64,000 bases of DNA, taken from contig DATJZU010000035.1 of assembly GCA_035498835.1 (NCBI GenBank), forward strand, positions 8,625-72,624, read 5' to 3'. The notes under the pieces were generated by a model. That model was given only the letters and a program-made list of their open reading frames with translations. It ran no database searches and was not told the DNA's origin. Positions 1-64,000 of the stretch are shown piece by piece. A program made the translations under genes and the position numbers. Origin of the DNA: Thermoanaerobaculia bacterium (GTDB taxonomy: Bacteria > Acidobacteriota > Thermoanaerobaculia > UBA5066 > Gp7-AA6). Within the stretch, counting starts at the first letter, position 1, and each line of letters starts with the position of its first letter.

Positions 1-447
1 GCCGCCCTGACGGCGACGGCCGTCGTTCTCGGCGTCGCTCTCGTTCCGCGCGAGCTCGCCGGGAAGATCGTACGGAGGGACCTCCCACCGGTCGATGAGG
101 CCTCGCGTGCGACGTATTTTTCGTCGCGCCTGCCGTCCTATCCGCTCTACCGGCGATTGAACGCCGAGCACGGCGGCCGCTACACGATCTACGCGTTTCA
201 CGACGAGACGATGAAGTACTTCTGCGAGGGGCGGCATCTTGGCGACTGGTTCGGCCTGGCGTCCTACGGCCGCATGAACCTGTCGAGCGGGAGCGCCCTG
301 CTTCGCAGTCTCCAGCAGCTCGGCGCAGATCACCTGCTCGTCAACGACTCGTACTTTCCGACGCGGTTGCCGCAGGACGACGTCTTCGCGGCCCACTTCG
401 AGGAGATCTTCCGCAGCGGCGCAATTCGCGCCTTCCGCGTCCGCTGA
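1..447 (+). CDS. hypothetical protein, 5'-truncated at window edge (C-terminal ~148 aa)
   Basis: Frame 1 is open from nt 1 to the stop at 445-447, so the Met at 157 in the ORF track is internal. Composition is normal (RYTIYAFHDETMKYFCEGRHLGDWFG...), unlike the shadow ORFs. It converges on the GT-C gene ending at 463. No family recognised. Confidence 0.45.
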   Translation, partial: AALTATAVVLGVALVPRELAGKIVRRDLPPVDEASRATYFSSRLPSYPLYRRLNAEHGGRYTIYAFHDETMKYFCEGRHLGDWFGLASYGRMNLSSGSALLRSLQQLGADHLLVNDSYFPTRLPQDDVFAAHFEEIFRSGAIRAFRVR

Positions 448-462
448 TCGGTGCCCGCGGCC

Positions 463-2139
463 TCAGGGCCGCGGGCAGAGCTCTACCTCGACGAAATCGT
501 CGTCGATCGTGATCGTCCGGAGCGCGAGGCCCGCTTCCGACGCGAGCGCCGGGATCTGTCTCTGCAGGTCTTCGCGTTCGCCTTCCGGGCGGAGCGTGTG
601 CGGCCCCGTGAAGAGATTGCGATTCACGCTGAACGCCGTCTGGCACGCCAGCCCGACCGCGCCGAAGGTCGCCCGCAGCTCCGCGTAGAGCGCGGGGCTG
701 CGGAAGTCCATGAGGAAGAGAAAGCGGTGGTAGATCGCGGTGAAATGCCGATCTCCGCGAGAGAACTCGTACCGGTCGGCCGGCGGAGACTCCGAAACGC
801 GGCCAGCGGAGCGGCAGTCCCACTGGTAGAAGTCCATGAAGAGGGCGATGAAGTTCAGTTGATCGAAATGCACCACCCCGGTTCCGGGGCCGCCGAGATT
901 CTTCGCGAAGATGCCGGCGCGCACGTTCATCGGCTCGTCGCGAAAGATCTGCGCGTTTCTGTTGTGGAAAGCGGCGAGCCCGATCGCCGCCGCGCCCAGG
1001 GCCCCGAGCGCGAGACGTCCCGGCGGCGGAGCCATTCGCACGAGCCGATCGAAGGCGATGGCCCCCGCGAGGACGGCGAGGTAGAGGATCAGGATCTGGT
1101 GCCGGTGGGTTCCGCCGAAGGGATAGCGGCCGAGATAACCGAGCGCCGCGCCGATGGCGAGGAGAAGCGTCAGCACGAGTGCCGGAAATAGCCGTTCGAC
1201 GCCGCGTCCGGCCGGCGGCCGTTCCGCGGCCGGCGCGAGGATCGCCACCGCGAGAAACAGCGCGAGGACGGTGAGGGCCGCTCGCGGGGCGAGCGCGACC
1301 GGCGAGTAGAGGTTCGCCGTCGCGGCGAGCGTCCGCGCGAGGAACGCTCCCGCGCTCTCCGCGCCGGGTCGAAAGTAGAAACGGGGGAGCCCGCTCGCGG
1401 GCCCGCTCAACATCCGGATCCAGGAGCTCGCGAGGAAGCGGTACAGAGCCGCTCCGACGAGGGCCGGAGGGAGGAGCGTCAGGGCGTCCGCCGCGATACG
1501 GCGGGGCAGCGCGCCGAGGAGACGACGCCGGTAGTCCGGCCGGAGGATCGCGGCGAGAAGCGGCGCGAGCACGACGGCGATCAGGAAGAGGCCCGAGAGG
1601 TACTCGGTCATCAGCGCCAGCGACGCGCAGATCGCGAAGCCCGCGCGGCGTCCGAACGGCGGCGGTGCGTCCATCCGGAAGAGGTCGAGCGCGAAAAGGA
1701 ACGCGGCGAGCACGAAGGCCACGGCGAGCGTGAACCCTTCCACCTGGACGGAGAGCGCGATCGCCGTCGTCGAGAGCGCGATCGCGAGCGCGCCGAGGGC
1801 GCTCGCCGCCGGGACGCATCCCAGCCGGTCGAGGATGAGGCCCACGAGAATCACCGAGCCGACGCCGGCCGCGAGCGGGACGAGGCGGTAGGAGAGGAGC
1901 GAGCGGCTGACACGGTCGCAGGCCTTGAGCAGCAGGAGGAAGAGCGGCGGGTGCGCGATCGTCCCGAGCTCCTGGCGGAAGAAGCGCGCGGCGAAGAGAT
2001 GCCAGGCGCCATTGTGCGAGAGCGGGCGGTGGGCCGCGAGCCACAGCCGCGGGACGAGGGAGATCGCGGCGACTGCGAGGAGAAGGGTCGCCGGGGCGCG
2101 CCGCCCCGATTCGGAAGGGGAGTCCGGTCCGCCGCTCAT
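463..2139 (-). CDS. polytopic membrane glycosyltransferase, GT-C fold (ArnT/PMT-like, presumably polyprenyl-phosphate-sugar dependent) with ~170-aa C-terminal soluble domain
   Basis: This is the C-terminal 558 aa of the 1728-aa track ORF 463..5649, starting at the ATG at 2139 (MSGGPDSPSE...). It has ~11-13 hydrophobic helices, an RLW...AWHLFAARFF N-terminal loop typical of ArnT/PMT-type GT-C enzymes, and a hydrophilic C-terminal domain. Its start overlaps the stop of the upstream giant gene (ATGA at 2136-2139). Confidence 0.7.
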   Translation of the reverse strand: MSGGPDSPSESGRRAPATLLLAVAAISLVPRLWLAAHRPLSHNGAWHLFAARFFRQELGTIAHPPLFLLLLKACDRVSRSLLSYRLVPLAAGVGSVILVGLILDRLGCVPAASALGALAIALSTTAIALSVQVEGFTLAVAFVLAAFLFALDLFRMDAPPPFGRRAGFAICASLALMTEYLSGLFLIAVVLAPLLAAILRPDYRRRLLGALPRRIAADALTLLPPALVGAALYRFLASSWIRMLSGPASGLPRFYFRPGAESAGAFLARTLAATANLYSPVALAPRAALTVLALFLAVAILAPAAERPPAGRGVERLFPALVLTLLLAIGAALGYLGRYPFGGTHRHQILILYLAVLAGAIAFDRLVRMAPPPGRLALGALGAAAIGLAAFHNRNAQIFRDEPMNVRAGIFAKNLGGPGTGVVHFDQLNFIALFMDFYQWDCRSAGRVSESPPADRYEFSRGDRHFTAIYHRFLFLMDFRSPALYAELRATFGAVGLACQTAFSVNRNLFTGPHTLRPEGEREDLQRQIPALASEAGLALRTITIDDDFVEVELCPRP

Positions 2140-5100
2140 CCGGCCGGCGGCGTCGCGAGCCGGCAGTAGAAGAGCTCGGTGTTCCGGATGCCCTGCTCCG
2201 GGAAGTCGTCCTTCGTGTAGTCGACCGTGAACCCGAGCGTGGCGAGCTTGTCGTCGAGATCCGTTCCATAGGAGCGGTACGTGAGCGTACGCCCTTCCCC
2301 CGAGTTGGCGTCGCCGTGGTGCTCCTTCGCCATCAGATAGCGGTCGGACGACGGGTCCGCCGGGTCCACCACCTCGATGCGCGTCACCGTCAGCCGATCG
2401 CGCAAGTGCGGCACCGTGAAGATGTGAACGCCGCCGGGCCTGAGCACGCGGCGGATCTCGGAGTGCGCGCGCTCGTCGAGGCGCACTTGCTCGAGGACGT
2501 CGCTCGTCACGACGACGTCGAAAGACGCGTCGGGGAAGGTCAGCGCCTCCAGGTTCTGGTTCGTCGCGCCGCCGCCGAGGCGCTTGCCGCGCTTCTGCTT
2601 CGGGTCGAAGCGCGAGGTCGAGACGTCGATCCAGGAGCAGCGCGCGAGAAGGTCCGGGATCGGGTAGGCGTTGCCCTCGCCGTAGAAGGCGACCTGCGTG
2701 TCGTAAACGGCGAGCTTCCGCTTCGGCAACGCGTCGCCGAGTGCCGCGAGGTTGTCGGCCCGGGCGCCCGCGAGCTCCTCGGCCGCGCGGAGGAGACCGC
2801 GCGCGATCGAGCGGTAGCGGGACGTCGTCAGGCAGTGGGCGCAGGTCAGCGACTCGCGGAAGAGGAGCGGATCCGTGTAGTAGAAGCGCGTCCTCTCGCC
2901 GCAGACGTTGCACGTGCCCGAGAGCGAGGACATGCCGCGGAAGCGGGGATCGGTTGGTCCTGTCGCTTCCTTTGGCGGCGCCGGCACAGCCGGCGCAGAT
3001 GCTGCGGCCCGCGGCGCCGCCTTCGGCGCGCGCTCTCTCTTCTCCAGGGCCTCCAGCACCGTGTCCACGCGCGCCGACCATGAGTTCTCGCGGCCGACCT
3101 GACGCACCCGCTCCCGATACGCCGCGTCCTTTCCGCGCTCGCGCGCCGGGTCGAGCGCCGCCGCGAAGTCCTCCGCCGTTTGGACGATCGCGACCTCCGG
3201 GTACGCCATGCACTCGGGCATCGGCGTCGTGATCGTGGCCTTCCCGCCCGCGAAGTACTCGTAGAGCTTGAGCGGCGACGTGGCCTTCGTGATGTCGTTG
3301 ATCTTGAACGGAATCGTCGCGACGTCGAAGAGCCGCAGATACCCCGGCAGCGAGTGATAGTCGCGCGGGCCGAGCCAGAGGACGTTGGGGCATTTCAGGA
3401 CCGGCTGCCCGCGCAGGCTCTGGTCGTACATCGGGCCGATCAGGAGGAAGTTCCAGTCCGGCCGCGCGCGCGCGACCTTCTCGAGAAGCTCGTAATCGAA
3501 CCATTCGGCGAGCGCGCCGTAGTAGCCGGCGATCGGCTTGCCGGACTCGCGGAAGGCGCGCAGCTCCTTGTCCTCGGGCAGCGGCGCCTCGTCGTCGGCG
3601 AACCGCTCGAACTCGACGCCGTTCGGCACGCCGACGGCGTCCGGCCGCACGGCCAGCGCCTGCTCGTGAAGCTTCTTCGCGACGCTCGCCACGACCGTCG
3701 CTTCGGCGAGGCCGCGCGCGTGGTTCTTCTCGAGGAGCGCGCGGTCGTACGGGAACACCTCGAGGTCGTCGATCCAGTCGTACACGGACGCGGAGCCGGC
3801 GGGGTAGGCGTCCACCTTCTGCCAGTTGTAGGTGAACGCCCAGAGCAGCGGCTCCGGAAGCTGCTCGAGGAGGCCCTCCGGTCCGCGGAAGAGGAAGAGG
3901 TTCGGCTGGATCTCCTTGAAGCCGTTCACGTCGTCGTGCGCGTTCGAGCAGTCGAAGATCGCGACCCATCCGCGCCGCGCGAACGTGCGCGCGAGGTGAT
4001 GCGGCCGCTGGAAGAGCGCGATGCCCCAGCCGACCGACGGGAGGAACACGACCGCGCCCTCGCTCGCCGCGATGCGCGCGCGCACCGCGTCGAGCTGCTC
4101 CCGGTAGAAGCCCAGATCGGCGCGCTTCCAGACGTCCACGCCTTCGGCCTTCCAGGCCTCGCCCCACTTCTCCTCGTACTTCTTCCGGTTCTCCTCGAAG
4201 AGCGCGAGGTACTTCTTCTCGCCGAGCAGGCGGAACGACGCCTTCTGCCAGTGGTGCACGAACGCGTCGCGCGCGCAGCGGATCTCCCAGCCCTTCGCGC
4301 GGGCGCGGCGGTTGAAGTCGTCGTCCTCGAACATCCCGGTGCCGAAGCGCTCGTCGAGCGCGCCGACCGATTCGTACACCTCGCGCTTCATCGCGAGGCA
4401 GAACATCGCGAGCATCGGGATCGCGAAGACGTGGCCGTCGTTCTCGCGGACGAAGTCCTCGGCCCAGGCGGGCAGGTCCTCGACGCCTTCGTATCCGACC
4501 TCGACCTTCGCCTCGTTCGAGATGGCATTGGTGACGGGGCCGACGAGGCCGAGCTTCGGCTCCGCGGCGAGGTGACGGACGAGCGCCGAGAGCCAGCCGC
4601 GGGTCACGACGGTGTCGTTGTTGAGGAGGACGAGGTAGTCGCCGGTCGCGAGTACCAGCCCCTGGTTGTTGGCGGCGGCGAAGCCGCGGTTGTCGTCGTT
4701 GAGGACCACGCGCAGGTTCGCGTATCGCGACTCGGCTTCGCGCAGGTACTCGCGCGTGCCGTCCTGCGACGCGTTGTCCACCACGATGACCTCGAAATTC
4801 GGCCACTCGGTGCGGCCGTAGAGGCTCTCGAGGCAGAGCCGGTTGAGGGACAGGTTGTTGTACGTCACGACGACGATCGTGGCCTTCGCGAACGTCGCGG
4901 CCACCGCGGGCGCGAGCGCCTCGAACCGTCGCTCCCAGGAGTTCTCTTTCCCGAAGGCGTGCCGGCGCGCGACGAGCGCCGGGTCGTCTTCCGCGAGCGC
5001 TGCCGCGATCTCGCGCTCGAATTCCTCGGCGCGGTTGGCGAGCCGGACGAGAGGCGCCATCGGCGCGACCTCCGGAATTGGCACCGACACGATCGGCCGG

Positions 5101-7604
5101 CCCGCGGCGAGGATCTCGAAGGCCTTGACCGGGCTCGTGGCCTCGGTCAGAGGATTGCGCTTGAAGGGCAGGATGGCCACGTCCATCCGGGCGAGCCAGG
5201 AGGGGATTTCCGCGTACGGCTTCTCGCCCGGCAGCGAGACGTTCGGCAGCTTCGACAGTCGGCTCGTGTCGGCGGTATAGGTCGAGCCCACGAGCAGGAA
5301 GTCCCAGTCGGGCCGTCTTTCCGCGACGTCGGCCACGAGGTCGGAGTCGAACCAGTTGGCGATCGCCCCGTAGTATCCGACGACCGGCCGGGCCTGCCGA
5401 GCGCAAGGCCCGATCTCGAAGTGGCCGGGCTCGCAGGCGTTGGGCAGGAGGAGCACGTTCGCATTCGCCGCGCGGGCCCGCGCTTCGAGGAGGCCGGAAG
5501 ACGCGACGACCAGGTCGGCCGCGGCGAAGAGCTCGCGCTCGTCCTCGGCCATGTCGGGGCGGTTGGTCGTGAAGCCCGCGTGGTCGTCCATGCAATCGTA
5601 GATCACCGGCCAGGCCAGCTCCTCTCGGGCCTTCTGCGCGAGCGGCCACCAGAAAGGCAGCTGGACGACCAGGGCGGTCGCACCGAGCGAGAGGTCGCGG
5701 CGCATGGCGTCGAGGTCCGAGAAAAGCGCGTCGCGGGCGGCGGCGTCCATGGTCTGCCGGTAGACATTGAGCGCGGCGCCGCGGAGCGACACCTCCCAGA
5801 CGTTGTCGCGCTTGCGGCGGAGCTCGTACGGCGCGCCGCCCTCGCGGAACGTCTGCGCGACGTAGAAGACGCGGTGCCCGGCCGCGGCGAAGCGGGACAT
5901 CAACTGCTGCGGTCGCTGGAAGCGGAAGTCCCAGTCGATGATGGGCAGGCAGACGACGTCATGGCGGTTCTCGGCGGCGATCGGCGCCGGCAGCGGAACG
6001 TGGGCCGCGCGCGCCGTCCGGGCGGACGGCGCGGCCGGGGCCGCGGTCCGCGCGTCGGGGCGGGCGGCCGGAGCGCCGCCGCCGAAGAGACGCCGGAGCC
6101 GGCGGCGGAGGGACCAGTAGACCGACATGAGCTTCCAGTAGCGCGAGGTCTGGATCGACAGGATTTCGTTGCGGACCTCGGAGACCTGCTTCTGCAGGAA
6201 GGCCGCCTCGCGCTGGCCGCGCCGCGCCTCGTCCTCGGCGCGCTTCTCGGCGGCGCGCAGCGAGACCGAGAGCGACGCCGCCTCTCGCTCCTTCTCGGAG
6301 AGCCGGCCCGAGAGCGACTGCGCACGCCGCTCCGTCTCGCCGAGCCGCTGCACGAGCCCGCGCTCGATCGGGAATCGTGCGAGCGCCGTCCGGCGAAGCA
6401 GATCGACGATGCCGGCGGTCGCGGCCAGCGCCGGCGCCGCCCCGGACTCGAGCCGCTCGGCGGCGATCTCGGCCGTGCGCCGGGCGCTCTGCGCGAGCGT
6501 GCGGGCGCGCTCGGACAGGTGTTGCGCGTAGCGGCCCCGCTCCTCGAAGGCTTCGGCCAGGCGCGACGCGAGCCCGCCGGCGTCGATCGTTGCGAGCGGG
6601 AGCGCATAGTCGGGCTGGCCGATCTGGCGCATGAACCGCGAGACCTTCGGGTCGTATTCGAGGGAAACGAGCGGCACGCCCGCCGTCGCGGCGAACACGC
6701 CCGCGTGGAGGCGCATCGCAAGCACGAGGTCGCACTGTCCGATCGCCGCCGCGAGCCGCGCGGGGTCGCTTCCTCCCGGCAGGATGCGGGCGGCGTCGCC
6801 GTGGCGCATCCGCTCCCGGACGCGCGCCGCGACGGCCGCGTCGTTCTCCTCGGCGACGGACTCCTGCTGGAACGGCAGGAAGAGCACGGCGCCGCCGCGG
6901 CCCGCCGTTTCGAGGAAGCGATCCAGAGCGCCCGCGGCTGCGGCCTCCCATTGGGCGGGCTCGACGCCGACGTCCCAGTGGCGCAGCGCGACGCCGAGGA
7001 GCGGCCGTTCTTCCGGAATCGCCGGCAGCGGCTCCGGGGCCGCGTCCGCGCGCGGGGCAAACGCAAGCGCGAACGCCGGATCGGCCGTGACCTCGATGCG
7101 CTCGGCCGGCACTCCGAGAGCGACGAGCTCGTCGCGGGACTCGTCGTCGCGCACCGTGATCGTCGCGGCGGCGTCGCAGACGGCCTTCGTGAAATCCCGC
7201 CCGGGTGCCGTCTGGAGCGGTCCGACGCCGGCCGCGTAGATCATGAGCGGCTTTCCATGCAGGACCGCGAGCACGGCCGGCGCGGCGTAGTAGGAGAGGC
7301 CCCAGTGCCGGTCGGTCAGGATGGCGTCGGCGGGGAAGCCCCAGTAATCGTGGAAGATCCCGCCGCCGCCGAGCACGATGAGGTCGGAGCCGCGCGCGGC
7401 GTCTTCGAGGCCGAGCGGATCGCGCCAGAAGACGGTTTCGACGCCGTGGGCCGCCGCCGTCGCGTCGGGATTTCCCGAGACCACCGTGACCGCGGCCTCG
7501 GGCGCGGCCGCGCGCAGGTGCGCCAGGATCGAGGCGAGGATCGCCTCGTCTCCGGCGTTGCCAAAGCCGTAGTAGCCGGCGAGAAGGATGCGGCGCGAGG
7601 TCAC
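2136..7604 (-). CDS. giant multidomain glycopolymer synthase/terminator: polysaccharide pyruvyltransferase (CsaB/WcaK-like) + coiled coil + GT4-like + GT2 + GT4-like + Zn-ribbon + class I SAM methyltransferase (~1822 aa)
   Basis: Uninterrupted ORF (track 2136..7796). The likely start is the GTG at 7604 (alternative TTG at 7616), just before RRILLAGYYGFGNAGDEAILASIL, the conserved N-terminus of the PS_pyruv_trans family. Farther upstream would run into the divergent gene at 7780. Motifs seen: IIDWDFRFQRPQQL with an EATSPVKAFEILAAGRPIV EX7E-like signature (GT4/GT-B); VVVTYNN...VIVVDNASQDGT...DYLVLLNNDTVV (GT2/GT-A); a second GT4-like domain (FLPSVGWGIALFQRPHHL...TSPLKLYEYFAGGKATI); CNVCGERTRFYY...CAHCLTT (4-Cys ribbon); FDVVVTSDVLEQV...VLRPGGVHIFTVPH (methyltransferase type 11). 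A heptad-like segment ERRAQSLSGRLSEKEREAASLSVSLRAAEKRAEDEARRGQREAAFLQKQVSEVRNEILSIQT sits between the pyruvyltransferase and the first GT. Confidence 0.85.
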   Translation of the reverse strand: MTSRRILLAGYYGFGNAGDEAILASILAHLRAAAPEAAVTVVSGNPDATAAAHGVETVFWRDPLGLEDAARGSDLIVLGGGGIFHDYWGFPADAILTDRHWGLSYYAAPAVLAVLHGKPLMIYAAGVGPLQTAPGRDFTKAVCDAAATITVRDDESRDELVALGVPAERIEVTADPAFALAFAPRADAAPEPLPAIPEERPLLGVALRHWDVGVEPAQWEAAAAGALDRFLETAGRGGAVLFLPFQQESVAEENDAAVAARVRERMRHGDAARILPGGSDPARLAAAIGQCDLVLAMRLHAGVFAATAGVPLVSLEYDPKVSRFMRQIGQPDYALPLATIDAGGLASRLAEAFEERGRYAQHLSERARTLAQSARRTAEIAAERLESGAAPALAATAGIVDLLRRTALARFPIERGLVQRLGETERRAQSLSGRLSEKEREAASLSVSLRAAEKRAEDEARRGQREAAFLQKQVSEVRNEILSIQTSRYWKLMSVYWSLRRRLRRLFGGGAPAARPDARTAAPAAPSARTARAAHVPLPAPIAAENRHDVVCLPIIDWDFRFQRPQQLMSRFAAAGHRVFYVAQTFREGGAPYELRRKRDNVWEVSLRGAALNVYRQTMDAAARDALFSDLDAMRRDLSLGATALVVQLPFWWPLAQKAREELAWPVIYDCMDDHAGFTTNRPDMAEDERELFAAADLVVASSGLLEARARAANANVLLLPNACEPGHFEIGPCARQARPVVGYYGAIANWFDSDLVADVAERRPDWDFLLVGSTYTADTSRLSKLPNVSLPGEKPYAEIPSWLARMDVAILPFKRNPLTEATSPVKAFEILAAGRPIVSVPIPEVAPMAPLVRLANRAEEFEREIAAALAEDDPALVARRHAFGKENSWERRFEALAPAVAATFAKATIVVVTYNNLSLNRLCLESLYGRTEWPNFEVIVVDNASQDGTREYLREAESRYANLRVVLNDDNRGFAAANNQGLVLATGDYLVLLNNDTVVTRGWLSALVRHLAAEPKLGLVGPVTNAISNEAKVEVGYEGVEDLPAWAEDFVRENDGHVFAIPMLAMFCLAMKREVYESVGALDERFGTGMFEDDDFNRRARAKGWEIRCARDAFVHHWQKASFRLLGEKKYLALFEENRKKYEEKWGEAWKAEGVDVWKRADLGFYREQLDAVRARIAASEGAVVFLPSVGWGIALFQRPHHLARTFARRGWVAIFDCSNAHDDVNGFKEIQPNLFLFRGPEGLLEQLPEPLLWAFTYNWQKVDAYPAGSASVYDWIDDLEVFPYDRALLEKNHARGLAEATVVASVAKKLHEQALAVRPDAVGVPNGVEFERFADDEAPLPEDKELRAFRESGKPIAGYYGALAEWFDYELLEKVARARPDWNFLLIGPMYDQSLRGQPVLKCPNVLWLGPRDYHSLPGYLRLFDVATIPFKINDITKATSPLKLYEYFAGGKATITTPMPECMAYPEVAIVQTAEDFAAALDPARERGKDAAYRERVRQVGRENSWSARVDTVLEALEKRERAPKAAPRAAASAPAVPAPPKEATGPTDPRFRGMSSLSGTCNVCGERTRFYYTDPLLFRESLTCAHCLTTSRYRSIARGLLRAAEELAGARADNLAALGDALPKRKLAVYDTQVAFYGEGNAYPIPDLLARCSWIDVSTSRFDPKQKRGKRLGGGATNQNLEALTFPDASFDVVVTSDVLEQVRLDERAHSEIRRVLRPGGVHIFTVPHLRDRLTVTRIEVVDPADPSSDRYLMAKEHHGDANSGEGRTLTYRSYGTDLDDKLATLGFTVDYTKDDFPEQGIRNTELFYCRLATPPAG
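2139..2915 (-). other. domain: CxxC...CxxC zinc-ribbon + class I SAM-dependent methyltransferase
   Basis: CNVCGERTRFYY...CAHCLTT, then the methyltransferase motifs FDVVVTSDVLEQV and VLRPGGVHIFTVPH. Confidence 0.65.
3042..4064 (-). other. domain: GT4-like glycosyltransferase B
   Basis: Second GT-B-like domain with a C-terminal TSPLKLYEYFAGGKATI motif. Confidence 0.6.
4152..4895 (-). other. domain: GT2 (GT-A fold) glycosyltransferase
   Basis: VVVTYNN / DNAS.DGT / NNDTVV / ED(D) motifs. Paralogous to the C-domain of the gene at 19481..21529. Confidence 0.7.
5052..5966 (-). other. domain: GT4-like glycosyltransferase A
   Basis: DWDFRFQRPQQL N-terminal motif and EX7E-like C-terminal motif. Paralogous to the N-domain of the gene at 19481..21529. 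Confidence 0.65.
6087..6359 (-). other. domain: predicted coiled-coil spacer (~90 aa)
   Basis: Charged heptad-like sequence rich in E/R/K/A/L/S without Pro/Gly, followed by a Pro/Ala-rich linker. Confidence 0.5.
6477..7604 (-). other. domain: polysaccharide pyruvyltransferase (residues ~65-440 of track ORF)
   Basis: GYYGFGNAGDE N-terminal motif plus ~375 aa with CsaB/WcaK-like features. Coordinates come from residue counting. Confidence 0.7.
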
Positions 7605-7779
7605 GTTCGCGCGCAAGTATATGGAGTGGGAGGACGTCTCGTGCCGCGCGGCCGCTTGTCGGTTCCGGCGCGAGCGTCTACAATTCCGGTAGCTCCCTGT
7701 CGAAAATGACGATCGCGCGCGCGATTTTCCGCACGAGCTCGGCCGCCGTGCGGGACCGCGTCCCAAGGAGGTCACGGCC

Positions 7780-8619
7780 ATGAAGGGACCCCGCATTCTT
7801 AGCCTCGCTCTGGCTTCTGCGCTCGGATTCGCCGGCGTCGGCCGCGCTCAGGCACCTCCGGCCCTGCCGAACCTCGAAGCGCCCCCGCCGGTGCACCCCG
7901 AGCCCGACATTCAGAGAGACGTCGCGTCCGGGAAACCGGCCTCGCCGCGCGACTACGGCGTCGGTAACGTCAACATCCTTCAGATTCCGGCCGCGGCCTT
8001 CGTCCCTTTCAACACCACCTGGACCCACGATGCCAACGGCTACTTCTTTCCGGTGACGTCGAGCACGATCGCGCACGCGTGGGCGCCGCTCCAACTCCCG
8101 AGCGGCGCGAGCATCCAGTACGTCGACCTCTACTACGACGACACGGACGCCACGTACGACGCGACGGCGAAGATTCTCGCGGCGACCGGCAGCGGCTTCC
8201 TGAGCTCCGTGGCCCTCAACCCGATCGGGACCATCGCTTCATCCTCGAGCAATTCCGGGCAGGGATACGCCGCGTCCACCAAGTTTGCCTACACCGTCAA
8301 CAATGACGTGCAGTACAACGGCGGCGCGCAGCTCATCGTGCAAGTCACCTTGCCCTCGACGGCCATTGGATTCAAGGCCGTGGACATCTGGTGGACGCGC
8401 CAGATCTCTCCCGCCCCCGCGACGGCGACCTTCGCCGACGTCCCGACGAATCATCCCTACTTCCGCGTCATCGAGGCGCTCGCCGCCTCGGGGATCACGA
8501 GCGGCTGCGGCGGAAACAACTTCTGTCCGAACGGCACCGTGACGCGGCAGGAGGTCGCCAAGTTCATGGTGCGGGCGCTCGGTCTCTACTGGAACGACTA
8601 CAACCTGGGGCCCTTCTAG
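7780..8619 (+). CDS. secreted protein with one C-terminal SLH (S-layer homology) domain
   Basis: AAGGAGG Shine-Dalgarno 7 nt before the ATG. Signal peptide MKGPRILSLALASALGFAGVGRAQA. The C-terminus FADVPTNHPYFRVIEALAASGITSGCGGNNFCPNGTVTRQEVAKFMVRAL matches the SLH consensus (F.DV...H....I..L...GI..G....F.P...VTR.E.A). It is divergent from the giant gene. Confidence 0.8.
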   Translation: MKGPRILSLALASALGFAGVGRAQAPPALPNLEAPPPVHPEPDIQRDVASGKPASPRDYGVGNVNILQIPAAAFVPFNTTWTHDANGYFFPVTSSTIAHAWAPLQLPSGASIQYVDLYYDDTDATYDATAKILAATGSGFLSSVALNPIGTIASSSSNSGQGYAASTKFAYTVNNDVQYNGGAQLIVQVTLPSTAIGFKAVDIWWTRQISPAPATATFADVPTNHPYFRVIEALAASGITSGCGGNNFCPNGTVTRQEVAKFMVRALGLYWNDYNLGPF

Positions 8620-8668
8620 CGATCGCTTCCGATCGAAGGCGAGCCGGCCCGGCGTAGACTCCTCCCCC

Positions 8669-11656
8669 GTGAGGGTGAGCTGGTCTCGCGTTCTCTGCGT
8701 GCGCCGGGCCGACCCCTTCCGTCTCTCGGTCGGCGACCAGGCGACCGCCGATTTCGGGCCGGGGCTGCTCCGCTTCCTCAGTCTCGCGGACGCGGAAGGC
8801 CGGCGCCTGGGAGAAGGCTTCGCCGGGGAATGGGTCATCCCGATCGCCGCGGCCGGGACCGCCGCCTTCGCCGCCGTCGGCGAGGAGTTCAATCCGTGGA
8901 CGGCCGCGTCGAACTCGGTCATCTTCCACCGCGCCGTCCGCGACGGCGAGACCGTGGAGGCCACGGTCGAGGTGGCGAGCCTCAAGGGGACGTCCGTGCG
9001 GCTGCCGTACCGGATCGTCGGCGCCGAGTCGCGCGATCCCGTGGCGGAGGGCGAGTTCGTCTTCGTCTGCGTCGGCCCGAGTGGGCCGAGGCGCTTCGAT
9101 CCGCGGCTGGTGCCCCGGAGCGCGCCGGAAGCGGCCGGAGCCGTTGCTGGCCGCCCCCCGCTTCCCGTTGCGGTCGGCCGGCCGACGTGGCGTGCGCGCG
9201 CCGCGGGCGCCGTTCTGCCGCGGTCGCTCACGCGCGGCCTGCGCGTCGCGTACTGGCACGGCCTGGCCCAGCGGGGCCGCCGGACCTCGCCCGCCGAATT
9301 CCTGTCGGGCCTCCGAAGCGTGTGGCGGTCCGACGCGGGGCGCGGGACCGAAGCTCCGTTGTCCTTTCGGGATCGCCTTCTCGACGTCTTTCTGCCGCCG
9401 TCCGCCGCGGACGCGTTCCGCGCCGCGTGGCGTGCCCCGAGAGAGACCGCCGAAGCCGGGCCGATCCGGTTCGCGGTGCGGCCCGTCGCACTGGCGAAAG
9501 GCCAGAGCGTCGACCTCCCGATCGAGATCTCGAATCCGGCCGGCGTCTCGATCGACGCCGAGATCGAGATCGAAACGCCGTACGGTTTCGGACTGGCCGC
9601 CGACTGGACGAAGAGCGAAAGGGTGCGGCTTTCGCCGGGCCAGACGGCGGGCGCGTCCGTGAGGGTCACGGCGCTCCGCCCGGACGAGGTCAACCTCGGT
9701 CGTCCATGGCCTCTCGTGTGCCGCCTCCGGGCGGGAGCGGCGGTGCTCGGCTCCGATCGGATCGCGCTCGCCGTCGCGGACCCGGACCCCGGGTCGATCT
9801 TCTACGTCCTCACCGAGGACTGCGAGACGTTCGACGGCGGCGAGACGACGGGCGCGTACGGTGCGGCGGGCGTCCTCGGAAATCGCAACGGCTTCATGGA
9901 TCCGGAGGAGTACCGCGTCCAGATGATCGCGAAGCCCGACGCGCTGAACGCCATCGCGGAGAAGCACGGGGCGCGCTGGACGCACTTCTGGACGGCGCCG
10001 CAGCGCTTCGCGGCGGCGTGGGCGGCGAGCCGATCGAAGACGGGGGCGTGGGACGCGGTGGTCCGCCAGCTCGACGAGTCCGTGCGGCGGGGCTCGCGCG
10101 CGCACGAGTACGCGCCCCACATCCATTTCGACTACGAGCCCGACTCGAGCCTTCCGCCGCAGCCCCGTCTCGTGTACGACGCGAAGACGGACGGAATCCT
10201 TCCGGCCGAGTACTACGATCCGGTATCCAATCCCGACCACCGGTACCACGGCTGGGATGGCGCCCGGAAGGGGATCGCCTACGTGCGCCGCGAGGGAGAT
10301 CTCTCCGACGTCGATTCGAAGAAGGGCTCCCTGCGCAAGTCCGTGCGCTATCTGGCGGATCTGTCTTTCGCCGGGCGCCTCTCCCGATGCGCCCGAACGG
10401 GGGCGGCCGACTTCGGAGCGGCGCCGGCGGATCTCGGTGCGAGCGCGCGCGCGGCCGCGGCCAACGGCCTCGTGGCCAACTCGGATGCCGGGGTCTATGC
10501 GGCGAAGAGCCCGCTGCCGCGGGGCCGGCAGATCTACTTCTGCCGACCGGACGACCTGGACGCGGAGATCGAGGAGCTCTCCGCCGCCGCGCTCGTCGAG
10601 CTGCGCGCGCCCGACTTTCAGCTCGAGCAGGGATCGCTCGAGGAGCTCAACGCGTGGTTCGACCGCCGATACCTCGAATCCCGGGGCCCCGGCGTGCGGG
10701 CGATCATCGCGATGACCCACGCGATGTTCGTCAAAGGCGCGCCGGATCCGTTTCGGGACACGGCGGGAGGCGATTTCGACAAGATCGACCATCACCTGGA
10801 GCACGTGGCCCGCGCACACCCCGACGTCCGGTTCGCGACGGCATCGGAAGCGGCGCTCGAGTTCCTCGACTACTACACGCCGGTGCCGCGCGCCGTGGCG
10901 CTCGAGGCGCGAGCCCGATCCGCCGACGGAACCGTATGGATCCACCCCGTCCGGATCCTGGGCAAGGGGATTCCGCTTCCCGCGCGGCTGACGGTGCAGG
11001 CACCGCCGCATCTGGACGCGCACGCGATCCGTTCCCTCGCGATCCTCGACGCCGGAGAGCCGATGCCGGATTGCTCCTGGACGGCGAGCCCGGGAGAGCT
11101 CGCCTCGGCGGAGTTCACGGCGGTGCGGCGGGAAGGGTACGCCCTGCGCGTCGAGACATCGCGCTCGATCGAGCACCGGCTCTGCGGCGCCGCGGTCCCG
11201 GCCGCGCCCGGCCCTCTCTTCGAGGAGGCCGGCGACGGGAGCGACGCCCGGGCCGATCTCCTTCGGCTCGATCCGCCGGAGCTCCTCCGCGGAGAGGTCC
11301 GAGGCATCGACGCCGTGAAGCCGGGCGACCGCTGGGAGTGGCGTTACCCGGGCGACCTCTTTCACCTGCTCGTCCATCCCGTCGCGGGCAACGCGCATCC
11401 CCTCGGACGGCGTCTCCATCCGTACGGGCGGTATTCCGAGGGCATCGCGATCGACGCCGCCCGGCGGGTGCTCGGGCCCGGCATCCGGCCGGCGGGATTC
11501 GAGCTCCAGTGGGTTCGGCCCGTGCGGGGCGGCGCGGATTTTCGCGTCGCGTGCCTGCTCGAGGCGATGACAGCCGAAGCGGCCGTCATGCAAACTTCGG
11601 TCGAAGAGTCGGGAGTCGAGGTCGCGCGGATCCGTCTGTCACTGGCGCGGTCTTAG
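8669..11656 (+). CDS. multidomain protein: N-terminal hotdog-fold thioesterase-like domain, central beta-sandwich-like segment, C-terminal NodB/polysaccharide-deacetylase-like or glycoside-hydrolase-like domain (995 aa)
   Basis: GTG start, continuous ORF. The N-terminal ~145 aa (GEWVIPIAAAGTAAF...VEATVEVASLKGTSVRLPYRIVG...GEFVFVCVG) resemble 4HBT-type thioesterases. Downstream motifs FYVLTEDCETFDGG and HEYAPHIHFD are reminiscent of the NodB/CE4 TFDDG and His motifs. Family assignment of the large domain is uncertain. Confidence 0.6.
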   Translation: MRVSWSRVLCVRRADPFRLSVGDQATADFGPGLLRFLSLADAEGRRLGEGFAGEWVIPIAAAGTAAFAAVGEEFNPWTAASNSVIFHRAVRDGETVEATVEVASLKGTSVRLPYRIVGAESRDPVAEGEFVFVCVGPSGPRRFDPRLVPRSAPEAAGAVAGRPPLPVAVGRPTWRARAAGAVLPRSLTRGLRVAYWHGLAQRGRRTSPAEFLSGLRSVWRSDAGRGTEAPLSFRDRLLDVFLPPSAADAFRAAWRAPRETAEAGPIRFAVRPVALAKGQSVDLPIEISNPAGVSIDAEIEIETPYGFGLAADWTKSERVRLSPGQTAGASVRVTALRPDEVNLGRPWPLVCRLRAGAAVLGSDRIALAVADPDPGSIFYVLTEDCETFDGGETTGAYGAAGVLGNRNGFMDPEEYRVQMIAKPDALNAIAEKHGARWTHFWTAPQRFAAAWAASRSKTGAWDAVVRQLDESVRRGSRAHEYAPHIHFDYEPDSSLPPQPRLVYDAKTDGILPAEYYDPVSNPDHRYHGWDGARKGIAYVRREGDLSDVDSKKGSLRKSVRYLADLSFAGRLSRCARTGAADFGAAPADLGASARAAAANGLVANSDAGVYAAKSPLPRGRQIYFCRPDDLDAEIEELSAAALVELRAPDFQLEQGSLEELNAWFDRRYLESRGPGVRAIIAMTHAMFVKGAPDPFRDTAGGDFDKIDHHLEHVARAHPDVRFATASEAALEFLDYYTPVPRAVALEARARSADGTVWIHPVRILGKGIPLPARLTVQAPPHLDAHAIRSLAILDAGEPMPDCSWTASPGELASAEFTAVRREGYALRVETSRSIEHRLCGAAVPAAPGPLFEEAGDGSDARADLLRLDPPELLRGEVRGIDAVKPGDRWEWRYPGDLFHLLVHPVAGNAHPLGRRLHPYGRYSEGIAIDAARRVLGPGIRPAGFELQWVRPVRGGADFRVACLLEAMTAEAAVMQTSVEESGVEVARIRLSLARS

Positions 11657-11678
11657 GAGCATGTAGACTCGCGCCGCT

Positions 11679-12719
11679 GTGGCGGCCGAGTCGATCGTCG
11701 TCGTCTGTCCCGACACGAACGTCCGCCTTTGGGTCTCCCGCGCCTCCGAAGCGCCGACGGGAGGGGGCAAGACCTCGATCCTCCAGCTCGCGGCCGCCTG
11801 GGTGAGGGCCGGCCACTCCGTCACGATCGCGGCATCGGCGGCTCGCCCCGAGGACCGCGACGGCATCGCCGTCCGCGAGATCGAGGCGGCGGCGGGAGAC
11901 TACGACGTCGCGATCTTCGTGACGGGCTCGCTCGGCCATTTCCGCGCGCCGGGTGTCGACGCGATCCGCGCGGACCGCCGGCTGTTCTGGCAGAACGGCC
12001 CGGGAAGGGCAGAGCTTCCGCCCGGCCGGGTGGACTGGTACGTCGCGCCGGCGAAGTTTCTCGCCCGGCGCGCCGTGGACGAGTGGGGGCATCCTCCCGA
12101 GAAGGTCGTCGTCATTCCCGGCGAAGCGGTGCGCCGCCGGCGCGCGGTCTCCGAGGCCGCGTCGCGCGATCCGCTCGCGGCGGTCTACGCGAGCCACCCG
12201 TTCAAAGGGCTCCGGGAAGCGGTCGAGGTGCTCGGGCATCTGCGCGCGGAGTTTCCCGACGTGCGGCTCGACGTGTACGGCTCCGAGCGATTGTGGGCCG
12301 ACGGCGCCGCGCCGTCCGCGGAGCGCGTTCTGCCGGAGTGGGTGCGCCGCGCCGGAGAGACGCCGCAGAGCGAAGTCGAGCGCCGCATGGCGGACTACGG
12401 ATTGATGCTGTACCTGACCGAATGGGTGGACGGGTTCTCGCTTTCCACCGCCGAGGCGCTCGCGGCGGGAGTCGTCGTCATCGCCACGGCGCACGGAGCG
12501 AACGCCGAGTTCCTGAGGCACGGCTGGAACGGCTTTCTCGTGGGCTCGGACGGCGGCCGCCCAGACCTGCTCGAGGCGCAGAGTCTCGCGCGCGCCTATC
12601 TGCGCGATCCGGCGGCCTTTGCCGGCGTCCGCGCCAACGCCATGGCGTCCGTGCCCACCTGGGACGAGCAGGCCGACGAGTGGCGCCGTCTGTGGCGGTC
12701 GCCCCTCAGGGGCGCCTAA
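11679..12719 (+). CDS. GT4 family glycosyltransferase (GT-B)
   Basis: GTG start 23 nt after the previous stop. Motifs GGGKTSILQLA and EGFSLSTAEALAAGVVVIATAHGANAEFL (EX7E signature). Confidence 0.8.
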   Translation: MAAESIVVVCPDTNVRLWVSRASEAPTGGGKTSILQLAAAWVRAGHSVTIAASAARPEDRDGIAVREIEAAAGDYDVAIFVTGSLGHFRAPGVDAIRADRRLFWQNGPGRAELPPGRVDWYVAPAKFLARRAVDEWGHPPEKVVVIPGEAVRRRRAVSEAASRDPLAAVYASHPFKGLREAVEVLGHLRAEFPDVRLDVYGSERLWADGAAPSAERVLPEWVRRAGETPQSEVERRMADYGLMLYLTEWVDGFSLSTAEALAAGVVVIATAHGANAEFLRHGWNGFLVGSDGGRPDLLEAQSLARAYLRDPAAFAGVRANAMASVPTWDEQADEWRRLWRSPLRGA

Positions 12720-12792
12720 AGGCCGATTTCGGGGGGATCCGGCGGGTTACAATTTTCTCCTCGGGCCGGAACGCCCAAACAAAGGACAGATC

Positions 12793-14826
12793 TTGAGGAT
12801 TCGGGGAAGAGGACTCTTTCGCGCGGCCCGCGCGTGCCTCGCCGTCCTGGCGCTCGGCGCCGGCGCGGCCGCCGCGCGCGCGCAGCCCGCCCCGGATGTC
12901 ACGCTCCAGCCGTACATCGGGTCCCTGACGTACCCCCTGGGGTTCGTCAACGCGGGCGACGGCAGCGGCCGCAACTTCGTCGTCACACAGTTCGGAAAGA
13001 TCTTCGTGTACCAGGGAAACACCGGCCTCGGCACGTTCCTGGACGTGAGCGGGCTCCTCCCTTGCGGCGATCCGAGTGCGGGGGGCTGCGGCGAGCAGGG
13101 GCTGCTCGGCCTCGCGTTCCACCCGAACTACGCGTCCAACGGGCTCTTCTTCATCGATTACACGAACGTGGACGGCGACGAGGTGATCGCGCGCTACAAG
13201 GTCTCGTCCGACCCGAACGTCGCCGACCCGGCGAGCGCGACGATCCTCCTCGTCGTGCCCGACCCGTTTCCCAACCACAACGGCGGCCAGCTCCAGTTCG
13301 GGCCCGACGGATACCTCTACATCGCGATGGGCGACGGCGGTTCCGGCGGCGACCCGGGCAACCGCGCACAGAACCTCGGCGTGCTGCTCGGCAAGATCTT
13401 GCGGATCGACGTGGACGGATCGGGAACGGTGCCCTGCGGCCAGTCCACGCCGATGCCCTACGCCATTCCGGACGACAACCCGTTCGTCGGCGCCGCGGGC
13501 GCCTGCGAAGAGGTCTGGGCCTACGGCATGCGGAATCCCTGGCGCTTCAGCTTCGACCGCGAGAACGGCGATCTCTTCATCGGGGACGTCGGGCAAGACC
13601 TCTACGAGGAGGTCGACGACCAGCCGGCGGGCACGCCCGGCGGCCGCAACTACGGCTGGCGCCGCATGGAAGGCTTCCACTGCTACGACCCCGCGGCCAA
13701 CTGCGACGACGGCACGCTGACGCACCCGATCCTCGAGCACGACCACTCCCTCGGCTGCGCGGTGACCGGCGGCTACGTCTATCGCGGCGCGGCCTACCCG
13801 CAGTTGAACGGCGTCTACGTCTACGGCGACTACTGCAGCGGGACGATCTGGGGCGCGGTGCGCGACGCGGCGGGCGTCTGGTCGGAGCGCGCGATCGGGA
13901 CGTCGCAGCTCATCAGCTCCTTCGGCGAGGATGAAGCGGGGGAGCTCTACGTCGTCGAGCACAGCGGTTCGGTGAAGAAAGTCACCAGCGCAACCGCATT
14001 CCTCAAGCCGTCGGTCTCCGCGCTCGCGCCGGGCGCGGCCGTCAAGGGCGACCCGGGAATCCTCCTCACGGTGGACGGTTCGGGCTTCACGCCTTCGTCG
14101 ATCGTGCGGTGGAATGGATCCGGCCGGGCGACGACCTACGTGTCCCGCACGCGTCTCGAGGCGGCGATCCCGGCCGGCGACCTGGCCGCGCCGGGGACGG
14201 CTTCGGTGGCGGTCGCGAACCCGGCGCCGGGCGGCGGCGTCTCGGCGGGAATGACGTTTTCGATCACAAACCGCTTCCTCGACGTGCCGCTCGCGTATCC
14301 GCTGCGGCGTCCGATCGAAGGGATCGCGGCGGCGGGGATCACGACGGGATGCGGCGACCGCATCTTCTGCCCGGAGTCCCCGGTGACGCGCGACCAGATG
14401 GCCGTGCTTCTCCTCCGCGGCGAGCACGGCTCGTCCTATGCGCCGCCAGGGGCGACCGGCACGATCTTCTCCGACGTCTCCAAGACGGCGTTCGCCGCGG
14501 CGTTCATCGAGCGGCTCTCCGCGGAAGGGATCACGACCGGCTGCGGCATGGGGAACTACTGTCCCGCCGTGCCGGTGACCCGCGCGCCGATGGCGAAGTT
14601 CCTGCTGCGCGCGCACGATGGCCCGACCTATCAGCCGCCGCCCGCGCAGGGAGTCTTCACGGACGTGCCGGCGTCGGCGCCGTTCGCCGCGTGGATCGAA
14701 GAGCTGTCCGCCCGCGGCATCACGACGGGCTGCGGCGGCGGCAAGTTCTGTCCCGACATGACCGTCACGCGCGCCCAGATGGCCGCGTTTCTCGCCCGGA
14801 CGTTTTCCATTTCGTTGCCGCCTTAG
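12793..14826 (+). CDS. secreted PQQ-dependent sugar dehydrogenase-like beta-propeller (GSDH/YliI family) + IPT/TIG-like domain + three C-terminal SLH repeats
   Basis: TTG start with an AAGGA Shine-Dalgarno 6 nt upstream. Signal peptide LRIRGRGLFRAARACLAVLALGAGAAAARA. GSDH hallmarks FHPNY...DGYLYIAMGDGG...YGMRNPWRFSFD...GRNYGWRRMEG. Three repeats of the form ...EGIAAAGITTGCGDRIFCPESPVTRDQMAVLLLRG. Confidence 0.8.
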   Translation: MRIRGRGLFRAARACLAVLALGAGAAAARAQPAPDVTLQPYIGSLTYPLGFVNAGDGSGRNFVVTQFGKIFVYQGNTGLGTFLDVSGLLPCGDPSAGGCGEQGLLGLAFHPNYASNGLFFIDYTNVDGDEVIARYKVSSDPNVADPASATILLVVPDPFPNHNGGQLQFGPDGYLYIAMGDGGSGGDPGNRAQNLGVLLGKILRIDVDGSGTVPCGQSTPMPYAIPDDNPFVGAAGACEEVWAYGMRNPWRFSFDRENGDLFIGDVGQDLYEEVDDQPAGTPGGRNYGWRRMEGFHCYDPAANCDDGTLTHPILEHDHSLGCAVTGGYVYRGAAYPQLNGVYVYGDYCSGTIWGAVRDAAGVWSERAIGTSQLISSFGEDEAGELYVVEHSGSVKKVTSATAFLKPSVSALAPGAAVKGDPGILLTVDGSGFTPSSIVRWNGSGRATTYVSRTRLEAAIPAGDLAAPGTASVAVANPAPGGGVSAGMTFSITNRFLDVPLAYPLRRPIEGIAAAGITTGCGDRIFCPESPVTRDQMAVLLLRGEHGSSYAPPGATGTIFSDVSKTAFAAAFIERLSAEGITTGCGMGNYCPAVPVTRAPMAKFLLRAHDGPTYQPPPAQGVFTDVPASAPFAAWIEELSARGITTGCGGGKFCPDMTVTRAQMAAFLARTFSISLPP

Positions 14827-14861
14827 GGGAAGTGAGGGAGGAGGTCCTCGAGAGGCCCAGA

Positions 14862-16937
14862 ATGACATCCGCACCGCCCGCCCCGCGGCGGGGAACAACG
14901 AGAGCCGGAGCCCGGCTCTTCTTGATCCTCGTCGCCGCTTCTTTGAGCGCGCTCCCCGCGCCCGCGGCCACGCTCGGCGGACCCGTGCCGCCGCCGCTGC
15001 CGCTCTTCCCGCAATCCAACTGGTGGAACCTGAACATCTCCGCCGCTCCGCTCGACCCGGGCTCGGCGTCGTACATCACGTTCCTCGGCGCCGGCGGCGT
15101 GACCGGCGCGCATCCGGATTTCGGCGGCAACAACGGGCCGGTCGCGATCTACGGCTTCCCGTATTGCGTCGTCCCGGGAAGCCAGGCGAAGAAGGCGGTC
15201 ACGTTCCAGTACTGGGACGAGAGCGACGGCGTCGACTACGGCACGCACGCCGGCCTGCCGTTCTATCCGATCCCCGACGAGGCGATCACGCAGAACCACT
15301 GGATCGAGGGCGGCCAGCCCGGCAACGCCACCGTCAGCGGCGATCGCCACATGCTCATCCTCGACCAGGACAACAAGATGCTTTACGAGCTCTTCGCGCT
15401 CAAGTGGGACACGACGAACTCGCGGTGGAAGGCGGGCTCGGGTGCCGCGTTCGACCTCAAGAAGAACGGCCGCCGTCCCGACACGTGGACGTCCGCCGAT
15501 GCCGCGGGGCTCGCGATCCTGCCCGGACTGGTGCGATATGACGAGGTGTACGGTCCCGGCGAGATCGGGCACGCCTTCCGCGTGACGGTGCGCGACTCGG
15601 ACGGCTACGTCTATCCCGCGTCGCACGACGCCGGCTCGCAGGCGGGCGCTCTGCCGATGGGCGCGCGGCTCCGTCTCAAAGCGTCGAAGGACATCTCGGG
15701 CTACGACCCCGCCGTGCAGAAGATCTTCCGCGCGATGAAGAAGTACGGCTTGATCGTGGCCGACAACGGGACCGACCTCTACGTCAGCGGGAGCTGGGAC
15801 ACGCGGTGGGACAACGACATCCTGAATCCCGCCTTCGGCGATCTCGCGCCGTCGGACTTCGAGGTCGTCACGCTGGGATACATGCCCCAGGTCGCCGCGG
15901 GCCTCGCCGTCGACGCGCACTCCGGGACGGGAACGACGTCCGACGCCAACGGCGTCCTCGAGCCCGGCGAGACCGTGCTGGTCGAGCCGTCGTGGACCTA
16001 CCAGGGGAATTCGTCGAAGTCTCTGACCGGCGCTGCCTCGGCGCTCGCGGGACCGGCCGGCGCTTCCTATACGCTCGCCGACGCGGCGGCGTCCTACGGG
16101 ACGGTCCCGGCCGTCGCAACGGGAGACGGCGCGACGGTCTCCTGCACGGGCGCCGGCGGCAATTGCTATCGCATCGCGGTCTCGGCGCCGGCGGTCCGGC
16201 CGGCGGCGCACTGGGACGCGACCGTCACCGAGACGCTGTCGACGAGCGGCGTCTGGAAGTGGACGCTCCACGTGGGCGATAGCTTCGCCGACGTGCCGCG
16301 CACGAACCCCTTCTACGCGAAGATCGAGACGCTCTTCCACCACGGTGTCACGTCGGGCTGCGCCGCGGGCCTCTACTGTCCCGACGACGCGGTCGTGCGC
16401 TATCAGATGGCGATCTTCCTCGCGAACACGCTCGCCCGCGGCGGTTCGAACGTGCCGGCCTCCGGCTCGTGGAACGGGCAGGCCTACAACTGCAAGGCGG
16501 GAGGCGTCTCGATCTTTCTCGACATCGCGCCGACGGACGCCTTCTGCAAGCACGCGCACTACCTGGCGGTCCAGAACGTGACGCTCGGATGCTCCGGGAA
16601 CTTCTTCTGCCCGAGCGCCGCCGTGTCGCGTCTCGAGATGGCGGGATTCGTCGCGCGGGAGATGGTCGCGCCGGGCGGCGGCGGCGCGGTCCCGGCGGCC
16701 TACGGCCCCGATCCCGTCACCGGACGTTCCTACAGCTGCAGCACGACCGCCCCGAACATCCATTTCACCGACGTGCCCTCGACCGACCCGTACTGCAAGC
16801 TCGCCCACTACCTCTGGGCGCGCGGCGTGATCGCCGGCTGCACGCCGACCGACTACTGCGCGGGCTCCCCCGTCACGCGCGGCGAGATGTCGAAGTTTCT
16901 TTCGAACGCGGCGGGGCTGACTCTGTACGGTTCGTAG
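14862..16937 (+). CDS. secreted protein of unknown N-terminal family with three C-terminal SLH repeats
   Basis: ATG preceded by GGGAGGAGG. Signal peptide MTSAPPAPRRGTTRAGARLFLILVAASLSALPAPAA. C-terminal repeats FADVPRTNPFYAKIETLFHHGVTSGCAAGLYCPDDAVVRYQMAIFL / FLDIAPTDAFCKHAHYLAVQNVTLGCSGNFFCPSAAVSRLEMAGFV / FTDVPSTDPYCKLAHYLWARGVIAGCTPTDYCAGSPVTRGEMSKFL. Confidence 0.8.
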   Translation: MTSAPPAPRRGTTRAGARLFLILVAASLSALPAPAATLGGPVPPPLPLFPQSNWWNLNISAAPLDPGSASYITFLGAGGVTGAHPDFGGNNGPVAIYGFPYCVVPGSQAKKAVTFQYWDESDGVDYGTHAGLPFYPIPDEAITQNHWIEGGQPGNATVSGDRHMLILDQDNKMLYELFALKWDTTNSRWKAGSGAAFDLKKNGRRPDTWTSADAAGLAILPGLVRYDEVYGPGEIGHAFRVTVRDSDGYVYPASHDAGSQAGALPMGARLRLKASKDISGYDPAVQKIFRAMKKYGLIVADNGTDLYVSGSWDTRWDNDILNPAFGDLAPSDFEVVTLGYMPQVAAGLAVDAHSGTGTTSDANGVLEPGETVLVEPSWTYQGNSSKSLTGAASALAGPAGASYTLADAAASYGTVPAVATGDGATVSCTGAGGNCYRIAVSAPAVRPAAHWDATVTETLSTSGVWKWTLHVGDSFADVPRTNPFYAKIETLFHHGVTSGCAAGLYCPDDAVVRYQMAIFLANTLARGGSNVPASGSWNGQAYNCKAGGVSIFLDIAPTDAFCKHAHYLAVQNVTLGCSGNFFCPSAAVSRLEMAGFVAREMVAPGGGGAVPAAYGPDPVTGRSYSCSTTAPNIHFTDVPSTDPYCKLAHYLWARGVIAGCTPTDYCAGSPVTRGEMSKFLSNAAGLTLYGS

Positions 16938-16974
16938 CGGCGCGATCCGCCGTGTGCCGGACCCCGCCGATTCG

Positions 16975-17799
16975 CTACCACTTCTCCCAGACCGAGAGGT
17001 CCTGATAGCGGTTGAGGCCGTTCTCGCGGAAGTGCCGCAGGCCGAAGCAGCGGCCCCAGGTCGCGACGAGGTACTCGCGCGAGTGGAACGCCGAATCGTC
17101 GTTGAATCGGCCGCCGCCCGCGGCAAAGACGAAACCGCGCCGGGCGAGGGCCTGGCGGTCATCCTCCGAAAGGTCGGGCCGGCTCCAGGAGAGCCCGGGA
17201 GCGTGGGTCGAGGCGATCAGGAGGCCGCCCGGGCGCATCACGCGATGGAGCTCGGCGAGCCAGGCCAGCTGGCGCTCCTCGGACAGGTGGGTGAAGACCG
17301 ACCCGGCGTAGACGACGTCCATGTGCCCCGGCGGCAGTGCGGTCGGCGGATCGGCCGCGACGCGCGCGTATCGGCCTCGGACGTGCGACGCCGTCCATTG
17401 GAGCGCCTCCTCGTCCACGTCGATTCCCCAGAGCTCGCCGATCGGAACGGTCCGTTCCAGATGGCGCGCGACGCGGCCGCAGCCGCAGCCGAAGTCGAGC
17501 CAGCGCGCGTAGCGGCTCGCCGGTTGCCGGCTCGCTTCGAAGACGTCGCGGATGTTTTCCGACGCTTCCCGGCCGGCCGAGAGAAAGGTCGCGCGCGAGC
17601 TCGTTCCCGAGACGCGGTAGCGGAGCCGGGGCGGCGGCAACGGGTCTTCGTGGAATCGGTCGAGGATGTCCGGAACGAGGTCGCGAAGACGCACCGGTGT
17701 TTCGCGAAGCAGGAGCCGGCCGCGCCGGCGCCAGTCGAGCGGCACACGCCGCCGTGCGATCGCCCGGATTCGGCCGCTATCGGCCGCGTTCGTGCTCAT
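16975..17799 (-). CDS. class I SAM-dependent methyltransferase
   Basis: Motifs LDFGCGCGRVARHL, VVYAGSVFTHL and VMRPGGLL. The start ATG at 17799 overlaps the wzt stop (ATGA), so it is the last gene of the wecB-GT-wzm-wzt operon. Confidence 0.75.
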   Translation of the reverse strand: MSTNAADSGRIRAIARRRVPLDWRRRGRLLLRETPVRLRDLVPDILDRFHEDPLPPPRLRYRVSGTSSRATFLSAGREASENIRDVFEASRQPASRYARWLDFGCGCGRVARHLERTVPIGELWGIDVDEEALQWTASHVRGRYARVAADPPTALPPGHMDVVYAGSVFTHLSEERQLAWLAELHRVMRPGGLLIASTHAPGLSWSRPDLSEDDRQALARRGFVFAAGGGRFNDDSAFHSREYLVATWGRCFGLRHFRENGLNRYQDLSVWEKW

Positions 17800-18584
17800 G
17801 AGGACGGCGGTCGAGCGGCGGGGCTCGGCAGCGGCGGAGCGTCTCCGCCTCCCACGGACCACTCGTGGTACGCCTCGGCCACTTCAGCGGCGGGGCCCTG
17901 GCTCACGACGAGGCCCTCGTGGATCCAGACCGCGCGGTTGCAGATCTCCTGGATCAGGCGCGTCGAGTGGGAGACGAAGACGATCGTCTTGCCGCTCCGG
18001 CGGAACTCGTTCATCCGCGCCTGGCACTTCAGCTGGAAGCGCTCGTCGCCGACGGCGAGCGCCTCGTCGATGAGGAGGACGTCGGGGTCGACGTCGGTCG
18101 CGACGGAGAAGGCGAGACGCGCGGCCATGCCCGTCGAGAACGTTCGCAGCGGCGCGTCCACGAACTCCTCGAGCTCCGCGAACGCGACGATTCGGTCCAG
18201 GCGGCGCTTCATCTCCGCCCGCGAGAACCCGAGGAGCGCCCCCTGCAGCATGACGTTCTCGCGTCCCGTCAGCTCGCCGTGGAGGCCGAGACCGAGCTCG
18301 AGGATCGGCGCGACGCGGCCGGCGACGATGACCCGGCCTCCCGTGGGCGGGATGATGCGCCCGATCACGCGCAGCGCCGTGCTCTTGCCGGCGCCGTTGC
18401 GGCCCACGATGCCGAGCGTCTCTCCGGTTCCGACCTCGAACGACACGCCGCGGAGAGCTTCGAACTGATCGAAGAAGATCCGCCGCTTCAGCTTGCGGAT
18501 CGCGTATTCCTTGATCGAGCGGATGCGCTCGCGCGGGACGAGGTACCCGACGTGAACGCCTTCGAGGCGGACCGCGACGCTCAT
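17796..18584 (-). CDS. wzt: polysaccharide ABC exporter ATP-binding protein (Wzt/TagH/KpsT-like), short form without C-terminal carbohydrate-binding domain
   Basis: Walker A GRNGAGKST, signature FSTGMAARL, Walker B LLIDEALAVGD. Only 262 aa. Confidence 0.9.
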   Translation of the reverse strand: MSVAVRLEGVHVGYLVPRERIRSIKEYAIRKLKRRIFFDQFEALRGVSFEVGTGETLGIVGRNGAGKSTALRVIGRIIPPTGGRVIVAGRVAPILELGLGLHGELTGRENVMLQGALLGFSRAEMKRRLDRIVAFAELEEFVDAPLRTFSTGMAARLAFSVATDVDPDVLLIDEALAVGDERFQLKCQARMNEFRRSGKTIVFVSHSTRLIQEICNRAVWIHEGLVVSQGPAAEVAEAYHEWSVGGGDAPPLPSPAARPPSS

Positions 18585-18599
18585 CCGGCGTTCAACCCG

Positions 18600-19445
18600 T
18601 CAGCCCATCAGCGCGAAGGAATCCCGCCGGCGACAGAAGAAGAGCCAGCCGGCCAGGAAGCAGACCACGGCGACCGCGAGCGACGGGAGGAAGACGTCGA
18701 GCGGCGGCAGCTCGCCGTCGTAGATCGGTTTCCGGAAGGTCTGCACGAGGTAGTACATCGGGTTCAACCAGATCGGGACGCGGTACCGAACGGGCACGAT
18801 CGAGATGTGGTACACGACCGGAGTCAGGTAGAACCAGACCTGCACGAACACGGTGTACATCTCGCGCACGTCGGTGAAGCGCGAGGCGAGCGTGAAGAGG
18901 AAGAAGCCGATTCCCGACGCGAACAGCGCGCCCATCAGGATCGAGACGGGCAGGAAGATCCACGTGGCGTGGAACGGGAACTTCGTCACCGCGAGGATCC
19001 CGAGCAGCGGGACGAGCGACAGCACGAGATTCACGAGCGCGCCGCCGATGGCCGCCGCGACGAAGACCGACCGCGGCACGAACGTCCGCTTCGCGATGGC
19101 GTTGGCGTCCTGTGTTTGGAACGCCGCCGCCGACGTGCTCTGAGAGAAGAAGTTCCAGAACAGGAATCCCGTCATGAAGTAGACGGGATAGTTCGCGATG
19201 GACGTCTTCAGGAGCGCCGAGAAGACGAGCGTCAACGTCGCCATGTTGAGGAGCGGTCCGAGCATGGTCCACGTCAGTCCGAGGATCGATCGTTTGTAGC
19301 GGACCTTGATGTCGCGCACGACGAGCTCGTGCACGAGGCCGCGGTACGCCCAGAGGGCGCGCGCCTCCTCGAGGGCGGCCGGCCCTCCCCGCGCGGAGTC
19401 GTAGATGGGCAACGCGGCCCGGACCGGCGGGGCGGCGGCGCTCAC
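18600..19445 (-). CDS. wzm: ABC-2 type polysaccharide exporter permease (Wzm/TagG/KpsM-like)
   Basis: Six-TM ABC-2 permease with the N-terminal LVVRDIKVRYKRSILGLTWTML motif. Start taken as the GTG at 19445 (281 aa). The track ORF runs on to 20306 through low-complexity sequence, so the true start could differ by a few codons. Confidence 0.8.
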   Translation of the reverse strand: MSAAAPPVRAALPIYDSARGGPAALEEARALWAYRGLVHELVVRDIKVRYKRSILGLTWTMLGPLLNMATLTLVFSALLKTSIANYPVYFMTGFLFWNFFSQSTSAAAFQTQDANAIAKRTFVPRSVFVAAAIGGALVNLVLSLVPLLGILAVTKFPFHATWIFLPVSILMGALFASGIGFFLFTLASRFTDVREMYTVFVQVWFYLTPVVYHISIVPVRYRVPIWLNPMYYLVQTFRKPIYDGELPPLDVFLPSLAVAVVCFLAGWLFFCRRRDSFALMG

Positions 19446-19480
19446 GCCGCGCGCTCTCGAGAGCGATGCATGGGCGAAGT

Positions 19481-21529
19481 CTATCGTCGCGCGCCGGGGC
19501 CGAGCTCCGGCTCCGCGGGCGCCGATCCCCACTTGCGCGCGTACCGCTCGCGATTCTCGCGGTAGATCCGGAGGTATTCCTCGTCGGGCAGGCGGCGGAA
19601 GCTGCCGCGGCCCCAGTGATGGACGAAGCTGTCGCGGGCGACCGCGAGCCGGAAGCCCTTCTCCCGCGCGCGCCGGCACCAGTCGTCGTCCTCGAACATC
19701 CCGACCGCGAACCGCTCGTCGAGCGGCCCGACCTGCTCGAAGACGCGGCGCCGGGTGAGCACGCAGAAGAAGGCGAGCATCGGGATCGGCTCGGATCGCC
19801 CAGAGTTGCCGCGGGTGAATTCCCGCGCCCAGGGCTCCAGGTCCTCGGGATCGCGATAGCCGACCGGCACTTTCGCCTCGTTGGCGATCTCGTTCGTCGA
19901 GGGCCCGACGAGCCCGAGCGACGGGTCCCGATCGAGGTGGCGGACGAGCGCCGAGAGCCAGCCGCGCGTGACGACCGTGTCGTTGTTCAAGAAGCAGAGC
20001 AGGTCGCCCCGGGCCGCGGCCGCCCCGGCGTTCGCCGCGGGCGCGAAGCCGCGGTTGTCGGGGAACGCGAGGAGCCGGAAGCCGCCGCCGCGCCGCGACG
20101 CCTCGGCCTCGAGGAGCTCGCGCGTGCCGTCCGTCGATCCGTTGTCGACGAAGACGAGCTCGACGCGGGGCCAGTCCGTGCGGCGGTCGAGCGAGGCGAG
20201 GCAGAGCTCCGTCAGGGGCCGGCCGCCGTGGGTGACGACGACGACCGAGACGAGCGGGTAGAGGGCGCCGACGGCGCCGTCGAGCGCCTCGGCGCGATGG
20301 TCCCACGTGTTGCGGGCGGCGAAGGCCCGGCGTCGGGCGGCGTTTTCCGGCGCGCGCGCCGCCTCGTCGGCGATGGCCGCGGCGAACTCCTGCATGGTCG
20401 CGGCCAGGCGGACGACTCCCGCGTCGGCGTGCGGCCGGAGCGCCTCGAGCGGCGTCGCGACGACCGGGCGGCCGGCGGCGGCCGCCTCGTAGAGCTTCAC
20501 GGGATCGACGGCGTGCGTGAGCGGCGACGGCCGGAACGGGATGATCTCCACGTCGAATCGGGACCGGAGCGCCGGGAGCTCCGCGTACGGGCGCTCGCCG
20601 TGAAAGGCGACGTTCGGCAGGCCCTTGGCGAGGTCCTCCCGCCCGCCCTCGCGCCCGCCGACGATCTCGAAGCGCCAGTCGGGCCGCGTCCGCGCGAGCC
20701 CCTCGAAGAGCTCCGCGTCGAACCAGTCGTCCACCGCGCCGACGTAGCCGACGGTGAGGGGCCTGCCGCGTCTCGCGGGCTCCGACGCCGGCGCTCCGAC
20801 CAGCGCGGCGTCCGCGGCGTTGGGAAGGAGGAGCGTGTTCGGGTTCTCCCGCGCGAGGCGCGCGCGCAGGACCTCGGAGGTCGCCGTGACGAGGTCGGCG
20901 CGCCGGACGAGCTCCGGCTCGGCCTGTCCGAGCAATCCGGGACGGTTCGCGCCGAAGGCCTCGTGCTCGTCGAGGCAGTCGTACACGACCTTCCAGCCGA
21001 AGCGGTCGGCCAGAAGCATCGCGAGCGGCGTCCAGAAGGGCGTCTGCACGACGATCGCGGTCTCGAAGAGACCGTAGGCGTCACGCGCCGCCGAAATCGA
21101 GGCGAACGCCTCTTCGAGCGGCCGCCCTTCGAGCCGCCGGTCGGCCGGATCCTCGCGGCGGACTCCGTCGATCGGGAGGAGCAGGACGCCGGGAGCCGCG
21201 CCCGTCGGCGTCTCGGGCTCGCCGCGTCCCCGGAGCGCCCCGTAGAAGACGCGTCGCCCGCGGCGCGCGAGCGCCTCGGCGAGTTGCTGCGGCCGCTGGC
21301 GGCGATAGGACCATGCGATGACCGGCAGGAAGAGGACGTCGGGGCGGCCGGGCAGCGCTTCGTTCGGATCGAAGGCGAAACGCGGGATGTCGACATCGGG
21401 CTTGTGGATGCCGAGGAGATGCTCGGGGGCGACTCGCCGGCGAAGCGCCCGGCGCCAGGACAGCGGCAGGAGGCGGCGGCCGAAGGCGTAGAGACGCCCG
21501 CGGAAACCCTTCTCCCACTCCGGTCTCAC
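19481..21529 (-). CDS. bifunctional glycosyltransferase: N-terminal GT4-like domain + C-terminal GT2 domain (682 aa)
   Basis: GTG start overlapping the wecB stop (GTGA). The N-domain [25 protein letters not shown] parallels IIDWDFRFQRPQQL of the giant protein. The C-domain has VVVVTHGG...[11 protein letters not shown]...[14 protein letters not shown]...FEDDDW (GT2). Confidence 0.85.
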
Positions 21530-22686
21530 GGCGCGCGGCGGGCCGCTCCGGACGCCGCGGCCGGGACCGGCGCGAAGCTCTTGTACGGGCGGCCGGCGAG
21601 GACGTCAGCGATCCGGTCGCTGGCGCGTCCGTCGCCGTACGGGTTGCCGCCCTCCGCCATGCGGCGGCGCGCGGCGGGATCCGAGAGCAGCCGCGACGCC
21701 TCGGCGACGATCCGATCTTCGTCGGTGCCCACGAGCCGCGCGAGCCCCGCCTCGACGCCTTCGGGCCGCTCCGTCTTCTCCCGCAGGACGAGCACGGGCT
21801 TTCCGAAGGTCGGCGCCTCCTCCTGGATGCCGCCGGAGTCCGTCAGCGCGAAGCGGCAGCGGCGCAGCAGACGGACGAGCCCGCGGTAGTCGAGCGGCTC
21901 GAGCAGCTCGACGTTGGGCAGGCCTTCGTTCGCGCGCACGGCGGCGAGCACGCTGGGGTTGGGGTGGACGACGTGCAGGAAACGCGTCTGCGGGAACGCC
22001 CGCGCCAGGCGCGCGATCGCGCGTACGATCCGGGCGAGGGGCTCGCCGAAGCTTTCGCGGCGGTGCGCGGTGATGAGGACGGTATCGGTCTCCGGCTCCG
22101 CGCCCTCGCGCGCGGCGATCTCGAGAAGCGCGTCCACGACCGTGTTCCCCGTCCGATGGATCCGATCGGCCGGCACGCCCTCGGCCTCGAGGGCCGCGGC
22201 GGCGCGCCGCGTGGGCGCGAAATAGACGTCGGCAACGAGGTCGACGACGCGGCGATTCATCTCCTCCGGGAAGGGGTGCTGGAAATCCCCGGTGCGCAAC
22301 CCGGCCTCGACGTGCCCGACGCGCACGCGCCGGTGGAACGCGGCGATCGCGGCGCACATGGCGGTCGTCGTATCGCCCTGTACGATCAGCCAGTCGGGGG
22401 AGCGCTCCGCGAGGAGCGGATCGAGCGCCGCGAAGACCCGGGAGGCCACCTCGTTGGGCGACTGGCCCGGCCGCATCAGGTCGAGATCGACGTCGGGCGC
22501 GAGGTCGAACACCTCCAGGACCTGATCGAGCATCTCCCGGTGCTGTGCCGTCGCGCAGAGTGTCGCTTCGAAGCGGTCCGGCTCGCGGCGCAGCCGCCGG
22601 ACGAGCGGCGCGAGCTTGATGGCTTCGGGCCGCGTGCCGGCCACGAGAAGGACGCGCGCCGGGGCGGACGAGGCGGCCGGAGTCAC
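21526..22686 (-). CDS. wecB: UDP-N-acetylglucosamine 2-epimerase (non-hydrolysing)
   Basis: [40 protein letters not shown] are diagnostic WecB/MnaA motifs. GTG start. Confidence 0.9.
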
Positions 22687-22730
22687 GCCGGCAGTCTAAG
22701 CCAACGGACGATCCGGGCGCCGCGGAAGCG

Positions 22731-23240
22731 CTACCGCGGGCGCGCGAACGCGAGCCACAGCAGCGCCGCGAGCGCGAGCCCGGCGGCGAGGGCGACACGG
22801 GCCGCCGCCGAGAGTGCCGGAATCGCGGCTCCGGTTCCCGGCGTCGGCGTGACGGACGGCGGAAGAGGCGTCGGGGTCGGGGTCGCCGTTGCGGTCGGCG
22901 TCGCGGCCGCGGCGACCTGGACGACGCCGTTCATCGCCGTGCCGCCGGCAAAGCTGTGCACCTGGCAGTGGAAGGCGTAGTTGCCCGGCGTGTTGAAGGT
23001 GTGCGCGAACGATCCGTTCGTCTGGACTCCGGAGTCCCACACCTCCGGTCCGGTCGTCGCGTCGCTCGTCGTCGAATGCGGAAGCGACGCCGCGGCCCAG
23101 GTCCACGTCACCGTTTCGCCGGTCGAGATCGAGACCGTCGAGGGCGAGAAGGAGATTCCGGGGCCCACCGTGATCGTCTGGTCCGCCGCGGCCGCCGCCG
23201 CACAGAGAATGCCCGCAAGGGCGAGGATTCGCGCGCGCAT
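22731..23240 (-). CDS. secreted cupredoxin (plastocyanin/pseudoazurin-like blue copper protein) with Pro/Thr-rich linker and C-terminal hydrophobic anchor
   Basis: GGAGGA Shine-Dalgarno 6 nt before the ATG. Signal peptide. Type-1 copper ligand pattern H...GNYAFHCQVHSFAGGTAM. C-terminus ATPTATATPTPTPLPPSVTPTPG...ALAAGLALAALLWLAFARPR. Confidence 0.8.
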   Translation of the reverse strand: MRARILALAGILCAAAAAADQTITVGPGISFSPSTVSISTGETVTWTWAAASLPHSTTSDATTGPEVWDSGVQTNGSFAHTFNTPGNYAFHCQVHSFAGGTAMNGVVQVAAAATPTATATPTPTPLPPSVTPTPGTGAAIPALSAAARVALAAGLALAALLWLAFARPR

Positions 23241-23327
23241 CTGCCGTCCTCCGGTCTCTGGAGCAACACTACCCGCGGCGGAGGAGCCGCGGGGGGGCTT
23301 TTATCCAGCTGTTAAAGTCTCTTCGGA

Positions 23328-24188
23328 ATGCTCGCCGCGGCGATTCTGGCGGCCGCGCTCTCCGGAGAGGCCCCGCAGCTGACGGTCCGTCCCGCGCCGG
23401 AGCGCCCGAAACCCGGCGGCGTCGTGGTGCTCGAGATCGGGAGCGACCGGCCCCTCCGAATGCTCGAGGCCGCGGAAAGCCCGAAGGGTTTCTGGCTCGA
23501 GCCGGGGCCCGGAGCTTCCCGCTATCGGGGACTCCTCGGCATCGACCTCGATCGGGAGGCCGGTCCGTACCGGCTGGCCCTCCGCGGACTCGACGCCGCG
23601 GGGCATCCCTTCACGTTCGCGTATTCGATCCGGGTCGCCGCCGGGCATTTCGCCGTCGAGCCGCTGCGGGTGGACCCGGGCTTCGTCGAGCCGCCGGCGA
23701 GCGTGGCGGAGCGCATCGAGGCCGAGCGCGCGCGCGTGGCCCGCGTGTGGGAGACCGGCGACCGGGAACGGCGATGGACGGGTCCGTTCGGCCTGCCGCT
23801 CGAGAAGACCGCCGCGCGCGACAACTTCGGGGCGCGCCGGATCCTGAACGGCCAGAAGCGCGCGCCGCACAACGGCGTCGACTTTTCGGCGCCCGTCGGA
23901 ACGCCGGTGGAGGCGCCGGCGCCCGGGCGGGTCGCGCTTGCCGAGGACCTCTACTTCTCGGGCGGCACCGTCATCCTGGACCACGGCGGCGGGCTCTTCA
24001 CGAGCTACTTCCATCTCTCGAAGATCGACGTCGCGGCGGGAGATGTCGTCGAGCCGGGCCGGCGCCTCGGCGCGGTCGGGGCGACCGGTCGCGTGACGGG
24101 CCCGCATCTGCACTGGAGCGCCCGGCTCGCCGGCGCACGAATCAATCCGCTGAGCCTCCGGGGGCTGCCGGAGTGGCCGATCCCGTAG
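23328..24188 (+). CDS. M23 family metallopeptidase (LytM-like)
   Basis: HNGVDFSAPVGTPV...GGTVILDHGGGLFTSYFHLS...TGRVTGPHLHW. Confidence 0.85.
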   Translation: MLAAAILAAALSGEAPQLTVRPAPERPKPGGVVVLEIGSDRPLRMLEAAESPKGFWLEPGPGASRYRGLLGIDLDREAGPYRLALRGLDAAGHPFTFAYSIRVAAGHFAVEPLRVDPGFVEPPASVAERIEAERARVARVWETGDRERRWTGPFGLPLEKTAARDNFGARRILNGQKRAPHNGVDFSAPVGTPVEAPAPGRVALAEDLYFSGGTVILDHGGGLFTSYFHLSKIDVAAGDVVEPGRRLGAVGATGRVTGPHLHWSARLAGARINPLSLRGLPEWPIP

Positions 24189-24237
24189 GGGCGGCCGGCC
24201 TTCCCCGCCTCAGTCGCATCCAACCCCAAACATACAA

Positions 24238-24260
24238 GGGGCGGGGCTTGACCCCGCCCC
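24238..24260. terminator. GC-rich hairpin between convergent genes (GGGGCGGGGC-ttga-CCCCGCCCC), no U-tract
   Basis: Read directly from the sequence. Sits between the M23 stop (24188) and the metB-family stop (24263). Confidence 0.4.
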
Positions 24261-24262
24261 GA

Positions 24263-25393
24263 TCAGCCGGCGAGCGCCTGCTCGAGGTCTGCGACGAGAT
24301 CGTCCGGGTGCTCGAGGCCGATCGACAGGCGGATGAGCTCGGGCGGCGTCCGCGACGCGGGGCCTTCGCTCGTGGCGCGGTGCTCGATCAGGCTCTCGAA
24401 GCCGCCGAGCGACGTGGCTCGCGTGAAGAGCTTCGCGCGCGTGACGGCGCGGATCGCCGCCTCGCGGCCGGCGCGCACGCGGAAGGACAGCATGCCGCCG
24501 AAGGCGGACATCTGTCGCCGCGCGGCCTCGTGGCCGGGATGCGATTCGAGACCGGGATAGTGCACCGCGGAGACTCCGGGATGGCGCGCGAGCGCATTGG
24601 CCACCGCGACGCCGTTCGCGCTGTGCCGCTCCATACGGAGCGCGAGCGTGCGCAGTCCCCGAAGCGCGAGCCAGGAGGCGAAGGGCGAGGCGACGCCGCC
24701 GAGGATGTGGCGCGCGTGCTCGACCCTCTCGAAGAGCGCGTCGCGCCGCGCGAAGACGAGCGCGCCGCCCTGGACGTCGCTGTGGCCGCCGATGTACTTC
24801 GTCGTCGAGTGGAGGACGACGTCGGCGCCGAGCGCAAGCGGACGCTGGAGCGCCGGCGTCGCGAACGTGTTGTCCACGAGGACGAGCGCGCCGGCCTCGC
24901 GCGCGATGGCGATGGCGGCCGCGAGATCGGTGATCTTCATCAGCGGGTTCGAAGGCGTCTCGAGCCAGACGAGGCGCGTCTGCGGCCGGATCGCCGCGCG
25001 CAGCGCCGCCGGATCGTCCATCGCCGCGAGGTCCGTGCGGACGTTCCAGTGCCGCAGGAAATCGAACGCCGCGACGCGAAAGCCGTAGTAGACGTCGTCG
25101 GGGAGGAGGACGTGATCTCCCGACACGAGCGTCTGGAGGACGGCCGTCCCCGCCGCCATGCCCGAGGAAAACGCGAGCGCCGCCTCGCCGCCCTCGAGCG
25201 GCGCGAGCGCCTCCTCGAAGAGCGTCTGCGTCGGATTCCCCTCGCGGATGTACTGCGTCGGGCCGAGAAGCTCGTTCTTCTCGTCGCGCGCAAAGGTCGT
25301 CGAGAAGTGCAGCGGGGGAGCGATCGCGCCGGTTGCCGGATCCACGCGGTGTCCGGCGCGGACGAAGAGGGTCTCGCGCTTCATCGGCGGCAA
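24263..25393 (-). CDS. PLP-dependent Cys/Met-metabolism enzyme (cystathionine gamma-synthase / beta-lyase / O-succinylhomoserine sulfhydrylase family)
   Basis: MKRETLFVRAGH..., PLP-lysine motif STTKYIGGHSD, ~375 aa. Confidence 0.85.
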   Translation of the reverse strand: MPPMKRETLFVRAGHRVDPATGAIAPPLHFSTTFARDEKNELLGPTQYIREGNPTQTLFEEALAPLEGGEAALAFSSGMAAGTAVLQTLVSGDHVLLPDDVYYGFRVAAFDFLRHWNVRTDLAAMDDPAALRAAIRPQTRLVWLETPSNPLMKITDLAAAIAIAREAGALVLVDNTFATPALQRPLALGADVVLHSTTKYIGGHSDVQGGALVFARRDALFERVEHARHILGGVASPFASWLALRGLRTLALRMERHSANGVAVANALARHPGVSAVHYPGLESHPGHEAARRQMSAFGGMLSFRVRAGREAAIRAVTRAKLFTRATSLGGFESLIEHRATSEGPASRTPPELIRLSIGLEHPDDLVADLEQALAG

Positions 25394-25443
25394 GCCTATG
25401 GCGAGGAAGGGCTTGCGTCGAGCGCCGCATCGGGCCCTCGAAT

Positions 25444-25474
25444 TTGACTGACTGATCGGTCAATTAATGACTCA
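25444..25474. promoter_or_regulatory. AT-rich island with inverted repeat TTGAC-N10-GTCAA and TGACTGA direct repeats in a divergent promoter
   Basis: aatTTGACTGACTGATCGGTCAAttaATGACTCAtttcc. Only AT-rich stretch in this region, between the metB-family start (25393) and the molybdoenzyme operon start (25510). Confidence 0.4.
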
Positions 25475-25509
25475 TTTCCTCATCAAAACAAAGGGATTAC
25501 ACTGCTGCG

Positions 25510-26094
25510 ATGGTGAGACGTTCGAAGAAATCCGAAGCGGTCGCCGGCAAGCGGGTGATCCGCCTCGTCGTCAACGGGCAGCCGGTCGAGGCCGCCTTCG
25601 AGCCGCACAAGACGCTCCTCGAGGTGCTTCGCGAGGATCTGGCGCTGACCGGCACGAAGCACGGCTGCGAGCTCGGCGAGTGCGGAACGTGCGCGGTGCT
25701 CGTGGACGGCCGGCCGGTGCTCTCCTGCCTCGCGCTCGGCCTCGAATGCGAGGGACGCGCCGTCGAAACCGTCGAGGGGATGGCGGGCGCGTCGGGGCTC
25801 CATCCGCTCCAGAAGGCGTTCGCCGAGCTCGGCGCGGCGCAGTGCGGCTACTGCACGCCGGGGTTTCTGCTGACCGCCAGGGCCCTCCTCGAGGAGCGCC
25901 CCCGGGCGTCGCGCGACGAGATCCGCGAGGCCCTCGCCGGCAACCTCTGCCGCTGCACCGGCTACGTGAAGATCTTCGAGGCCGTCGAGCTCGCCGCGGC
26001 GTGGATGCGGGGTGAGGACGCGGCGCCGCGCAAGGAAGCGATTTACGGGTTTGATTTCGACGAGAGCGGGCTGCTTCCGGTCGTCAAGAGCTAA
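25510..26094 (+). CDS. molybdenum hydroxylase family [2Fe-2S] small subunit (CoxS/HcrC-like)
   Basis: Plant-type ferredoxin cysteines GCELGECGTCAV and the second cluster motif CGYCTPG...CRCTGY. Confidence 0.9.
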   Translation: MVRRSKKSEAVAGKRVIRLVVNGQPVEAAFEPHKTLLEVLREDLALTGTKHGCELGECGTCAVLVDGRPVLSCLALGLECEGRAVETVEGMAGASGLHPLQKAFAELGAAQCGYCTPGFLLTARALLEERPRASRDEIREALAGNLCRCTGYVKIFEAVELAAAWMRGEDAAPRKEAIYGFDFDESGLLPVVKS

Positions 26095-26271
26095 CGCGAT
26101 GAACGAAGCCCCGGGTTTGAAATCGTTCGTGCGCCGGTCGCGAAGCGACCGCGGGCTGTTGCCCACCCATCAATCCGCAGCCGTAGGGGCGGCCCTCGCG
26201 GCCGCCCGGGATGACAAGAAGCTTCCCGAAGTGAGCGGGGACGCGCCCCGCCCCGACGACCGGGGATCACG

Positions 26272-28710
26272 ATGACGGCGGGATCACGAACCCGCGTCGT
26301 CGGCCGCCCCTACGCCAAGGTGGACGCGGCCGCGAAGGTCACCGGACAGACACGCTTCGCCGACGACGTCGTCCTGCCGCGGATGCTTCACTGCAAGCTC
26401 CTGCGTTCGCGCCTGGCGCACGCGCGCATCCTGAGGATCGACGCATCCAGGGCGCGTGCCCTGCCCGGAGTCGTCGCGGTCGCGACCGGCGCGGAGCTCC
26501 CGATTCCGTTCGGCATCCTCCCGGTCTCGCAGGACGAGCACGCGCTCGCGATCGACCGCGTGCGGTTCGTGGGCGATCCCGTGGCGGCCGTCGCGGCGAC
26601 GGACGAGGACACCGCGGCCGAAGCGCTCGCGGCGATCGCGGTCGAGTACGAGCCGCTGCGGCCCATTGGCACGATGGAAGAGGGGCTCGCGCCGGCGGCG
26701 CCGCCGATTCACGACTACGGAGATTCCGGCAACATCCACAAGCTCGTCGCGATGGAGTTCGGCGACACGGCCGAGGGCTTCGCGCGCGCCGACCGCGTCT
26801 ACGAGGACCTCTACTTCTACGAGGGCTCGACGCACCTGCCGCTCGAGCAGCACGCCGCGGTCGCGGACTTCGGGCCCGACGGCAAGCTCACGGTCTGGTC
26901 TTCCACCCAGACGCCGCACTACGTCCATCGCGCGCTCTCGAAGGTGCTCGAGATGCCGCCCGCGAAGATCCGCGTCATCGCGACGCCCAACGGCGGGGGA
27001 TTCGGCGGCAAGTCGGACCCGTTCGCCCACGAGATCGTCGTCGCGCATCTCTCCCGCGCCACCGGCCGCCCCGTGAAGATCTGCCTGACCCGCGAGGAGG
27101 TCTTCTACTGCCATCGCGGGCGCCATCCGACGCTCATGAAGGTCCGGACCGGAGTGAAGCGCGACGGCGCCGTCACGGCGATGCACTTTCAGACGCTCCT
27201 CGACGGGGGCGGCTACGGTTCCTACGGCGTCGCCTCGACGTACTACACGGGCGCGCTGCAGACGGTGACCTACAAGATTCCCACCTACCGCTTCGAAGGC
27301 GCGCGCGTGTTCACGAACAAGCCGCCCTGCGGGCCCAAGCGTGGGCACGGCACACCCCAGCCGCGCTTTGCGCTCGAGGCGCAGCTCGACAAGATCGCCT
27401 GCGACCTCGGGCTCGATCCCGCGGAGCTGCGCAAGTCCCAGCTCCAACCGCCCGACTCGCTGACCGCGAACTTCCTGCGCGTCGGCTCGATGGGCCTCGG
27501 CGCGTGCATCGACAAAGTCGTCGCGGCGTCCGGCTGGAAGAAGCGCCGCGGCCGGCTTCCCGAGGGCCGGGGCCTCGGCCTCGCGTGTTCCTCGTACCTG
27601 TGCGGCGCGGGCCTGCCGATCTACTGGAACTCGATGCCGCAGTCGGGCGTGCAGCTGAAGCTCGACCGCGGCGGCGGCGTGACGGTCTTCTGCGGCTCGA
27701 CCGACATCGGACAGGGATCCGACACGATCCTCGCGGCCATCGTCGCGGAGGTGCTCGGGATCGACCCCTTCGACATCCGCGTCGTGACGGGCGACACCGA
27801 TCTGACACCGGTGGATCTCGGCTCCTACTCCTCGCGCGTGACGCTCATGACGGGCAACGCGGCGATCCAGGCTGCGGAGCGCGCGCGGGAGATGCTCGTG
27901 ACGGCCGCCGCCGCGAAGCTCGGAATTCCCGAGGAGCGCGTCGGGCTCGCCGCCGGCCGCGTCTTCGACGTCGCGGAGCCGGAAAAGGGCATGCCGTTTC
28001 CCGAGGCCGTCGTGCTCGCCGAGTCGCGCTTCGGGACCCTCGGAACGGTCGGCTCCTACTCGCCCCCGCCCTCGGCAGGCCGGTACCGCGGCGCGGGCGT
28101 CGGGCCGTCGCCCGCCTACTCCTACTCCGCCGCGGTCGTCGAGGTGGAAGTGGATCCCGAGACCGGCATTTACACCGTGCCGAAGGTCTGGATCGCGCAC
28201 GACGTCGGCAAGTGCATCAACCCCGTTCTCGTCATGGGCCAGGTCGAAGGCTCCGTGTACATGGGCCTCGGCGAAGCCATGATGGAGGAGATGGCCTACC
28301 GCACGGACGCGAATCGAAACGTCGTCCACAAGTTCCCGTCGCTCCTCGAGTACAAGAGCCCGACGACCAAGGAGATGCCCGAGGTCGAGACGTACCTCGT
28401 CGAGGATCCGGACCGCAACGGGCCGTTCGGAGCCAAAGAAGTCGGGCAAGGCCCGCTCCTCCCGATCCCGCCCGCGGTCGCCAACGCCGTCTACGACGCG
28501 GTCGGCGTGCGGATCGACGAGATTCCCGTCACGCCCGAGAAGATCCACCGGGCGTTGAAGGCCAAGGCTCAGGGCAAGGAGGCGCGGTACGGGCCGGCGA
28601 AGTTTCCCGCGGTCCCGTACCCCGATCCGATCCACGTGCCGACGCCCGCGGAGGGCGGCGACGGGCGCGCGGCGGACGCGGCCGTGACGGGCGCGGGCGG
28701 CGTGCGGTGA
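26272..28710 (+). CDS. molybdenum hydroxylase family molybdopterin-binding large subunit (CoxL/HcrA-like, aldehyde oxidase/xanthine dehydrogenase a/b hammerhead + MoCo domains)
   Basis: 812 aa. N-terminus VVGRPYAKVDAAAKVTGQTRFADDV. Typical large-subunit features throughout. Confidence 0.9.
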   Translation: MTAGSRTRVVGRPYAKVDAAAKVTGQTRFADDVVLPRMLHCKLLRSRLAHARILRIDASRARALPGVVAVATGAELPIPFGILPVSQDEHALAIDRVRFVGDPVAAVAATDEDTAAEALAAIAVEYEPLRPIGTMEEGLAPAAPPIHDYGDSGNIHKLVAMEFGDTAEGFARADRVYEDLYFYEGSTHLPLEQHAAVADFGPDGKLTVWSSTQTPHYVHRALSKVLEMPPAKIRVIATPNGGGFGGKSDPFAHEIVVAHLSRATGRPVKICLTREEVFYCHRGRHPTLMKVRTGVKRDGAVTAMHFQTLLDGGGYGSYGVASTYYTGALQTVTYKIPTYRFEGARVFTNKPPCGPKRGHGTPQPRFALEAQLDKIACDLGLDPAELRKSQLQPPDSLTANFLRVGSMGLGACIDKVVAASGWKKRRGRLPEGRGLGLACSSYLCGAGLPIYWNSMPQSGVQLKLDRGGGVTVFCGSTDIGQGSDTILAAIVAEVLGIDPFDIRVVTGDTDLTPVDLGSYSSRVTLMTGNAAIQAAERAREMLVTAAAAKLGIPEERVGLAAGRVFDVAEPEKGMPFPEAVVLAESRFGTLGTVGSYSPPPSAGRYRGAGVGPSPAYSYSAAVVEVEVDPETGIYTVPKVWIAHDVGKCINPVLVMGQVEGSVYMGLGEAMMEEMAYRTDANRNVVHKFPSLLEYKSPTTKEMPEVETYLVEDPDRNGPFGAKEVGQGPLLPIPPAVANAVYDAVGVRIDEIPVTPEKIHRALKAKAQGKEARYGPAKFPAVPYPDPIHVPTPAEGGDGRAADAAVTGAGGVR

Positions 28711-28728
28711 GGCGGTGAGGTTTCAGCC

Positions 28729-29703
28729 ATGATGCGCCTGCCGAAGTTCCGCTACTTCGCGCCCACGACGGTGCGCGAGGCCCTGCGTCTCCGCGCGGAA
28801 GCGGGCCCGGACACCGCCTTCGTCGCGGGAGGAACCGATCTCTATCCGAACATGAAGCGGCGCCAGCAGACGCCCGCGACGGTCATCGGCCTCGCGCGCA
28901 TCCCGCCGCTCGCGCGGCTGCGGTTCGGCCGCGACGCCGTCTCGATCGGCGCGGCGGTCCCGCTGTCGGCGATCGAGCGGCACCGCCGGATGCGCCGCGC
29001 CTTCCCCGGCCTCGTTGCGGCGATCCAGGAGATCTCGACGCCGCCGCTCCGCAACATGGGGACGCTCGGAGGCAACGTCCTCCTCGACACGCGCTGCAAC
29101 TATTACGACCAGAACGCCGAGTGGCGTCAGGCGATCGACTACTGCATGAAGAAGGACGGCGCGATCTGCTGGGTCGCGCCGGGCTCTCCGAAGTGCCTGG
29201 CCGTGCAGTCGGCCGACTCGGTGCCGGTGTTGATCGCGCTCGGCGCGCGGGCGCGGCTCGCGTCGCCGGAGGGGGAGCGGGACATCGCGCTCGAGGATCT
29301 GTACCGCAACGACGGAATCCACTACCTCACGAAGCGCCCGGAAGAGCTCCTGACCGAGATCCGCCTGCCGCCGCCCGACGGCTGGCGCGCGAGCTACAGG
29401 AAGCTGCGCCGCCGCGGCGCCTTCGACTTCCCGGTGCTCTCCGTCGGGGCGGCGGTCCGCCGCGAGGGGGGTGTCGTGGCCGAGGCGCGCCTCGTCCTCG
29501 GAGGCGTGGCGTCCGCGCCCCTGCGCCTGACGCGCGCGGAGGAGATCCTCCGGGGCCGCCGGCTGGATGCCGAATCGATTGCCGACGCGGCGGAGGCCTC
29601 TTCCGGCCCTGCCCGGCCGATGGACAACACGGATTTCTCGTTCCTGTGGCGAAAGGAAATGACCCGTCGGTTCGTCGCTTCCGCCCTGAAGGGCCTCGCT
29701 TAA
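28729..29703 (+). CDS. molybdenum hydroxylase family FAD-binding medium subunit with 4-Cys insertion (HcrB-like, putative extra [4Fe-4S])
   Basis: FAD_binding_5-like AFVAGGTDLY. Insertion TRCNYYDQNAEWRQAIDYCMKKDGAICWVAPGSPKCLAV gives Cx15Cx7Cx8C. Confidence 0.85.
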   Translation: MMRLPKFRYFAPTTVREALRLRAEAGPDTAFVAGGTDLYPNMKRRQQTPATVIGLARIPPLARLRFGRDAVSIGAAVPLSAIERHRRMRRAFPGLVAAIQEISTPPLRNMGTLGGNVLLDTRCNYYDQNAEWRQAIDYCMKKDGAICWVAPGSPKCLAVQSADSVPVLIALGARARLASPEGERDIALEDLYRNDGIHYLTKRPEELLTEIRLPPPDGWRASYRKLRRRGAFDFPVLSVGAAVRREGGVVAEARLVLGGVASAPLRLTRAEEILRGRRLDAESIADAAEASSGPARPMDNTDFSFLWRKEMTRRFVASALKGLA

Positions 29704-29884
29704 GAGCGGCTTAGGCCGGCTTGCGTTTCGGCACGTCCTCGCCTAGACTGCAGGCCTTCTCGTATCGCCTGCCTTCCGCACGCTTCCGCGCTGTCCGAAG
29801 TCCGACGAGGTTCACGGGAAGCCGGCAAGGCCGATCGGCGCGGCGGGGCCGGAACGGACACGCCGGATTAGGACTCAAGGTTCG

Positions 29885-30184
29885 ATGAAGCTGTACGTTG
29901 GAAATCTCCCCTACAACACCACCGAGGAAGATCTGCGCAATTTGTTCTCGCAGTACGGGACCGTCGAGAACGTCGCCGTCGTGACGGACCGGGACACCGG
30001 CCGCTCCCGCGGCTTCGGGTTCGTCGAGTTCCCGGACGACAACGAGGCGCGCAACGCCATCTCCGGCCTTTCGGGCCAGGAGTACGGCGGCCGGGCGCTG
30101 ACCGTCAACGAGGCCCGTCCGAAGACGGGCGGAGGAGGCGGCGGCGGCGGGCGGGGCGGTTACGGCGGGCGTCCGCAGTACTGA
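29885..30184 (+). CDS. RRM-type RNA-binding protein with Gly-rich tail
   Basis: RNP-2 KLYVGNL and RNP-1 RGFGFVEF, C-terminal GGGGGGGGRGGYGG. Confidence 0.9.
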   Translation: MKLYVGNLPYNTTEEDLRNLFSQYGTVENVAVVTDRDTGRSRGFGFVEFPDDNEARNAISGLSGQEYGGRALTVNEARPKTGGGGGGGGRGGYGGRPQY

Positions 30185-30206
30185 CCGCAATCGGTTTCGC
30201 CAAGAC

Positions 30207-30234
30207 GGGGGCCTTCGGGCCCCCTTTTCTTTTT
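30207..30234 (+). terminator. rho-independent terminator
   Basis: GGGGGCC-ttcg-GGCCCCC followed by TTTTCTTTTT, immediately after the RRM gene stop. Confidence 0.8.
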
Positions 30235-30280
30235 GCGCGGGGCCCGCGCCTTCTGATTTGATGGCGGCAGGGGGACTCGA

Positions 30281-30889
30281 ATGGCCAAGAACAAGAAACC
30301 GAAGAAGGAAGAGAAGCCGGCGATGGAAGCAGCGCCCGCCGAGGGCGATTTCCTGAGCGACGTCCAGGAGCTGCGCCGCCGCGCGCGGAAACACATCGCC
30401 GACGGCGCCGTGACGCAGGGCTACCTCGCGGACCGCAAGAAGGTGATCGACGTGCTCAACCAGGCGCTCGCCACCGAGATCGTCTGCGTGCTCCGCTACA
30501 AGCGGCACTACTTCATGGCCAACGGAATCCACGCGAAGGCCGTTGCCCAGGAGTTTCTCCAGCACGCCAACGAGGAGCAGGGCCACGCCGATTCGATCGC
30601 CGAGCGGATCACGCAGCTCGACGGCGAGCCCGACTTCTCGCCGGAAGGCCTCGCCGCGCGCAGCCATTCCGAGTACAAGGAGGGCAAGACGCTCGTCGAC
30701 ATGATCCAGGAAGATCTCGTCGCCGAGCGCATCGCGATCGAATCGTACGGCGAGATCGTGCGCTTCCTGGGCGACCGCGACATCACCTCGCGGCGTCTCA
30801 TGGAGGAGATCCTCGCGGTCGAGGAGGAGCACGCCGACGACATGAAGAACCTCCTCGCCACCTTCGATCCGAGGAAGCCAGGCGTCTGA
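30281..30889 (+). CDS. ferritin-like diiron protein (bacterioferritin-like) with Lys-rich N-terminal extension
   Basis: AGGGGGA Shine-Dalgarno. Ferritin-like E...H / EE..H pairs: LATEIVCVLRYKRHYF...QHANEEQGHADSIAERI...EEEHADDMKNL. Confidence 0.7.
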   Translation: MAKNKKPKKEEKPAMEAAPAEGDFLSDVQELRRRARKHIADGAVTQGYLADRKKVIDVLNQALATEIVCVLRYKRHYFMANGIHAKAVAQEFLQHANEEQGHADSIAERITQLDGEPDFSPEGLAARSHSEYKEGKTLVDMIQEDLVAERIAIESYGEIVRFLGDRDITSRRLMEEILAVEEEHADDMKNLLATFDPRKPGV

Positions 30890-30902
30890 CCGGGCCTCGC
30901 GC

Positions 30903-31217
30903 ATGAGCGGGATCCGCCTCGAACGCTGGACGGCGGAGGACGGACCCCTGAACGAGCGGCGTCTGATGGCGCGCATGGAGCGCGAGGGCTACGAGGTGGC
31001 GGTCTACACCTACCGCGAGGGCACCGTGTTTCCCGAGCACGCGCACGCGCAGGACAAGTGCGACGCGGTTCTCGAAGGAGTGCTGCGGATCACCGTGGAC
31101 GGCGTCGCTTACGACCTCGAGGCCGGAGACCGGCTCTTCCTCCCGAAGGGCGCGCGGCACGCCGCGGAAGTCGTCGGCCGGCGGACGGTCGTCTCGCTCG
31201 ACGGGACGATCTGGTGA
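30903..31217 (+). CDS. cupin domain protein
   Basis: VFPEHAHAQDKCDAVLEGVL...GDRLFLPKGARHAAE is a two-motif cupin pattern. Confidence 0.75.
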   Translation: MSGIRLERWTAEDGPLNERRLMARMEREGYEVAVYTYREGTVFPEHAHAQDKCDAVLEGVLRITVDGVAYDLEAGDRLFLPKGARHAAEVVGRRTVVSLDGTIW

Positions 31218-31230
31218 GCGCCGGACGGCC

Positions 31231-32007
31231 GTGAGAGTCGCTCTCCTGCAGCTCGACACCGCCTGGGAGGACGCCGCCCGGAGCCACGCGCGCGCGGGAC
31301 CGCTCCTCGAGCGTGCCGCGCGGGAGGGCGCGCGGCTGGCCGTGCTGCCCGAGATGTTCTCGACCGGATTCTCGATGCATCCCGAGCGCGTGGCGCAGTC
31401 TCCCGGCGGCCCGTCCGAGTCCTTCCTCCGCGAGCGGTCGCGCGCCCTGGGTCTCTGGATCCTCGCGTCGATTCCGGAGAAGGAGGACGGCCGGTCGCGG
31501 AACGTCGCGCTCCTCGTCGCGCCGGCAGGCGAGGTGACGCGCTACGCGAAGATCCATCCCTTCTCGTTCGCGGGGGAGGACCGCGTCTATGCCGGCGGCG
31601 ACGGCGTCGTGACGGCAGCCGTCGAGGGCGTGCGCGTCACGCCCTTCGTCTGCTACGACCTTCGGTTTCCCGAGCCGTTCCGACTGGCAGCGGATGGCAC
31701 CGACCTCTACGCCGTCGTCGCGAACTGGCCCGAACGGCGGCAGGCGCATTGGAGGGCGCTCCTCCAGGCGCGCGCGATCGAGAACCTGGCCTTCGTCGTC
31801 GGGGTCAACCGGGCGGGCGAAGGCGACGGCGTGCGGTACGCCGGGGGATCGGCGGCCTTCTCGCCGTGGGGAGAGCTCCTCGCGGAGGCCGGAGCGGCGG
31901 AGGAGGTCCTCTTCTGCGACGTCGACCCGGCGGCGGTCGCGAAGGCGCGGGAGACTTTCCCGGCGCTGCGCGACCGGCGCCCCGACGCGTACCGCCGGCG
32001 GGGTTGA
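31231..32007 (+). CDS. carbon-nitrogen hydrolase (nitrilase superfamily)
   Basis: Catalytic triad contexts LAVLPEMF (E), RYAKIHPF (K), PFVCYDLRFPE (C). GTG start. Confidence 0.85.
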   Translation: MRVALLQLDTAWEDAARSHARAGPLLERAAREGARLAVLPEMFSTGFSMHPERVAQSPGGPSESFLRERSRALGLWILASIPEKEDGRSRNVALLVAPAGEVTRYAKIHPFSFAGEDRVYAGGDGVVTAAVEGVRVTPFVCYDLRFPEPFRLAADGTDLYAVVANWPERRQAHWRALLQARAIENLAFVVGVNRAGEGDGVRYAGGSAAFSPWGELLAEAGAAEEVLFCDVDPAAVAKARETFPALRDRRPDAYRRRG

Positions 32008-32035
32008 TAGGATCGGAAGGCAAGGAGGAGCCCCC

Positions 32036-32242
32036 ATGCCCGACGACAAACCCAAAGCTCCGGGCGCCGACGCCTGGGACGCCACGCAGTGGCACGAGGT
32101 GCAGAAGGGGGAGACCCTCTCGAAGATCGCGCAGAAGTATTACGGCGACCCGAGCCTGTATACGAAGATTTTCGAGGCGAACAAGGACACGATCAAGGAC
32201 CCCAATCTGATCCGCATCGGACAGAAGCTCCGGATTCCGTAG
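32036..32242 (+). CDS. small LysM-domain protein (68 aa)
   Basis: AAGGAGGAG Shine-Dalgarno 5 nt upstream of the ATG. GETLSKIAQKYYGDPSLYTKIFEANKDTIKDPNLIRIGQKLRIP is a LysM domain. Confidence 0.85.
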   Translation: MPDDKPKAPGADAWDATQWHEVQKGETLSKIAQKYYGDPSLYTKIFEANKDTIKDPNLIRIGQKLRIP

Positions 32243-32301
32243 AAGGCGCCGGCCCCGGGCCCACGCCGGGGCGGTCGAAGAGGAGAGAGGAAGGAGGGCC
32301 C

Positions 32302-32904
32302 ATGCTCCGGAAGTCGTCTCGGTTTGCTCTGGTGATCCTCGCCTGCGGCCTGGCCGTCGGCTGCGGGAAGTACAAGCGTCTCGCCGACACCGCCATCAAG
32401 ACGGCGGACACGGCGGTGGCTTCCGCGGGCGACGACGTCGTCAAGTACGCCACGGACCAGTGGCAGCCGATCGTGGACGCGGTCTCCTCGGCCAAGGCGT
32501 CCTACGCCAAGGGAGACTACAAGGCCGCGATCGCGAGCCTTCAGGACATCGGGCCGAAGATTCAGGCAGCCCAGGCCGCGGCGAGCGCGAAGAAGACCGA
32601 GCTCGAGAACGCGTGGACCAACCTGTCGGGCGGATTGCCTCAGATGATGGATGCGATCAAGAGCCGCGTGGACATTCTGTCGGCGTCGAAGAAGCTGCCC
32701 GCGGGAATGGACAAGGCGAAGCTCGAGTCCGCCAAGTCGGGACTTGCCGCCGCGACCTCGGACTGGTCGGCTGCGCAGGATGCCTTCAAGGCCGGCAAGC
32801 TGACCGATGCGATCGCGAAAGCGAACAGCGTCAAGGATCAGGCCACGCAGATCATGCAGAGCCTCGGAATGACACCGCCGCCCGCGGCGGCGGCAGCGAA
32901 GTAG
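32302..32904 (+). CDS. lipoprotein, alanine/lysine-rich, unknown function
   Basis: AAGGAGGG Shine-Dalgarno. Signal and lipobox MLRKSSRFALVILACGLAVGC. Confidence 0.75.
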   Translation: MLRKSSRFALVILACGLAVGCGKYKRLADTAIKTADTAVASAGDDVVKYATDQWQPIVDAVSSAKASYAKGDYKAAIASLQDIGPKIQAAQAAASAKKTELENAWTNLSGGLPQMMDAIKSRVDILSASKKLPAGMDKAKLESAKSGLAAATSDWSAAQDAFKAGKLTDAIAKANSVKDQATQIMQSLGMTPPPAAAAAK

Positions 32905-32928
32905 CCCGGCCGAGCGATCAACGAGTTT

Positions 32929-32964
32929 CCGGGGCCGCGCGTGAGCGCGGCCCTCGTTTTCTTG
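32929..32964 (+). terminator. rho-independent terminator
   Basis: CCGGGGCCGCGC-gtga-GCGCGGCCC followed by tcgTTTTCTTG, 25 nt after the lipoprotein stop. Confidence 0.75.
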
Positions 32965-33112
32965 CTGTGTCCTTGTTCGCAACGCGACCAGGGTTTGCGA
33001 GCCGTCGAGCAAACCGACTCGCGTTGCGGGAGCCGGAGCGCAGCGAGAGGATCAGGCGAGCGGTCGAGGCCCTTTGGCTGAGCCGCGAGCCCCGAGCAAG
33101 CGAAGGCGACGG

Positions 33113-35581
33113 CTAGTCTCTCGACAGCACGTCGTGCAGAGCGTTCACGACGGCGCGATCGGGAGGCTTCGGCAGCTCCGCCTCGAGATGGACCGGCGCC
33201 GTCGTGCTGCCGACGAGCGTGACGAAGCCGATGCGCCGCGCCTCGCCCTTCGAGACGGCGTAGACCGGAAGCCGTGTGCGGAAGTCCGGCGAGACGCCGC
33301 TTTGCGAAACCGTTCCGGTGATCGCGTACCGATTGCCTCCCGCCGGTGCGACCACGAGGTTGGTCTCGAACCGCGGAATCTCGGTGCCCGTCACCCACTG
33401 GCGGAAGAACCAGTCCATCTTGCCGTCTCCCGCGAGGTCGAGCTCCGGAGCCATGTGACGCTCGACCGCATCCTGAAAATCCCGCGTCGTCGGGCTCTGG
33501 TCCTCCTGCGAGGAGAGAAAGTCCTGCATCATCGCGATGAACCGCGCATCGGGACGGTCGGACTCCGGATCGCGCAGGAGCGCGCGTAGCATGTGGAGGA
33601 TGTAGGCGCCCTTGGAATAGATCATCGCCTGCGCCGCGAAACGGTTGCGCCAGGTCGAGAGTCGATAGCCGTCGGTGATCGGCCCCGCTTCGTCGTTCGC
33701 CACGGACGCGTAGCGGGGTTTCTGGGTGATGCGGCGCCGGGCCTTCTCCCAGAATCCGTTCATCCGGCCGACGCCTTCGGTGAACTGGAGGACGAGCGCC
33801 GCGGTGAACTCGGCGAAGCCCTCGGAGAGCCACTGGTCCCGGTAGCTCGCCCAGCCCACGCGGTGGCCCCACCACTGATGGGCGAACTCGTGCGGGCCGA
33901 CGAGGTCCACGAAATCCGACGCGTTCTGAAGGCCGAGCTCGTGGCGGATCGTGGAATCGAAGGCCGCGATGTACGGGAGGTAGACGAGGGTGGGCCAGGA
34001 CTGTCCGAAGAAGGCCTGCGTCTGCTGCGTGATGGAGACGACCCGGTCCGGGAGCGGGCCGTAGTACATCGTGGCGACGCGCGCGGTGTTGATTCCATCC
34101 GCGATCGCGGAGCTCGTCAGGGTCTCGGGGTCGGCGGAGACGTGGCGCAGTCCGGCGTCCGTTCGGTTCTCGAGGGCGAAGTTGATCTGACGCAGGAAGT
34201 CAGGCTCGCCCGGGTTGGTGTACACCTCGACCGTGAGGCCGCTGACCGAGTCGGTCTGGCCGCGCCGGCGAAACTTCCCGTAGTTGAAACCGGCTACGCG
34301 GAACGGGCGATCCGATTTCCAGATCGAGATTCGCTGGTCGCCTTCGACGCGGTCCTCGCGGAGCTCGCCGACCGACACGATCTGAAGCGCCTTCGGACAG
34401 TGGTACGTCAGGTCGTAGCGCGCGAGCTCCGTGAACGTCCCGAGGTTCGGGTACCAGCTTTCCCGCGCGCCGACGACGAAGTTTCCGTCTCCCGCGTCCT
34501 GCAACACGTCCTTGCCTTCGTATTCGAGCCGAACGCGATAGAGCTGCCCGGCGGTCAGGGGCCTCGGCATCACGACGGCGAGATCGGCGTCCTCGTCCTC
34601 GTCCTCCTGGACGAAAGCGACGGGAAGCAGCGCCTCGCTCTCGCCGTTGCCGAGCGCCGCCTGTTTGACGCGGAGCTTCGAGAGCAGGGCCACGGGTAGG
34701 ACCCGCAGTCCGTCCACCGTCGGCTTGAAGAAGATGTCCGTGCGCCCTTGAAGCCGCGTATTGCGCGCGATCGTCGTGTCGACGGCGTAGCGCTCGGCGC
34801 GGGCGCGGCGGCGCGCCCGGGGGAACCGGCCCGCGGCGATCTCGTCGCGCGTGTGGGAGGCGTACCAGTAGCCGCCACGCTCGTCGTGGAGGACGTAGAG
34901 GACCACGGACTCGCCTCCGAGTTCGTCCGAGAACCAGTCCGCCAGCCCCGCGGGGTCCGCGATCGCCAGCGCCGGCGGAAGCTTCTTGCCGGTAAATCCC
35001 GCGAGAAACAGGCCCCTGGACGCCGGCCGGGCCTCGAGCACATCCTCCAGGAGGCGGATCTGGAGGTTGTTTTTCAGGTCCTTCCGTTGGCGTTTGAAGA
35101 ACTTCTCGAAAACCTCGCGGGCGGAGGCGAGCGCCGGAGCGGCGGGTGGGGCCGGCGTGCCGTTGGCGCGGATCTCGTCGGCCGTCGCGTCGGTGAAGAG
35201 AAACACGGCCGCATCGAACGAGTCGGTCAGGATCTCGAGCCTGGGATCGCCCGTGACGAAGGCGAGGTGACGCCGCTCGGACGGGGTGGCCGGAGAGAGC
35301 TCGAAGCGTCCATCGCCGACGAAGACGGCGCCGACCGTCCGGTCTGAGACCGGCGTCAGGAACTGGACGACGCCGGACGAGAGGCGGAAGCGGAAGGCGT
35401 CGCGCTCGATCGTCAGCCCGTTCACGGTGACCGCTGGCCCGTCGGGACGCGCCGCGCGAAGCGCCGCGTACACCGGATCGGCCGGCGGCGCGGCCGCGGT
35501 GGCCCCGAGCGCCGCCGCCGCGGCGAGGAGGGAAGCGGCGAGGAAGGCGGCAGGCCGCCTTGCGAGGTGGGTCACGGGCAC
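33113..35581 (-). CDS. secreted zinc metallopeptidase, M1-like gluzincin (HEFAHQWWG...X18...E), paralog A
   Basis: Signal peptide. HEFAHQWWGHRVGWASYRDQWLSEGFAEF (HEXXH + 18 + E). No GAMEN motif seen. Confidence 0.8.
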   Translation of the reverse strand: MPVTHLARRPAAFLAASLLAAAAALGATAAAPPADPVYAALRAARPDGPAVTVNGLTIERDAFRFRLSSGVVQFLTPVSDRTVGAVFVGDGRFELSPATPSERRHLAFVTGDPRLEILTDSFDAAVFLFTDATADEIRANGTPAPPAAPALASAREVFEKFFKRQRKDLKNNLQIRLLEDVLEARPASRGLFLAGFTGKKLPPALAIADPAGLADWFSDELGGESVVLYVLHDERGGYWYASHTRDEIAAGRFPRARRRARAERYAVDTTIARNTRLQGRTDIFFKPTVDGLRVLPVALLSKLRVKQAALGNGESEALLPVAFVQEDEDEDADLAVVMPRPLTAGQLYRVRLEYEGKDVLQDAGDGNFVVGARESWYPNLGTFTELARYDLTYHCPKALQIVSVGELREDRVEGDQRISIWKSDRPFRVAGFNYGKFRRRGQTDSVSGLTVEVYTNPGEPDFLRQINFALENRTDAGLRHVSADPETLTSSAIADGINTARVATMYYGPLPDRVVSITQQTQAFFGQSWPTLVYLPYIAAFDSTIRHELGLQNASDFVDLVGPHEFAHQWWGHRVGWASYRDQWLSEGFAEFTAALVLQFTEGVGRMNGFWEKARRRITQKPRYASVANDEAGPITDGYRLSTWRNRFAAQAMIYSKGAYILHMLRALLRDPESDRPDARFIAMMQDFLSSQEDQSPTTRDFQDAVERHMAPELDLAGDGKMDWFFRQWVTGTEIPRFETNLVVAPAGGNRYAITGTVSQSGVSPDFRTRLPVYAVSKGEARRIGFVTLVGSTTAPVHLEAELPKPPDRAVVNALHDVLSRD

Positions 35582-35585
35582 GACT

Positions 35586-38102
35586 CTAATCCCGGGAGAG
35601 CACTTCGTGGCGCGGGTTGGCGACGACGCGGCGGGGCCGTTCGGCGGTTTCGAGCGGCAGGTCGAGCGACGCCTCGACGTTGCCGACGAGCGTCACGGAT
35701 GTGACGTAGGCGAGCTCGCCTCGCGAGAGCTCGGCGAAGAGCGGGACGACGGAACGAAAGTCCGGAGGAACGCCATCCTGCGTGACGGAGCCGGCCGCGC
35801 GCCACTTCCCTCCCGGTGCGTCGATCACGCGGAGCTTTCCGCGGAGGCGCGGGATGTCGGTGCCGTAGACCCACTGGCGAAAGAACCAGTCGAGCCTCCC
35901 GTCTTCGGCGCCCCGGAGGCCCGTGACGTGCCGCTCGACGGCCGCCTGGAAATCGCGCGTGGACGGGTTGGCGCCCGCCCAGGACTGCGCGAAGTCCTTC
36001 ATCGCAGCGAAGAAGCTCCGGTCCGGGTCGGGAGCACCCCGGTCGCGCATCCACTCCCGCAGCATGCGGAGCACGTACGCTCCTTTCGTGTAGACGACGA
36101 CGTCGTAGGCCCACGGGTTGCGCGCCGTGAAAAGGCGCTGTCCCATGATGATCGGTCCCGCGGCGGCGTTCGAGATCCCGCTGCCCGGAGGCTTCTCGAG
36201 GATCCGCCGGCGGGCGCGCTCCCAGTAGTCCACGCCCCTCTTCGCTCCGCCGGTCGTCTCGATGACCATGGCGGCGGTGAACTCCGCGAAGCCCTCCGAG
36301 AGCCATCGATCGCGGTATCCCTTCCAGCCGACGAGCTGTCCCCACCACTGGTGCGCGAACTCGTGCGGGATGACGCCCTCGAGAAAGTTCGCCTCGCCCT
36401 CGAGCCCGATCTGCCGCCGCGTGGCGTCGTCGAGGGCGGCGGCGTACGGAACGTAGAGGAGGCCCGGCCAGGATTGGCCGGAGAACGCCTGCGTTTGCTG
36501 CGTGATCGCGATCCGCGAATCCGGAAGGGGGCCGAACGCCGAGGATCCGATCCGCGCGGTCGCGAGGCCGTCGGCGATCGCCGCCGCGGCGAGGACGTCG
36601 GGGTCGAGGTGGAGCGGCCGGATTCCGGAGCCCGCGATCGGGGAGTCCCCGGAGACGCCGATCCGCTCGACGGGAACGTTCGCGAAGTTGGCCAGATCGG
36701 GATGGATCACGCGGGCCGCGGCGGCGATCTGGACGAGCTTCAGATTCAGCCGATGGATGTAGTTCGGCGTGCCGCGGTTCGTGTAGACGCGGACTCCCAC
36801 GCCGACCGACGGGTCCGATCGGTCGATCTCGCGGAACTTTCCGTAGTTGAAGCCGGCGACGCGGATCGGCCGGTCGGCCCTCCAGACCGAGACGGCCGTC
36901 TCGCCCTCGAGCCGCTCCGAGACCTTCGTTCCGACCGAGACGACCTCGTACTCCTTCGGATGGTGGTACGTCATCTCGTAGGCCGAGAGGTCGTGGAACC
37001 ATCCGAGGTTCGGGTACCAGTTGTCGCGGGCGCCGACGAGAAAGTTGCCGTCGCCGGCGTCGCGCAGGGTCCCGCGGCCGTCGGTCGAGATCCGGAGACG
37101 AAACGTTGCGCCGCGCGCCGGCGCGGGGTCGAGCAGGACGGCCGCGTCGAGCTCGTCGGACTCCGCCTCCTGGATGAAATCGACGGGAGCCCATTCGGAG
37201 CTTTCGGACCACCGGACCTCGGCACTCCGGACCCGCTGGCGCTCCGACAGATTGAGCCGCAGCACGCGGAGGCCCTCCGACGTCGGCGTGACCTGAATCG
37301 TCGTCGCGACCGCCATGTGTGCGTCCGGGAAGATCGTCGTGTCGATGCCGTACCAGAGCGCGCGGGCGAACGGCGGCGGAGCGGCTTCCGCGACGGTCCC
37401 CGGCCCGCGGCCCCGCGGCGCGGCGCAGTACCAGAGCCCGCCGGCGTCGCCGGTCGCGAAGAACGCCGTGGTCTCTCCGTCGACGCGCCCGAGAATGCTT
37501 TCGAGGCCGGCCGGATCGAAGGCCGCGAGCCCGGAGGGCGTCTTGTCGCCCGGAATCCAAGCGGCGAAGAATCCCGGACGACCCCGCGACAGTCCCTCGA
37601 GAAGCTCGAGCGGAAGGTTGATGCGCAGCTCCCGCGCCTCCCAGTCGCGGAACGCCCGATAGGTATCTTCCGCGCGCCGCGAGGGCGCCGTTCGCCGGAC
37701 CGAAGCGCGCGCGATCTCCGCTGCCGTGGCATCGGTGAAGAGAAGAACCGATCGTTCGATGGGAATGCGCAGAGTCGCGAGGTTGCCCTTGCCGCTCACG
37801 AGCGCCAGGTGCTCGCGCTCCATCTCGTTCGCCGGATCGATCTCGAACGTTCCCGACCCGTTGAAGACCGCGCCGACGATTCGCCCGTCGACCGGGGCGA
37901 GGAACTGCAGCGTTCCCGACGCGAAGCGGAATCGGAGCGCGTCCCGCTCGAGCGTCACTCCGGAGGCGTCGAGTGCCTCGCCCGCGGGCCGCTCGGAACG
38001 GAGGGCGTCGTACAGGCTCCGGAGCTCCCCACCCGGCGCCGCCGCCCGAACGAGCGATCCGGCGAGGAGCGCGGCGGCGAGCGGGAGGGGCGGCTTTCGC
38101 AT
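35586..38102 (-). CDS. secreted zinc metallopeptidase, M1-like gluzincin, paralog B
   Basis: Same architecture and motif (HEFAHQWWGQLVGWKGYRDRWLSEGFAEF). The C-terminal HEVLSRD is shared with paralog A. Lies 4 nt upstream of A. Confidence 0.8.
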   Translation of the reverse strand: MRKPPLPLAAALLAGSLVRAAAPGGELRSLYDALRSERPAGEALDASGVTLERDALRFRFASGTLQFLAPVDGRIVGAVFNGSGTFEIDPANEMEREHLALVSGKGNLATLRIPIERSVLLFTDATAAEIARASVRRTAPSRRAEDTYRAFRDWEARELRINLPLELLEGLSRGRPGFFAAWIPGDKTPSGLAAFDPAGLESILGRVDGETTAFFATGDAGGLWYCAAPRGRGPGTVAEAAPPPFARALWYGIDTTIFPDAHMAVATTIQVTPTSEGLRVLRLNLSERQRVRSAEVRWSESSEWAPVDFIQEAESDELDAAVLLDPAPARGATFRLRISTDGRGTLRDAGDGNFLVGARDNWYPNLGWFHDLSAYEMTYHHPKEYEVVSVGTKVSERLEGETAVSVWRADRPIRVAGFNYGKFREIDRSDPSVGVGVRVYTNRGTPNYIHRLNLKLVQIAAAARVIHPDLANFANVPVERIGVSGDSPIAGSGIRPLHLDPDVLAAAAIADGLATARIGSSAFGPLPDSRIAITQQTQAFSGQSWPGLLYVPYAAALDDATRRQIGLEGEANFLEGVIPHEFAHQWWGQLVGWKGYRDRWLSEGFAEFTAAMVIETTGGAKRGVDYWERARRRILEKPPGSGISNAAAGPIIMGQRLFTARNPWAYDVVVYTKGAYVLRMLREWMRDRGAPDPDRSFFAAMKDFAQSWAGANPSTRDFQAAVERHVTGLRGAEDGRLDWFFRQWVYGTDIPRLRGKLRVIDAPGGKWRAAGSVTQDGVPPDFRSVVPLFAELSRGELAYVTSVTLVGNVEASLDLPLETAERPRRVVANPRHEVLSRD

Positions 38103-38156
38103 GATGGCCCGGGAGGATGCCTCCTCGAAGCTACACCCGCGAGGCTTCGGCGACGC

Positions 38157-39602
38157 CTACTTTGTGACGAGCTCCTCGCCGACGCGCGCCGTCTCCTCGA
38201 GGAGGGCGATCAGGTCCTCCTCCCGCGTCCGGAAGTTCACGATCGCGACGCGCAGCGCCGAGCGCCCCTTGAGGATCGTCGGCGCGAGGAAGAACGAGCC
38301 GTCGCCGACGAGCCGGTTCACGATCCGGCGGTTGAGGCGGTCGAGCGCCTCGTCGGACAGGTCGCGGCCGCGAGGGCGATAACGGAAATTGGCGATCGAG
38401 AGAACGGACTCGGCCAGGCGCTCGAAATCCGGCCGGCGGTCCACCTCGGCGGAAAGGAACCGCGCGAGGCGGACGTCCTCCTCGATGGCCTCCGCGTACG
38501 CGCGCCGTCCGTGCGTCTTCAGTCCCATCCAGACCTTCAATGCTTTGAATCCCCGCGAGAGCTCGACGCCCCGCTCGGCGAACCAGGCCGGGCCCGGGAA
38601 GGGCGAGTCCGGATCGGCGGCGAGGTACTCGGGGAACTTCCGGAACGCGGCGCCGAGGCGCCCGGGCTCGCGCACGAGGGTCGCGCCCGCCTCGTAGGGA
38701 ACGTAGAGCCATTTGTGAGGATCGGCGGCGATCGAGTCGGCGCGCTCCATCCCGGAGAAGAGCGGCGCCAGCTCCTTCGACATCGCCGCCATCGCGCCGT
38801 ACGCGCCGTCCACGTGGTACCAGAGCGACTCGCGGCGGCAGAAGTCGGCAAGCTCCCCGAGCGGATCGATCGCTCCCGTGTTGACCGTCCCGGCGTTGCC
38901 GACGACGATCGCGGGCCGGAGGCCCTCCTTCCGGTCGCGTGCCACGGCTTGCTCGAGGAGATCCATGCGGATCCGGAATCGCGCATCCGTCTCGATCTTG
39001 CGCAGCCGCCGCGTGCCGATCCCGAGAAGGTCCACCGCCTTGTCGACGCAGGAGTGGACCTGGTCCGAGGCGTAGACGGCGATCGGCGCGCCGCCGAAGA
39101 GGCCGTCCTCGCGGACGTTGCCGGCGACGACGGCGCGCCGGGCGGCCGCGAGCGCGGTGAAGTTGGCCATCGACCCGCCGGAGACGAGGATGCCTTCCGC
39201 ATCCGGCGGGAACCCGAGGAGCTCGGCGAGCCAGCGTACGACGCGCTCCTCGACGTGGATCGCGGCATGGTCGCCGCCCCAGCAATTCGAGTTCATCGCG
39301 CTGGCGAGGTAGTCGGCGGCGACGCCGACGGGGTCGGCGGTCGCGTTGATGAAACCGAAAAAGCGCGGGTGCGAGTTCCCCATCGGGAAGGGGAGGATGT
39401 GCTCGCGCACGAGGTCGAGCACCGCGTCGAAGGACTGGCCCTCCTCGGGCACGGGCTCCGCGAAAACCGCGGCCCGGCCGGCGACCTTGCCGAACACGGG
39501 CCGCGATTCCAGCCGCGCGCGGTGCTCCGCCACGGCGTCGGCCGCTGCGCGGCCCATCCGGCGGACCTCTTCGGGTGGCCGGTCGAACGGAGGCCGGCTC
39601 AA
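38157..39602 (-). CDS. PLP-dependent group II amino-acid decarboxylase (glutamate/aromatic-L-amino-acid decarboxylase family)
   Basis: SGGSMANFTAL, HVDGAYG, and the PLP-lysine context DSIAADPHKWLYVPYEAG. Confidence 0.85.
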   Translation of the reverse strand: MSRPPFDRPPEEVRRMGRAAADAVAEHRARLESRPVFGKVAGRAAVFAEPVPEEGQSFDAVLDLVREHILPFPMGNSHPRFFGFINATADPVGVAADYLASAMNSNCWGGDHAAIHVEERVVRWLAELLGFPPDAEGILVSGGSMANFTALAAARRAVVAGNVREDGLFGGAPIAVYASDQVHSCVDKAVDLLGIGTRRLRKIETDARFRIRMDLLEQAVARDRKEGLRPAIVVGNAGTVNTGAIDPLGELADFCRRESLWYHVDGAYGAMAAMSKELAPLFSGMERADSIAADPHKWLYVPYEAGATLVREPGRLGAAFRKFPEYLAADPDSPFPGPAWFAERGVELSRGFKALKVWMGLKTHGRRAYAEAIEEDVRLARFLSAEVDRRPDFERLAESVLSIANFRYRPRGRDLSDEALDRLNRRIVNRLVGDGSFFLAPTILKGRSALRVAIVNFRTREEDLIALLEETARVGEELVTK

Positions 39603-39612
39603 GCGGCGCCGG

Positions 39613-40134
39613 CTACCGGACGACGCCGCACGCGAGACGGCCGCCCGCGTTGCCCGTCGGCTGAGTCTTCAGGTCGTCGGCCTTCTCGTGGAAGATCACG
39701 GCCCGCCCGACGACCGAATTCGGCCCCGGCTTGACCGTGAGCATCTTCGAAGTGATCGTCAGGTCGCCCGTGCCGTCCGCCTTGATCTCGATGTTGCCGA
39801 GGTCTCCCGCGTGATGCTGCGGGTCCATCGGGCCGGCGTGCGGCATCGCCGTCGGGTTGAAGTGGCCCCCGGCCGACGTCGCGTCCGGCGCCGAGCAGTC
39901 GCCCTTTTCGTGGATGTGCAGGCCGTGCGTCCCGGGCGGGGCCTTCTCGATGTGCACGACGGCGCGGACGCCGCCCTCCGGCAGCTCCGTGAACGTGGCC
40001 GTTCCCATGACCGTCGAGCCGCTCTTCGGCTCGAGCGTCGCCCTGGCCGTCGCCGCGGCATCGGCGCCGCGGGCGGAAACGCCGGCGAGCCAGACCGCCC
40101 CGAGGACGGCCGCGAAACCCATCGTCTTTCTCAT
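39613..40134 (-). CDS. sodC: periplasmic Cu/Zn superoxide dismutase
   Basis: GAGGAGG Shine-Dalgarno. Signal peptide. GLHIHEKGDC...GGHFNP...AGDLGN...RLACGVV. Confidence 0.9.
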   Translation of the reverse strand: MRKTMGFAAVLGAVWLAGVSARGADAAATARATLEPKSGSTVMGTATFTELPEGGVRAVVHIEKAPPGTHGLHIHEKGDCSAPDATSAGGHFNPTAMPHAGPMDPQHHAGDLGNIEIKADGTGDLTITSKMLTVKPGPNSVVGRAVIFHEKADDLKTQPTGNAGGRLACGVVR

Positions 40135-40200
40135 ACTGTCCTCCTCGAAAGCCGGGATGATAGAAGATATGTTGTTCGAGTGCCCCCACCGCAGGCCGCC

Positions 40201-40425
40201 ATGACGCGACGACTCTCCGAAACGGTGCCTCCCGTCGAGGTTTCTCGCCTCCTGCTCGCCGCGCTCGTCGCGGCCGGCGCGGTCGTCTCCGTCACCTCGG
40301 AAGGCCGGCTTTCGAACTTCGCGGGCGGATTCGCCGCGGGCGCCGGTTCGGCGTTCGTGGCGTCCTTCCTGCGCACGCGGCGCGACGGCCGGGACGAGCC
40401 GCCGCCGGGACCGGAGACGCCGTGA
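40201..40425 (+). CDS. small single-TM protein (74 aa), hypothetical
   Basis: High GC3, one hydrophobic helix LLLAALVAAGAVVSV. Its stop overlaps the response-regulator GTG (GTGA at 40422-40425). A 15-codon uORF upstream also ends ATGA on its ATG. Confidence 0.4.
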   Translation: MTRRLSETVPPVEVSRLLLAALVAAGAVVSVTSEGRLSNFAGGFAAGAGSAFVASFLRTRRDGRDEPPPGPETP

Positions 40426-41126
40426 GGGTCCTGGTCATCGAGGACGAGCAGAAGATCGCGCAGTTCCTGAAGAAGGGGCTCACGGAAAAGGGCTACGCGG
40501 TCGAGACGGTCGGGGACGCCGACGCGGCGCTCGAGCGCGCCTCCTCGTCGCCGTTCGACCTCGTGATCCTGGACCTGCTTCTTCCGGGCTCGCGCGACGG
40601 GCTCGAGCTCTGCCGCGAGCTGCGGACCCGCGGTGTGAAGGCGAAGATCCTCATGCTGACGGCGCGTGACACGGTCGAGAACAAGATCGAGGGCCTCGAC
40701 GCCGGCGCCGACGACTATCTCGTCAAGCCGTTCTCGTTTCGCGAGCTCCTCGCGCGCCTGCGCGCGCTGGCGCGTCGCACGGAGATGGCGGAGCCCGGCC
40801 CCATCGTCTCGGGCGAGATCCGCTACGACCCCGACTCGCGCGAGGTCTCGCGCGGCGGCGAGACGATACGGCTGACGGCGCGTGAGGGCGCGCTCTTCGA
40901 GCTCCTGCTGCGGCGGCGCGGGAAGGTCGTTCCGCGCTCGGAGATCCAGGCGCGCATCTGGGAGGACTCGTTCGACCTTTCGACCAACATCATCGACGTC
41001 TACATCAACGCGCTGCGCAAGAAGCTCGACGCGGGAGCGCGCGAGAAGCTGATCCAGACCGTCCGCGGCGTGGGCTACCGCATCCGCCCGGCCGCGGGGG
41101 AAGACCCCGGCCCCGCCGAGGATTGA
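40422..41126 (+). CDS. OmpR-family response regulator
   Basis: Receiver VLVIEDE...DLVILDLLLP...LMLTA, and a winged-helix C-terminus. Confidence 0.9.
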   Translation: MRVLVIEDEQKIAQFLKKGLTEKGYAVETVGDADAALERASSSPFDLVILDLLLPGSRDGLELCRELRTRGVKAKILMLTARDTVENKIEGLDAGADDYLVKPFSFRELLARLRALARRTEMAEPGPIVSGEIRYDPDSREVSRGGETIRLTAREGALFELLLRRRGKVVPRSEIQARIWEDSFDLSTNIIDVYINALRKKLDAGAREKLIQTVRGVGYRIRPAAGEDPGPAED

Positions 41127-41129
41127 GGC

Positions 41130-41990
41130 GTGGCGCTCTTCGGGCGGCGGGACGACCGCGACGGCACCGAGCTGAATCTCCTCAAGAAGCGCCTGGCGGA
41201 CACCGAAGCGCATCCGCTGAAGCGGGTGCCCGTCGAGGGCCTCTCGGGGGACGCGCGGCAGATCGCCGAAAGCCTGAACGCGCGGCTCGACGCGGTGGCG
41301 GGCGCGGAGAAGGAGCAGCAGCAGTTCATCGCGGACGTGTCGCACGAGTTGCGCACGCCGCTGACGGTGCTGCGCGGCACGCTCGAAGTGGCGCTCGAAG
41401 AGGAGCGCGCGCCCGAGGAATACCGCGAGACGCTCGGCAACGCGCTGCTCGAGGTGCGCCACCTCTCGCGTCTCTCGCAGAACCTGCTCTTTCTGGTGCG
41501 CGGAGAGAGCGGCCGCATCACGCTCTCCTTCGCCAACCTCGATCTGACGCGCCTCCTCTCCGACCTCGTGCGCGATCTGGCGTCCGCCGCCGGCGACCGG
41601 GGCCTCTCCGTCACGTCCGAGATCCCGGAGAAGCCGATCACGGCCTTCGTGGACGCGGATCGCTTCCGGCAGGTCTTTCACAACCTCTTCGAGAACGCGA
41701 TGCGGTACACGCCTGCGGGCGGCGCGATCCGGGTGCGACTGTCGGAGGCGCCGGGCGAAGCGCGCATGGACGTGTCCGATACGGGCATCGGGATTCCGCC
41801 CCAGGACCAGCCCTTCATCTTCGAACGGTTCTTCCGGAGCGACCGCGCGCGCCGGGCCTACACGGGCGGCTCGGGCCTCGGGCTGTCGATCGTCCGATGG
41901 ATCGTGGACGCGCACAAGGGCACGATCGCGGTCGAGAGCGCTCCCGGCAAGGGGTCCACTTTCACGGTCCGGCTGCCCCTCATCCGCTGA
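41130..41990 (+). CDS. histidine kinase, soluble (HisKA + HATPase_c only, no TM/sensor domain)
   Basis: H-box ADVSHELRTPL, N/G boxes FHNLFENAMRYT, DTGIGI, GGSGLGLSIV. No hydrophobic N-terminus. Confidence 0.85.
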   Translation: MALFGRRDDRDGTELNLLKKRLADTEAHPLKRVPVEGLSGDARQIAESLNARLDAVAGAEKEQQQFIADVSHELRTPLTVLRGTLEVALEEERAPEEYRETLGNALLEVRHLSRLSQNLLFLVRGESGRITLSFANLDLTRLLSDLVRDLASAAGDRGLSVTSEIPEKPITAFVDADRFRQVFHNLFENAMRYTPAGGAIRVRLSEAPGEARMDVSDTGIGIPPQDQPFIFERFFRSDRARRAYTGGSGLGLSIVRWIVDAHKGTIAVESAPGKGSTFTVRLPLIR

Positions 41991-42020
41991 CGGCCGCGGG
42001 CGTCTAGAATCGCCGCTTCG

Positions 42021-43205
42021 ATGCGCCCGGTCTACGTCCTCTCCGCCGCCCGCACACCGATCGGCAAATTCGGCGGCGCTTTCGCGGCCCTCTCGCCGGC
42101 CGATCTCGGAGAGGCCGCCGCCCGAGCCGCCATCGAGCGCTCGGGTCTTCCCGCGACGGCGATCGACGAGACGATCTTCGGGCACGCGCGGCAGGCCGGG
42201 GGAGGGCCGAACACGGCGCGGCAGGTCTCGCACCGCGCCGGCGTTCCGGACGCCGTACCGGCCTACACCGTCAACAAGGCTTGCGCGTCTTCGCTCAAGG
42301 CGCTCACGCTCGGTGCGCTCTCGATCGCCGCCGGCGAGAACGATCTCGTGCTCGTGGGCGGGACCGAGTGCATGTCGGCCACCCCGTACCTGCTCCCGCG
42401 GGCGCGCTTCGGCTACCGCATGGGGAACGCGGAGGTCGTGGACGCGATGTACCGCGACGGGTTCCTGTGTCCGCTCTGCGGGAAGCTCATGGGCGAGACG
42501 GCCGAGACTCTCTCGCGCGAATACGGGATCCTGCGCGCCGAGCAGGACGCCTTCGCGCTCGAGTCGCAGCGGCGCGCCGGCGCGGCCGCCGCGGCGGGAC
42601 ATTTCGACCGCGAGATCGCGCCGGTCGAGATCGCCGGGAAGAAGGGCTCCGTCCGCGTGGAGAAGGACGAGCATCCGCGCCCCGACACGACGCTCGAGGC
42701 GCTCGCGAAGCTGCCGCCCGTGTTCGACCCGAAGGAGGGCACCGTGCACGCGGGCAATTCGTCGGGCGTGACGGACGGGGCCGCAGCGCTCGTGCTGGGG
42801 ACGGAGGAGGAGGCCGCGAAGTCCGGCGTCGCGCCCCTCGCGCGCATCGTCGCCTGGGCGTCGGCGGGCGTCGATCCGGCGCGCATGGGCATCGGGCCGG
42901 TGCCGGCGGTCCGCGCGGTCCTCGAGAAGGCGGGGCGAAGGCTCTCCGACCTGGATCTCGTCGAGTTGAACGAGGCGTTCGCCGCGCAGGTGATCGCGTG
43001 CGCGCGGGAGCTGCCGCTCGACCTCGGGCGCGTCAACGTCAACGGCGGTGCCATCGCCCTCGGGCATCCGATCGGAGCGACGGGCGCGCGGATCGCGACG
43101 ACGCTGCTCCACGAGATGGCCCGGCGCGGCTCGCGGCTGGGCCTCGCGACCCTCTGCGTCTCCGGCGGAATGGGCATGGCCGTGCTCTTCGAGAGGGCGG
43201 AGTGA
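42021..43205 (+). CDS. acetyl-CoA C-acyltransferase (thiolase)
   Basis: [11 protein letters not shown] active-site Cys, C-terminal [16 protein letters not shown]...CVSGGMG. Confidence 0.9.
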
Positions 43206-43249
43206 GCGGCCCGCGACGCGCGCCCGCGCAAACCCGTACAATTCCTTCC

Positions 43250-43963
43250 GTGCGGATCGCCCTCACGCTCGACCGCGACGCCACCGCGTGCGAAGAGAAC
43301 GACTATCTCGCCTCGCTCGTCGCCGCGGGGTTCCGGCGCGAGGAGATCGTCGTGCTGCCTCCCGGAGCGCTCGCCGACGCGGAATTCGACGGGATCGTGA
43401 TCGGCGGCGGCTGCGACGTGGACCCGTCCCGCTACGGCGAGACGGCGCGCGCCGGCGCCCACCTCGAGCTCGACGCCGCGCGCGACGAGACCGACTTCCA
43501 GCTCTTCGAGAAAGCTCGTCGCGCCCGGACGCCGACGCTCGCGATCTGCCGCGGGCTCCAGGTCGTCAACGTCGCGCTCGGGGGAACGCTCGTGCAGGAC
43601 CTCCCGAGCCAGCGCCCCGAGGCCCTCGCACACCAGACGGACGAGTCGAAGCGGAAGGACAAGGCGCTGCGCGACCACGCAGTGCGCATCGCGCCGGGCA
43701 CGCTGCTCTCCGGCATCGCCGCGGCGGCGGAGGTCGAGGTCAACAGCCGCCATCATCAGGCGATCGCGCGTCCCGCGCCGGGGCTGACGGTTTCCGCGGT
43801 CGCGCCCGACGGCGTGATCGAGGCCGTCGAAACGGCCGAGCCGTGGGTGCTCGCGGTGCAGTGGCATCCGGAAAACCTCTCGGGCGCCGACGCGCCGTCC
43901 CGCCGGATCTTCGAGGCGTTCGCCCGGGCGGTCCGGCGGAGCGCCGGGAACGGCGGCCGCTGA
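43250..43963 (+). CDS. class I glutamine amidotransferase-like / peptidase C26 (gamma-glutamyl hydrolase, PuuD-like)
   Basis: GIVIGGG...LAICRGLQVVNVALGG...HHQAI...VQWHPE. Confidence 0.75.
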   Translation: MRIALTLDRDATACEENDYLASLVAAGFRREEIVVLPPGALADAEFDGIVIGGGCDVDPSRYGETARAGAHLELDAARDETDFQLFEKARRARTPTLAICRGLQVVNVALGGTLVQDLPSQRPEALAHQTDESKRKDKALRDHAVRIAPGTLLSGIAAAAEVEVNSRHHQAIARPAPGLTVSAVAPDGVIEAVETAEPWVLAVQWHPENLSGADAPSRRIFEAFARAVRRSAGNGGR

Positions 43964-44036
43964 TTTCGGAAATCGGGAAGCGGGGAGCCGGTGTTCTGAG
44001 AGGCTGGACTTTCCGACGCATGCGACAGGAGAAGAG

Positions 44037-44981
44037 ATGACTCGTCGCCTTTCGGTCGCCCTTGCCCTCGCCCTCGCGGGAGGACTGCTCGCCTCGGCCG
44101 CCCCGGGGCAAACCAAGATCGCTTCGGAGAAACTCGCCGACGGCGTGTGGGCCGCGCCGACTCCGGGCGGCGCCAACGTCGGCTGGTTCACCGTCGGCGA
44201 CACGGTCGTCGCCGTGGACTCGGGCGTGAGCGAGGACGTGGGCCGTGCACTCCTCGACGAGATTCAGAAAACGGCCGGGCGCAAGCCGCGGTATCTCGTC
44301 CTGACGCACGCGCACAAGGACCACGCCGGCGGCGCCGCGGCGTTCGCGGCGGCCGGAGTGCAGGTCATGTCGGCGGAGAAGGCCGCGTCCGGCGTCCTCT
44401 TCGTGCTCGGCGGGTCCGGCGCGGCCACGGCGGGCAAGTCCGCCGCGCCGCCGCTCGTGCTGACGGTCTCCGAACGTTCCCTCCTCGTCGGAAAGGACGC
44501 GCGGCGCGCCGAGATCTACTACCTCGGTCCCGGCCACACGCAGGGCGACCTCGTCGTCGTCGTGCCCGACGCCGGCGTTCTCTTCTCGGGCGACCTGGCC
44601 GTCAACGGCGTCCTTCCGTTCCTCCGCTCGAACGACGTGGATCCCATCGGCTGGGAGCGGATTCTGCCGCGGCTCGCGGCGCTGAAGGTCGACAAGCTCG
44701 TGCCCGGCCACGGCGCGATCGGACCGACGAACGGGATCGCCGACACGGACGCGTACCTGCGGCGCGTGAACGAGATCGCCGCCAGGATCGTGGTGGCGGG
44801 GCTGCCGCCGGCGATGTGGGAGGCCCAGATCCGCGCGCCGGAGAACCTCATCGAGAACGTTCCCGTGACGCCCGATCACATCGCGAACATCCGGGCGATC
44901 GCCGAGCGCGAGATCGCGCGCCGCGCGGCGGTTCCTGCGACGCCGGCGCCGACACCCTCCCCGACGGTTCCGCCGAAGTGA
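44037..44981 (+). CDS. secreted MBL-fold metallo-hydrolase
   Basis: AGGAGAAGAG Shine-Dalgarno. Signal peptide. LVLTHAHKDHAGG (HxHxDH) ... GPGHTQGD ... PGHG. Confidence 0.85.
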   Translation: MTRRLSVALALALAGGLLASAAPGQTKIASEKLADGVWAAPTPGGANVGWFTVGDTVVAVDSGVSEDVGRALLDEIQKTAGRKPRYLVLTHAHKDHAGGAAAFAAAGVQVMSAEKAASGVLFVLGGSGAATAGKSAAPPLVLTVSERSLLVGKDARRAEIYYLGPGHTQGDLVVVVPDAGVLFSGDLAVNGVLPFLRSNDVDPIGWERILPRLAALKVDKLVPGHGAIGPTNGIADTDAYLRRVNEIAARIVVAGLPPAMWEAQIRAPENLIENVPVTPDHIANIRAIAEREIARRAAVPATPAPTPSPTVPPK

Positions 44982-45733
44982 CCGCGGGCGGGATCGCCCT
45001 CCGCGTCTCCGCGACGGGCCGCGCCGATCTCGAGATCCGCCTTCCGCCGGTCAACGTCCTGGGCGTCGCGGACCTCGAGGCGATCGCCGCCGCGGTGCCG
45101 CGCGCCGCGTCGTCCCGCGTCCTCGTTCTGACCGGCCTGCCTCGCGCGTTCTCGGCCGGCGTCTCGGTGGCCGAGCACGTTCCGGAGTCCGCGCCCATCG
45201 AGCGCATGCTCACGGCGATGCGCCGCGCGCTCGAGGCGCTCCTCGACGCGCCGGCGGTCACCGTCGCCTCGGTTTCGGGCGCGTGCCTGGGCGGCGGGGC
45301 GGAGATCGCCGCGGCGTGCGACCTCGTGCTCTGCGCGGGCGACGCGCGCGTCGGATTTCCCGAGATCCGCCTCGGCTGCTTTCCTCCGGGAGCGGCGGCG
45401 CTCCTCCCGGGCCGCGTGGGGGAGGCGCGCGCCGCGGACTGGATCCTGACGGGACGCACGGTCTCCGGTCGCGAGGCGGCCGAAGCCGGGTTCGCGACCC
45501 GCGCCGTCGAGCCGGCGGCGCTCGTCCCGGAGACGGACCGGCTCGCCGCGCAGCTCCTGTCGCGCGGCGCCGCGGCGATGTCCGCGGCGCGCGAGCTGGC
45601 GCGCACCGGCCGGAGGCGAGCGCTCGTCTCGATCCTGCCGCGCGCGGAGGAGGCGTACCGGGCGCTTGCCGGCGATGTGGAGCTCGCGCGCGCGGTGCGG
45701 GAGTTTCCGGGACGCGGGACGCCGCGCCGGTGA
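44978..45733 (+). CDS. enoyl-CoA hydratase/isomerase (crotonase) family protein
   Basis: GTG overlapping the MBL stop (GTGA). AFSAGVSVAE...VSGACLGGGAEIAAACDL. Confidence 0.75.
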   Translation: MTAGGIALRVSATGRADLEIRLPPVNVLGVADLEAIAAAVPRAASSRVLVLTGLPRAFSAGVSVAEHVPESAPIERMLTAMRRALEALLDAPAVTVASVSGACLGGGAEIAAACDLVLCAGDARVGFPEIRLGCFPPGAAALLPGRVGEARAADWILTGRTVSGREAAEAGFATRAVEPAALVPETDRLAAQLLSRGAAAMSAARELARTGRRRALVSILPRAEEAYRALAGDVELARAVREFPGRGTPRR

Positions 45734-46563
45734 TCTTCTACGTCAACGGCCGTTACGTGCCGCGGGAGCAGGCGGCCATCTCGCCGGAGGACCGCGGCTT
45801 TCTTTTCGGGGATGCCATCTACGAGGTCGTGCGGTTCTGGAAGGGCCGGCCTTATCACCTCGCGGAGCACCTCGAGCGGATGCGCGAGGGCCTCGATGCG
45901 ATCCGCATCGAGGCGGACCCGTCGTTCTTTCCGGAGGTCGCGCGGCGTCTTCTCGCGGAGAACGGGCTCGCCGACGGCGACGCGATCGTGTACGCGCAGG
46001 TCTCGCGCGGCGCCGCGCCGCGCACGCACGGCTTTCCGCCGAAGGGCACGACGCCGACGGTCTTCGCGTTCGCGCGCGCAAGCGATCCCCCGCCGCCCGA
46101 AGGCGGAGGCCGCGCCATCCTGCTCCCCGACGAGCGCTGGGGGCGCTGCGACATCAAGACGGTGATGCTCCTGGCCAACGTCCTCGCCTTCCAGACAGCG
46201 CGCGAGGCCGGCGCGATCGACGCGATCCTCGTTCGCGACGGCGTGGCGCTCGAGGGCACGAAGGCGAACCTTTTCGCCTGCGTGGACGGCGGCGTGCGCA
46301 CCGCGCCTCTCGGGCCGGCGATCCTTCCCGGCGTCACGCGCGGAGCGACGCTCGCGGCGGCCCGGCGAATGGGTCTCGCCGTCGAGGAGCGCGCGCTCGC
46401 CGTCGAGGAGCTCTTCGCCGCGTCCGAGGTCTTTCTCGCCTCGACGACGCTGTGGGCCTATCCGCTCGTCGAGATCGCCGGGCGGCCCATCGCCGGCGGA
46501 CGGCCGGGGCCCGTCGTCGGGAAGCTCAAGGACGCCCTCCGCGCGGAGTTCCTCGCTTCGTGA
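45730..46563 (+). CDS. class IV PLP aminotransferase (branched-chain/D-amino-acid aminotransferase family)
   Basis: GTG overlapping the previous stop (GTGA). FGDAIYEVVRFWKGRPYHLAEHLERM...EGTKANLFAC...PGVTR. Confidence 0.75.
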   Translation: MIFYVNGRYVPREQAAISPEDRGFLFGDAIYEVVRFWKGRPYHLAEHLERMREGLDAIRIEADPSFFPEVARRLLAENGLADGDAIVYAQVSRGAAPRTHGFPPKGTTPTVFAFARASDPPPPEGGGRAILLPDERWGRCDIKTVMLLANVLAFQTAREAGAIDAILVRDGVALEGTKANLFACVDGGVRTAPLGPAILPGVTRGATLAAARRMGLAVEERALAVEELFAASEVFLASTTLWAYPLVEIAGRPIAGGRPGPVVGKLKDALRAEFLAS

Positions 46564-47867
46564 GGGACACGCGGCCCACCCGCGTGCGCTGGCTCGTGCT
46601 GGCGCTCATCTGCCTCATGAGCTTCGTCAGTTACGTGCTCAAGAGCACGATGTCGGTGGCCGGCGTTTCGATGATCCGGGACCTCGGCCTCTCGGAGCTT
46701 CAGCTCGGTGCCGTTCTGTCGGCTTACGCCTGGGGTTACGGCATCTTTCAAATGCCCGGCGGCGTGTTCGGGGAAGCGAAGGGCGCCCGGCGATCGATGG
46801 CGTGGCTGACGCTCGCGTGGGGGATCCTGACGTTCGCGACGGGCCTCGTGCCCGGCCGCGCGGCGGCGCCGGCAGCCGTGTCGCTCGCGATGCTCGTCCT
46901 CCTGCGCTTCGCCCTGGGCGCCGCGCAGGCGCCGCTCTATCCGGTGACGAGCGGCGTCTCCATCGCACGCTGGTTCCCGCCGCGCCTGTGGGGTTTCGCC
47001 AACGGCCTCGGATCGACCGCGCTGACGCTCGGAGCCGCCGCCGCCGGACCCGGAGTGGCGTGGCTCGTCGGCGCGGCCGGCTGGCGCGGATCCTTTCTGG
47101 CCACGGCGCCCCTCGGGGCCCTGACCGCGTGGCTCTGGTGGCGCTCCTACCGCGAGTCGCCGGCGGAAGACTCTCGCGTCAATGCAAGCGAGCGTGAGCT
47201 GATCGGCGCGGGAGCGCCGGCGTCCCATGCGGCATCGGTCGCCGGCGTCTGGAAGGCCGTAGCGCGCGACCGCGACGTGCTGGCGATCACCGGGAGCTAT
47301 TTCTGCATGAACTACGTTTTCTATCTCTTCTTCAACTGGTTCTATTACTACCTCGTGGACGTGCGCGGCCTCTCGCGGCAGGTCGGCGGATATTTCAGCG
47401 GCGCCCAGTGGATCGTCGGCGCGATGACCGCGGTCCTCGGCGGATGGCTGGGAGACCGGCTCGCCCGGCGGTTCGGACCCCGCCGCGGGTATCGCCTGAC
47501 GGTCGTCGGCGGAATGCTGCTTTGCGCACCGCTCCTCGTGGCGGGCGCGCTCGCGAAGAACGGCGCGCTCGCCGTGGCGCTGCTCTCGCTCAGCTTCGGG
47601 GCCACGCAACTGGTCGACGGACCTTACTGGGCCGTCGCGATGCGGATCGGCGGCGCGCACGGCGCCGTGACGAGCGGGCTGATGAACACCGGCGGCAATG
47701 TCGTCGGGGGCGTGGGCGCGCTGCTCGTTCCTCTCGTCGCGCGCGCTTTCGGCTGGCCGGCGGCGATCTCGACGGGCGCGATCTTCGCCCTCGTGGCCGC
47801 GGTGCTCTGGATCTGGATCCGCGCGGACCGGACGTTCGGTCACGCCGCGGCGAAGGTGTCCTCATGA
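46560..47867 (+). CDS. MFS transporter
   Basis: GTG overlapping the previous stop. 12 predicted TM helices, 435 aa. Confidence 0.8.
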   Translation: MRDTRPTRVRWLVLALICLMSFVSYVLKSTMSVAGVSMIRDLGLSELQLGAVLSAYAWGYGIFQMPGGVFGEAKGARRSMAWLTLAWGILTFATGLVPGRAAAPAAVSLAMLVLLRFALGAAQAPLYPVTSGVSIARWFPPRLWGFANGLGSTALTLGAAAAGPGVAWLVGAAGWRGSFLATAPLGALTAWLWWRSYRESPAEDSRVNASERELIGAGAPASHAASVAGVWKAVARDRDVLAITGSYFCMNYVFYLFFNWFYYYLVDVRGLSRQVGGYFSGAQWIVGAMTAVLGGWLGDRLARRFGPRRGYRLTVVGGMLLCAPLLVAGALAKNGALAVALLSLSFGATQLVDGPYWAVAMRIGGAHGAVTSGLMNTGGNVVGGVGALLVPLVARAFGWPAAISTGAIFALVAAVLWIWIRADRTFGHAAAKVSS

Positions 47868-48382
47868 ACGCCGACGAGCTTCGGTCCCTGCAGTCGCCGC
47901 TGAAGGAAAAGTATCGGGCCGACGGATCGGCCGCCCTCGTCACGCTCCGCGCGCAGGGCCGCGTGGGCGCCGGCGTCTCGTGCCGCGTCGAGACCGGAAA
48001 GGCGCTCGTCGAGGCCGGGCTCCATCCGGCCACCGGAGGCTCGGGGCTTCAGGCGTGCTCGGGGGACATGCTCCTCGAGGCGCTCGCCGCTTGCGCCGGC
48101 GTGACCCTGTCGGCGGTGGCGACGGCGCTCGGGATCGAGATCCGCGAAGGGACGGTTCGCGCCGAGGGCGACATCGACTTCCGCGGGACGCTCGGCGTCT
48201 CGAAAGACGTGCCCGTCGGCTTCTCGCGGATCCGGCTGGAGTTCGACCTCGCGACCCCGGCTTCCGAAGAGCAGCTCGCGACGCTGCAGCGCCTCACCGA
48301 GAGGTACTGCGTCGTCTACCAGACCCTGCGCCAGCCGCCCGAGATCTCCGTGTCCCGCCGCGCCGCGCCGCCGGCTCCGTAG
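47864..48382 (+). CDS. OsmC/Ohr family protein
   Basis: ATG overlapping the MFS stop (ATGA). ~170 aa with the two conserved Cys (LQACSGDML...CAGVTL). Confidence 0.75.
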   Translation: MNADELRSLQSPLKEKYRADGSAALVTLRAQGRVGAGVSCRVETGKALVEAGLHPATGGSGLQACSGDMLLEALAACAGVTLSAVATALGIEIREGTVRAEGDIDFRGTLGVSKDVPVGFSRIRLEFDLATPASEEQLATLQRLTERYCVVYQTLRQPPEISVSRRAAPPAP

Positions 48383-48779
48383 ACGTCACGCCGGCCGCCG
48401 CGCGCGGATATCGCGCCTCCACGACCGACGAGATCCCGCCGCGCGAGGAGAAGGTCCCGCGCACCGACATGCTCTTCGGCCGGCACGCCGCCGCGCAATC
48501 GTCGAGGATCCGGTTCACGGCGTTCTCGTAGAAGATCCCGAGATCTCGGAACGCGACGATGTAGAGCTTGAGCGACTTGAGCTCCAGGCAGTCGCGGTCG
48601 GGCACGTAGCGGATCGTCAGGTGCCCGAAGTCCGGCAGTCCGGTCTTCGGGCAGATCGCGTTGTACTCCGGGATCTCGACGGTGATCTCGTAGTCCGGGT
48701 ACTGGTTCGGCCACGTCTCGAGCGCCGGAAGCTCCGCCTCGATTCCGGACCGCGCGTGCTCTTCTGTGTAGTCGCCCAT
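48294..48779 (-). CDS. queF: NADPH-dependent 7-cyano-7-deazaguanine reductase
   Basis: EYNAICPKTGLPDFGHLTIRYVPD...ELKSLKLY...RGGIS closely follows type-I QueF. The C-terminal ~30 codons run antisense through the OsmC 3' end. Confidence 0.8.
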   Translation of the reverse strand: MGDYTEEHARSGIEAELPALETWPNQYPDYEITVEIPEYNAICPKTGLPDFGHLTIRYVPDRDCLELKSLKLYIVAFRDLGIFYENAVNRILDDCAAACRPKSMSVRGTFSSRGGISSVVEARYPRAAAGVTSTEPAARRGGTRRSRAAGAGSGRRRSTSR

Positions 48780-48825
48780 CGGCCAGATCCTATTCCAGGG
48801 CGTCTGCTACCATGCCGCGACCTCG

Positions 48826-49476
48826 ATGGACCTGCTGCGCGAGATCTGGCACCGCCTGACGGACGTGCAGTCGCTCGTGCGCGTCGGCGGCCTCGCGGCG
48901 ATCACCGCCGTGATCTTCGCCGAGACCGGCTTGATGATCGGTTTCTTTCTGCCGGGCGACTCGCTTCTCTTCACGGCGGGCGCGATCGCGGCGCACGCGC
49001 AGTTCTCGATCGTCACGCTGAACGTCGTGCTCTCCCTCGCGGCGATCGCCGGAGACACCGCGGGCTACTGGATCGGCCGGCGGGCCGGACCGGCGCTCTT
49101 CAAGAAGCCGAAGTCGCTCTTCTTCAACCCCGACCACCTGCGCCGCGCGCACGATTTCTACGAGCAGTACGGCGGCAAGACGATCGTGCTCGCGCGATTC
49201 ATCCCGATCATCCGGACGTTCGCGCCGGTCGTCGCGGGCATGGGCCGGATGGAGTACCGGAGATTCGTCTTCTTCAACGTCTTTGGAGGCATCGGGTGGG
49301 TGCTCTCGATGACGCTCGCGGGCTACTTCCTCGGACGCCTGCCGTTCGTTGCGCGGCACTTCGAGGGCTTCGTGCTCGGGATCATCGTGCTCTCGATCCT
49401 GCCCGGGGCCTTCGCCGTCCTGCGCGAGCGCCGCCGCCACCGCGCCGCGAAGAGTCCCGAGACCGCGGAGAAATAA
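48826..49476 (+). CDS. DedA family membrane protein (VTT/SNARE-associated domain)
   Basis: GFFLPGDSLLFTAG...RFIPIIRTFAPVVAGMGRM. Confidence 0.85.
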   Translation: MDLLREIWHRLTDVQSLVRVGGLAAITAVIFAETGLMIGFFLPGDSLLFTAGAIAAHAQFSIVTLNVVLSLAAIAGDTAGYWIGRRAGPALFKKPKSLFFNPDHLRRAHDFYEQYGGKTIVLARFIPIIRTFAPVVAGMGRMEYRRFVFFNVFGGIGWVLSMTLAGYFLGRLPFVARHFEGFVLGIIVLSILPGAFAVLRERRRHRAAKSPETAEK

Positions 49477-49546
49477 AAAAAGGCCGGCGGCGCGGGCGCG
49501 GAGCCGGAAGGAGGGTTCTCGCTCCGCGAGCCGGCCGCCGGGCCGG
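49475..49546. terminator. imperfect long GC hairpin flanked by A7 (U-tract for the minus-strand DinB-family transcript); probably bidirectional
   Basis: aaataaaaaaa then CGCGGAGC...GCTCCGCG with outer GCCGGCGGC/GCCGCCGG pairing, between convergent genes ending at 49476 (+) and 49559 (-). Confidence 0.55.
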
Positions 49547-49558
49547 AGCCGACGAACT

Positions 49559-50068
49559 TCAGGCGACGGCCGAGCTCGGCCGTGGGGTATCGAAGCTCTC
49601 TCCCGAGAGCAGGGCGCGGATCTCCTCGACGTGCGAGCGGTCGTGCTCGGCCATCATGCGCGGGATGTCGGCGAGCGTCACGCGGCCCGCGGACTCCTGA
49701 TGGCCGCCGCGCTTCCAGCCCGCGCGCGGCACGGAGCGCAGGCGCTCGACATTGCGGCGGCGCGCCAGCGTGAACGCCGCGAGACCCTCGCCGAGGCTGC
49801 GGCCCTGATAGCCGCGCTCGCGCGCGATTCGATCACCGTCGAAATTCGAGAGCGCGGGCTCCTCCTCCGTCAGGAGACGGCGAATGCGCACGCCGTAACC
49901 CTCGCGCTCGAGATCCGCGAGATGCCACACGTTCTCGACGAGCGAGAAACCGCCCGCGGCGGGGCGCCGCGTGACGTCGCCCTCGGGACACGTCCTCGCG
50001 GCTTGAGCGAGCAGCGCCGGGGTGGATTCGAGCGTCAGCAGCAGGGTCTCGAGCTTGCGGCGATTCAT
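49559..50068 (-). CDS. DinB/YfiT-like metal-dependent hydrolase family protein
   Basis: 169 aa. VENVWHLADLE and EHDRSHVEEI His motifs typical of DinB_2. Confidence 0.65.
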   Translation of the reverse strand: MNRRKLETLLLTLESTPALLAQAARTCPEGDVTRRPAAGGFSLVENVWHLADLEREGYGVRIRRLLTEEEPALSNFDGDRIARERGYQGRSLGEGLAAFTLARRRNVERLRSVPRAGWKRGGHQESAGRVTLADIPRMMAEHDRSHVEEIRALLSGESFDTPRPSSAVA

Positions 50069-50189
50069 GGCGTTTCCTCATCTCTCTCTACGCACCTCGC
50101 GGGCGAAAGTTTCCCGGATTCGGGCGGATTTCCGTCCGAATGGCCTGCCGAAGTGGCCGCGGCGCGGCGGTACACTCTCGTCCCTCGAG

Positions 50190-50660
50190 ATGCTCGATTC
50201 GTTCCGTGACTTCGTCTCGCGCCATCTGGGCGCGGCGCCTCCACCCGCGGCGTCGCCGGATCGCGTTCGCATCGCGGCGTGCGCTCTGCTGCTCGAGCTC
50301 GCGCACGCCGACGGCGATTTCTCCGAGGAGGAGCGCCGGCGCATCGCGCGCGCGGCCCGCGAGATGGGCATCGCGGCGTCGCAGGTCGAGGAGACGTTGC
50401 GCCTCGCCGAAGCCGAGCGGCGCGACAGCGTCGATCTCTTTCAGTTCACGCGCCGCGTGACCGAGAGCTTTTCGCGCGACGAGCGGCTGCGGCTCGTCGA
50501 GGCGGTCTGGGGCGTCGTCTACTCGGACGGGCAGCTCACCGAAGCGGAGAACCGGCTGGCGCGGCGGATCGCCGAGCTGCTCGGGTTCCAGCATCCGGAG
50601 GTCCAGGCGGTCAAGGACCGGGTGGCGGAACGCGCCTCGGGGCCGGAGGAGGGACATTAG
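50190..50660 (+). CDS. TerB-like (tellurite-resistance TerB/DjlA-N family) protein
   Basis: Two repeats ADGDFSEEERRRIARAAREMG / SDGQLTEAENRLARRIAELLGF. The track's upstream Met at 50022 lies in the divergent promoter. Confidence 0.65.
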   Translation: MLDSFRDFVSRHLGAAPPPAASPDRVRIAACALLLELAHADGDFSEEERRRIARAAREMGIAASQVEETLRLAEAERRDSVDLFQFTRRVTESFSRDERLRLVEAVWGVVYSDGQLTEAENRLARRIAELLGFQHPEVQAVKDRVAERASGPEEGH

Positions 50661-50823
50661 GAGGTCGTTCGTCCCTGGAAACAGGCCGTTTGTCCCGGAG
50701 AATCGCTTCTTCTGCCGTTGATCACTAGAATGCTGCGCGTCTCGAAAATCAATGAATTCCGGAGGTTCTCCTAAGGACTCTCGTGTGGGCGCGACGCATG
50801 CTGTGCTGCGGGAGGAGACTTTC

Positions 50824-51891
50824 GTGACCAACGCCCGCCGTACCCGTTTCCTGCGCGCCGGCTTCCTCGCGATCGGCGCGGCGCTCGCGTTCACCGCCCT
50901 CGCCGCCGCCGGCGCCCCGCCGGCGAAGCCGCGCAAGAAACCCGTGGGGCCGTACGGCCGCGCCGTCATGGCTGTCGCCGTCGATCCGAGCGCGCCGGGC
51001 ACGATCTACGCCGGCACGGGAGGGGGAGCCTTCCGCAGCGCCGACGGCGGCGCGACGTGGTCCGCGCTCGATCCCGGTCTCTCCGGAATGTCCGTCGGCG
51101 CGCTCGCGGTCGATCGGTCCGCACCCACGACGGTGTGGGTCGGAACGGGCAGCGGGATCTTCAAGAAGACTCCGGATGGCATCCGCCGCATGGCGCTCGA
51201 AACCGAGATGGGCGGCCTCTTCGTGGGCGCGCTGGCGATCGACCCGTCGTCTCCGGCGACGATCTACGCGGGAACGGGCTCGGGAATCTTCAAGAGCCGC
51301 GACGCCGGCGTGACGTGGGCCGAGGCCGGCCACGGCCTCACGAATCAGTTCGTCACGACTCTTCTGATCGATCCGTCGGCGCCGCAGACGCTTTACGCGG
51401 CGACCAATGGCGGCGGGGTGTTTAAGAGCTCGGACGCCGGCGGGACGTGGAAGGCCGTCAACTCGGGTCTGCGCAGCACGATCGTGCTCGCGATGGCGAT
51501 CGACCCCGACCATCCCGCGAGGCTCTATGCGCAGACCGTCGAGGGGGTCTTCAAGACCGCCGACGGGGGCGCGAGCTGGACTCCGACCAACAAGGGGCTG
51601 GCGAGCCGCTTCACGCTCGCGCTCGCCGTCCATCCGACGTCGTGCGCGACGCTCTACGCCGGAACCGCCAGCGGGGTCTTCAAGAGCTCCGACGGCGGCG
51701 CGACATGGTCCTCCGCGAGCGAGGGCCTGACGAATCTGTTTGTGACGTCGATCGCGATCGATCCGCAGAGCCCCGAGACGCTGTACGCTGGCACCGATGG
51801 CGGCCTCTTCAAGTCGACGACCGGCGGTTTGAGCTGGAGCGAGCTGAAGAGGAATAATGACGCGAGTCGTGCGAGAGCCGGAAACGAGTGA
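50824..51891 (+). CDS. Tat-secreted BNR/Asp-box repeat beta-propeller protein (Ycf48-like), paralog 1
   Basis: GGGAGGAG Shine-Dalgarno 6 nt before the GTG. Twin-arginine motif NARRTRFLRAG. At least seven S.DGG.TW Asp-box repeats. Confidence 0.8.
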   Translation: MTNARRTRFLRAGFLAIGAALAFTALAAAGAPPAKPRKKPVGPYGRAVMAVAVDPSAPGTIYAGTGGGAFRSADGGATWSALDPGLSGMSVGALAVDRSAPTTVWVGTGSGIFKKTPDGIRRMALETEMGGLFVGALAIDPSSPATIYAGTGSGIFKSRDAGVTWAEAGHGLTNQFVTTLLIDPSAPQTLYAATNGGGVFKSSDAGGTWKAVNSGLRSTIVLAMAIDPDHPARLYAQTVEGVFKTADGGASWTPTNKGLASRFTLALAVHPTSCATLYAGTASGVFKSSDGGATWSSASEGLTNLFVTSIAIDPQSPETLYAGTDGGLFKSTTGGLSWSELKRNNDASRARAGNE

Positions 51892-52912
51892 CGCGGGTCT
51901 CTTCGGATCCTCCGTGCGGCATCCGGCGGCGGCCGGCCTCGTTCTGCTCGCCGCCGTTCTCGTTCCCTCGGCCCGCGCGGAGGAGCGCAGCGCCGGAAGC
52001 GTGCTGACGATCGCCGTCGCGCCCGGTTCCGCGACCGTCTTTGCCGGCACCGCGGCCGGCGGCCTCTACCGAAGCGACGACGGTGGAGAGTCCTGGACCC
52101 TCGTCGAAGGACCGCTCGCCGGCCTGTCCGTTTCCGCCCTCGCCTTCGACGGCGCCGAACCGTCGGTCGTATGCGCCGGCACCAACGGCGCGGGGGTCTT
52201 TCACAGCGCGGACGGCGGTCGGACCTGGGCGGAGTCGAAGTCGGGCCTCGCGAATCTCTTCGTCGAGGCGCTCGCGTTCGATCCCGGGCCGCCGCGCGGC
52301 GTTCTCGCCGGCACCGACGGAGGCGTGTTTCGGAGCGCCGACGGCGGGCAGACGTGGACCGAGGTCTCCGAAGGCCTGCCCGAGCGCACGGTGACCGTGC
52401 TCGCCGTGCCGCCGGGCGGCGGTACGGCGTTCGTCGGGACGAAGAAGTCGGGCATCTACCGGCGCGACACGTCCGGGAAGTGGACGGCCGCCGCGACGGG
52501 TCTCGGCCGCGGAGCGGTCCGAGGCCTCGCGATTTGCGCCGCCGAGCCCCGCGCGATGTATGCGGGGACCGAGTCCGGGCTCTTTCGCAGCGGGAACGGC
52601 GGCGACGCATGGACGCCGGTGAACTCCGGCCTCACGAGCACCTCGGTGCTGGCGCTCGCCGTGGATCCCGCCTCGGCGAGCCGCGCTTTCGCCGGTACGG
52701 TGACGGGTCTCTACCGGACGTCCAACGGCGGGACGAACTGGTCTTCGGCGGAGACGGGCGCCGGCTCGTTCTTCAATGCCGTCGCTTTCGGGCCGTCGGG
52801 CGCGGTGCTCCTCGGCGGCGACGGCGCGATCATCCGGAGCGGCGACGGCGGGAAGACGTGGACCGCGAAGAAGCTGCCGCCCGCGCCGCCCGCCGCGGAG
52901 GACGAAGAGTGA
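51857..52912 (+). CDS. secreted BNR/Asp-box repeat beta-propeller protein, paralog 2
   Basis: Same repeat architecture. The track start overlaps paralog 1 by 35 nt. The true start may be the GTG near 51914 (VRHPAAAGLVLLAAVLVPSARA signal). Confidence 0.75.
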   Translation: MTRVVREPETSDAGLFGSSVRHPAAAGLVLLAAVLVPSARAEERSAGSVLTIAVAPGSATVFAGTAAGGLYRSDDGGESWTLVEGPLAGLSVSALAFDGAEPSVVCAGTNGAGVFHSADGGRTWAESKSGLANLFVEALAFDPGPPRGVLAGTDGGVFRSADGGQTWTEVSEGLPERTVTVLAVPPGGGTAFVGTKKSGIYRRDTSGKWTAAATGLGRGAVRGLAICAAEPRAMYAGTESGLFRSGNGGDAWTPVNSGLTSTSVLALAVDPASASRAFAGTVTGLYRTSNGGTNWSSAETGAGSFFNAVAFGPSGAVLLGGDGAIIRSGDGGKTWTAKKLPPAPPAAEDEE

Positions 52913-52935
52913 GTCGATCGAACAGGGAGGTTCCC

Positions 52936-55170
52936 GTGCTGCGTCTCTTCCGGATCGCCGTTTCCGCCGCCCTTGCTTTCGTTGCGGTCGCCGCGGCATT
53001 CGGCGTCGCCGCGAGCCGTATGTTTGCGCAGGAGAAGCCGCCCGCGCCGCCGGCCGGCTCCGTCGTTCACGAGGCCACCGGGGTCACGCTGATCGAGATC
53101 CCGGTCAACGTCGTGGGCAAGGACGGAAAGCCCGTCGCCGGATTGACTCTGGACGACTTCGAGCTCACCGACGACGGCAAGAAGCAGCCGATCTCGGGAA
53201 TGGACGTGATCGATCTGACGAAGGCCGCCGATCCGTCCTCTCCGCAGGCGGTTCCCGTTCCGGCCGCGGCGCGCCGCCTCTGGCTGCTCGTCTTCGATCT
53301 CACGTACACGAGCCCCTCGGGCCTCGTGCGCGCGCGGGACGGCGCGCGACGTTTCGTCACCGAGGCCATGAAGCCGACCGACCTCGCCGCCGCGGGGACG
53401 CTGTCCGTGGACACGGGCTGGAAGCTGCTGGTCAACTTCACGCGCGACCGCAAGCAGCTCGCCTACGCCATCGACACGCTCGGCCTGACGCCGGGCGAGC
53501 ATCGGACGACGGATCCGCTTTCGTTCGCTTTCGAGACTCCCGGCCCGGGCGGCGACATCGGCTCGTCGAGCAGCACAGGGAACGGCAAGATGGACGCCCT
53601 CATCCTCGAGAACATCCGCGATCTTCAGCGCCTGCAGAAGCAAGCCAACGACGACCTCAATCGAGGACGCGTGACCAAGCTCGTCGGGACGCTCGCCGGC
53701 ATCGGCCGCACGCTCGATTCCGCCCGCGGCCGCAAGCACGTCCTCTACTTCTCCGAGGGTTTCGAGACGCGCCTGCTCGCGGGGCACATGGCCAACGGAG
53801 ACAAGTCCAATTCGATGCTGCAGAATCAGGGGACCGCCTCCCTCGACACTTCGACGCCGCAGGGCATGGGCGACGCCGCGCTTTCCGGCGAGATCTGGAA
53901 GATCGACAACGACACCCGCTACGGGAACTCGGCCACCCGGACCCAGATGCTCGACGCGCTCTCGTTGTTCAACCGCTCCGATGCCGTTCTCGACGCGATC
54001 GACATCAGCGGACTGCGCGCGGACGGGGACGCGAGCGGCGGGAAGGCCGGCAGCGGGACCGACGCGCTCTTCGCGATGGCCCAGGCGACCGACGGCGATC
54101 TCGTCCGCAACGCCAACGCGCTCGCGCCGGAGCTCGGAAAGATCGAGGAGCGGAGCGCGCTCGTCTATCTCCTCGTCTATCAGCCCAAGAACCTCTCCAA
54201 GCCGGGCGCCTTCCACGCGCTCAAGATCAAGGTGCGCGCGCCGGGCGCCCGGGTCGTCGCGCGGTCGGGCTACTACGAGCCGCGGCCCTACGAGAGCCTC
54301 TCGCCATACGAAAAGGTCCTCGCGGCGGGCGACCTCGTGACCGGCGGCTCCCGCGAAAACACGCTCCAGGCAAACCTGCTCGTGGCGCCTTTCGCGTCGC
54401 AGGCCGACGTGCCGCAGGTTCCCGTGTTGATCGAGATCCCGGGAGCCGGCCTGCTCGCCGGAGAGACCGGCGCGCAGACGACGGTGCAGATCTACGTCTA
54501 CGCCAACGACGCGTCGGGAACGCTCGCGGACTACATGGTGTCCGAGATGACGCTCGAGCTCAGCAAGGTTCGCGCGGGGCTCGAGGCCGGCGGCCTCAAG
54601 TACTACGGGACGCTCTATCTGCGGCCGGGCGAGTACGGCGTGCGGGCGCTCGTTCGGAGCGCCGGAAGCGGCCGTTCCGGCCTTTTCTCGACCAACGTGA
54701 CGGTGCCGGAGATCCCGGGCCAGGCGCCCACGGTCCTCCCGCCGTTCTTCGAGGAGCCGGCGGGCCGCTGGCTCATGGTGCGCGGCGCCCCGCGGGCCGA
54801 CGCGCCGCCGCGCCCGGCGGACTATCCGTTCGCGATCGCGGGCGACTCCTTCATTCCGTCGGTTCTGGGCTCCGTGTCCGCCGCCGACACGGCGCGAGTC
54901 GCCGTCGTCGCGTACAACCTCGGCGCGCCCGTCGCGAAGCCCGAGCCGCTCGACGTGCGCGCGGAGATCGTCGGCGCGGACGGGAAGGCGCGTCCGGCCG
55001 CGGTGACCGTGGCGAGCCGCTCGGACGTCGAGCGCGGCGCCGGCCGGAAGGTGCTCCTCGACTTCAAGCCGCAGGGACTGGCGCCGGGCCGCTACGCGCT
55101 GAAGGTCGCCGTGACCGATCCGACGTCGAAGAAGTCCGCCGAAGCCTCGAGCGCGTTCGAGGTGAAGTGA
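52936..55170 (+). CDS. secreted VWA-domain-containing protein (744 aa)
   Basis: AGGGAGG Shine-Dalgarno 5 nt before the GTG. Signal/anchor VLRLFRIAVSAALAFVAVAAA. The central region with LYFSEGFETR...DISGL resembles von Willebrand A-type domain proteins. Assignment is by pattern only. Confidence 0.6.
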   Translation: MLRLFRIAVSAALAFVAVAAAFGVAASRMFAQEKPPAPPAGSVVHEATGVTLIEIPVNVVGKDGKPVAGLTLDDFELTDDGKKQPISGMDVIDLTKAADPSSPQAVPVPAAARRLWLLVFDLTYTSPSGLVRARDGARRFVTEAMKPTDLAAAGTLSVDTGWKLLVNFTRDRKQLAYAIDTLGLTPGEHRTTDPLSFAFETPGPGGDIGSSSSTGNGKMDALILENIRDLQRLQKQANDDLNRGRVTKLVGTLAGIGRTLDSARGRKHVLYFSEGFETRLLAGHMANGDKSNSMLQNQGTASLDTSTPQGMGDAALSGEIWKIDNDTRYGNSATRTQMLDALSLFNRSDAVLDAIDISGLRADGDASGGKAGSGTDALFAMAQATDGDLVRNANALAPELGKIEERSALVYLLVYQPKNLSKPGAFHALKIKVRAPGARVVARSGYYEPRPYESLSPYEKVLAAGDLVTGGSRENTLQANLLVAPFASQADVPQVPVLIEIPGAGLLAGETGAQTTVQIYVYANDASGTLADYMVSEMTLELSKVRAGLEAGGLKYYGTLYLRPGEYGVRALVRSAGSGRSGLFSTNVTVPEIPGQAPTVLPPFFEEPAGRWLMVRGAPRADAPPRPADYPFAIAGDSFIPSVLGSVSAADTARVAVVAYNLGAPVAKPEPLDVRAEIVGADGKARPAAVTVASRSDVERGAGRKVLLDFKPQGLAPGRYALKVAVTDPTSKKSAEASSAFEVK

Positions 55171-55331
55171 GCGGCTAGGGATTCGGCTGCGGCGGTCGAA
55201 GACGAAGCGCAGCCGAGGGTTTCGGCCCGGGCTCGCGCGCGAACCGAGCCGGGAACTCTCGTCCGCCGCTCGCGGAGCAAGCGTCCGCGGCCGACCGTCG
55301 GGACCCGGCGGCCGTGTCCATTTTCAGCCTG

Positions 55332-56750
55332 TCAGCGCTTCTTCGGCTCGATCCGCAGGCTCTCCGGTATCCGCTCGAACGGTTCCGGAGCCGAAGCGGC
55401 GGCGTACGTGAAGGCAGCGATCGCCGCGGACAGCCGGTCCAGACTCGCGGGCTCGAGCTGCATCGCCGTGTCGTTGGCCGTGTGGTGCACGTCGAAATAG
55501 TGCGACATGTCCTGCAAGACCGAGAAGAGCGGAACGCCCGCGGCGCGCAGAACGCCGACGTCGGCGCCGCCCGATCCGTTGCCCTCGAGCCGTGCCGCGC
55601 CCGCCGGCGCGAGGACGTCGGAGAGCGCCCGGAGCTCCGGCTCGGCGGAGGGACCGGCGAGCCAGGAGAGCCCGGTCGGCGCTCCCGATCCGCTGTCGGC
55701 CTCGAGTGCCGCGACGTGCGCCGGAAGCTCCGCGGCGTGCGCCGCCGCGTAGGCCTTCGCGCCGCCCTGCCCGTTCTCCTCGTTGGCGAAGAGGATGACG
55801 CGGATCGTGCGCGCCGGCCGCGGCGACGCCCCGGCGGCGAGGCGCGCGCCCTCGATGGCCGCGGCGCAGCCGGCGGCGTCGTCGACCGCACCACGGCCGA
55901 GGTCCCAGGAGTCGAGGTGCCCGCCGAGGAGCACGATCTCGTTCGGCTTGCCCGCGCCGGGAAACTCGCCGATCACGTTGGCCGACTCGCCCATCCCCTC
56001 GTCGCCGCAGGCGAGCCGGAAACGGACGCGCACCGGACCGAGCCGGCCGAGCCGCGCGAGCATCTCGGCGTCGGGGACCGCGAGAGCGGCCGCGGGGATC
56101 TTCGGCGTCCCCGCGTCGTAGTCGACGCCGCCGGTATGGGGAAACCGGTCGTGGTCCGTTCCGATCGAGCGGATGAGGACGCCGAGAGCTCCGGAGCGCG
56201 CCGCCCGCGACGCGCCGTGCGCGCGCACGCCCACGGCCTCGCCGTAGCCGTCCATCTCCGTGGTCTTTCGCATCGCGCTGTCGAAGAAGACGATTTTTCC
56301 GCGCGCCGTGGCGGCCCGCGCGTCCAGATCCTCGAGCGAGGAGACCTCGAGGAGCTCGGCTTCGAGACCCACCTCGGGCGTCGCGACGCTGCCGCCGAGC
56401 GCCGTCAGCGCGAGGGGCTGCGGCCAGGGGAGGACGACCTCGCCCGATTCGGACCGCCGCTTCCAGACGCGCACCGGCGCCTTCTCGGCGCGGACGTTCG
56501 CGAAATGGAGCGCGCGGAGCGTCTCGACGCCCCAGGCCACCGCGGCCTTGTCGCCGGGAGAACCGGCGAGCCGAGGTCCGGCGCGATCGGTCAGGCTCGT
56601 CGCGATCTCGGCGGTCTTGGTGCCCGCGAGCGCCTTCTTCACGATCTCGGTTGCGGCGCGCTCCGTCTCCGGAGGCAGAGTCCGTTCGGGCGGCGGGGCG
56701 TGAAGGGCCGTCCCTCCGAGCGCAACGGCGAGGAGTACGGAGATCCGCAT
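55332..56750 (-). CDS. secreted M28 family zinc aminopeptidase
   Basis: Signal peptide. GGHLDSWDLGRGAVDDAAG and FANEENG metal-ligand motifs. Confidence 0.8.
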   Translation of the reverse strand: MRISVLLAVALGGTALHAPPPERTLPPETERAATEIVKKALAGTKTAEIATSLTDRAGPRLAGSPGDKAAVAWGVETLRALHFANVRAEKAPVRVWKRRSESGEVVLPWPQPLALTALGGSVATPEVGLEAELLEVSSLEDLDARAATARGKIVFFDSAMRKTTEMDGYGEAVGVRAHGASRAARSGALGVLIRSIGTDHDRFPHTGGVDYDAGTPKIPAAALAVPDAEMLARLGRLGPVRVRFRLACGDEGMGESANVIGEFPGAGKPNEIVLLGGHLDSWDLGRGAVDDAAGCAAAIEGARLAAGASPRPARTIRVILFANEENGQGGAKAYAAAHAAELPAHVAALEADSGSGAPTGLSWLAGPSAEPELRALSDVLAPAGAARLEGNGSGGADVGVLRAAGVPLFSVLQDMSHYFDVHHTANDTAMQLEPASLDRLSAAIAAFTYAAASAPEPFERIPESLRIEPKKR

Positions 56751-56810
56751 CGGGCCGGCATCCTAGCAGGAGGACGTTCGCCGGGGCCGCCGGCATAGAA
56801 TCGGCCTCCC

Positions 56811-59800
56811 ATGGCGACCCGTGCGAGCGACGTCGATTCCGCCGCCGATCTCGCGGCCGAGTTCGGCGAGAACGCGAGCTACGTGGCGGAGCTCCTCTCC
56901 CGCTATCGGACGGACCCCGGCAGCGTGGACGAGGAGTGGCGCGCGTTCTTCCGCGAGCGCCTCGGCGAGCCCGAGCCGGCGCCCCCGCCCCGCGCGCCGG
57001 CGGCGGCTCCGGGACCTGCCCCCTCGCCCTTGCCCGCCGCGGCGGCCGCCGCGATCCCCGGTGACGACCGGGCTCCGATCCGAGGGGCGGCGCTCCGCAT
57101 CGCCGAGAACATGGAGGCCTCGCTCTCGGTCCCGACGGCGACGTCGCAGCGCGAGGTTCCGGTGCGCCTGCTCGAGGAAAATCGCCGGCTCGTCAACGAC
57201 TTTCGCGCCGCCAGCGATCAGAGCAAGATCTCCTTTACGCAGCTCGTGGCCTGGGCGATCGTCCAGGCGATCAAGGCGTTCCCGCGGCTGAACGACGCGT
57301 TCGACAATTCCTCGGGAGCGCCGGCGCGCGTGCGCCGCGACGTCATCCGGTTCGGCCTCGCGGTGGACGTCGAGAAGGCGGACGGCTCCCGGTCGCTCCT
57401 CGTGCCGAACGTCAAGGGCGCGGAGGCGATGTCCTTCGCGCAGTTCGCCGCGGCGGTGGACGACGTCGTGGCGCGCGCCCGCTCCGGCAGGCTTCAGGTC
57501 TCCGACTTCGAAGGGACGACTGTTTCGCTCACGAACCCCGGCACGCTCGGCACGACCGCGTCCGTCCCGCGCCTCATGCCGGGACAGGCGCTCATCGTCG
57601 CGACCGGGGCGATCGAGTTTCCGGCACAGTTCCGCGCGGCCGCGCCGGCGACGCTCTCGCGTCTGGCCGTCAGCAAGGTCTCGACCTTCACCTCGACGTA
57701 CGACCACCGGATCGTCCAGGGCGCCGAGTCGGGCCGCTTCCTGGCGCGCGTCGAGGAGCTGCTGCTCGGCGAGCACGGCTTCTACGAGGAGGTCTTCTCG
57801 GAGCTCCAGATTCCCTACCGGCCCTACCGCTGGTCGGTGGACCGGGATCCGGCCCTTCTCGCGGAAGGCCGATCGGCCGAGATCGCGAAGGAGGCGCAGG
57901 TCCTCGCGCTCATCAACTCGTACCGCGTCCGCGGGCATCTCATCGCCGACACCGATCCGCTGCGCTTCCGGCCCGTCGTGACGCACCCGGAGCTCGACCT
58001 CGAGACGTACGGGCTCACGATCTGGGATCTCGACCGCGAGTTCTGGACCGGAGGACTTCAGGGCGGCGATTACATGCCGCTGCGCGACATCATCGCGGTG
58101 ATGCGCCGCGCCTACTGCGGCAAGGTGGGGGTCGAGTACCGCCACATCCCGAGCCCCGAGGAGAAGGAGTGGATCCGCCACCGCGTCGGCGCGCCGCCGA
58201 AGCCGCTCGCGCCGGAGGTGCGCCGGCAGATCCTCGAGAAGCTCATCGCCGCGGAGGATTTCGAGCGTTTCCTGGGGACGAAGTTCCTCGGACAGCGCCG
58301 GTACTCCATCGAGGGCTGCGACACGGCGATCCCGCTCCTCGACCGCCTCGTCGAGGGCGCCGCGCGCCGGGGCGTCGGCGAGATCGTCCTCGGGATGTCG
58401 CACCGCGGGCGCCTGAACATCATGGCGAACGTGGTCGGCAACTCGGCCGAGCGCATCTTCGCCGGCTTCGAGGGGACGGTGCACCCCGACTTCCCGGCCG
58501 ACGAGGGCGACGTCAAGTACCACCAGGGTGCGCGGACCGAGCGCACGAGCCAGAGCGGGCGCCGCATCGCGATCACCGTACCGTCGAACCCGTCGCACCT
58601 CGAGGCCGTGGACCCCGTGGTCGAAGGCATGGTCCGCGCGAAGCAGGAACGGATCGGCCACGGCGAGGAATCGTGGAAGCGGGTGCTGCCGCTGCTGCTG
58701 CACGGCGACGCGGCGTTCGCGGGGCAGGGGATCGTGGCCGAGGTCTTCAACCTGGCGCAGCTCTCCGGCTACCGGACGGGCGGCACGGTCCACGTCGTCA
58801 TCAACAACCAGATCGGATTCACGACGCCGCCGTCGGCCGGCCGGTCCTCCGTCTATTCGACCGACGTCGCGAAGATCAACCAGATCCCGATCTTCCACGT
58901 CAACGGCGACGATCCGGAGGCCGCCGACCGCGTCCTGGAGATCGCGCTCGACTACCGGCAGGAGTTCCACAAGGACGTCGTCATCGACTTGATCGGCTTC
59001 CGCCGGCACGGCCACAACGAAGGCGACGAGCCGACGTACACGCAGCCGGTGATGTACCGCAAGATCGCGGACCATCCGGGCGTGCGCACGCTCTACGCGC
59101 GGCGCCTCGTGCGCGAGGGCGTCCTCACGGAGGAGGAGCTCGAAGCGATGGAGGCGCGCCAGGTCGCGGCCTACGAGCAGGCGCTCGCCGCGGCCAAGGA
59201 AGCCGCGCGCCGGGCGGGACCTCCCGCGCCGCCGGCTCCCCGCGCCGAGTTCGGCCTCGGAGTGGTGGAGCTCGAGACGGGCGTCCCGAAAGAGACGCTC
59301 GCGCGCATCGGCCGGGTGCTCACGACCGTGCCCGCCGGGTTCCGCCTGAATCCGAAGATGGTTCAGCAACTCACGCGGCGCGCCCGCATGACCGAGGGCG
59401 CCCTCCCGCTCGACTGGGGAACCGCCGAGGCCCTCGCGTTCGGCTCGCTGCTCCTCGAGGGCACCGGCGTCCGGGTCTCCGGCCAGGACTCGAGCCGCGG
59501 CACGTTCTCGCAGCGCCACGTCGTCTTCCACGACGCCTTCACCGGAGAGCGGTGGACGCCCCTCTCGCAGCTCGATCCGAAGCAGGGACCCTTCGCCGCG
59601 TGCGACAGCCCGCTGTCGGAGATGGGCGTGCTCGGTTTCGAGTACGGGTACAGCGTGGAGGAGCCCCGGGCGCTCGTCCTCTGGGAGGCGCAGTTCGGCG
59701 ACTTCGCCAACGGCGCTCAAGTCATCGTGGATCAGTTCATCTCTTCGGCCGAGGACAAGTGGCGCGAGACCTCGCGTCTCGGGATGCTCCTGCCGCACGG

Positions 59801-60440
59801 TTCGGAGGGCCAGGGACCGGAGCACTCGAGCGCGCGCATCGAGCGGTACCTGCAGCTCTGTGCCGACGGCAACCTCCAGGTCTGCAACGTCACGACGCCG
59901 GCGCAGTACTTCCACGTCCTGCGCCGGCAGATGCGGCAGGCGCCGGCCAAGCCGCTGATTCTCTTCACCCCGAAGAGCCTGCTTCGGCTGCCGGCCGCGG
60001 CGTCGCCGCTGGAGGCGCTGACGTCGGGAGGATTCCGCGCGAGCCTCGACGATCCCGAGGTCTCCGACGGCGCCGCCGGCTCCGTACGCCGGGTGATCTT
60101 CTGCAGCGGCAAGGTGTACTACGACCTGCGCGCCGAGCGCGAGAAGCGCCGCGACGCGCGCGCCGCGATCGTGCGCGTGGAGCAGCTCTACCCGTTCCCG
60201 GCGTCGGAGCTCGCGCGGATCCTCGCGCGGTTCTCTTCGGCCGGCGAGACGCTCTGGGTCCAGGAGGAGCCGCGCAACATGGGCGCCTTCGCGTTCGTCG
60301 AGCCGCATTTCGCCGAAAAGGTCGCGCCGGGGCGGACGCTCCGCTATGTCGGGCGCGTCGCGTCCGCGTCTCCCGCCACGGGAAACGCCTCGGTTCACAA
60401 GAAGGAGACGGAGGCGTTCCTGGCCGAGGCGTTCGCATGA
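56811..60440 (+). CDS. sucA: 2-oxoglutarate dehydrogenase E1 component fused to an N-terminal E2-type acyltransferase catalytic domain (OdhA/Kgd-type, 1209 aa)
   Basis: The N-terminal region ends in TSTYDHRIVQGAESGRFL (DHRxxDG acyltransferase motif). ThDP-dependent E1o motifs GHNEGDEP and full-length E1o follow. Confidence 0.9.
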   Translation: MATRASDVDSAADLAAEFGENASYVAELLSRYRTDPGSVDEEWRAFFRERLGEPEPAPPPRAPAAAPGPAPSPLPAAAAAAIPGDDRAPIRGAALRIAENMEASLSVPTATSQREVPVRLLEENRRLVNDFRAASDQSKISFTQLVAWAIVQAIKAFPRLNDAFDNSSGAPARVRRDVIRFGLAVDVEKADGSRSLLVPNVKGAEAMSFAQFAAAVDDVVARARSGRLQVSDFEGTTVSLTNPGTLGTTASVPRLMPGQALIVATGAIEFPAQFRAAAPATLSRLAVSKVSTFTSTYDHRIVQGAESGRFLARVEELLLGEHGFYEEVFSELQIPYRPYRWSVDRDPALLAEGRSAEIAKEAQVLALINSYRVRGHLIADTDPLRFRPVVTHPELDLETYGLTIWDLDREFWTGGLQGGDYMPLRDIIAVMRRAYCGKVGVEYRHIPSPEEKEWIRHRVGAPPKPLAPEVRRQILEKLIAAEDFERFLGTKFLGQRRYSIEGCDTAIPLLDRLVEGAARRGVGEIVLGMSHRGRLNIMANVVGNSAERIFAGFEGTVHPDFPADEGDVKYHQGARTERTSQSGRRIAITVPSNPSHLEAVDPVVEGMVRAKQERIGHGEESWKRVLPLLLHGDAAFAGQGIVAEVFNLAQLSGYRTGGTVHVVINNQIGFTTPPSAGRSSVYSTDVAKINQIPIFHVNGDDPEAADRVLEIALDYRQEFHKDVVIDLIGFRRHGHNEGDEPTYTQPVMYRKIADHPGVRTLYARRLVREGVLTEEELEAMEARQVAAYEQALAAAKEAARRAGPPAPPAPRAEFGLGVVELETGVPKETLARIGRVLTTVPAGFRLNPKMVQQLTRRARMTEGALPLDWGTAEALAFGSLLLEGTGVRVSGQDSSRGTFSQRHVVFHDAFTGERWTPLSQLDPKQGPFAACDSPLSEMGVLGFEYGYSVEEPRALVLWEAQFGDFANGAQVIVDQFISSAEDKWRETSRLGMLLPHGSEGQGPEHSSARIERYLQLCADGNLQVCNVTTPAQYFHVLRRQMRQAPAKPLILFTPKSLLRLPAAASPLEALTSGGFRASLDDPEVSDGAAGSVRRVIFCSGKVYYDLRAEREKRRDARAAIVRVEQLYPFPASELARILARFSSAGETLWVQEEPRNMGAFAFVEPHFAEKVAPGRTLRYVGRVASASPATGNASVHKKETEAFLAEAFA

Positions 60441-60751
60441 CCGGGCGCCGACAGGTCGTCAGGCCCGGAGCCGCCGCCGTTCTGGCCGCGTCGCTCTTCG
60501 CGTTGACGCGCCTCGTCGCGGCGCGGACGCCCGACGCCCCGAAGCGCGTGACCTGCTCCTTCAGCAATCCCGCGTACTCCGGTTACTGCCGCGAGACGGC
60601 CGACGTTCCGAAAAACGGCACCGGCGACGCCGTCTGCGCCGACATCCTCGCTTGCTTGAACGACACCGCCTGCATCAAGACCTATTGCCAGGCCACGACG
60701 GTGCGCGGCGGCTGGAAGCTCGAATCGGTCAAGGAGGAGGAGAAGAAATGA
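60437..60751 (+). CDS. small secreted Cys-rich protein (104 aa)
   Basis: ATG overlapping the sucA stop (ATGA). Signal peptide, eight Cys in the mature part (CSFSNPAYSGYCRETADVPKNGTGDAVCADILACLNDTACIKTYC). Confidence 0.6.
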   Translation: MTGRRQVVRPGAAAVLAASLFALTRLVAARTPDAPKRVTCSFSNPAYSGYCRETADVPKNGTGDAVCADILACLNDTACIKTYCQATTVRGGWKLESVKEEEKK

Positions 60752-61110
60752 AGCGAGCCCTGGCGATTTCGTCGATGGTTGTCGCGGCGGCGCTCCTCGG
60801 CCCGGCGCCGGCCCGGGCCGTCAACTACGGCTTCCAGATCAAGATCGCGCCGGTGCCCGGCGCCGACAAGCAGTTCGTGTGCGAGGCGACGCTGACCGAC
60901 CTCGCGACGAACCAGGTCGTGTTCTCGCCGCGGCTCCAGGTGCTCGCCGGCAAGTCGAACGTCGCGAGCTCCGGCGGCGAGAAGGGCGCGCGCGACTACC
61001 TGCTCTCCGTCTCGATCGAAGGCGAGGCCAAGGAGGCCCGGTACACCCTCGAGGTCCACGACGGCGAGACGCTCGTCGACTCGGAGAAGGCGTCCATCAA
61101 GCTGCGCTGA
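60748..61110 (+). CDS. small secreted protein (120 aa)
   Basis: ATG overlapping the previous stop (ATGA). Signal peptide MKRALAISSMVVAAALLGPAPARA. Confidence 0.6.
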   Translation: MKRALAISSMVVAAALLGPAPARAVNYGFQIKIAPVPGADKQFVCEATLTDLATNQVVFSPRLQVLAGKSNVASSGGEKGARDYLLSVSIEGEAKEARYTLEVHDGETLVDSEKASIKLR

Positions 61111-61141
61111 GAGCTCGGCGTCCGGCGGAGGAAGTGGGGCC

Positions 61142-62146
61142 ATGCTCGACCGGAGGGGCTTTCTCGGAACCGGCGCCGCGGCCATCGCGGCGGCGGTGGC
61201 GCGCTTCGGCGGCGTGCTGCTCGCCGAGCCCGCGCCCGAGGTCAAGACCGGCGGCATCCGGATGCTCCCGGTGGACGGGAAGTACCGCGTGTGGACCAAG
61301 AAGGTCGGCCGCGGCCCGATCAAGCTCCTCACGCTCCACGGCGGGCCCGGCTGCACGCACGAGTACTTCGAGTGCTTCGAGGACTTTCTTCCGCAGGAAG
61401 GCGTCGAGTTCTACTACTACGACCAGCTGGGATCGGCGTACTCGGACCAGCCCGACGACGCGAGCCTCTGGACCGTCGACCGGTTCCGCGAGGAGGTCGA
61501 ACAGGTCCGGCGCGGCCTCGGCCTCGACAACTTCTATCTTCTCGGCCACTCCTGGGGCGGCATGCTCGCGATCGAGTACGCGCTCGAGTATCCGCAGCAC
61601 CTGAAGGGCCTCGTCATATCCGACATGACGGCGTCGATTCCCTCCTACATGGCGTACGCCGCGAAGCTCCGCGCGGCGCTTCCGAAGGACGTCATCGCCG
61701 TGCTCGACAGGTACGAGGTGAAGGGGGAGTACGACGCTCCGGAGTATCAGGAGGCGATGATCGGGAAGGTCTACCGCGAGCACCTCTGCCGCCTCGATCC
61801 GTGGCCGGATCCCGTCGAACGCACGTTGAAGCACCTCGCAATGCCGGTCTACAAGACGATGCAGGGGCCCAACGAGTTCGTCATCACCGGAAACTTCAAG
61901 AACTGGGACCGCTGGAACGACCTGCCGAAGATCCGAGTCCCGACGCTCGTGACCGGGGCGCGCCACGACACGATGAACCCGGAAGACATCCGCCGCGAAG
62001 GGCGGCTCCTCCCCAATTCGCGCGTGTGGATCAGCGAGACCGGGAGTCACCTCGCGATGTACGACGATCAGCCCGGCTACTTCGCCGCGCTGATCGGCTT
62101 CCTGAAAGACGTCGAGGCCGGGCGGTTCTCCAAGAAGACGGCGTGA
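61142..62146 (+). CDS. Tat-secreted alpha/beta hydrolase, proline iminopeptidase-like (S33)
   Basis: GGAGGAAG Shine-Dalgarno. Twin-arginine signal MLDRRGFLGTGAAA. HGGPG and the nucleophile elbow GHSWGG. Confidence 0.8.
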   Translation: MLDRRGFLGTGAAAIAAAVARFGGVLLAEPAPEVKTGGIRMLPVDGKYRVWTKKVGRGPIKLLTLHGGPGCTHEYFECFEDFLPQEGVEFYYYDQLGSAYSDQPDDASLWTVDRFREEVEQVRRGLGLDNFYLLGHSWGGMLAIEYALEYPQHLKGLVISDMTASIPSYMAYAAKLRAALPKDVIAVLDRYEVKGEYDAPEYQEAMIGKVYREHLCRLDPWPDPVERTLKHLAMPVYKTMQGPNEFVITGNFKNWDRWNDLPKIRVPTLVTGARHDTMNPEDIRREGRLLPNSRVWISETGSHLAMYDDQPGYFAALIGFLKDVEAGRFSKKTA

Positions 62147-62424
62147 AGGGCGGCGGGCCGCCGGCTTACGCGCGGCGGCTCGCGGACGGCGCGATCGAGA
62201 TCGACCTCAAGGTCGTGCCCGGCGCCGCCCGCTCCGAGGTCGTGGGCCCGCTCGGCGAGCGGCTGAAGGTCCGCGTCGCCGCGCCGCCCGAGGGCGGCCG
62301 CGCGAATCGCGCGGTCGTGGAACTGCTGCGCGAGTGGCTCGGGGCCGACGTCGTCGAGATCGTCGCGGGGCACGGAAGCCCGAAGAAGACGGTGCGGGTG
62401 CGCGGCGGGCGCCTGCCGGATTAG
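62143..62424 (+). CDS. DUF167 (YggU) family protein
   Basis: GTG overlapping the previous stop (GTGA). 93 aa, ...LKVRVAAPPEGGRANRAVVELL... typical of YggU. Confidence 0.6.
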   Translation: MKGGGPPAYARRLADGAIEIDLKVVPGAARSEVVGPLGERLKVRVAAPPEGGRANRAVVELLREWLGADVVEIVAGHGSPKKTVRVRGGRLPD

Positions 62425-62429
62425 CCGGA

Positions 62430-63314
62430 TTAGCCCTTCTCCCCCTTCCGCGGGCGCAGCGCCTCGAACGCCGCCGCGAGGCGCTCGCGCGGCACGCGGC
62501 GATAGTCGGAGAACTCGCCGGCGCCGGCCAGCCATTCGCCGCCGTCCATGGTCACGCAGTCGCCGGTCTGGAACGGGCAGAGGTCCGACATCAGGAACGT
62601 CGCGAGCGCCGCGATCTCCTCCGGCGTCCCGAACCGCCCGAGGGGGATGCGCCCGAGCGCGTTCTTCTTCGCTTCCTCGCTGGCCATGAGGCGCGAGAAG
62701 GCGCCCTCGGTCGGGATCGGGCCCGGCGCGATTCCGTTCAGCCGGATGCCGAAGGGCGCCCATTCGACCGCGAGGGAGCGTGTCATGGCGAGCACTCCCG
62801 CCTTGGCGCAGGCCGAGGGCAGCGCGAACGCGGTCCCGGTCTCCACGTAGGTCGCGAGGATCGAGACGATCGCCCCGGGGGCGCGCCGCTCCATCAGGTG
62901 GCGGCCGACGGCGAGCGTGCAGTTCACCGAGCCGTAGAGGACCGTGCGCACGACGGCGTCGAAGCCATTCGGAGACAGCTTCTCGGAGAACGCGAGGAAG
63001 TTTCCCGCGGCGTTGTTGACGAGGCCGTCCACCTTGCCGAAGCGCGAGACGGCGAAGCGCACGAGCGCCGCGACCTCGTCCGGCTCGCGGACGTCGGCCG
63101 TCAGGTGCGCCGCCCGACCGCCTTCGCGCGCCGCGGCGGCGATCTCGCGCTCGGCCGCCACGAGGCGCTCGCGTCTCCGTCCGGCGATCGTGACGTGCGC
63201 GCCGTGCGCCGCGAAGGCCTTCGCCATCGCGAGGCCGAGCCCCGAGCCGCCTCCGGTGACCAGGATCGAGCGGCCGGACAGGATCCGAGGATCGAAGAGC
63301 GCGCGCGAGCTCAC
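62430..63314 (-). CDS. SDR family oxidoreductase (2,4-dienoyl-CoA reductase-like)
   Basis: VTGGGSGLG and NNAAGNF motifs. GTG start overlapping the upstream S9 peptidase stop (GTGA). Confidence 0.8.
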   Translation of the reverse strand: MSSRALFDPRILSGRSILVTGGGSGLGLAMAKAFAAHGAHVTIAGRRRERLVAAEREIAAAAREGGRAAHLTADVREPDEVAALVRFAVSRFGKVDGLVNNAAGNFLAFSEKLSPNGFDAVVRTVLYGSVNCTLAVGRHLMERRAPGAIVSILATYVETGTAFALPSACAKAGVLAMTRSLAVEWAPFGIRLNGIAPGPIPTEGAFSRLMASEEAKKNALGRIPLGRFGTPEEIAALATFLMSDLCPFQTGDCVTMDGGEWLAGAGEFSDYRRVPRERLAAAFEALRPRKGEKG

Positions 63315-64000
63315 TTCTTCGCGGCGAGGTACCGGTCGAACCAGCCGACGCTCCGGCGAACGATGTCGTGCTGGTGCTCGAGCCTCCGGATGCCGTGCCC
63401 CTCGTCCGGGTAGATGACGAGCTTTGTGTCCACGCCGAGCGCCTTCAGCGCGTGCCAGAACTCGTAGCCCTGCGGCGTCGGGACCTCGGAGTCGCGGTCA
63501 CCGTGCAGCACGAGCGTCGGCGTCTTGACCTTCTTGATGAACTCGATCGGCGAGGATCGCGCATACACGGCCGGGTCGTCGTACACCGAGGCGCCGAAGA
63601 ACGGCAGCATCCAGGTGTCGATCTTGTTCTGGCCGTAGTAGCTGCGCCAGTCGACGATCCCCGCGCCGGCCACGGCGGCGGCGAAGCGGTTCGTCTGCGT
63701 CACCGCCCACATCGTCATGTACCCGCCGTAGCTCCAGCCGATGATCCCGAGCCGCGCCGGGTCGATGGGCGCCGCTTTGAGCGCCTCGTCCACGCCGGAG
63801 AGAATGTCGCGCAGATCGCCGCCTCCGAAATCCTTGACGTTGCCCTGCGTGAACTTCTCGCCGAAGCCGTAGCTTCCGCGCGGGTTCGGCAAGAAGACGA
63901 AATAGCCCTGCGACGGAAGCGCGCCCGTCCAGCGCGAGGGCCACGCGATGCGCTGGTCGGAGGACGGGCCTCCGTGCACCGAGACGATCATCGGATACCG
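63311..64000 (-). CDS. S9 family serine peptidase (prolyl oligopeptidase/acylaminoacyl peptidase catalytic domain), 5' end beyond window
   Basis: GWSYGGYM nucleophile elbow. The frame stays open to the window edge upstream of the track's internal Met. Confidence 0.8.
   Translation of the reverse strand, partial: RYPMIVSVHGGPSSDQRIAWPSRWTGALPSQGYFVFLPNPRGSYGFGEKFTQGNVKDFGGGDLRDILSGVDEALKAAPIDPARLGIIGWSYGGYMTMWAVTQTNRFAAAVAGAGIVDWRSYYGQNKIDTWMLPFFGASVYDDPAVYARSSPIEFIKKVKTPTLVLHGDRDSEVPTPQGYEFWHALKALGVDTKLVIYPDEGHGIRRLEHQHDIVRRSVGWFDRYLAAKK

Follow-up and report, generated by a model that had tools for sequence, protein, structure and literature searches.

In the coiled-coil terminator-polymerases Klebsiella O12 WbbB, Klebsiella O7 ORF6 and Escherichia coli O9a WbdD/WbdA, a chain-modifying enzyme at one end is set apart by a long helix from several glycosyltransferase (GT) modules, and a further stand-alone GT protein as well as Wzm/Wzt are encoded in the locus (PMC11231755). 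The coiled-coil proteins carry the terminators, and the polymerase modules are spread variably over single-module and multimodule proteins (PMC10629545, PMC11231755). In a Klebsiella O-antigen a terminal pyruvate caps the non-reducing end, stops polymerisation and shortens the products in vitro (PMC10629545). The enzyme, WbbZ of Klebsiella pneumoniae O1b, transfers pyruvate to a glycan of the ABC-transporter-dependent kind, and pyruvate-based chain-length control is listed only as an unvalidated candidate, for Burkholderia and Pseudomonas (PMC10629545).

Another described arrangement is the CsaB/MnaA/SLH system of Paenibacillus alvei and Bacillus anthracis, with a CsaB-family protein, MnaA and multiple SLH proteins. 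The Paenibacillus CsaB is described as pyruvylating every repeat on a lipid-linked disaccharide (PMC6030368). CsaB and SLH have been reported to be practically absent from acidobacteria (bioRxiv 10.1101/2021.05.31.446380). A search of the literature on Thermoanaerobaculia and Acidobacteria with SLH or CsaB, and on TuaH-GT2 polymerases, returned nothing relevant. In Bacillus subtilis, TuaH and TuaG are two distinct proteins, and their pathway is of the Wzx/Wzy type. The chondroitin polymerase of E. coli K4 and the heparosan synthase of Pasteurella are single polypeptides, in which two alternating GT sites build a disaccharide repeat.

The window, a stretch of 64,000 nucleotides from a Thermoanaerobaculia bacterium, encodes two multidomain GT proteins, called F and G in the following, together with genes for export, precursor supply and SLH proteins:

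463..2139, minus strand: 558-aa polytopic membrane protein, its start overlapping the stop of G in ATGA
2136..7796, minus strand: G, giant multidomain synthase, 1886-aa ORF (ORF, Pfam)
7780..8619, plus strand: SLH-domain protein, divergent from G (PF00395, E 9e-10)
11679..12719, plus strand: stand-alone canonical GT4 glycosyltransferase (Pfam)
12619..14826, plus strand: GSDH-fold protein ending in three SLH repeats at 14266-14811 (Pfam)
14823..16937, plus strand: 704-aa protein ending in three SLH-like repeats at 16251-16919 (weak Pfam SLH match)
16975..17862, minus strand: SAM-dependent methyltransferase at the operon end, start codon uncertain (Pfam Methyltransf_11/25)
17796..18584, minus strand: wzt, ABC ATPase, 262 aa (Pfam ABC_tran, NCBIfam Wzt/TagH)
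18600..19445, minus strand: wzm, ABC-2 permease, 281 aa (NCBIfam galactan Wzm/KpsM matches; gene call in L001)
19481..21529, minus strand: F, free-standing 682-aa bifunctional glycosyltransferase (ORF and translation, Pfam, orthologues, dN/dS)
21526..22686, minus strand: mnaA, UDP-GlcNAc 2-epimerase (PF02350, E 4.8e-107)

The genes mnaA, F, wzm and wzt have overlapping or closely spaced starts and stops and are arranged like an operon. F starts with a GTG, which overlaps the stop of the upstream mnaA in a GTGA, and the GTG start of wzm follows 35 nt after the stop of F, as read from the junction sequences. Among the matches listed, this gene order is kept in about 30 loci, mnaA is located upstream of all F-type genes, and those of Thermoanaerobaculia are always part of an mnaA-F-wzm-wzt operon. 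The wzt product consists of the nucleotide-binding domain (ABC_tran) only and has no carbohydrate-binding module by Pfam and NCBIfam; in this it differs from classical terminator systems, in which such a module couples cap recognition to export. The methyltransferase gene at the operon end is kept in L006 and absent from L002 and L021. A single ABC exporter and a single mnaA are found in the locus, both attached to F.

Three SLH proteins are encoded between G and F, and many more were found in a relative (L003); the genes of F and G are conserved alongside those of SLH-domain proteins. The orthologue of the 704-aa protein in L002 shows a faint SLH match as well. The stand-alone GT4 gene is syntenic in L002, L006, L021 and L025. 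The 558-aa membrane protein bears a faint resemblance to PMT/GT-C proteins, and its L003 orthologue is weakly flagged as PMT_2.

Within F, three segments can be distinguished:

21359..21529, minus strand: residues 1-57, conserved helices rich in Arg and aromatic residues (9-20 and 23-32 in the AF2 model)
20270..21358, minus strand: residues 58-420, TuaH-like GT-B (GT4-type) domain with a QRPQQL motif (partial match to NCBIfam TuaH, Foldseek)
19520..20269, minus strand: residues 421-670, GT2 (GT-A) domain with an FEDDD motif (PF00535, Foldseek)

P22, R27, R30 and R31 are nearly invariant in the N-terminal segment, which may mediate membrane association. In the GT-B domain R76, Q78-L83, K345 and E348 are invariant. 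This domain matches Pfam Glyco_trans_1_4 with 45 bits (cut-off 27), and the GT2 domain, in which the Asp-rich EDDD motif is conserved, matches PF00535 with 98.5 bits (gathering cut-off 23.3). The AlphaFold model of F (pLDDT 88.6) comprises a complete GT-B fold followed by a GT-A fold. The best PDB structures found by Foldseek were MshA (3c4q, TM-target 0.70), sucrose-phosphate synthase (6kih, 0.72) and GlgM for the former and ppGalNAc-T for the latter. With its two predicted Rossmann folds the GT-B domain falls into the GT4-type GT-B class, and from fold and family it would be a retaining enzyme. When F and G were compared with PDB sequences, only generic GT2 and methyltransferase matches and no two-domain template came up; the best match of F (E 4e-5) covers the GT2 part only.

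G is composed of the following parts:

6597..7601, minus strand: CsaB-type polysaccharide pyruvyl transferase domain (PF04230, TIGR03609, AF2 fold)
6084..6371, minus strand: residues ~476-571, one uninterrupted helix of 75 residues and, after it, a helix rich in Trp, Tyr and Arg (AF2 model)
4917..5978, minus strand: first TuaH-like GT-B domain, paralogue of the GT-B domain of F (41-43% identity)
4152..4901, minus strand: GT2 domain, paralogue of the GT2 domain of F (56-57% identity)
3042..4121, minus strand: second TuaH-like GT-B domain, with a counterpart in F-type homologues of ~1040 aa, missing from the F of the window
2139..2876, minus strand: C-terminal SAM methyltransferase domain (Pfam Methyltransf_11, E 1e-10)

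The true start of G is probably a GTG near 7604, which yields about 1822 aa, rather than the ATG at 7796, because the orthologues of G begin with MTSRRILLAGYYG. The CsaB domain matches PF04230 with 122.8 bits (cut-off 25.3) and narrowly misses the curated cut-off of TIGR03609 (206 bits against 213.1). The two helices correspond to residues 417-491 and 493-512 of the AF2 model, which was calculated as a monomer. With a weak Pfam Filament match in the same region, they form a putative coiled-coil spacer and a putative membrane helix; the length of about 11 nm is short and comes from a prediction of moderate confidence (pLDDT 65-73).

In its overall layout, G resembles the coiled-coil terminator-polymerases, with a chain-modifying enzyme at one end, a helix and several GT modules, and the locus likewise holds a further stand-alone GT protein (F) and Wzm/Wzt. 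However, no sequence relationship with the solved members was detected. The modifier of G is a CsaB pyruvyl transferase, a second modifying module (the methyltransferase) is located at the other end, its helix is far shorter, and the GT modules are of the TuaH-like GT-B and GT2 types. WbbZ can be likened to G by function, as both are, or in the case of G are proposed to be, pyruvyl transferases of an ABC-transporter-dependent glycan, but WbbZ is a separate protein without a ruler and not a fused domain. As in P. alvei and B. anthracis, a CsaB-family domain, MnaA and multiple SLH proteins are present in one locus; in contrast to the stand-alone CsaB of the Firmicutes, CsaB is here fused to a synthase with three GT domains, the exporter is Wzm/Wzt and the locus belongs to an acidobacterium.

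The best named relatives by sequence are TuaH for the GT-B domains and TuaG for GT2, with scores that fall well short of the equivalog cut-offs (77 against 550 and 29 against 400, respectively). For the TuaH equivalog NF047676 (NCBIfam, cut-off 550), F scored 77 and G 174 bits. The best PDB sequence matches are the GT2 modules of the two glycosaminoglycan synthases. The alignment with them is limited to GT2 (E 1e-5 to 1e-12), and their partner module is not a TuaH-like GT-B.

The initial annotation had described F as repeating the GT4-like and GT2 order of the giant protein and as sharing many identical residues with its residues ~611-1215. Both statements hold. All motifs quoted for the giant ORF at 2136-7796 (IIDWDFRFQRPQQL, VVVTYNN and VDNASQDGT) were found, as were those quoted for F. 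Pfam places Glyco_trans_1_4 before Glycos_transf_2 in both proteins, and the order in F agrees with its AlphaFold/Foldseek folds. By BLASTP, residues 58-670 of F align with 607-1214 of G with 293 identities in 619 positions (47%, E 4e-164), at 43% identity in the GT-B and 57% in the GT2 domain. The similarity thus goes far beyond chance and far above that to unrelated GT2/GT4 enzymes, for which the best PDB sequence match (E 4e-5) gives the scale; a likeness at the family level only, which had been named as the outcome that would speak against the paralogy, was not what the pairwise alignment returned.

The shared cassette belongs to a family of 4242 proteins at E<1e-30, which is spread across many phyla among the matches listed. 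The whole cassette occurs in more than 150 clusters (50% identity), mostly within proteins of 1000-2600 aa. Sequence comparison indicates that its ancestral core consists of a presumably retaining TuaH-like GT-B domain, an inverting GT2 domain and another TuaH-like GT-B domain; in many cases a methyltransferase comes next. F-type homologues of ~1040 aa align with G over this core, P0012 being colinear with 44% identity over 985 aa; therefore the F of the window has lost the third GT domain in its sub-lineage. The group of 680-aa proteins is nested among three-domain forms with 98% support in neighbour-joining (NJ) trees, and the 35-nt gap between F and wzm is also counted as support for the loss. 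The third domain of the 1040-aa homologues was also considered as a canonical GT4, but is TuaH-like and colinear with the second GT-B of G. The stand-alone GT4 gene at 11679-12719 was rejected as a replacement for the lost domain, as it has no detectable similarity to F-type third domains.

The unfused arrangement, for which the related lineage was to be checked, is present in other lineages in four loci (L004, L051, L062 and L076), where CsaB, MnaA, a TuaH-like GT (T) and T-GT2-T, with or without a methyltransferase (MT), are encoded by separate adjacent genes. G is therefore a fusion product, in whose lineage a CsaB pyruvyl transferase is linked by a long helix to the three-domain core with methyltransferase. 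This agrees with the earlier proposal of a fusion with capping enzymes only in the general sense that these are separate genes elsewhere, as the fused cassette is not a copy of F. In addition, F has as its sister group (97% support) a set of unfused T-GT2 genes, which are located between wzt and a CsaB-T-GT2 gene (L040, L048 and L063).

F and G are best described, on the basis of their sequences, as ancient paralogues, or sister modules, of a widespread modular family of cytoplasmic glycan synthases. Among the matches listed, syntenic orthologues of both with 74-94% identity were found in related Thermoanaerobaculia genomes, those of F at 75-94%. A relative with a genome of 4.28 Mb carries both in synteny at ~75% identity each; the two together were seen directly in two genomes, with partial synteny in L025. 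Trees were distance-based (NJ) with bootstraps. A clade of F excluding the cassette of G obtained 98-100%, and several nodes with 86-100% support separate the two. F is only the 26th of 197 neighbours of the G cassette, and G the 105th of F. The domains of G share 55-67% identity with homologues from Blastocatellia, Heliomicrobium, Binatia and Proteobacteria, compared with 41-56% for F, and unfused T-GT2-T proteins are also closer to G than F is. Conversely, G is more distant from F than are homologues of Proteobacteria, Chloroflexota and Planctomycetota. Both genes are under purifying selection, with dN/dS of 0.18-0.26 (for G with the comparison to L025 left out). The paralogy had been thought useful for dating the fusion. 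This is not feasible, because synonymous sites between F and G are saturated and the tree backbone is without resolution.

Taken together with the gene neighbourhood, F and G are rather probably partner synthases of an ABC-transporter-dependent, pyruvylated, SLH-anchoring cell-wall glycan, the partnership being deduced from the evidence on linkage and pairing. That they make different parts of the same polymer, as the initial annotation had offered as one option, is plausible because their linkage is conserved and F-type genes are recurrently paired with a CsaB-bearing gene. Both would work on the cytoplasmic side of the membrane, with an undecaprenyl-linked acceptor. F, coupled to the supply of UDP-ManNAc and to the exporter, would alternate between its two active sites and extend a disaccharide-type backbone, and G would add a different segment and install a pyruvate ketal and a methyl group. 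The helical spacer may hold CsaB away from the GT modules of G, as in the Klebsiella and E. coli O-antigen terminator-polymerases, and the product would be a pyruvylated wall glycan bound by the SLH proteins of the locus. The sugar specificities, the division of labour and the action of F and G on one polymer are proposals. It does not follow that the pyruvate of this glycan is a terminal cap, because the Paenibacillus CsaB modifies every repeat (PMC6030368). A stricter version is doubtful, in which F-type and CsaB-bearing synthases are obligate partners in one two-protein machine across Acidobacteriota, F making the backbone and a pyruvyl transferase tethered to a helix ruler measuring the chain and capping it with the epitope bound by SLH.

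Two independent polymers, an equally doubtful reading, would mean that F, MnaA and Wzm/Wzt make one exported glycan, e.g., O-antigen-like or teichuronic-acid-like, and that G makes a separate pyruvylated SLH ligand with another exit route, their proximity reflecting an island of envelope-glycan genes. This is in line with G-type genes of other phyla that have their own wzt nearby and in some cases their own mnaA (L033, L047, L050, L057, L058 and L060), with the functional flexibility shown by F-type operons that have only a GT-B domain in some lineages, and with the polytopic GT-C-like membrane protein that is translationally coupled to G. However, the only exporter and the only mnaA of the locus are both located with F, the synteny of F, the SLH genes and G is conserved, and an F-type gene and a CsaB-bearing synthase recur as a pair in separate lineages. 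Furthermore, ManNAc is named as the known substrate of CsaB (PMC6030368, PMC11464976).

It is rather improbable that F makes only an adaptor or primer of a few residues on the lipid-linked initiator, with G as the sole polymerase and modifier, which is one way to assign the roles in the split into adaptor and repeat unit offered by the initial annotation. G does combine three GT modules with modifying enzymes, as Klebsiella O12 does in its single-polypeptide system, and F-type proteins tolerate the loss of one or two GT modules, which would be easier in an accessory role. Against this, the exporter genes and mnaA are invariably coupled to F and not to G among the matches listed. Alternating retaining and inverting sites in dual-module enzymes are typical of polymerases (WbdA, K4CP and PmHS2), and by analogy the two modules of F would also point to a polymerase.

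Finally, a recent duplication within the lineage, in which a GT4-GT2 cassette was copied and one copy fused with capping enzymes, is very hard to sustain although the genes are only about 12 kb apart, share domain order and 47% identity over 619 aa and have an 18-residue identical run with 93% nucleotide identity: this run is conserved family-wide, identical codons at conserved residues are at the level expected from codon usage (0.63 against 0.60) with no window standing out as gene conversion, which is thereby rejected as the source of the run, a relative already has both paralogues, each at ~75% identity, and, as shown by the nodes, ranks and closer homologues given above, F and G are not each other's closest relatives.

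Reshuffling of modular glycosyltransferases is routine in loci for envelope glycans, and the paralogy of F and G is in itself ordinary. What it leads to is a large uncharacterised module family of GT-B, GT2 and GT-B, often with a methyltransferase, which comprises thousands of multidomain proteins across phyla. In G this module is fused to a CsaB pyruvyl transferase, and the unfused versions elsewhere are natural split constructs for biochemistry. The locus points to a complete CsaB/MnaA/SLH wall-anchoring set in Acidobacteriota. If the two-protein machine should hold true, this would be a ruler-controlled pathway to a pyruvate-terminated wall glycan, and SLH/CsaB anchoring in a Gracilicutes phylum thought to be practically without such systems. 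Should both the partnership of F and G and a pyruvyl cap tethered to a ruler be demonstrated, pyruvate would be one more validated chemistry of chain termination, and chain-length control in the style of O-antigens would be linked to the anchoring of SLH proteins.

The gene of the 682-amino-acid protein F comes second in a compact operon on the minus strand. As the G+C content of the window is about 70%, it contains many spurious ORFs, and real frames were picked by third-position GC.

21526-22686, minus strand: mnaA, UDP-GlcNAc 2-epimerase; its stop overlaps the GTG start of F in GTGA
19481-21529, minus strand: F, 682 aa
18600-19445, minus strand: wzm, ABC-2 permease; GTG start 35 nt past the stop of F
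17796-18584, minus strand: wzt, ABC ATPase, 262 aa, nucleotide-binding domain only
16975-17862, minus strand: methyltransferase, putative start codon

The linkage of F-type genes to mnaA and wzm/wzt is invariable in about 30 loci among those listed. The names of homologues and a genome scan assign the window to Thermoanaerobaculia (Acidobacteriota). Orthologues of F are 75-94% identical, the closest species representative among the matches listed being the MAG MFD00822.bin.2.174 (94%).

The giant ORF G (1886 aa, 2136-7796, minus strand) is built of six parts, from N- to C-terminus:

CsaB-type pyruvyl transferase domain (PF04230, 122.8 bits; TIGR03609, 206 bits against a cut-off of 213.1)
helical region
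TuaH-like GT-B domain
GT2 domain
second TuaH-like GT-B domain, 27% identical to the GT-B domain of F
SAM methyltransferase

In the AlphaFold model of G residues 60-640 the CsaB fold leads into an uninterrupted helix of 75 residues (pLDDT 65-73), after which come a second helix, rich in Trp, Tyr and Arg, and a disordered Pro/Ala linker. Orthologues of G (1814-1864 aa, 74-92% identity) begin MTSRRILLAGYYG, and therefore G probably starts at the GTG near 7604 and not at the ATG at 7796, which would leave an intergenic stretch of about 175 bp between it and the divergent SLH gene at 7780. The start of a polytopic membrane protein overlaps the stop of G in ATGA, so that both are translationally coupled:

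463-2139, minus strand: polytopic membrane protein, 558 aa

Its likeness to PMT/GT-C proteins is faint, its orthologue adjoining the giant gene in locus L003 is a weak PMT_2 match, and it is a candidate for a transferase or ligase acting at the periplasmic face.

The initial annotation held that F duplicates the GT4-GT2 core of G. All motifs quoted for this were found in both translations, and over 619 BLASTP columns F residues 58-670 and G residues 607-1214 share 47% identity (E 4e-164; GT-B part 43%, GT2 part 57%). The Pfam order Glyco_trans_1_4, Glycos_transf_2 is the same in both. Among unrelated GT2/GT4 enzymes the top PDB sequence match reaches E 4e-5 in the GT2 part only, and the shared core is thus borne out by a likeness far exceeding that to such enzymes. 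The F model (pLDDT 88.6) shows a complete GT-B fold, nearest to the GT4-type enzymes MshA, sucrose-phosphate synthase and GlgM, N-terminal to a GT-A fold resembling ppGalNAc-transferases. The best named NCBIfam relatives are TuaH (GT-B part) and, weakly, TuaG (GT2 part), both scoring far beneath the equivalog cut-offs. F, itself uncharacterised, can be classed with the multi-module glycan synthases of ABC-transporter pathways, an established type of enzyme. The dN/dS ratios of F (0.18-0.26) and G (0.23) indicate that selection maintains both.

Five lines of sequence evidence show the split between F and G to be ancient. When 197 cassettes (GT-B plus GT2) are ranked by distance from that of G, its own orthologues stand first, followed by other CsaB fusions, unfused proteins with GT-B, GT2 and second GT-B domains (0.51) and, at 0.71, a Burkholderiales protein, with F 26th (0.87). 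In neighbour-joining trees (200-300 bootstraps) the clade holding F, with G outside, has 98-100% support, and several further nodes between the two are supported at 86-97%, the branching of the deeper backbone not being resolved; the side of F includes homologues from Proteobacteria, Chloroflexota, Planctomycetota and Nitrospirota. Relatives outside the F clade, e.g., from Blastocatellia, Heliomicrobium, Binatia, and delta- and gamma-proteobacteria, gave better tblastn matches to the domains of G than to those of F, many at 55-67% identity. Identical residues of F and G use the same codon in 63% of cases, where codon usage by itself predicts 60%, and no outlier window was found in their codon identity. 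An 18-residue identical run is conserved throughout the family. The family is also very large: 4242 proteins match at E<1e-30, and the complete cassette occurs in more than 150 clusters (50% identity), mostly inside proteins of 1000-2600 aa. The duplication is ancient, and the paralogy cannot date the fusion, a use that had been proposed for it. Loci with the GT-B-GT2-GT-B module were also seen in three Heliomicrobium MAGs (Firmicutes; L027, L031, L035), with a methyltransferase match in the latter two. Their identity to the G domains (56-67%) exceeds that of F, which suggests that the module has spread horizontally between phyla.

F-type homologues are mostly about 1040 aa long and carry an additional C-terminal domain, which is TuaH-like too. 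One of them, P0012, is colinear with G (44% identity over 985 residues) through GT-B, GT2 and second GT-B. The 680-aa group including F is nested among three-domain forms as sister to those of L008 and L010 (98% support), and the F gene ends 35 nt from wzm. The simplest reading of these sequences is that the third domain was lost in this sub-lineage; F was therefore taken as a cut-down version of the three-GT core found in G, and its reading as a minimal ancestral cassette was rejected. In 11 F-type operons of mnaA, GT and wzm/wzt (L042, L044, L061, L064-L066, L068, L070, L073, L077, L084) the GT has the first TuaH-like GT-B domain only, without GT2, and is 61-64% identical to F residues 1-420, which points to a stepwise loss of domains within this lineage.

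Unfused arrangements identify G as a fusion product. In L004, CsaB (599 aa), MnaA, a TuaH-like GT (549 aa) and a GT-B-GT2-GT-B protein (1146 aa) are separate adjacent genes with an SLH protein nearby. Tblastn matches in L051, L062 and L076 follow the same order with a methyltransferase last, an order of matches and not of gene boundaries; no CsaB match was found in L076. Across Acidobacteriota, Bryobacteraceae among them, fusions of CsaB, GT-B and GT2 (1150-1300 aa) are common. Thus, of the suggested fusion of a duplicated cassette the fusion stands, but the source of the GT block is the G-type lineage rather than F.

Three proteins with SLH domains are encoded between F and G, together with a canonical GT4 and a conserved protein without assigned family, for which only a marginal 4HBT match and no convincing one was obtained:

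7780-8619, 12619-14826 and 14823-16937: SLH-domain proteins (C-terminal SLH triplets at 14266-14811 and 16251-16919)
8669-11656, plus strand: 995-aa protein, kept in the locus of relatives at 58-91% identity (L002, L003, L025)

A dense SLH cluster is also present in L003 (3810-9583). On the 4.28-Mb contig of a relative, F and G both occur in the synteny of the window (mnaA-F-wzm-wzt, SLH genes, GT4, a 983-aa protein, further SLH genes, G). Elsewhere in the window, two neighbouring minus-strand genes (33113-35581 and 35586-38102) each encode a protein of about 830 aa with a Peptidase_M1 domain; they appear to be tandem paralogues.

Judging from ABC-transporter-dependent assembly and two papers, F and G plausibly cooperate. 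Most likely, F would extend the backbone at the cytoplasmic face with alternating retaining and inverting sites, and G would add a further segment and install a pyruvate ketal and a methyl group, by which the glycan would become the ligand of the SLH proteins. Terminal pyruvate from WbbZ truncates polymerisation, pyruvate-based rulers being only candidates so far (PMC10629545). Unfused GT-B-GT2 genes make up the clade that is sister to F (97% support); in three loci they lie between wzt and a CsaB-GT-B-GT2 fusion gene, directly upstream of the latter:

L040, 8284-15574
L048, 7719-16817
L063, 10040-18371

Therefore, the pairing of a free-standing F-type with a CsaB-bearing synthase recurs with differing CsaB partners, and this is a second, independent pairing. 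Against cooperation stand the Wzt, which differs from exporters recognising a terminal cap in having no C-terminal carbohydrate-binding module, the short helix of G, modelled as a monomer, and the CsaB of Paenibacillus, which pyruvylates each repeat (PMC6030368). The main rivals to cooperation are that F and G make independent polymers and that F has an adaptor-only role.

The SLH cluster adjoins the CsaB-bearing gene in a genome of the Acidobacteriota, which belong to the Gracilicutes, where the CsaB/SLH system was reported to be practically absent (bioRxiv 10.1101/2021.05.31.446380); for this reason the locus is notable. More than the paralogy of F and G, it is the fusion of CsaB, helix and synthase together with this acidobacterial SLH/CsaB locus that merits attention.

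Follow-up and report, generated by a model that had tools for sequence, protein, structure and literature searches.

A conserved subfamily of 4-hydroxybenzoyl-CoA-reductase-type molybdenum enzymes with glutamine at the position of the catalytic glutamate

The window (the whole stretch of 64,000 nucleotides that was analysed) contains three co-directional genes for a predicted cytoplasmic enzyme with alpha, beta and gamma subunits and with molybdenum, FAD and iron-sulfur cofactors, which falls in the 4-hydroxybenzoyl-CoA reductase (HCR; HcrCAB/HbaBCD) branch of the xanthine-oxidase family (Table 1). Its sequence places the enzyme in a distinct orthologous subfamily with strong conservation, whose members occur in Acidobacteriota (Thermoanaerobaculia and Blastocatellia) and Gemmatimonadota. 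The usual annotation of this subfamily probably misstates its function because the catalytic Glu of the family is replaced by Gln. Catalytic direction and substrate are not readable from the sequence, and we give a probability of about one half to an HCR-type, probably reductive enzyme which would be fed by a low-potential donor and would employ altered acid-base chemistry. Electrons from a donor such as ferredoxin would enter at the [4Fe-4S] cluster, as in HCR, and pass via FAD and two [2Fe-2S] clusters to Mo, where the substrate would be reduced by dehydroxylation or deoxygenation. Predicted sites for all of these cofactors are present, namely a [4Fe-4S] site on the beta loop, FAD, two [2Fe-2S] sites and molybdopterin.

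Table 1. Features of the operon and its surroundings, in positions of the window
Feature	Position	Strand	Basis or remark
Imperfect palindrome TGACTGATCGGTCA (TGACCGGTCGGTCA in relatives)	25449..25462		5' of operon
AT-rich conserved leader with likely ribosome-binding region (TTCCTCATCAAAACAAAGGGATTACA...)	25476..25509	+	alignment of upstream regions
Small (gamma) subunit, 194 aa	25510..26094	+	Pfam Fer2 and Fer2_2
[2Fe-2S] site of small subunit, Cx4Cx2Cx11C	25666-25728		
[2Fe-2S] site of small subunit, Cx2C...CxC	25843-25956		
Spacer between small- and large-subunit genes, 177 nt	26095..26271	+	no Rfam match
Large (alpha) molybdopterin subunit, 812 aa, HCR type	26272..28710	+	Pfam Ald_Xan_dh_C, MoCoBD_1, MoCoBD_2
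Codon CAA, Gln726 at position of family catalytic Glu (HcrA E726)	28447..28449	+	structure alignment
Pro-rich C-terminal tail (RYGPAKFPAVPYPDPIHVPTP...)	28570..28707	+	reaches past end of HcrA
Medium (beta) FAD subunit, 324 aa	28729..29703	+	Pfam FAD_binding_5, CO_deh_flav_C
Inserted loop C123-x15-C139-x7-C147-x8-C156, predicted [4Fe-4S] site	29095..29196	+	alignment to HcrB
Thiolase	42021-43205		
SDR	62430-63314		

The Pfam matches of the operon subunits far exceeded the gathering scores and, with the Cys motifs, place them in the xanthine-oxidase (molybdenum-hydroxylase) family, three-subunit bacterial type. The small-large-medium order of the genes, described as HCR-type in the initial annotation, was confirmed by the ORF calls and Pfam domains and was found to be kept across related loci, where unrelated genes sometimes separate the large-subunit gene from the medium-subunit gene. 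HcrCAB of Thauera aromatica (PDB 1RM6/1SB3; EC 1.1.7.1 as given in a quoted source) has the same three subunits in the same order and was the best solved match. HcrA (1RM6_A) matched the large subunit with 645 bits and 44.5% identity, against 297 bits for the next structure, and 1RM6_B matched the FAD subunit with 183 bits and 39% identity. In a neighbour-joining tree of the large subunit the HCR-like supergroup received 99% bootstrap support, so that the earlier placement in the HCR branch and not in the CO-dehydrogenase branch was upheld. Aerobic CO dehydrogenase (CoxSML) was rejected as a candidate; the CoxL models scored 288-366 bits, far under their cutoffs, and KRGHG occupies what we take to be the position of the CoxL active-site loop (VAYRCSFR).

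The peptide TRCNYYDQNAEWRQAIDYCMKKDGAICWVAPGSPKC was confirmed in the FAD subunit, with Cx15Cx7Cx8C at residues 123-156. In a phmmer alignment the loop matches HcrB residue for residue and without gaps, its cysteines falling on C122, C138, C146 and C155 (1RM6_B numbering), which we assume to be the [4Fe-4S] cluster ligands; the spacing had been correctly given as that of HcrB. At 80 related genome loci (Thermoanaerobaculia, Blastocatellia/Pyrinomonadaceae and Gemmatimonadota), examined out of at least 582 species genomes with matches, 64/64 of the FAD subunits that were retrieved have exactly this spacing, as do those of six further HCR-like loci, and it is therefore not due to chance. Contrary to what had been supposed, the four-Cys loop is not confined to HCR, since it also occurs with a spacing of x9-11, x8 and x18 in PaoB of E. 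coli PaoABC (5G5G) and in a Methylobacillus aldehyde oxidase (5Y6Q), both of which are xanthine-oxidase-family heterotrimers. Ucd (Ucdh), the urolithin C dehydroxylase of Enterocloster, is a further member of this family that performs reductive phenol dehydroxylation, and HCR is its closest characterised relative (~33% identity). As a [4Fe-4S] loop is found in the FAD subunit of the oxidative PaoABC (bioRxiv 10.64898/2026.07.15.738685) and is missing from the reductive, NADH-linked Ucd (PMC11760930), the loop alone cannot give the catalytic direction. The reductive dehydroxylation proposed in the initial annotation is plausible, though inferred.

Residue 726 of the large subunit is Gln, whereas the five solved structures in the alignment have the Glu of the C-terminal GAK-G/E-x-G-E motif there, so the Glu conserved in the family is absent here. 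We take this position to be equivalent to E1261 of bovine XO. Gln was observed in 119/120 close homologues and at 80/80 related genome loci, whereas Glu is found in 117/133 family representatives and in each of the 16 HCR-like sequences that were compared and do not belong to the Gln-type set. Position 726 is one of only two columns with fixed differences between the window's clade and these 16 enzymes. The catalytic Glu plays a role in hydroxylation by the xanthine-oxidase family (PMC10420851). Since the general base needed by hydroxylating members is Gln here, a conventional hydroxylase activity is unlikely on this reading of the active site. The loss of the Glu is nevertheless no known signature of reductive chemistry because canonical HCR retains it, and the reductive Ucd also retains its conserved Glu, E741 (PMC11760930). 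The acid-base chemistry predicted for the enzyme must therefore differ from that of canonical HCR too. Glu723, which lies three residues upstream of Gln726, is conserved and common to the HCR-like sequences aligned, and might assume the acid-base duty in place of residue 726, a point against our main reading.

Other features of the active site follow HCR closely. The motifs GGGFGGKS, HRGRHP, KRGHG and GSYSSR of the large subunit are common to HCR-like enzymes, and a comparison of active-site residues with HcrA, as suggested earlier, revealed agreement in RGHG, GSYSSR and the GAKE-type Glu723 and a difference at Gln726. Three putative true HCRs, namely T. aromatica HcrA, P0138 (the representative of its 50% cluster) and P0122 (BCR-linked), agree at 277 positions; the clade consensus was found to keep 230 of these (83%), the highest count among the other HCR-like representatives compared. 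Apart from Gln726 the pocket is very HCR-like, and because of this an aromatic, possibly CoA-linked compound is our best guess for the substrate; 4-hydroxybenzoyl-CoA itself is not established.

The degree of likeness raises the possibility of a genuine 4-hydroxybenzoyl-CoA reductase that feeds benzoyl-CoA into a benzoyl-CoA pathway, either anaerobic or aerobic hybrid, whose genes would lie in another part of the genome; the enzyme would then tolerate the Glu-to-Gln change, the base being dispensable for reduction. We regard this as unlikely, even though the shared positions speak for it, close homologues are named 4-hydroxybenzoyl-CoA reductase in JGI sources, and the HcrA, HcrB and HcrC equivalog models were the top NCBIfam matches for the three subunits. 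The curated cutoffs were missed by all of them: 849 bits against 994.55 for the large subunit (TIGR03194), 261 against 404.55 for the FAD subunit (TIGR03195) and 178 against 257.8 for the small subunit (TIGR03193). The TIGR03194 result is weak counter-evidence, since P0122, with 933 bits, fails this cutoff too, and the Thauera-type P0138 (1302 bits) was alone in passing it. The presence of Gln where all the compared Glu-type sequences have Glu weighs further against a genuine HCR, as does the tree, in which the clade of the window protein (100% bootstrap support) is distinct from that of T. aromatica HcrA and P0138 (also 100%) although both lie inside the supergroup. Matches to the clade were found in at least 582 species genomes, largely of soil Pyrinomonadaceae and Gemmatimonadota, with 69-87% identity across two phyla, which is unlike a peripheral catabolic gene. 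The HCR-type identity claimed initially thus stands for architecture, loop and branch but not for a plain HCR orthologue. A Pro-rich tail of ~45 aa is another difference from HcrA, which stops near residue 769; the tail is kept in the clade consensus and tblastn matches extend to about residue 799 in other phyla.

The uncharacterised Glu-type HCR-like enzymes P0122, P0124, P0129 and P0148 retain the catalytic Glu, unlike the window enzyme. Three of them aligned near full length with 47-57% identity, and P0148 with 42%. They have in common the motifs GGGFGGKS-D/E, HRGRH, CGPKRGHG and PVDLGSYSSR, and their FAD subunits have the four-Cys loop, as the window enzyme does. Fusions of the small and large subunits occur among HCR-like relatives (e.g. 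P0122 and P0127), whereas separate genes are found in the window.

The loops of PaoB and the 5Y6Q medium subunit, which work oxidatively, also allow for an oxidative hydroxylase or aldehyde oxidoreductase like PaoABC, in which electrons would leave at the [4Fe-4S] cluster, not for NAD+ but for ferredoxin or some other acceptor. In line with this, the second-best NCBIfam matches were E. coli-type XdhA models. Cultured Pyrinomonadaceae and Gemmatimonadota are mostly aerobes, so an O2-sensitive, ferredoxin-driven reductase would be unexpected in these lineages. An oxidative role is still improbable in our view because the general base required for hydroxylation, which Pao retains, is missing and the loop spacing is of the HCR type. 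PaoC was only a distant match to the large subunit (200 bits, against 645 for HcrA), and the PaoC model reached 281 bits where its cutoff is 1180. The PaoABC genes run small, medium, large, and the enzyme is a Tat-exported one; the N-terminus of the small subunit in the window (MVRRSKKSEAVAGKR), read directly from the translation, has no twin-arginine or hydrophobic (Tat-type) signal. A PaoABC-type enzyme was therefore rejected on Cys spacing, small-subunit signal, gene order and large subunit.

The lost Glu could also point to a Mo site without catalytic activity, in a complex that would be an electron-transfer or regulatory module only. This seems very improbable, since the seven-member clade alignment shows no variation in GGGFGGK, RGHG, GSYSSR and GAKE, which we take to be the motifs of Moco binding and the active site, and 120 close homologues show essentially none. 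The high identity across two phyla also argues against a disabled site, as does the MocA-type cytidylyltransferase gene that many Blastocatellia loci have beside the operon.

Across the 80 loci, conservation of gene neighbours was limited to the three subunit genes. No CoA ligase, BCR/Bam, Dch/Had/Oah, ferredoxin or 2-oxoglutarate:ferredoxin oxidoreductase gene was observed among the scanned ORFs of the window (coverage was less complete in 1-17 kb than elsewhere), which agrees with the earlier remark that benzoyl-CoA pathway genes are not visible. None of these was conserved in the 80 loci either, and none of the three lineages has a ferredoxin, CoA ligase or ring-reduction gene as a conserved neighbour of the operon. 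This lack of aromatic-pathway neighbours, unlike what is expected of HcrCAB, counts against a genuine HCR and also against our main reading. The reported clustering with CoA-ester genes was not borne out: the thiolase lies 12 kb from the operon, separated from it by a two-component system and by peptidase, decarboxylase and SOD genes on the opposite strand, the SDR lies 33 kb away, and no crotonase was found among the scanned ORFs. The gene contexts of Glu-type HCR-like enzymes vary and are mostly uninformative. Two contexts speak for our main reading: P0122, the nearest Glu-type relative, adjoins genes like those of class-I benzoyl-CoA reductase together with a 2-oxoacid:ferredoxin oxidoreductase, and the Gln-type relative P0125 has 2-oxoacid oxidoreductases linked to ferredoxin and a PaaK-like CoA ligase next to it.

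The imperfect palindrome upstream of the operon looks like an operator. It was observed to be positionally kept 5' of the small-subunit gene in 12 of ~15 Thermoanaerobaculia-lineage loci, among which the DNA further 5' is unrelated. It was not found at Blastocatellia or Gemmatimonadota loci and is not above chance within the window alone. Rfam families gave no match within 25300-26350. The small- and large-subunit genes abut in the syntenic relative L001, in contrast to the spacer that separates them in the window.

The three co-directional open reading frames of the operon (third-position GC of 0.90-0.92) were found to encode a small, a large and a medium subunit in that order, as the initial annotation had proposed from the sequence; their positions and Pfam domains are collected in the table. 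Both canonical [2Fe-2S] motifs were found in the small subunit. The large subunit scores 645 bits against the large subunit of Thauera aromatica 4-hydroxybenzoyl-CoA reductase (HCR), HcrA (1RM6_A), while the next solved enzyme reaches 297 bits. Identity is 44.5% between the large subunit and HcrA and 39% between the FAD subunit and HcrB. The top NCBIfam models for the three subunits are the HcrA, HcrB and HcrC equivalogs, all of which were matched below their curated cutoffs (849 versus 994.55, 261 versus 404.55 and 178 versus 257.8, respectively). Taken alone, these scores are weak evidence against HCR membership. When TIGR03194 was calibrated on homologues, the Thauera-type protein P0138 alone passed (1302 bits) and P0122, an HCR-like protein with the catalytic Glu, failed at 933 bits. 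Since P0122 adjoins genes resembling those of benzoyl-CoA reductase (BCR), the cutoff is not reliable as a test of function and we downgraded it as a decisive membership test.

Features of the operon and its surroundings in the window
Feature	Position (nt)	Strand	Details
Window upstream neighbours			Cys/Met PLP enzyme, M23 peptidase, cupredoxin
Operator-like imperfect palindrome TGACTGATCGGTCA, then AT-rich leader (TTCCTCATCAAAACAAAGGGATTACA)	25449-25509		upstream of operon
Small subunit	25510-26094	+	194 aa; Pfam Fer2 + Fer2_2
Non-coding spacer between small- and large-subunit genes	26095-26271		177 nt; the same two genes abut in the syntenic relative (L001)
Large subunit	26272-28710	+	812 aa; Pfam Ald_Xan_dh_C, MoCoBD_1, MoCoBD_2
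Gln726 codon	28447-28449		CAA
Pro-rich C-terminal tail of large subunit (RYGPAKFPAVPYPDPIHVPTP...)	28570-28707		~45 aa
Medium (FAD) subunit	28729-29703	+	324 aa; Pfam FAD_binding_5 + CO_deh_flav_C
Cysteine loop of FAD subunit	29095-29196		C123-x15-C139-x7-C147-x8-C156
Run of small genes directly downstream of FAD subunit	29885-32007	co-directional	RRM RNA-binding protein (with Gly-rich tail), ferritin/rubrerythrin-like, cupin, CN-hydrolase
Further downstream genes		opposite	two M1 peptidases, PLP decarboxylase, Cu/Zn SOD
M1-peptidase pair (tandem paralogous genes)	33113-38102	-	~830 aa each; C-terminal M1-peptidase domain; pair also in L001
Thiolase	42021-43205		12 kb from operon, past a two-component system

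Among all PDB chains, T. aromatica HcrB (1RM6_B) matches the FAD subunit best, at 183 bits. The alignment places the four cysteines of the loop peptide CNYYDQNAEWRQAIDYCMKKDGAICWVAPGSPKC, with no intervening gap, on C122, C138, C146 and C155 of HcrB (numbering of that alignment), which we take to be the cluster ligands of the structure, and the cysteine spacing given for HcrB in the initial annotation was correct. Every FAD subunit recovered from HCR-like loci has the four-Cys loop, which characterizes the HCR-like group as a whole. The loop of the window FAD subunit had also been read as implying a probable reductive dehydroxylation. The loop is indeed of the HCR type, but it cannot give the catalytic direction alone, because the oxidative aldehyde oxidoreductase PaoABC has a [4Fe-4S] loop as well, although with a spacing that differs from that of the window FAD subunit, and the reductive urolithin dehydroxylase Ucd has none (PMC11760930).

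GAKEVGQG is the form taken in the window large subunit by the C-terminal motif that should carry the catalytic Glu. When the protein was aligned with five solved enzymes (HcrA, nicotinate dehydrogenase, a CoxL-type enzyme, 6-hydroxypseudooxynicotine dehydrogenase and quinoline oxidoreductase), Gln726 fell exactly on the catalytic Glu, which is likewise residue 726 in HcrA. Gln726 aside, the scaffold closely resembles that of HCR. A total of 277 positions are identical in HcrA, P0138 and P0122, and the clade of the window protein retains 230 of these, the most among the HCR-like clades compared. In hydroxylation, the Glu activates the Mo-OH group to act as the attacking nucleophile (PMC10420851), and Ucd keeps this residue as E741 even though it is reductive (PMC11760930). 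Of 120 close homologues, 119 have Gln at this column, as do all of the 80 related loci examined in species-representative genomes (the best 80 of at least 582), so that a sequencing error can be dismissed. Glu occupies the column in 117 of the 133 full-length representatives of 50%-identity clusters. When 11 Gln-type members were compared with 16 HCR-like Glu enzymes, fixed differences were found at two columns only: Ser322 in the Gln-type proteins versus Thr, and Gln726 versus Glu. The nearby Glu723, which is conserved among the HCR-like sequences aligned, might compensate partly for the missing Glu. Our literature search found no paper on this clade, on members of the family that lack the Glu or on a Glu-to-Gln replacement that has become fixed.

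Absence of the base speaks against classical hydroxylation and at the same time sets the enzyme apart from canonical HCR. An oxidative role like that of PaoABC would fit the possession of a [4Fe-4S] loop, yet with the general-base Glu absent and the loop spaced differently we consider it quite unlikely; a disabled Mo site is very improbable. The enzyme could also be a genuine 4-hydroxybenzoyl-CoA reductase, given the HCR models at the top of the NCBIfam matches and the many HCR-shared positions kept. This is unlikely in view of Gln726, with the three sub-cutoff scores adding a little to the doubt. Judged from sequence, the protein has the cofactor-binding architecture of HCR, its type of loop and a place in the HCR-like supergroup, and we favour a reductase of the HCR type that works by a non-canonical mechanism, to which we assign a probability of about one half without claiming a particular substrate. 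Electrons from a low-potential donor would enter at the predicted [4Fe-4S] cluster and pass to Mo as in HCR, and the enzyme would reduce instead of hydroxylating, perhaps acting on a substrate similar to an aromatic, possibly CoA-linked, compound.

In the neighbour-joining tree (200 bootstraps), the large subunit was placed inside the HCR-like supergroup (99%) but apart from the group formed by T. aromatica HcrA and P0138 (100%). The window protein groups with P0121 and with orthologues from Blastocatellia and Gemmatimonadota (100%), and the neighbours of this clade are Glu-type enzymes (P0122, P0148, P0124 and others). P0125 (51% identity) is Gln-type and yet groups with the Glu-type P0148 (92%), so there may have been several independent origins or reversions of the substitution.

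An identical protein has been deposited from a Thermoanaerobaculia (Acidobacteriota) MAG, and more than 120 clusters (90% identity) match the window protein at 84-100% identity. Many of these close homologues are labelled 4-hydroxybenzoyl-CoA reductase by JGI sources, and the NCBI name shown for some is only 'molybdopterin cofactor-binding domain-containing protein'. Scanning one genome per species with the clade-specific peptides GAGLPIYW and MGLGEA[MLT]M matched at least 599 stretches, of which at least 582 were confirmed as relatives. The best 80 of these come from Thermoanaerobaculia and unclassified Acidobacteriota (81-87% identity), Blastocatellia and Pyrinomonadaceae (69-75%) and Gemmatimonadota (72-74%). 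That the catalytic Glu has been lost, and that the proteins are widely distributed and strongly conserved, is evident at the sequence level. Retention of the enzyme at ~69-87% identity over two phyla, in the absence of conserved partner genes, suggests that its role is conserved. We tentatively regard these proteins as an unrecognised, very widespread subfamily (at least 582 species genomes in Acidobacteriota and Gemmatimonadota) in which Gln has become fixed in place of the catalytic Glu, on a scaffold that is otherwise HCR-like and carries the loop. Its chemistry may be new to the family; one example would be a deoxygenation that is obligately reductive and acts on something other than 4-hydroxybenzoyl-CoA, with a conserved and possibly housekeeping role in soil bacteria. 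If so, it would be a natural experiment on what turns these enzymes from oxidation to reduction. The basis of that switch in the xanthine-oxidase family has been termed unclear (bioRxiv 10.1101/2025.01.17.632430), and a conserved natural Glu-to-Gln variant on the HCR scaffold would give a direct handle on it. Furthermore, soil metagenome studies take K04108 labels as anaerobic aromatic-degradation potential, which would be inflated for both phyla if the Gln-type clade has another function.

Clustering of all open reading frames at the 80 loci found only the three subunit genes (with shadow frames) common to the three lineages, and gene neighbourhood was rejected as a guide to function. The synteny of the window recurs in an 87%-identical relative (L001), including the run of small downstream genes, which is not kept in other lineages. 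In Blastocatellia, folK, panB and panC precede the operon, and behind it come a MocA-like cytidylyltransferase, a redoxin and, in some cases, an enoyl-CoA hydratase; such lineage-specific neighbours, among them housekeeping genes, were rejected as functional clues. The clustering with CoA-ester genes claimed earlier did not hold, as the thiolase and an SDR (33 kb from the operon) are distant and no crotonase was found among the scanned window reading frames (several, mainly at 1-17 kb, lay outside the scan).

Some relatives show arrangements of their own. The Gln-type P0125 heads a long co-directional cluster (L002, 9505-22301) with aconitase-like large and small subunits, a PaaK-like CoA ligase, an HMGL-like enzyme and indolepyruvate/2-oxoacid:ferredoxin oxidoreductases, upstream of which lie a branched-chain amino-acid ABC transporter and enoyl-CoA hydratases. 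These genes may hint at the kind of substrate used, for instance aryl or 2-oxo acids. The Glu-type P0122 (57% identity; GCA_018335975.1, L004, 1-13833) has fused small and large subunits and lies directly downstream of class-I BCR-like genes (two HGD-D, two BcrAD_BadFG), an acyl-CoA dehydrogenase and a 2-oxoacid:ferredoxin oxidoreductase; we consider this protein a probable true HCR despite its sub-cutoff TIGR03194 score. In many Pyrinomonadaceae and one Gemmatimonadales locus, 1-3.6 kb of inserted genes separate the large- and FAD-subunit genes (L026, L027, L032, L054, L060 and others), and this intergenic gap looks like a hot spot for insertions within the operon. The inserts (aspartyl protease, polysaccharide deacetylase, VWA/YfbK, ParA-like, DUF6883, DUF4062 and others) are unrelated to the enzyme.

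Among the 133 nearest representatives of the family, about 12% lack the catalytic Glu and carry Asp, Met, Ile, Leu, Asn, Arg, Ser or Gln instead (P0175, P0182, P0190, P0209, P0210, P0218, P0224, P0227, P0235, P0257, P0269 and P0155), some of which may be alignment or assembly artefacts. P0155 is a second, unrelated Gln-type protein that adjoins an MtrA-like gene and a molybdopterin oxidoreductase gene. The codon of Gln726 is a rare A-ending one in a gene with a third-position GC of 0.92 and is one base change away from GAA (Glu). The Pro-rich tail is kept throughout the core clade in both phyla and is absent from HcrA and P0125.

An Rfam scan of 25300-26350, covering the leader and the spacer, gave no match, and a riboswitch or other known RNA there was rejected on this basis. 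The palindrome was also rejected as a window-wide regulon motif because its count within the window is not above chance, and palindrome and leader are absent at the Blastocatellia and Gemmatimonadota loci. Both are positionally conserved in 12 of ~15 loci of the Thermoanaerobaculia lineage, where the palindrome reads TGACCGGTCGGTCA in relatives and the DNA further upstream is unrelated. This conservation suggests a lineage-specific dedicated regulator.
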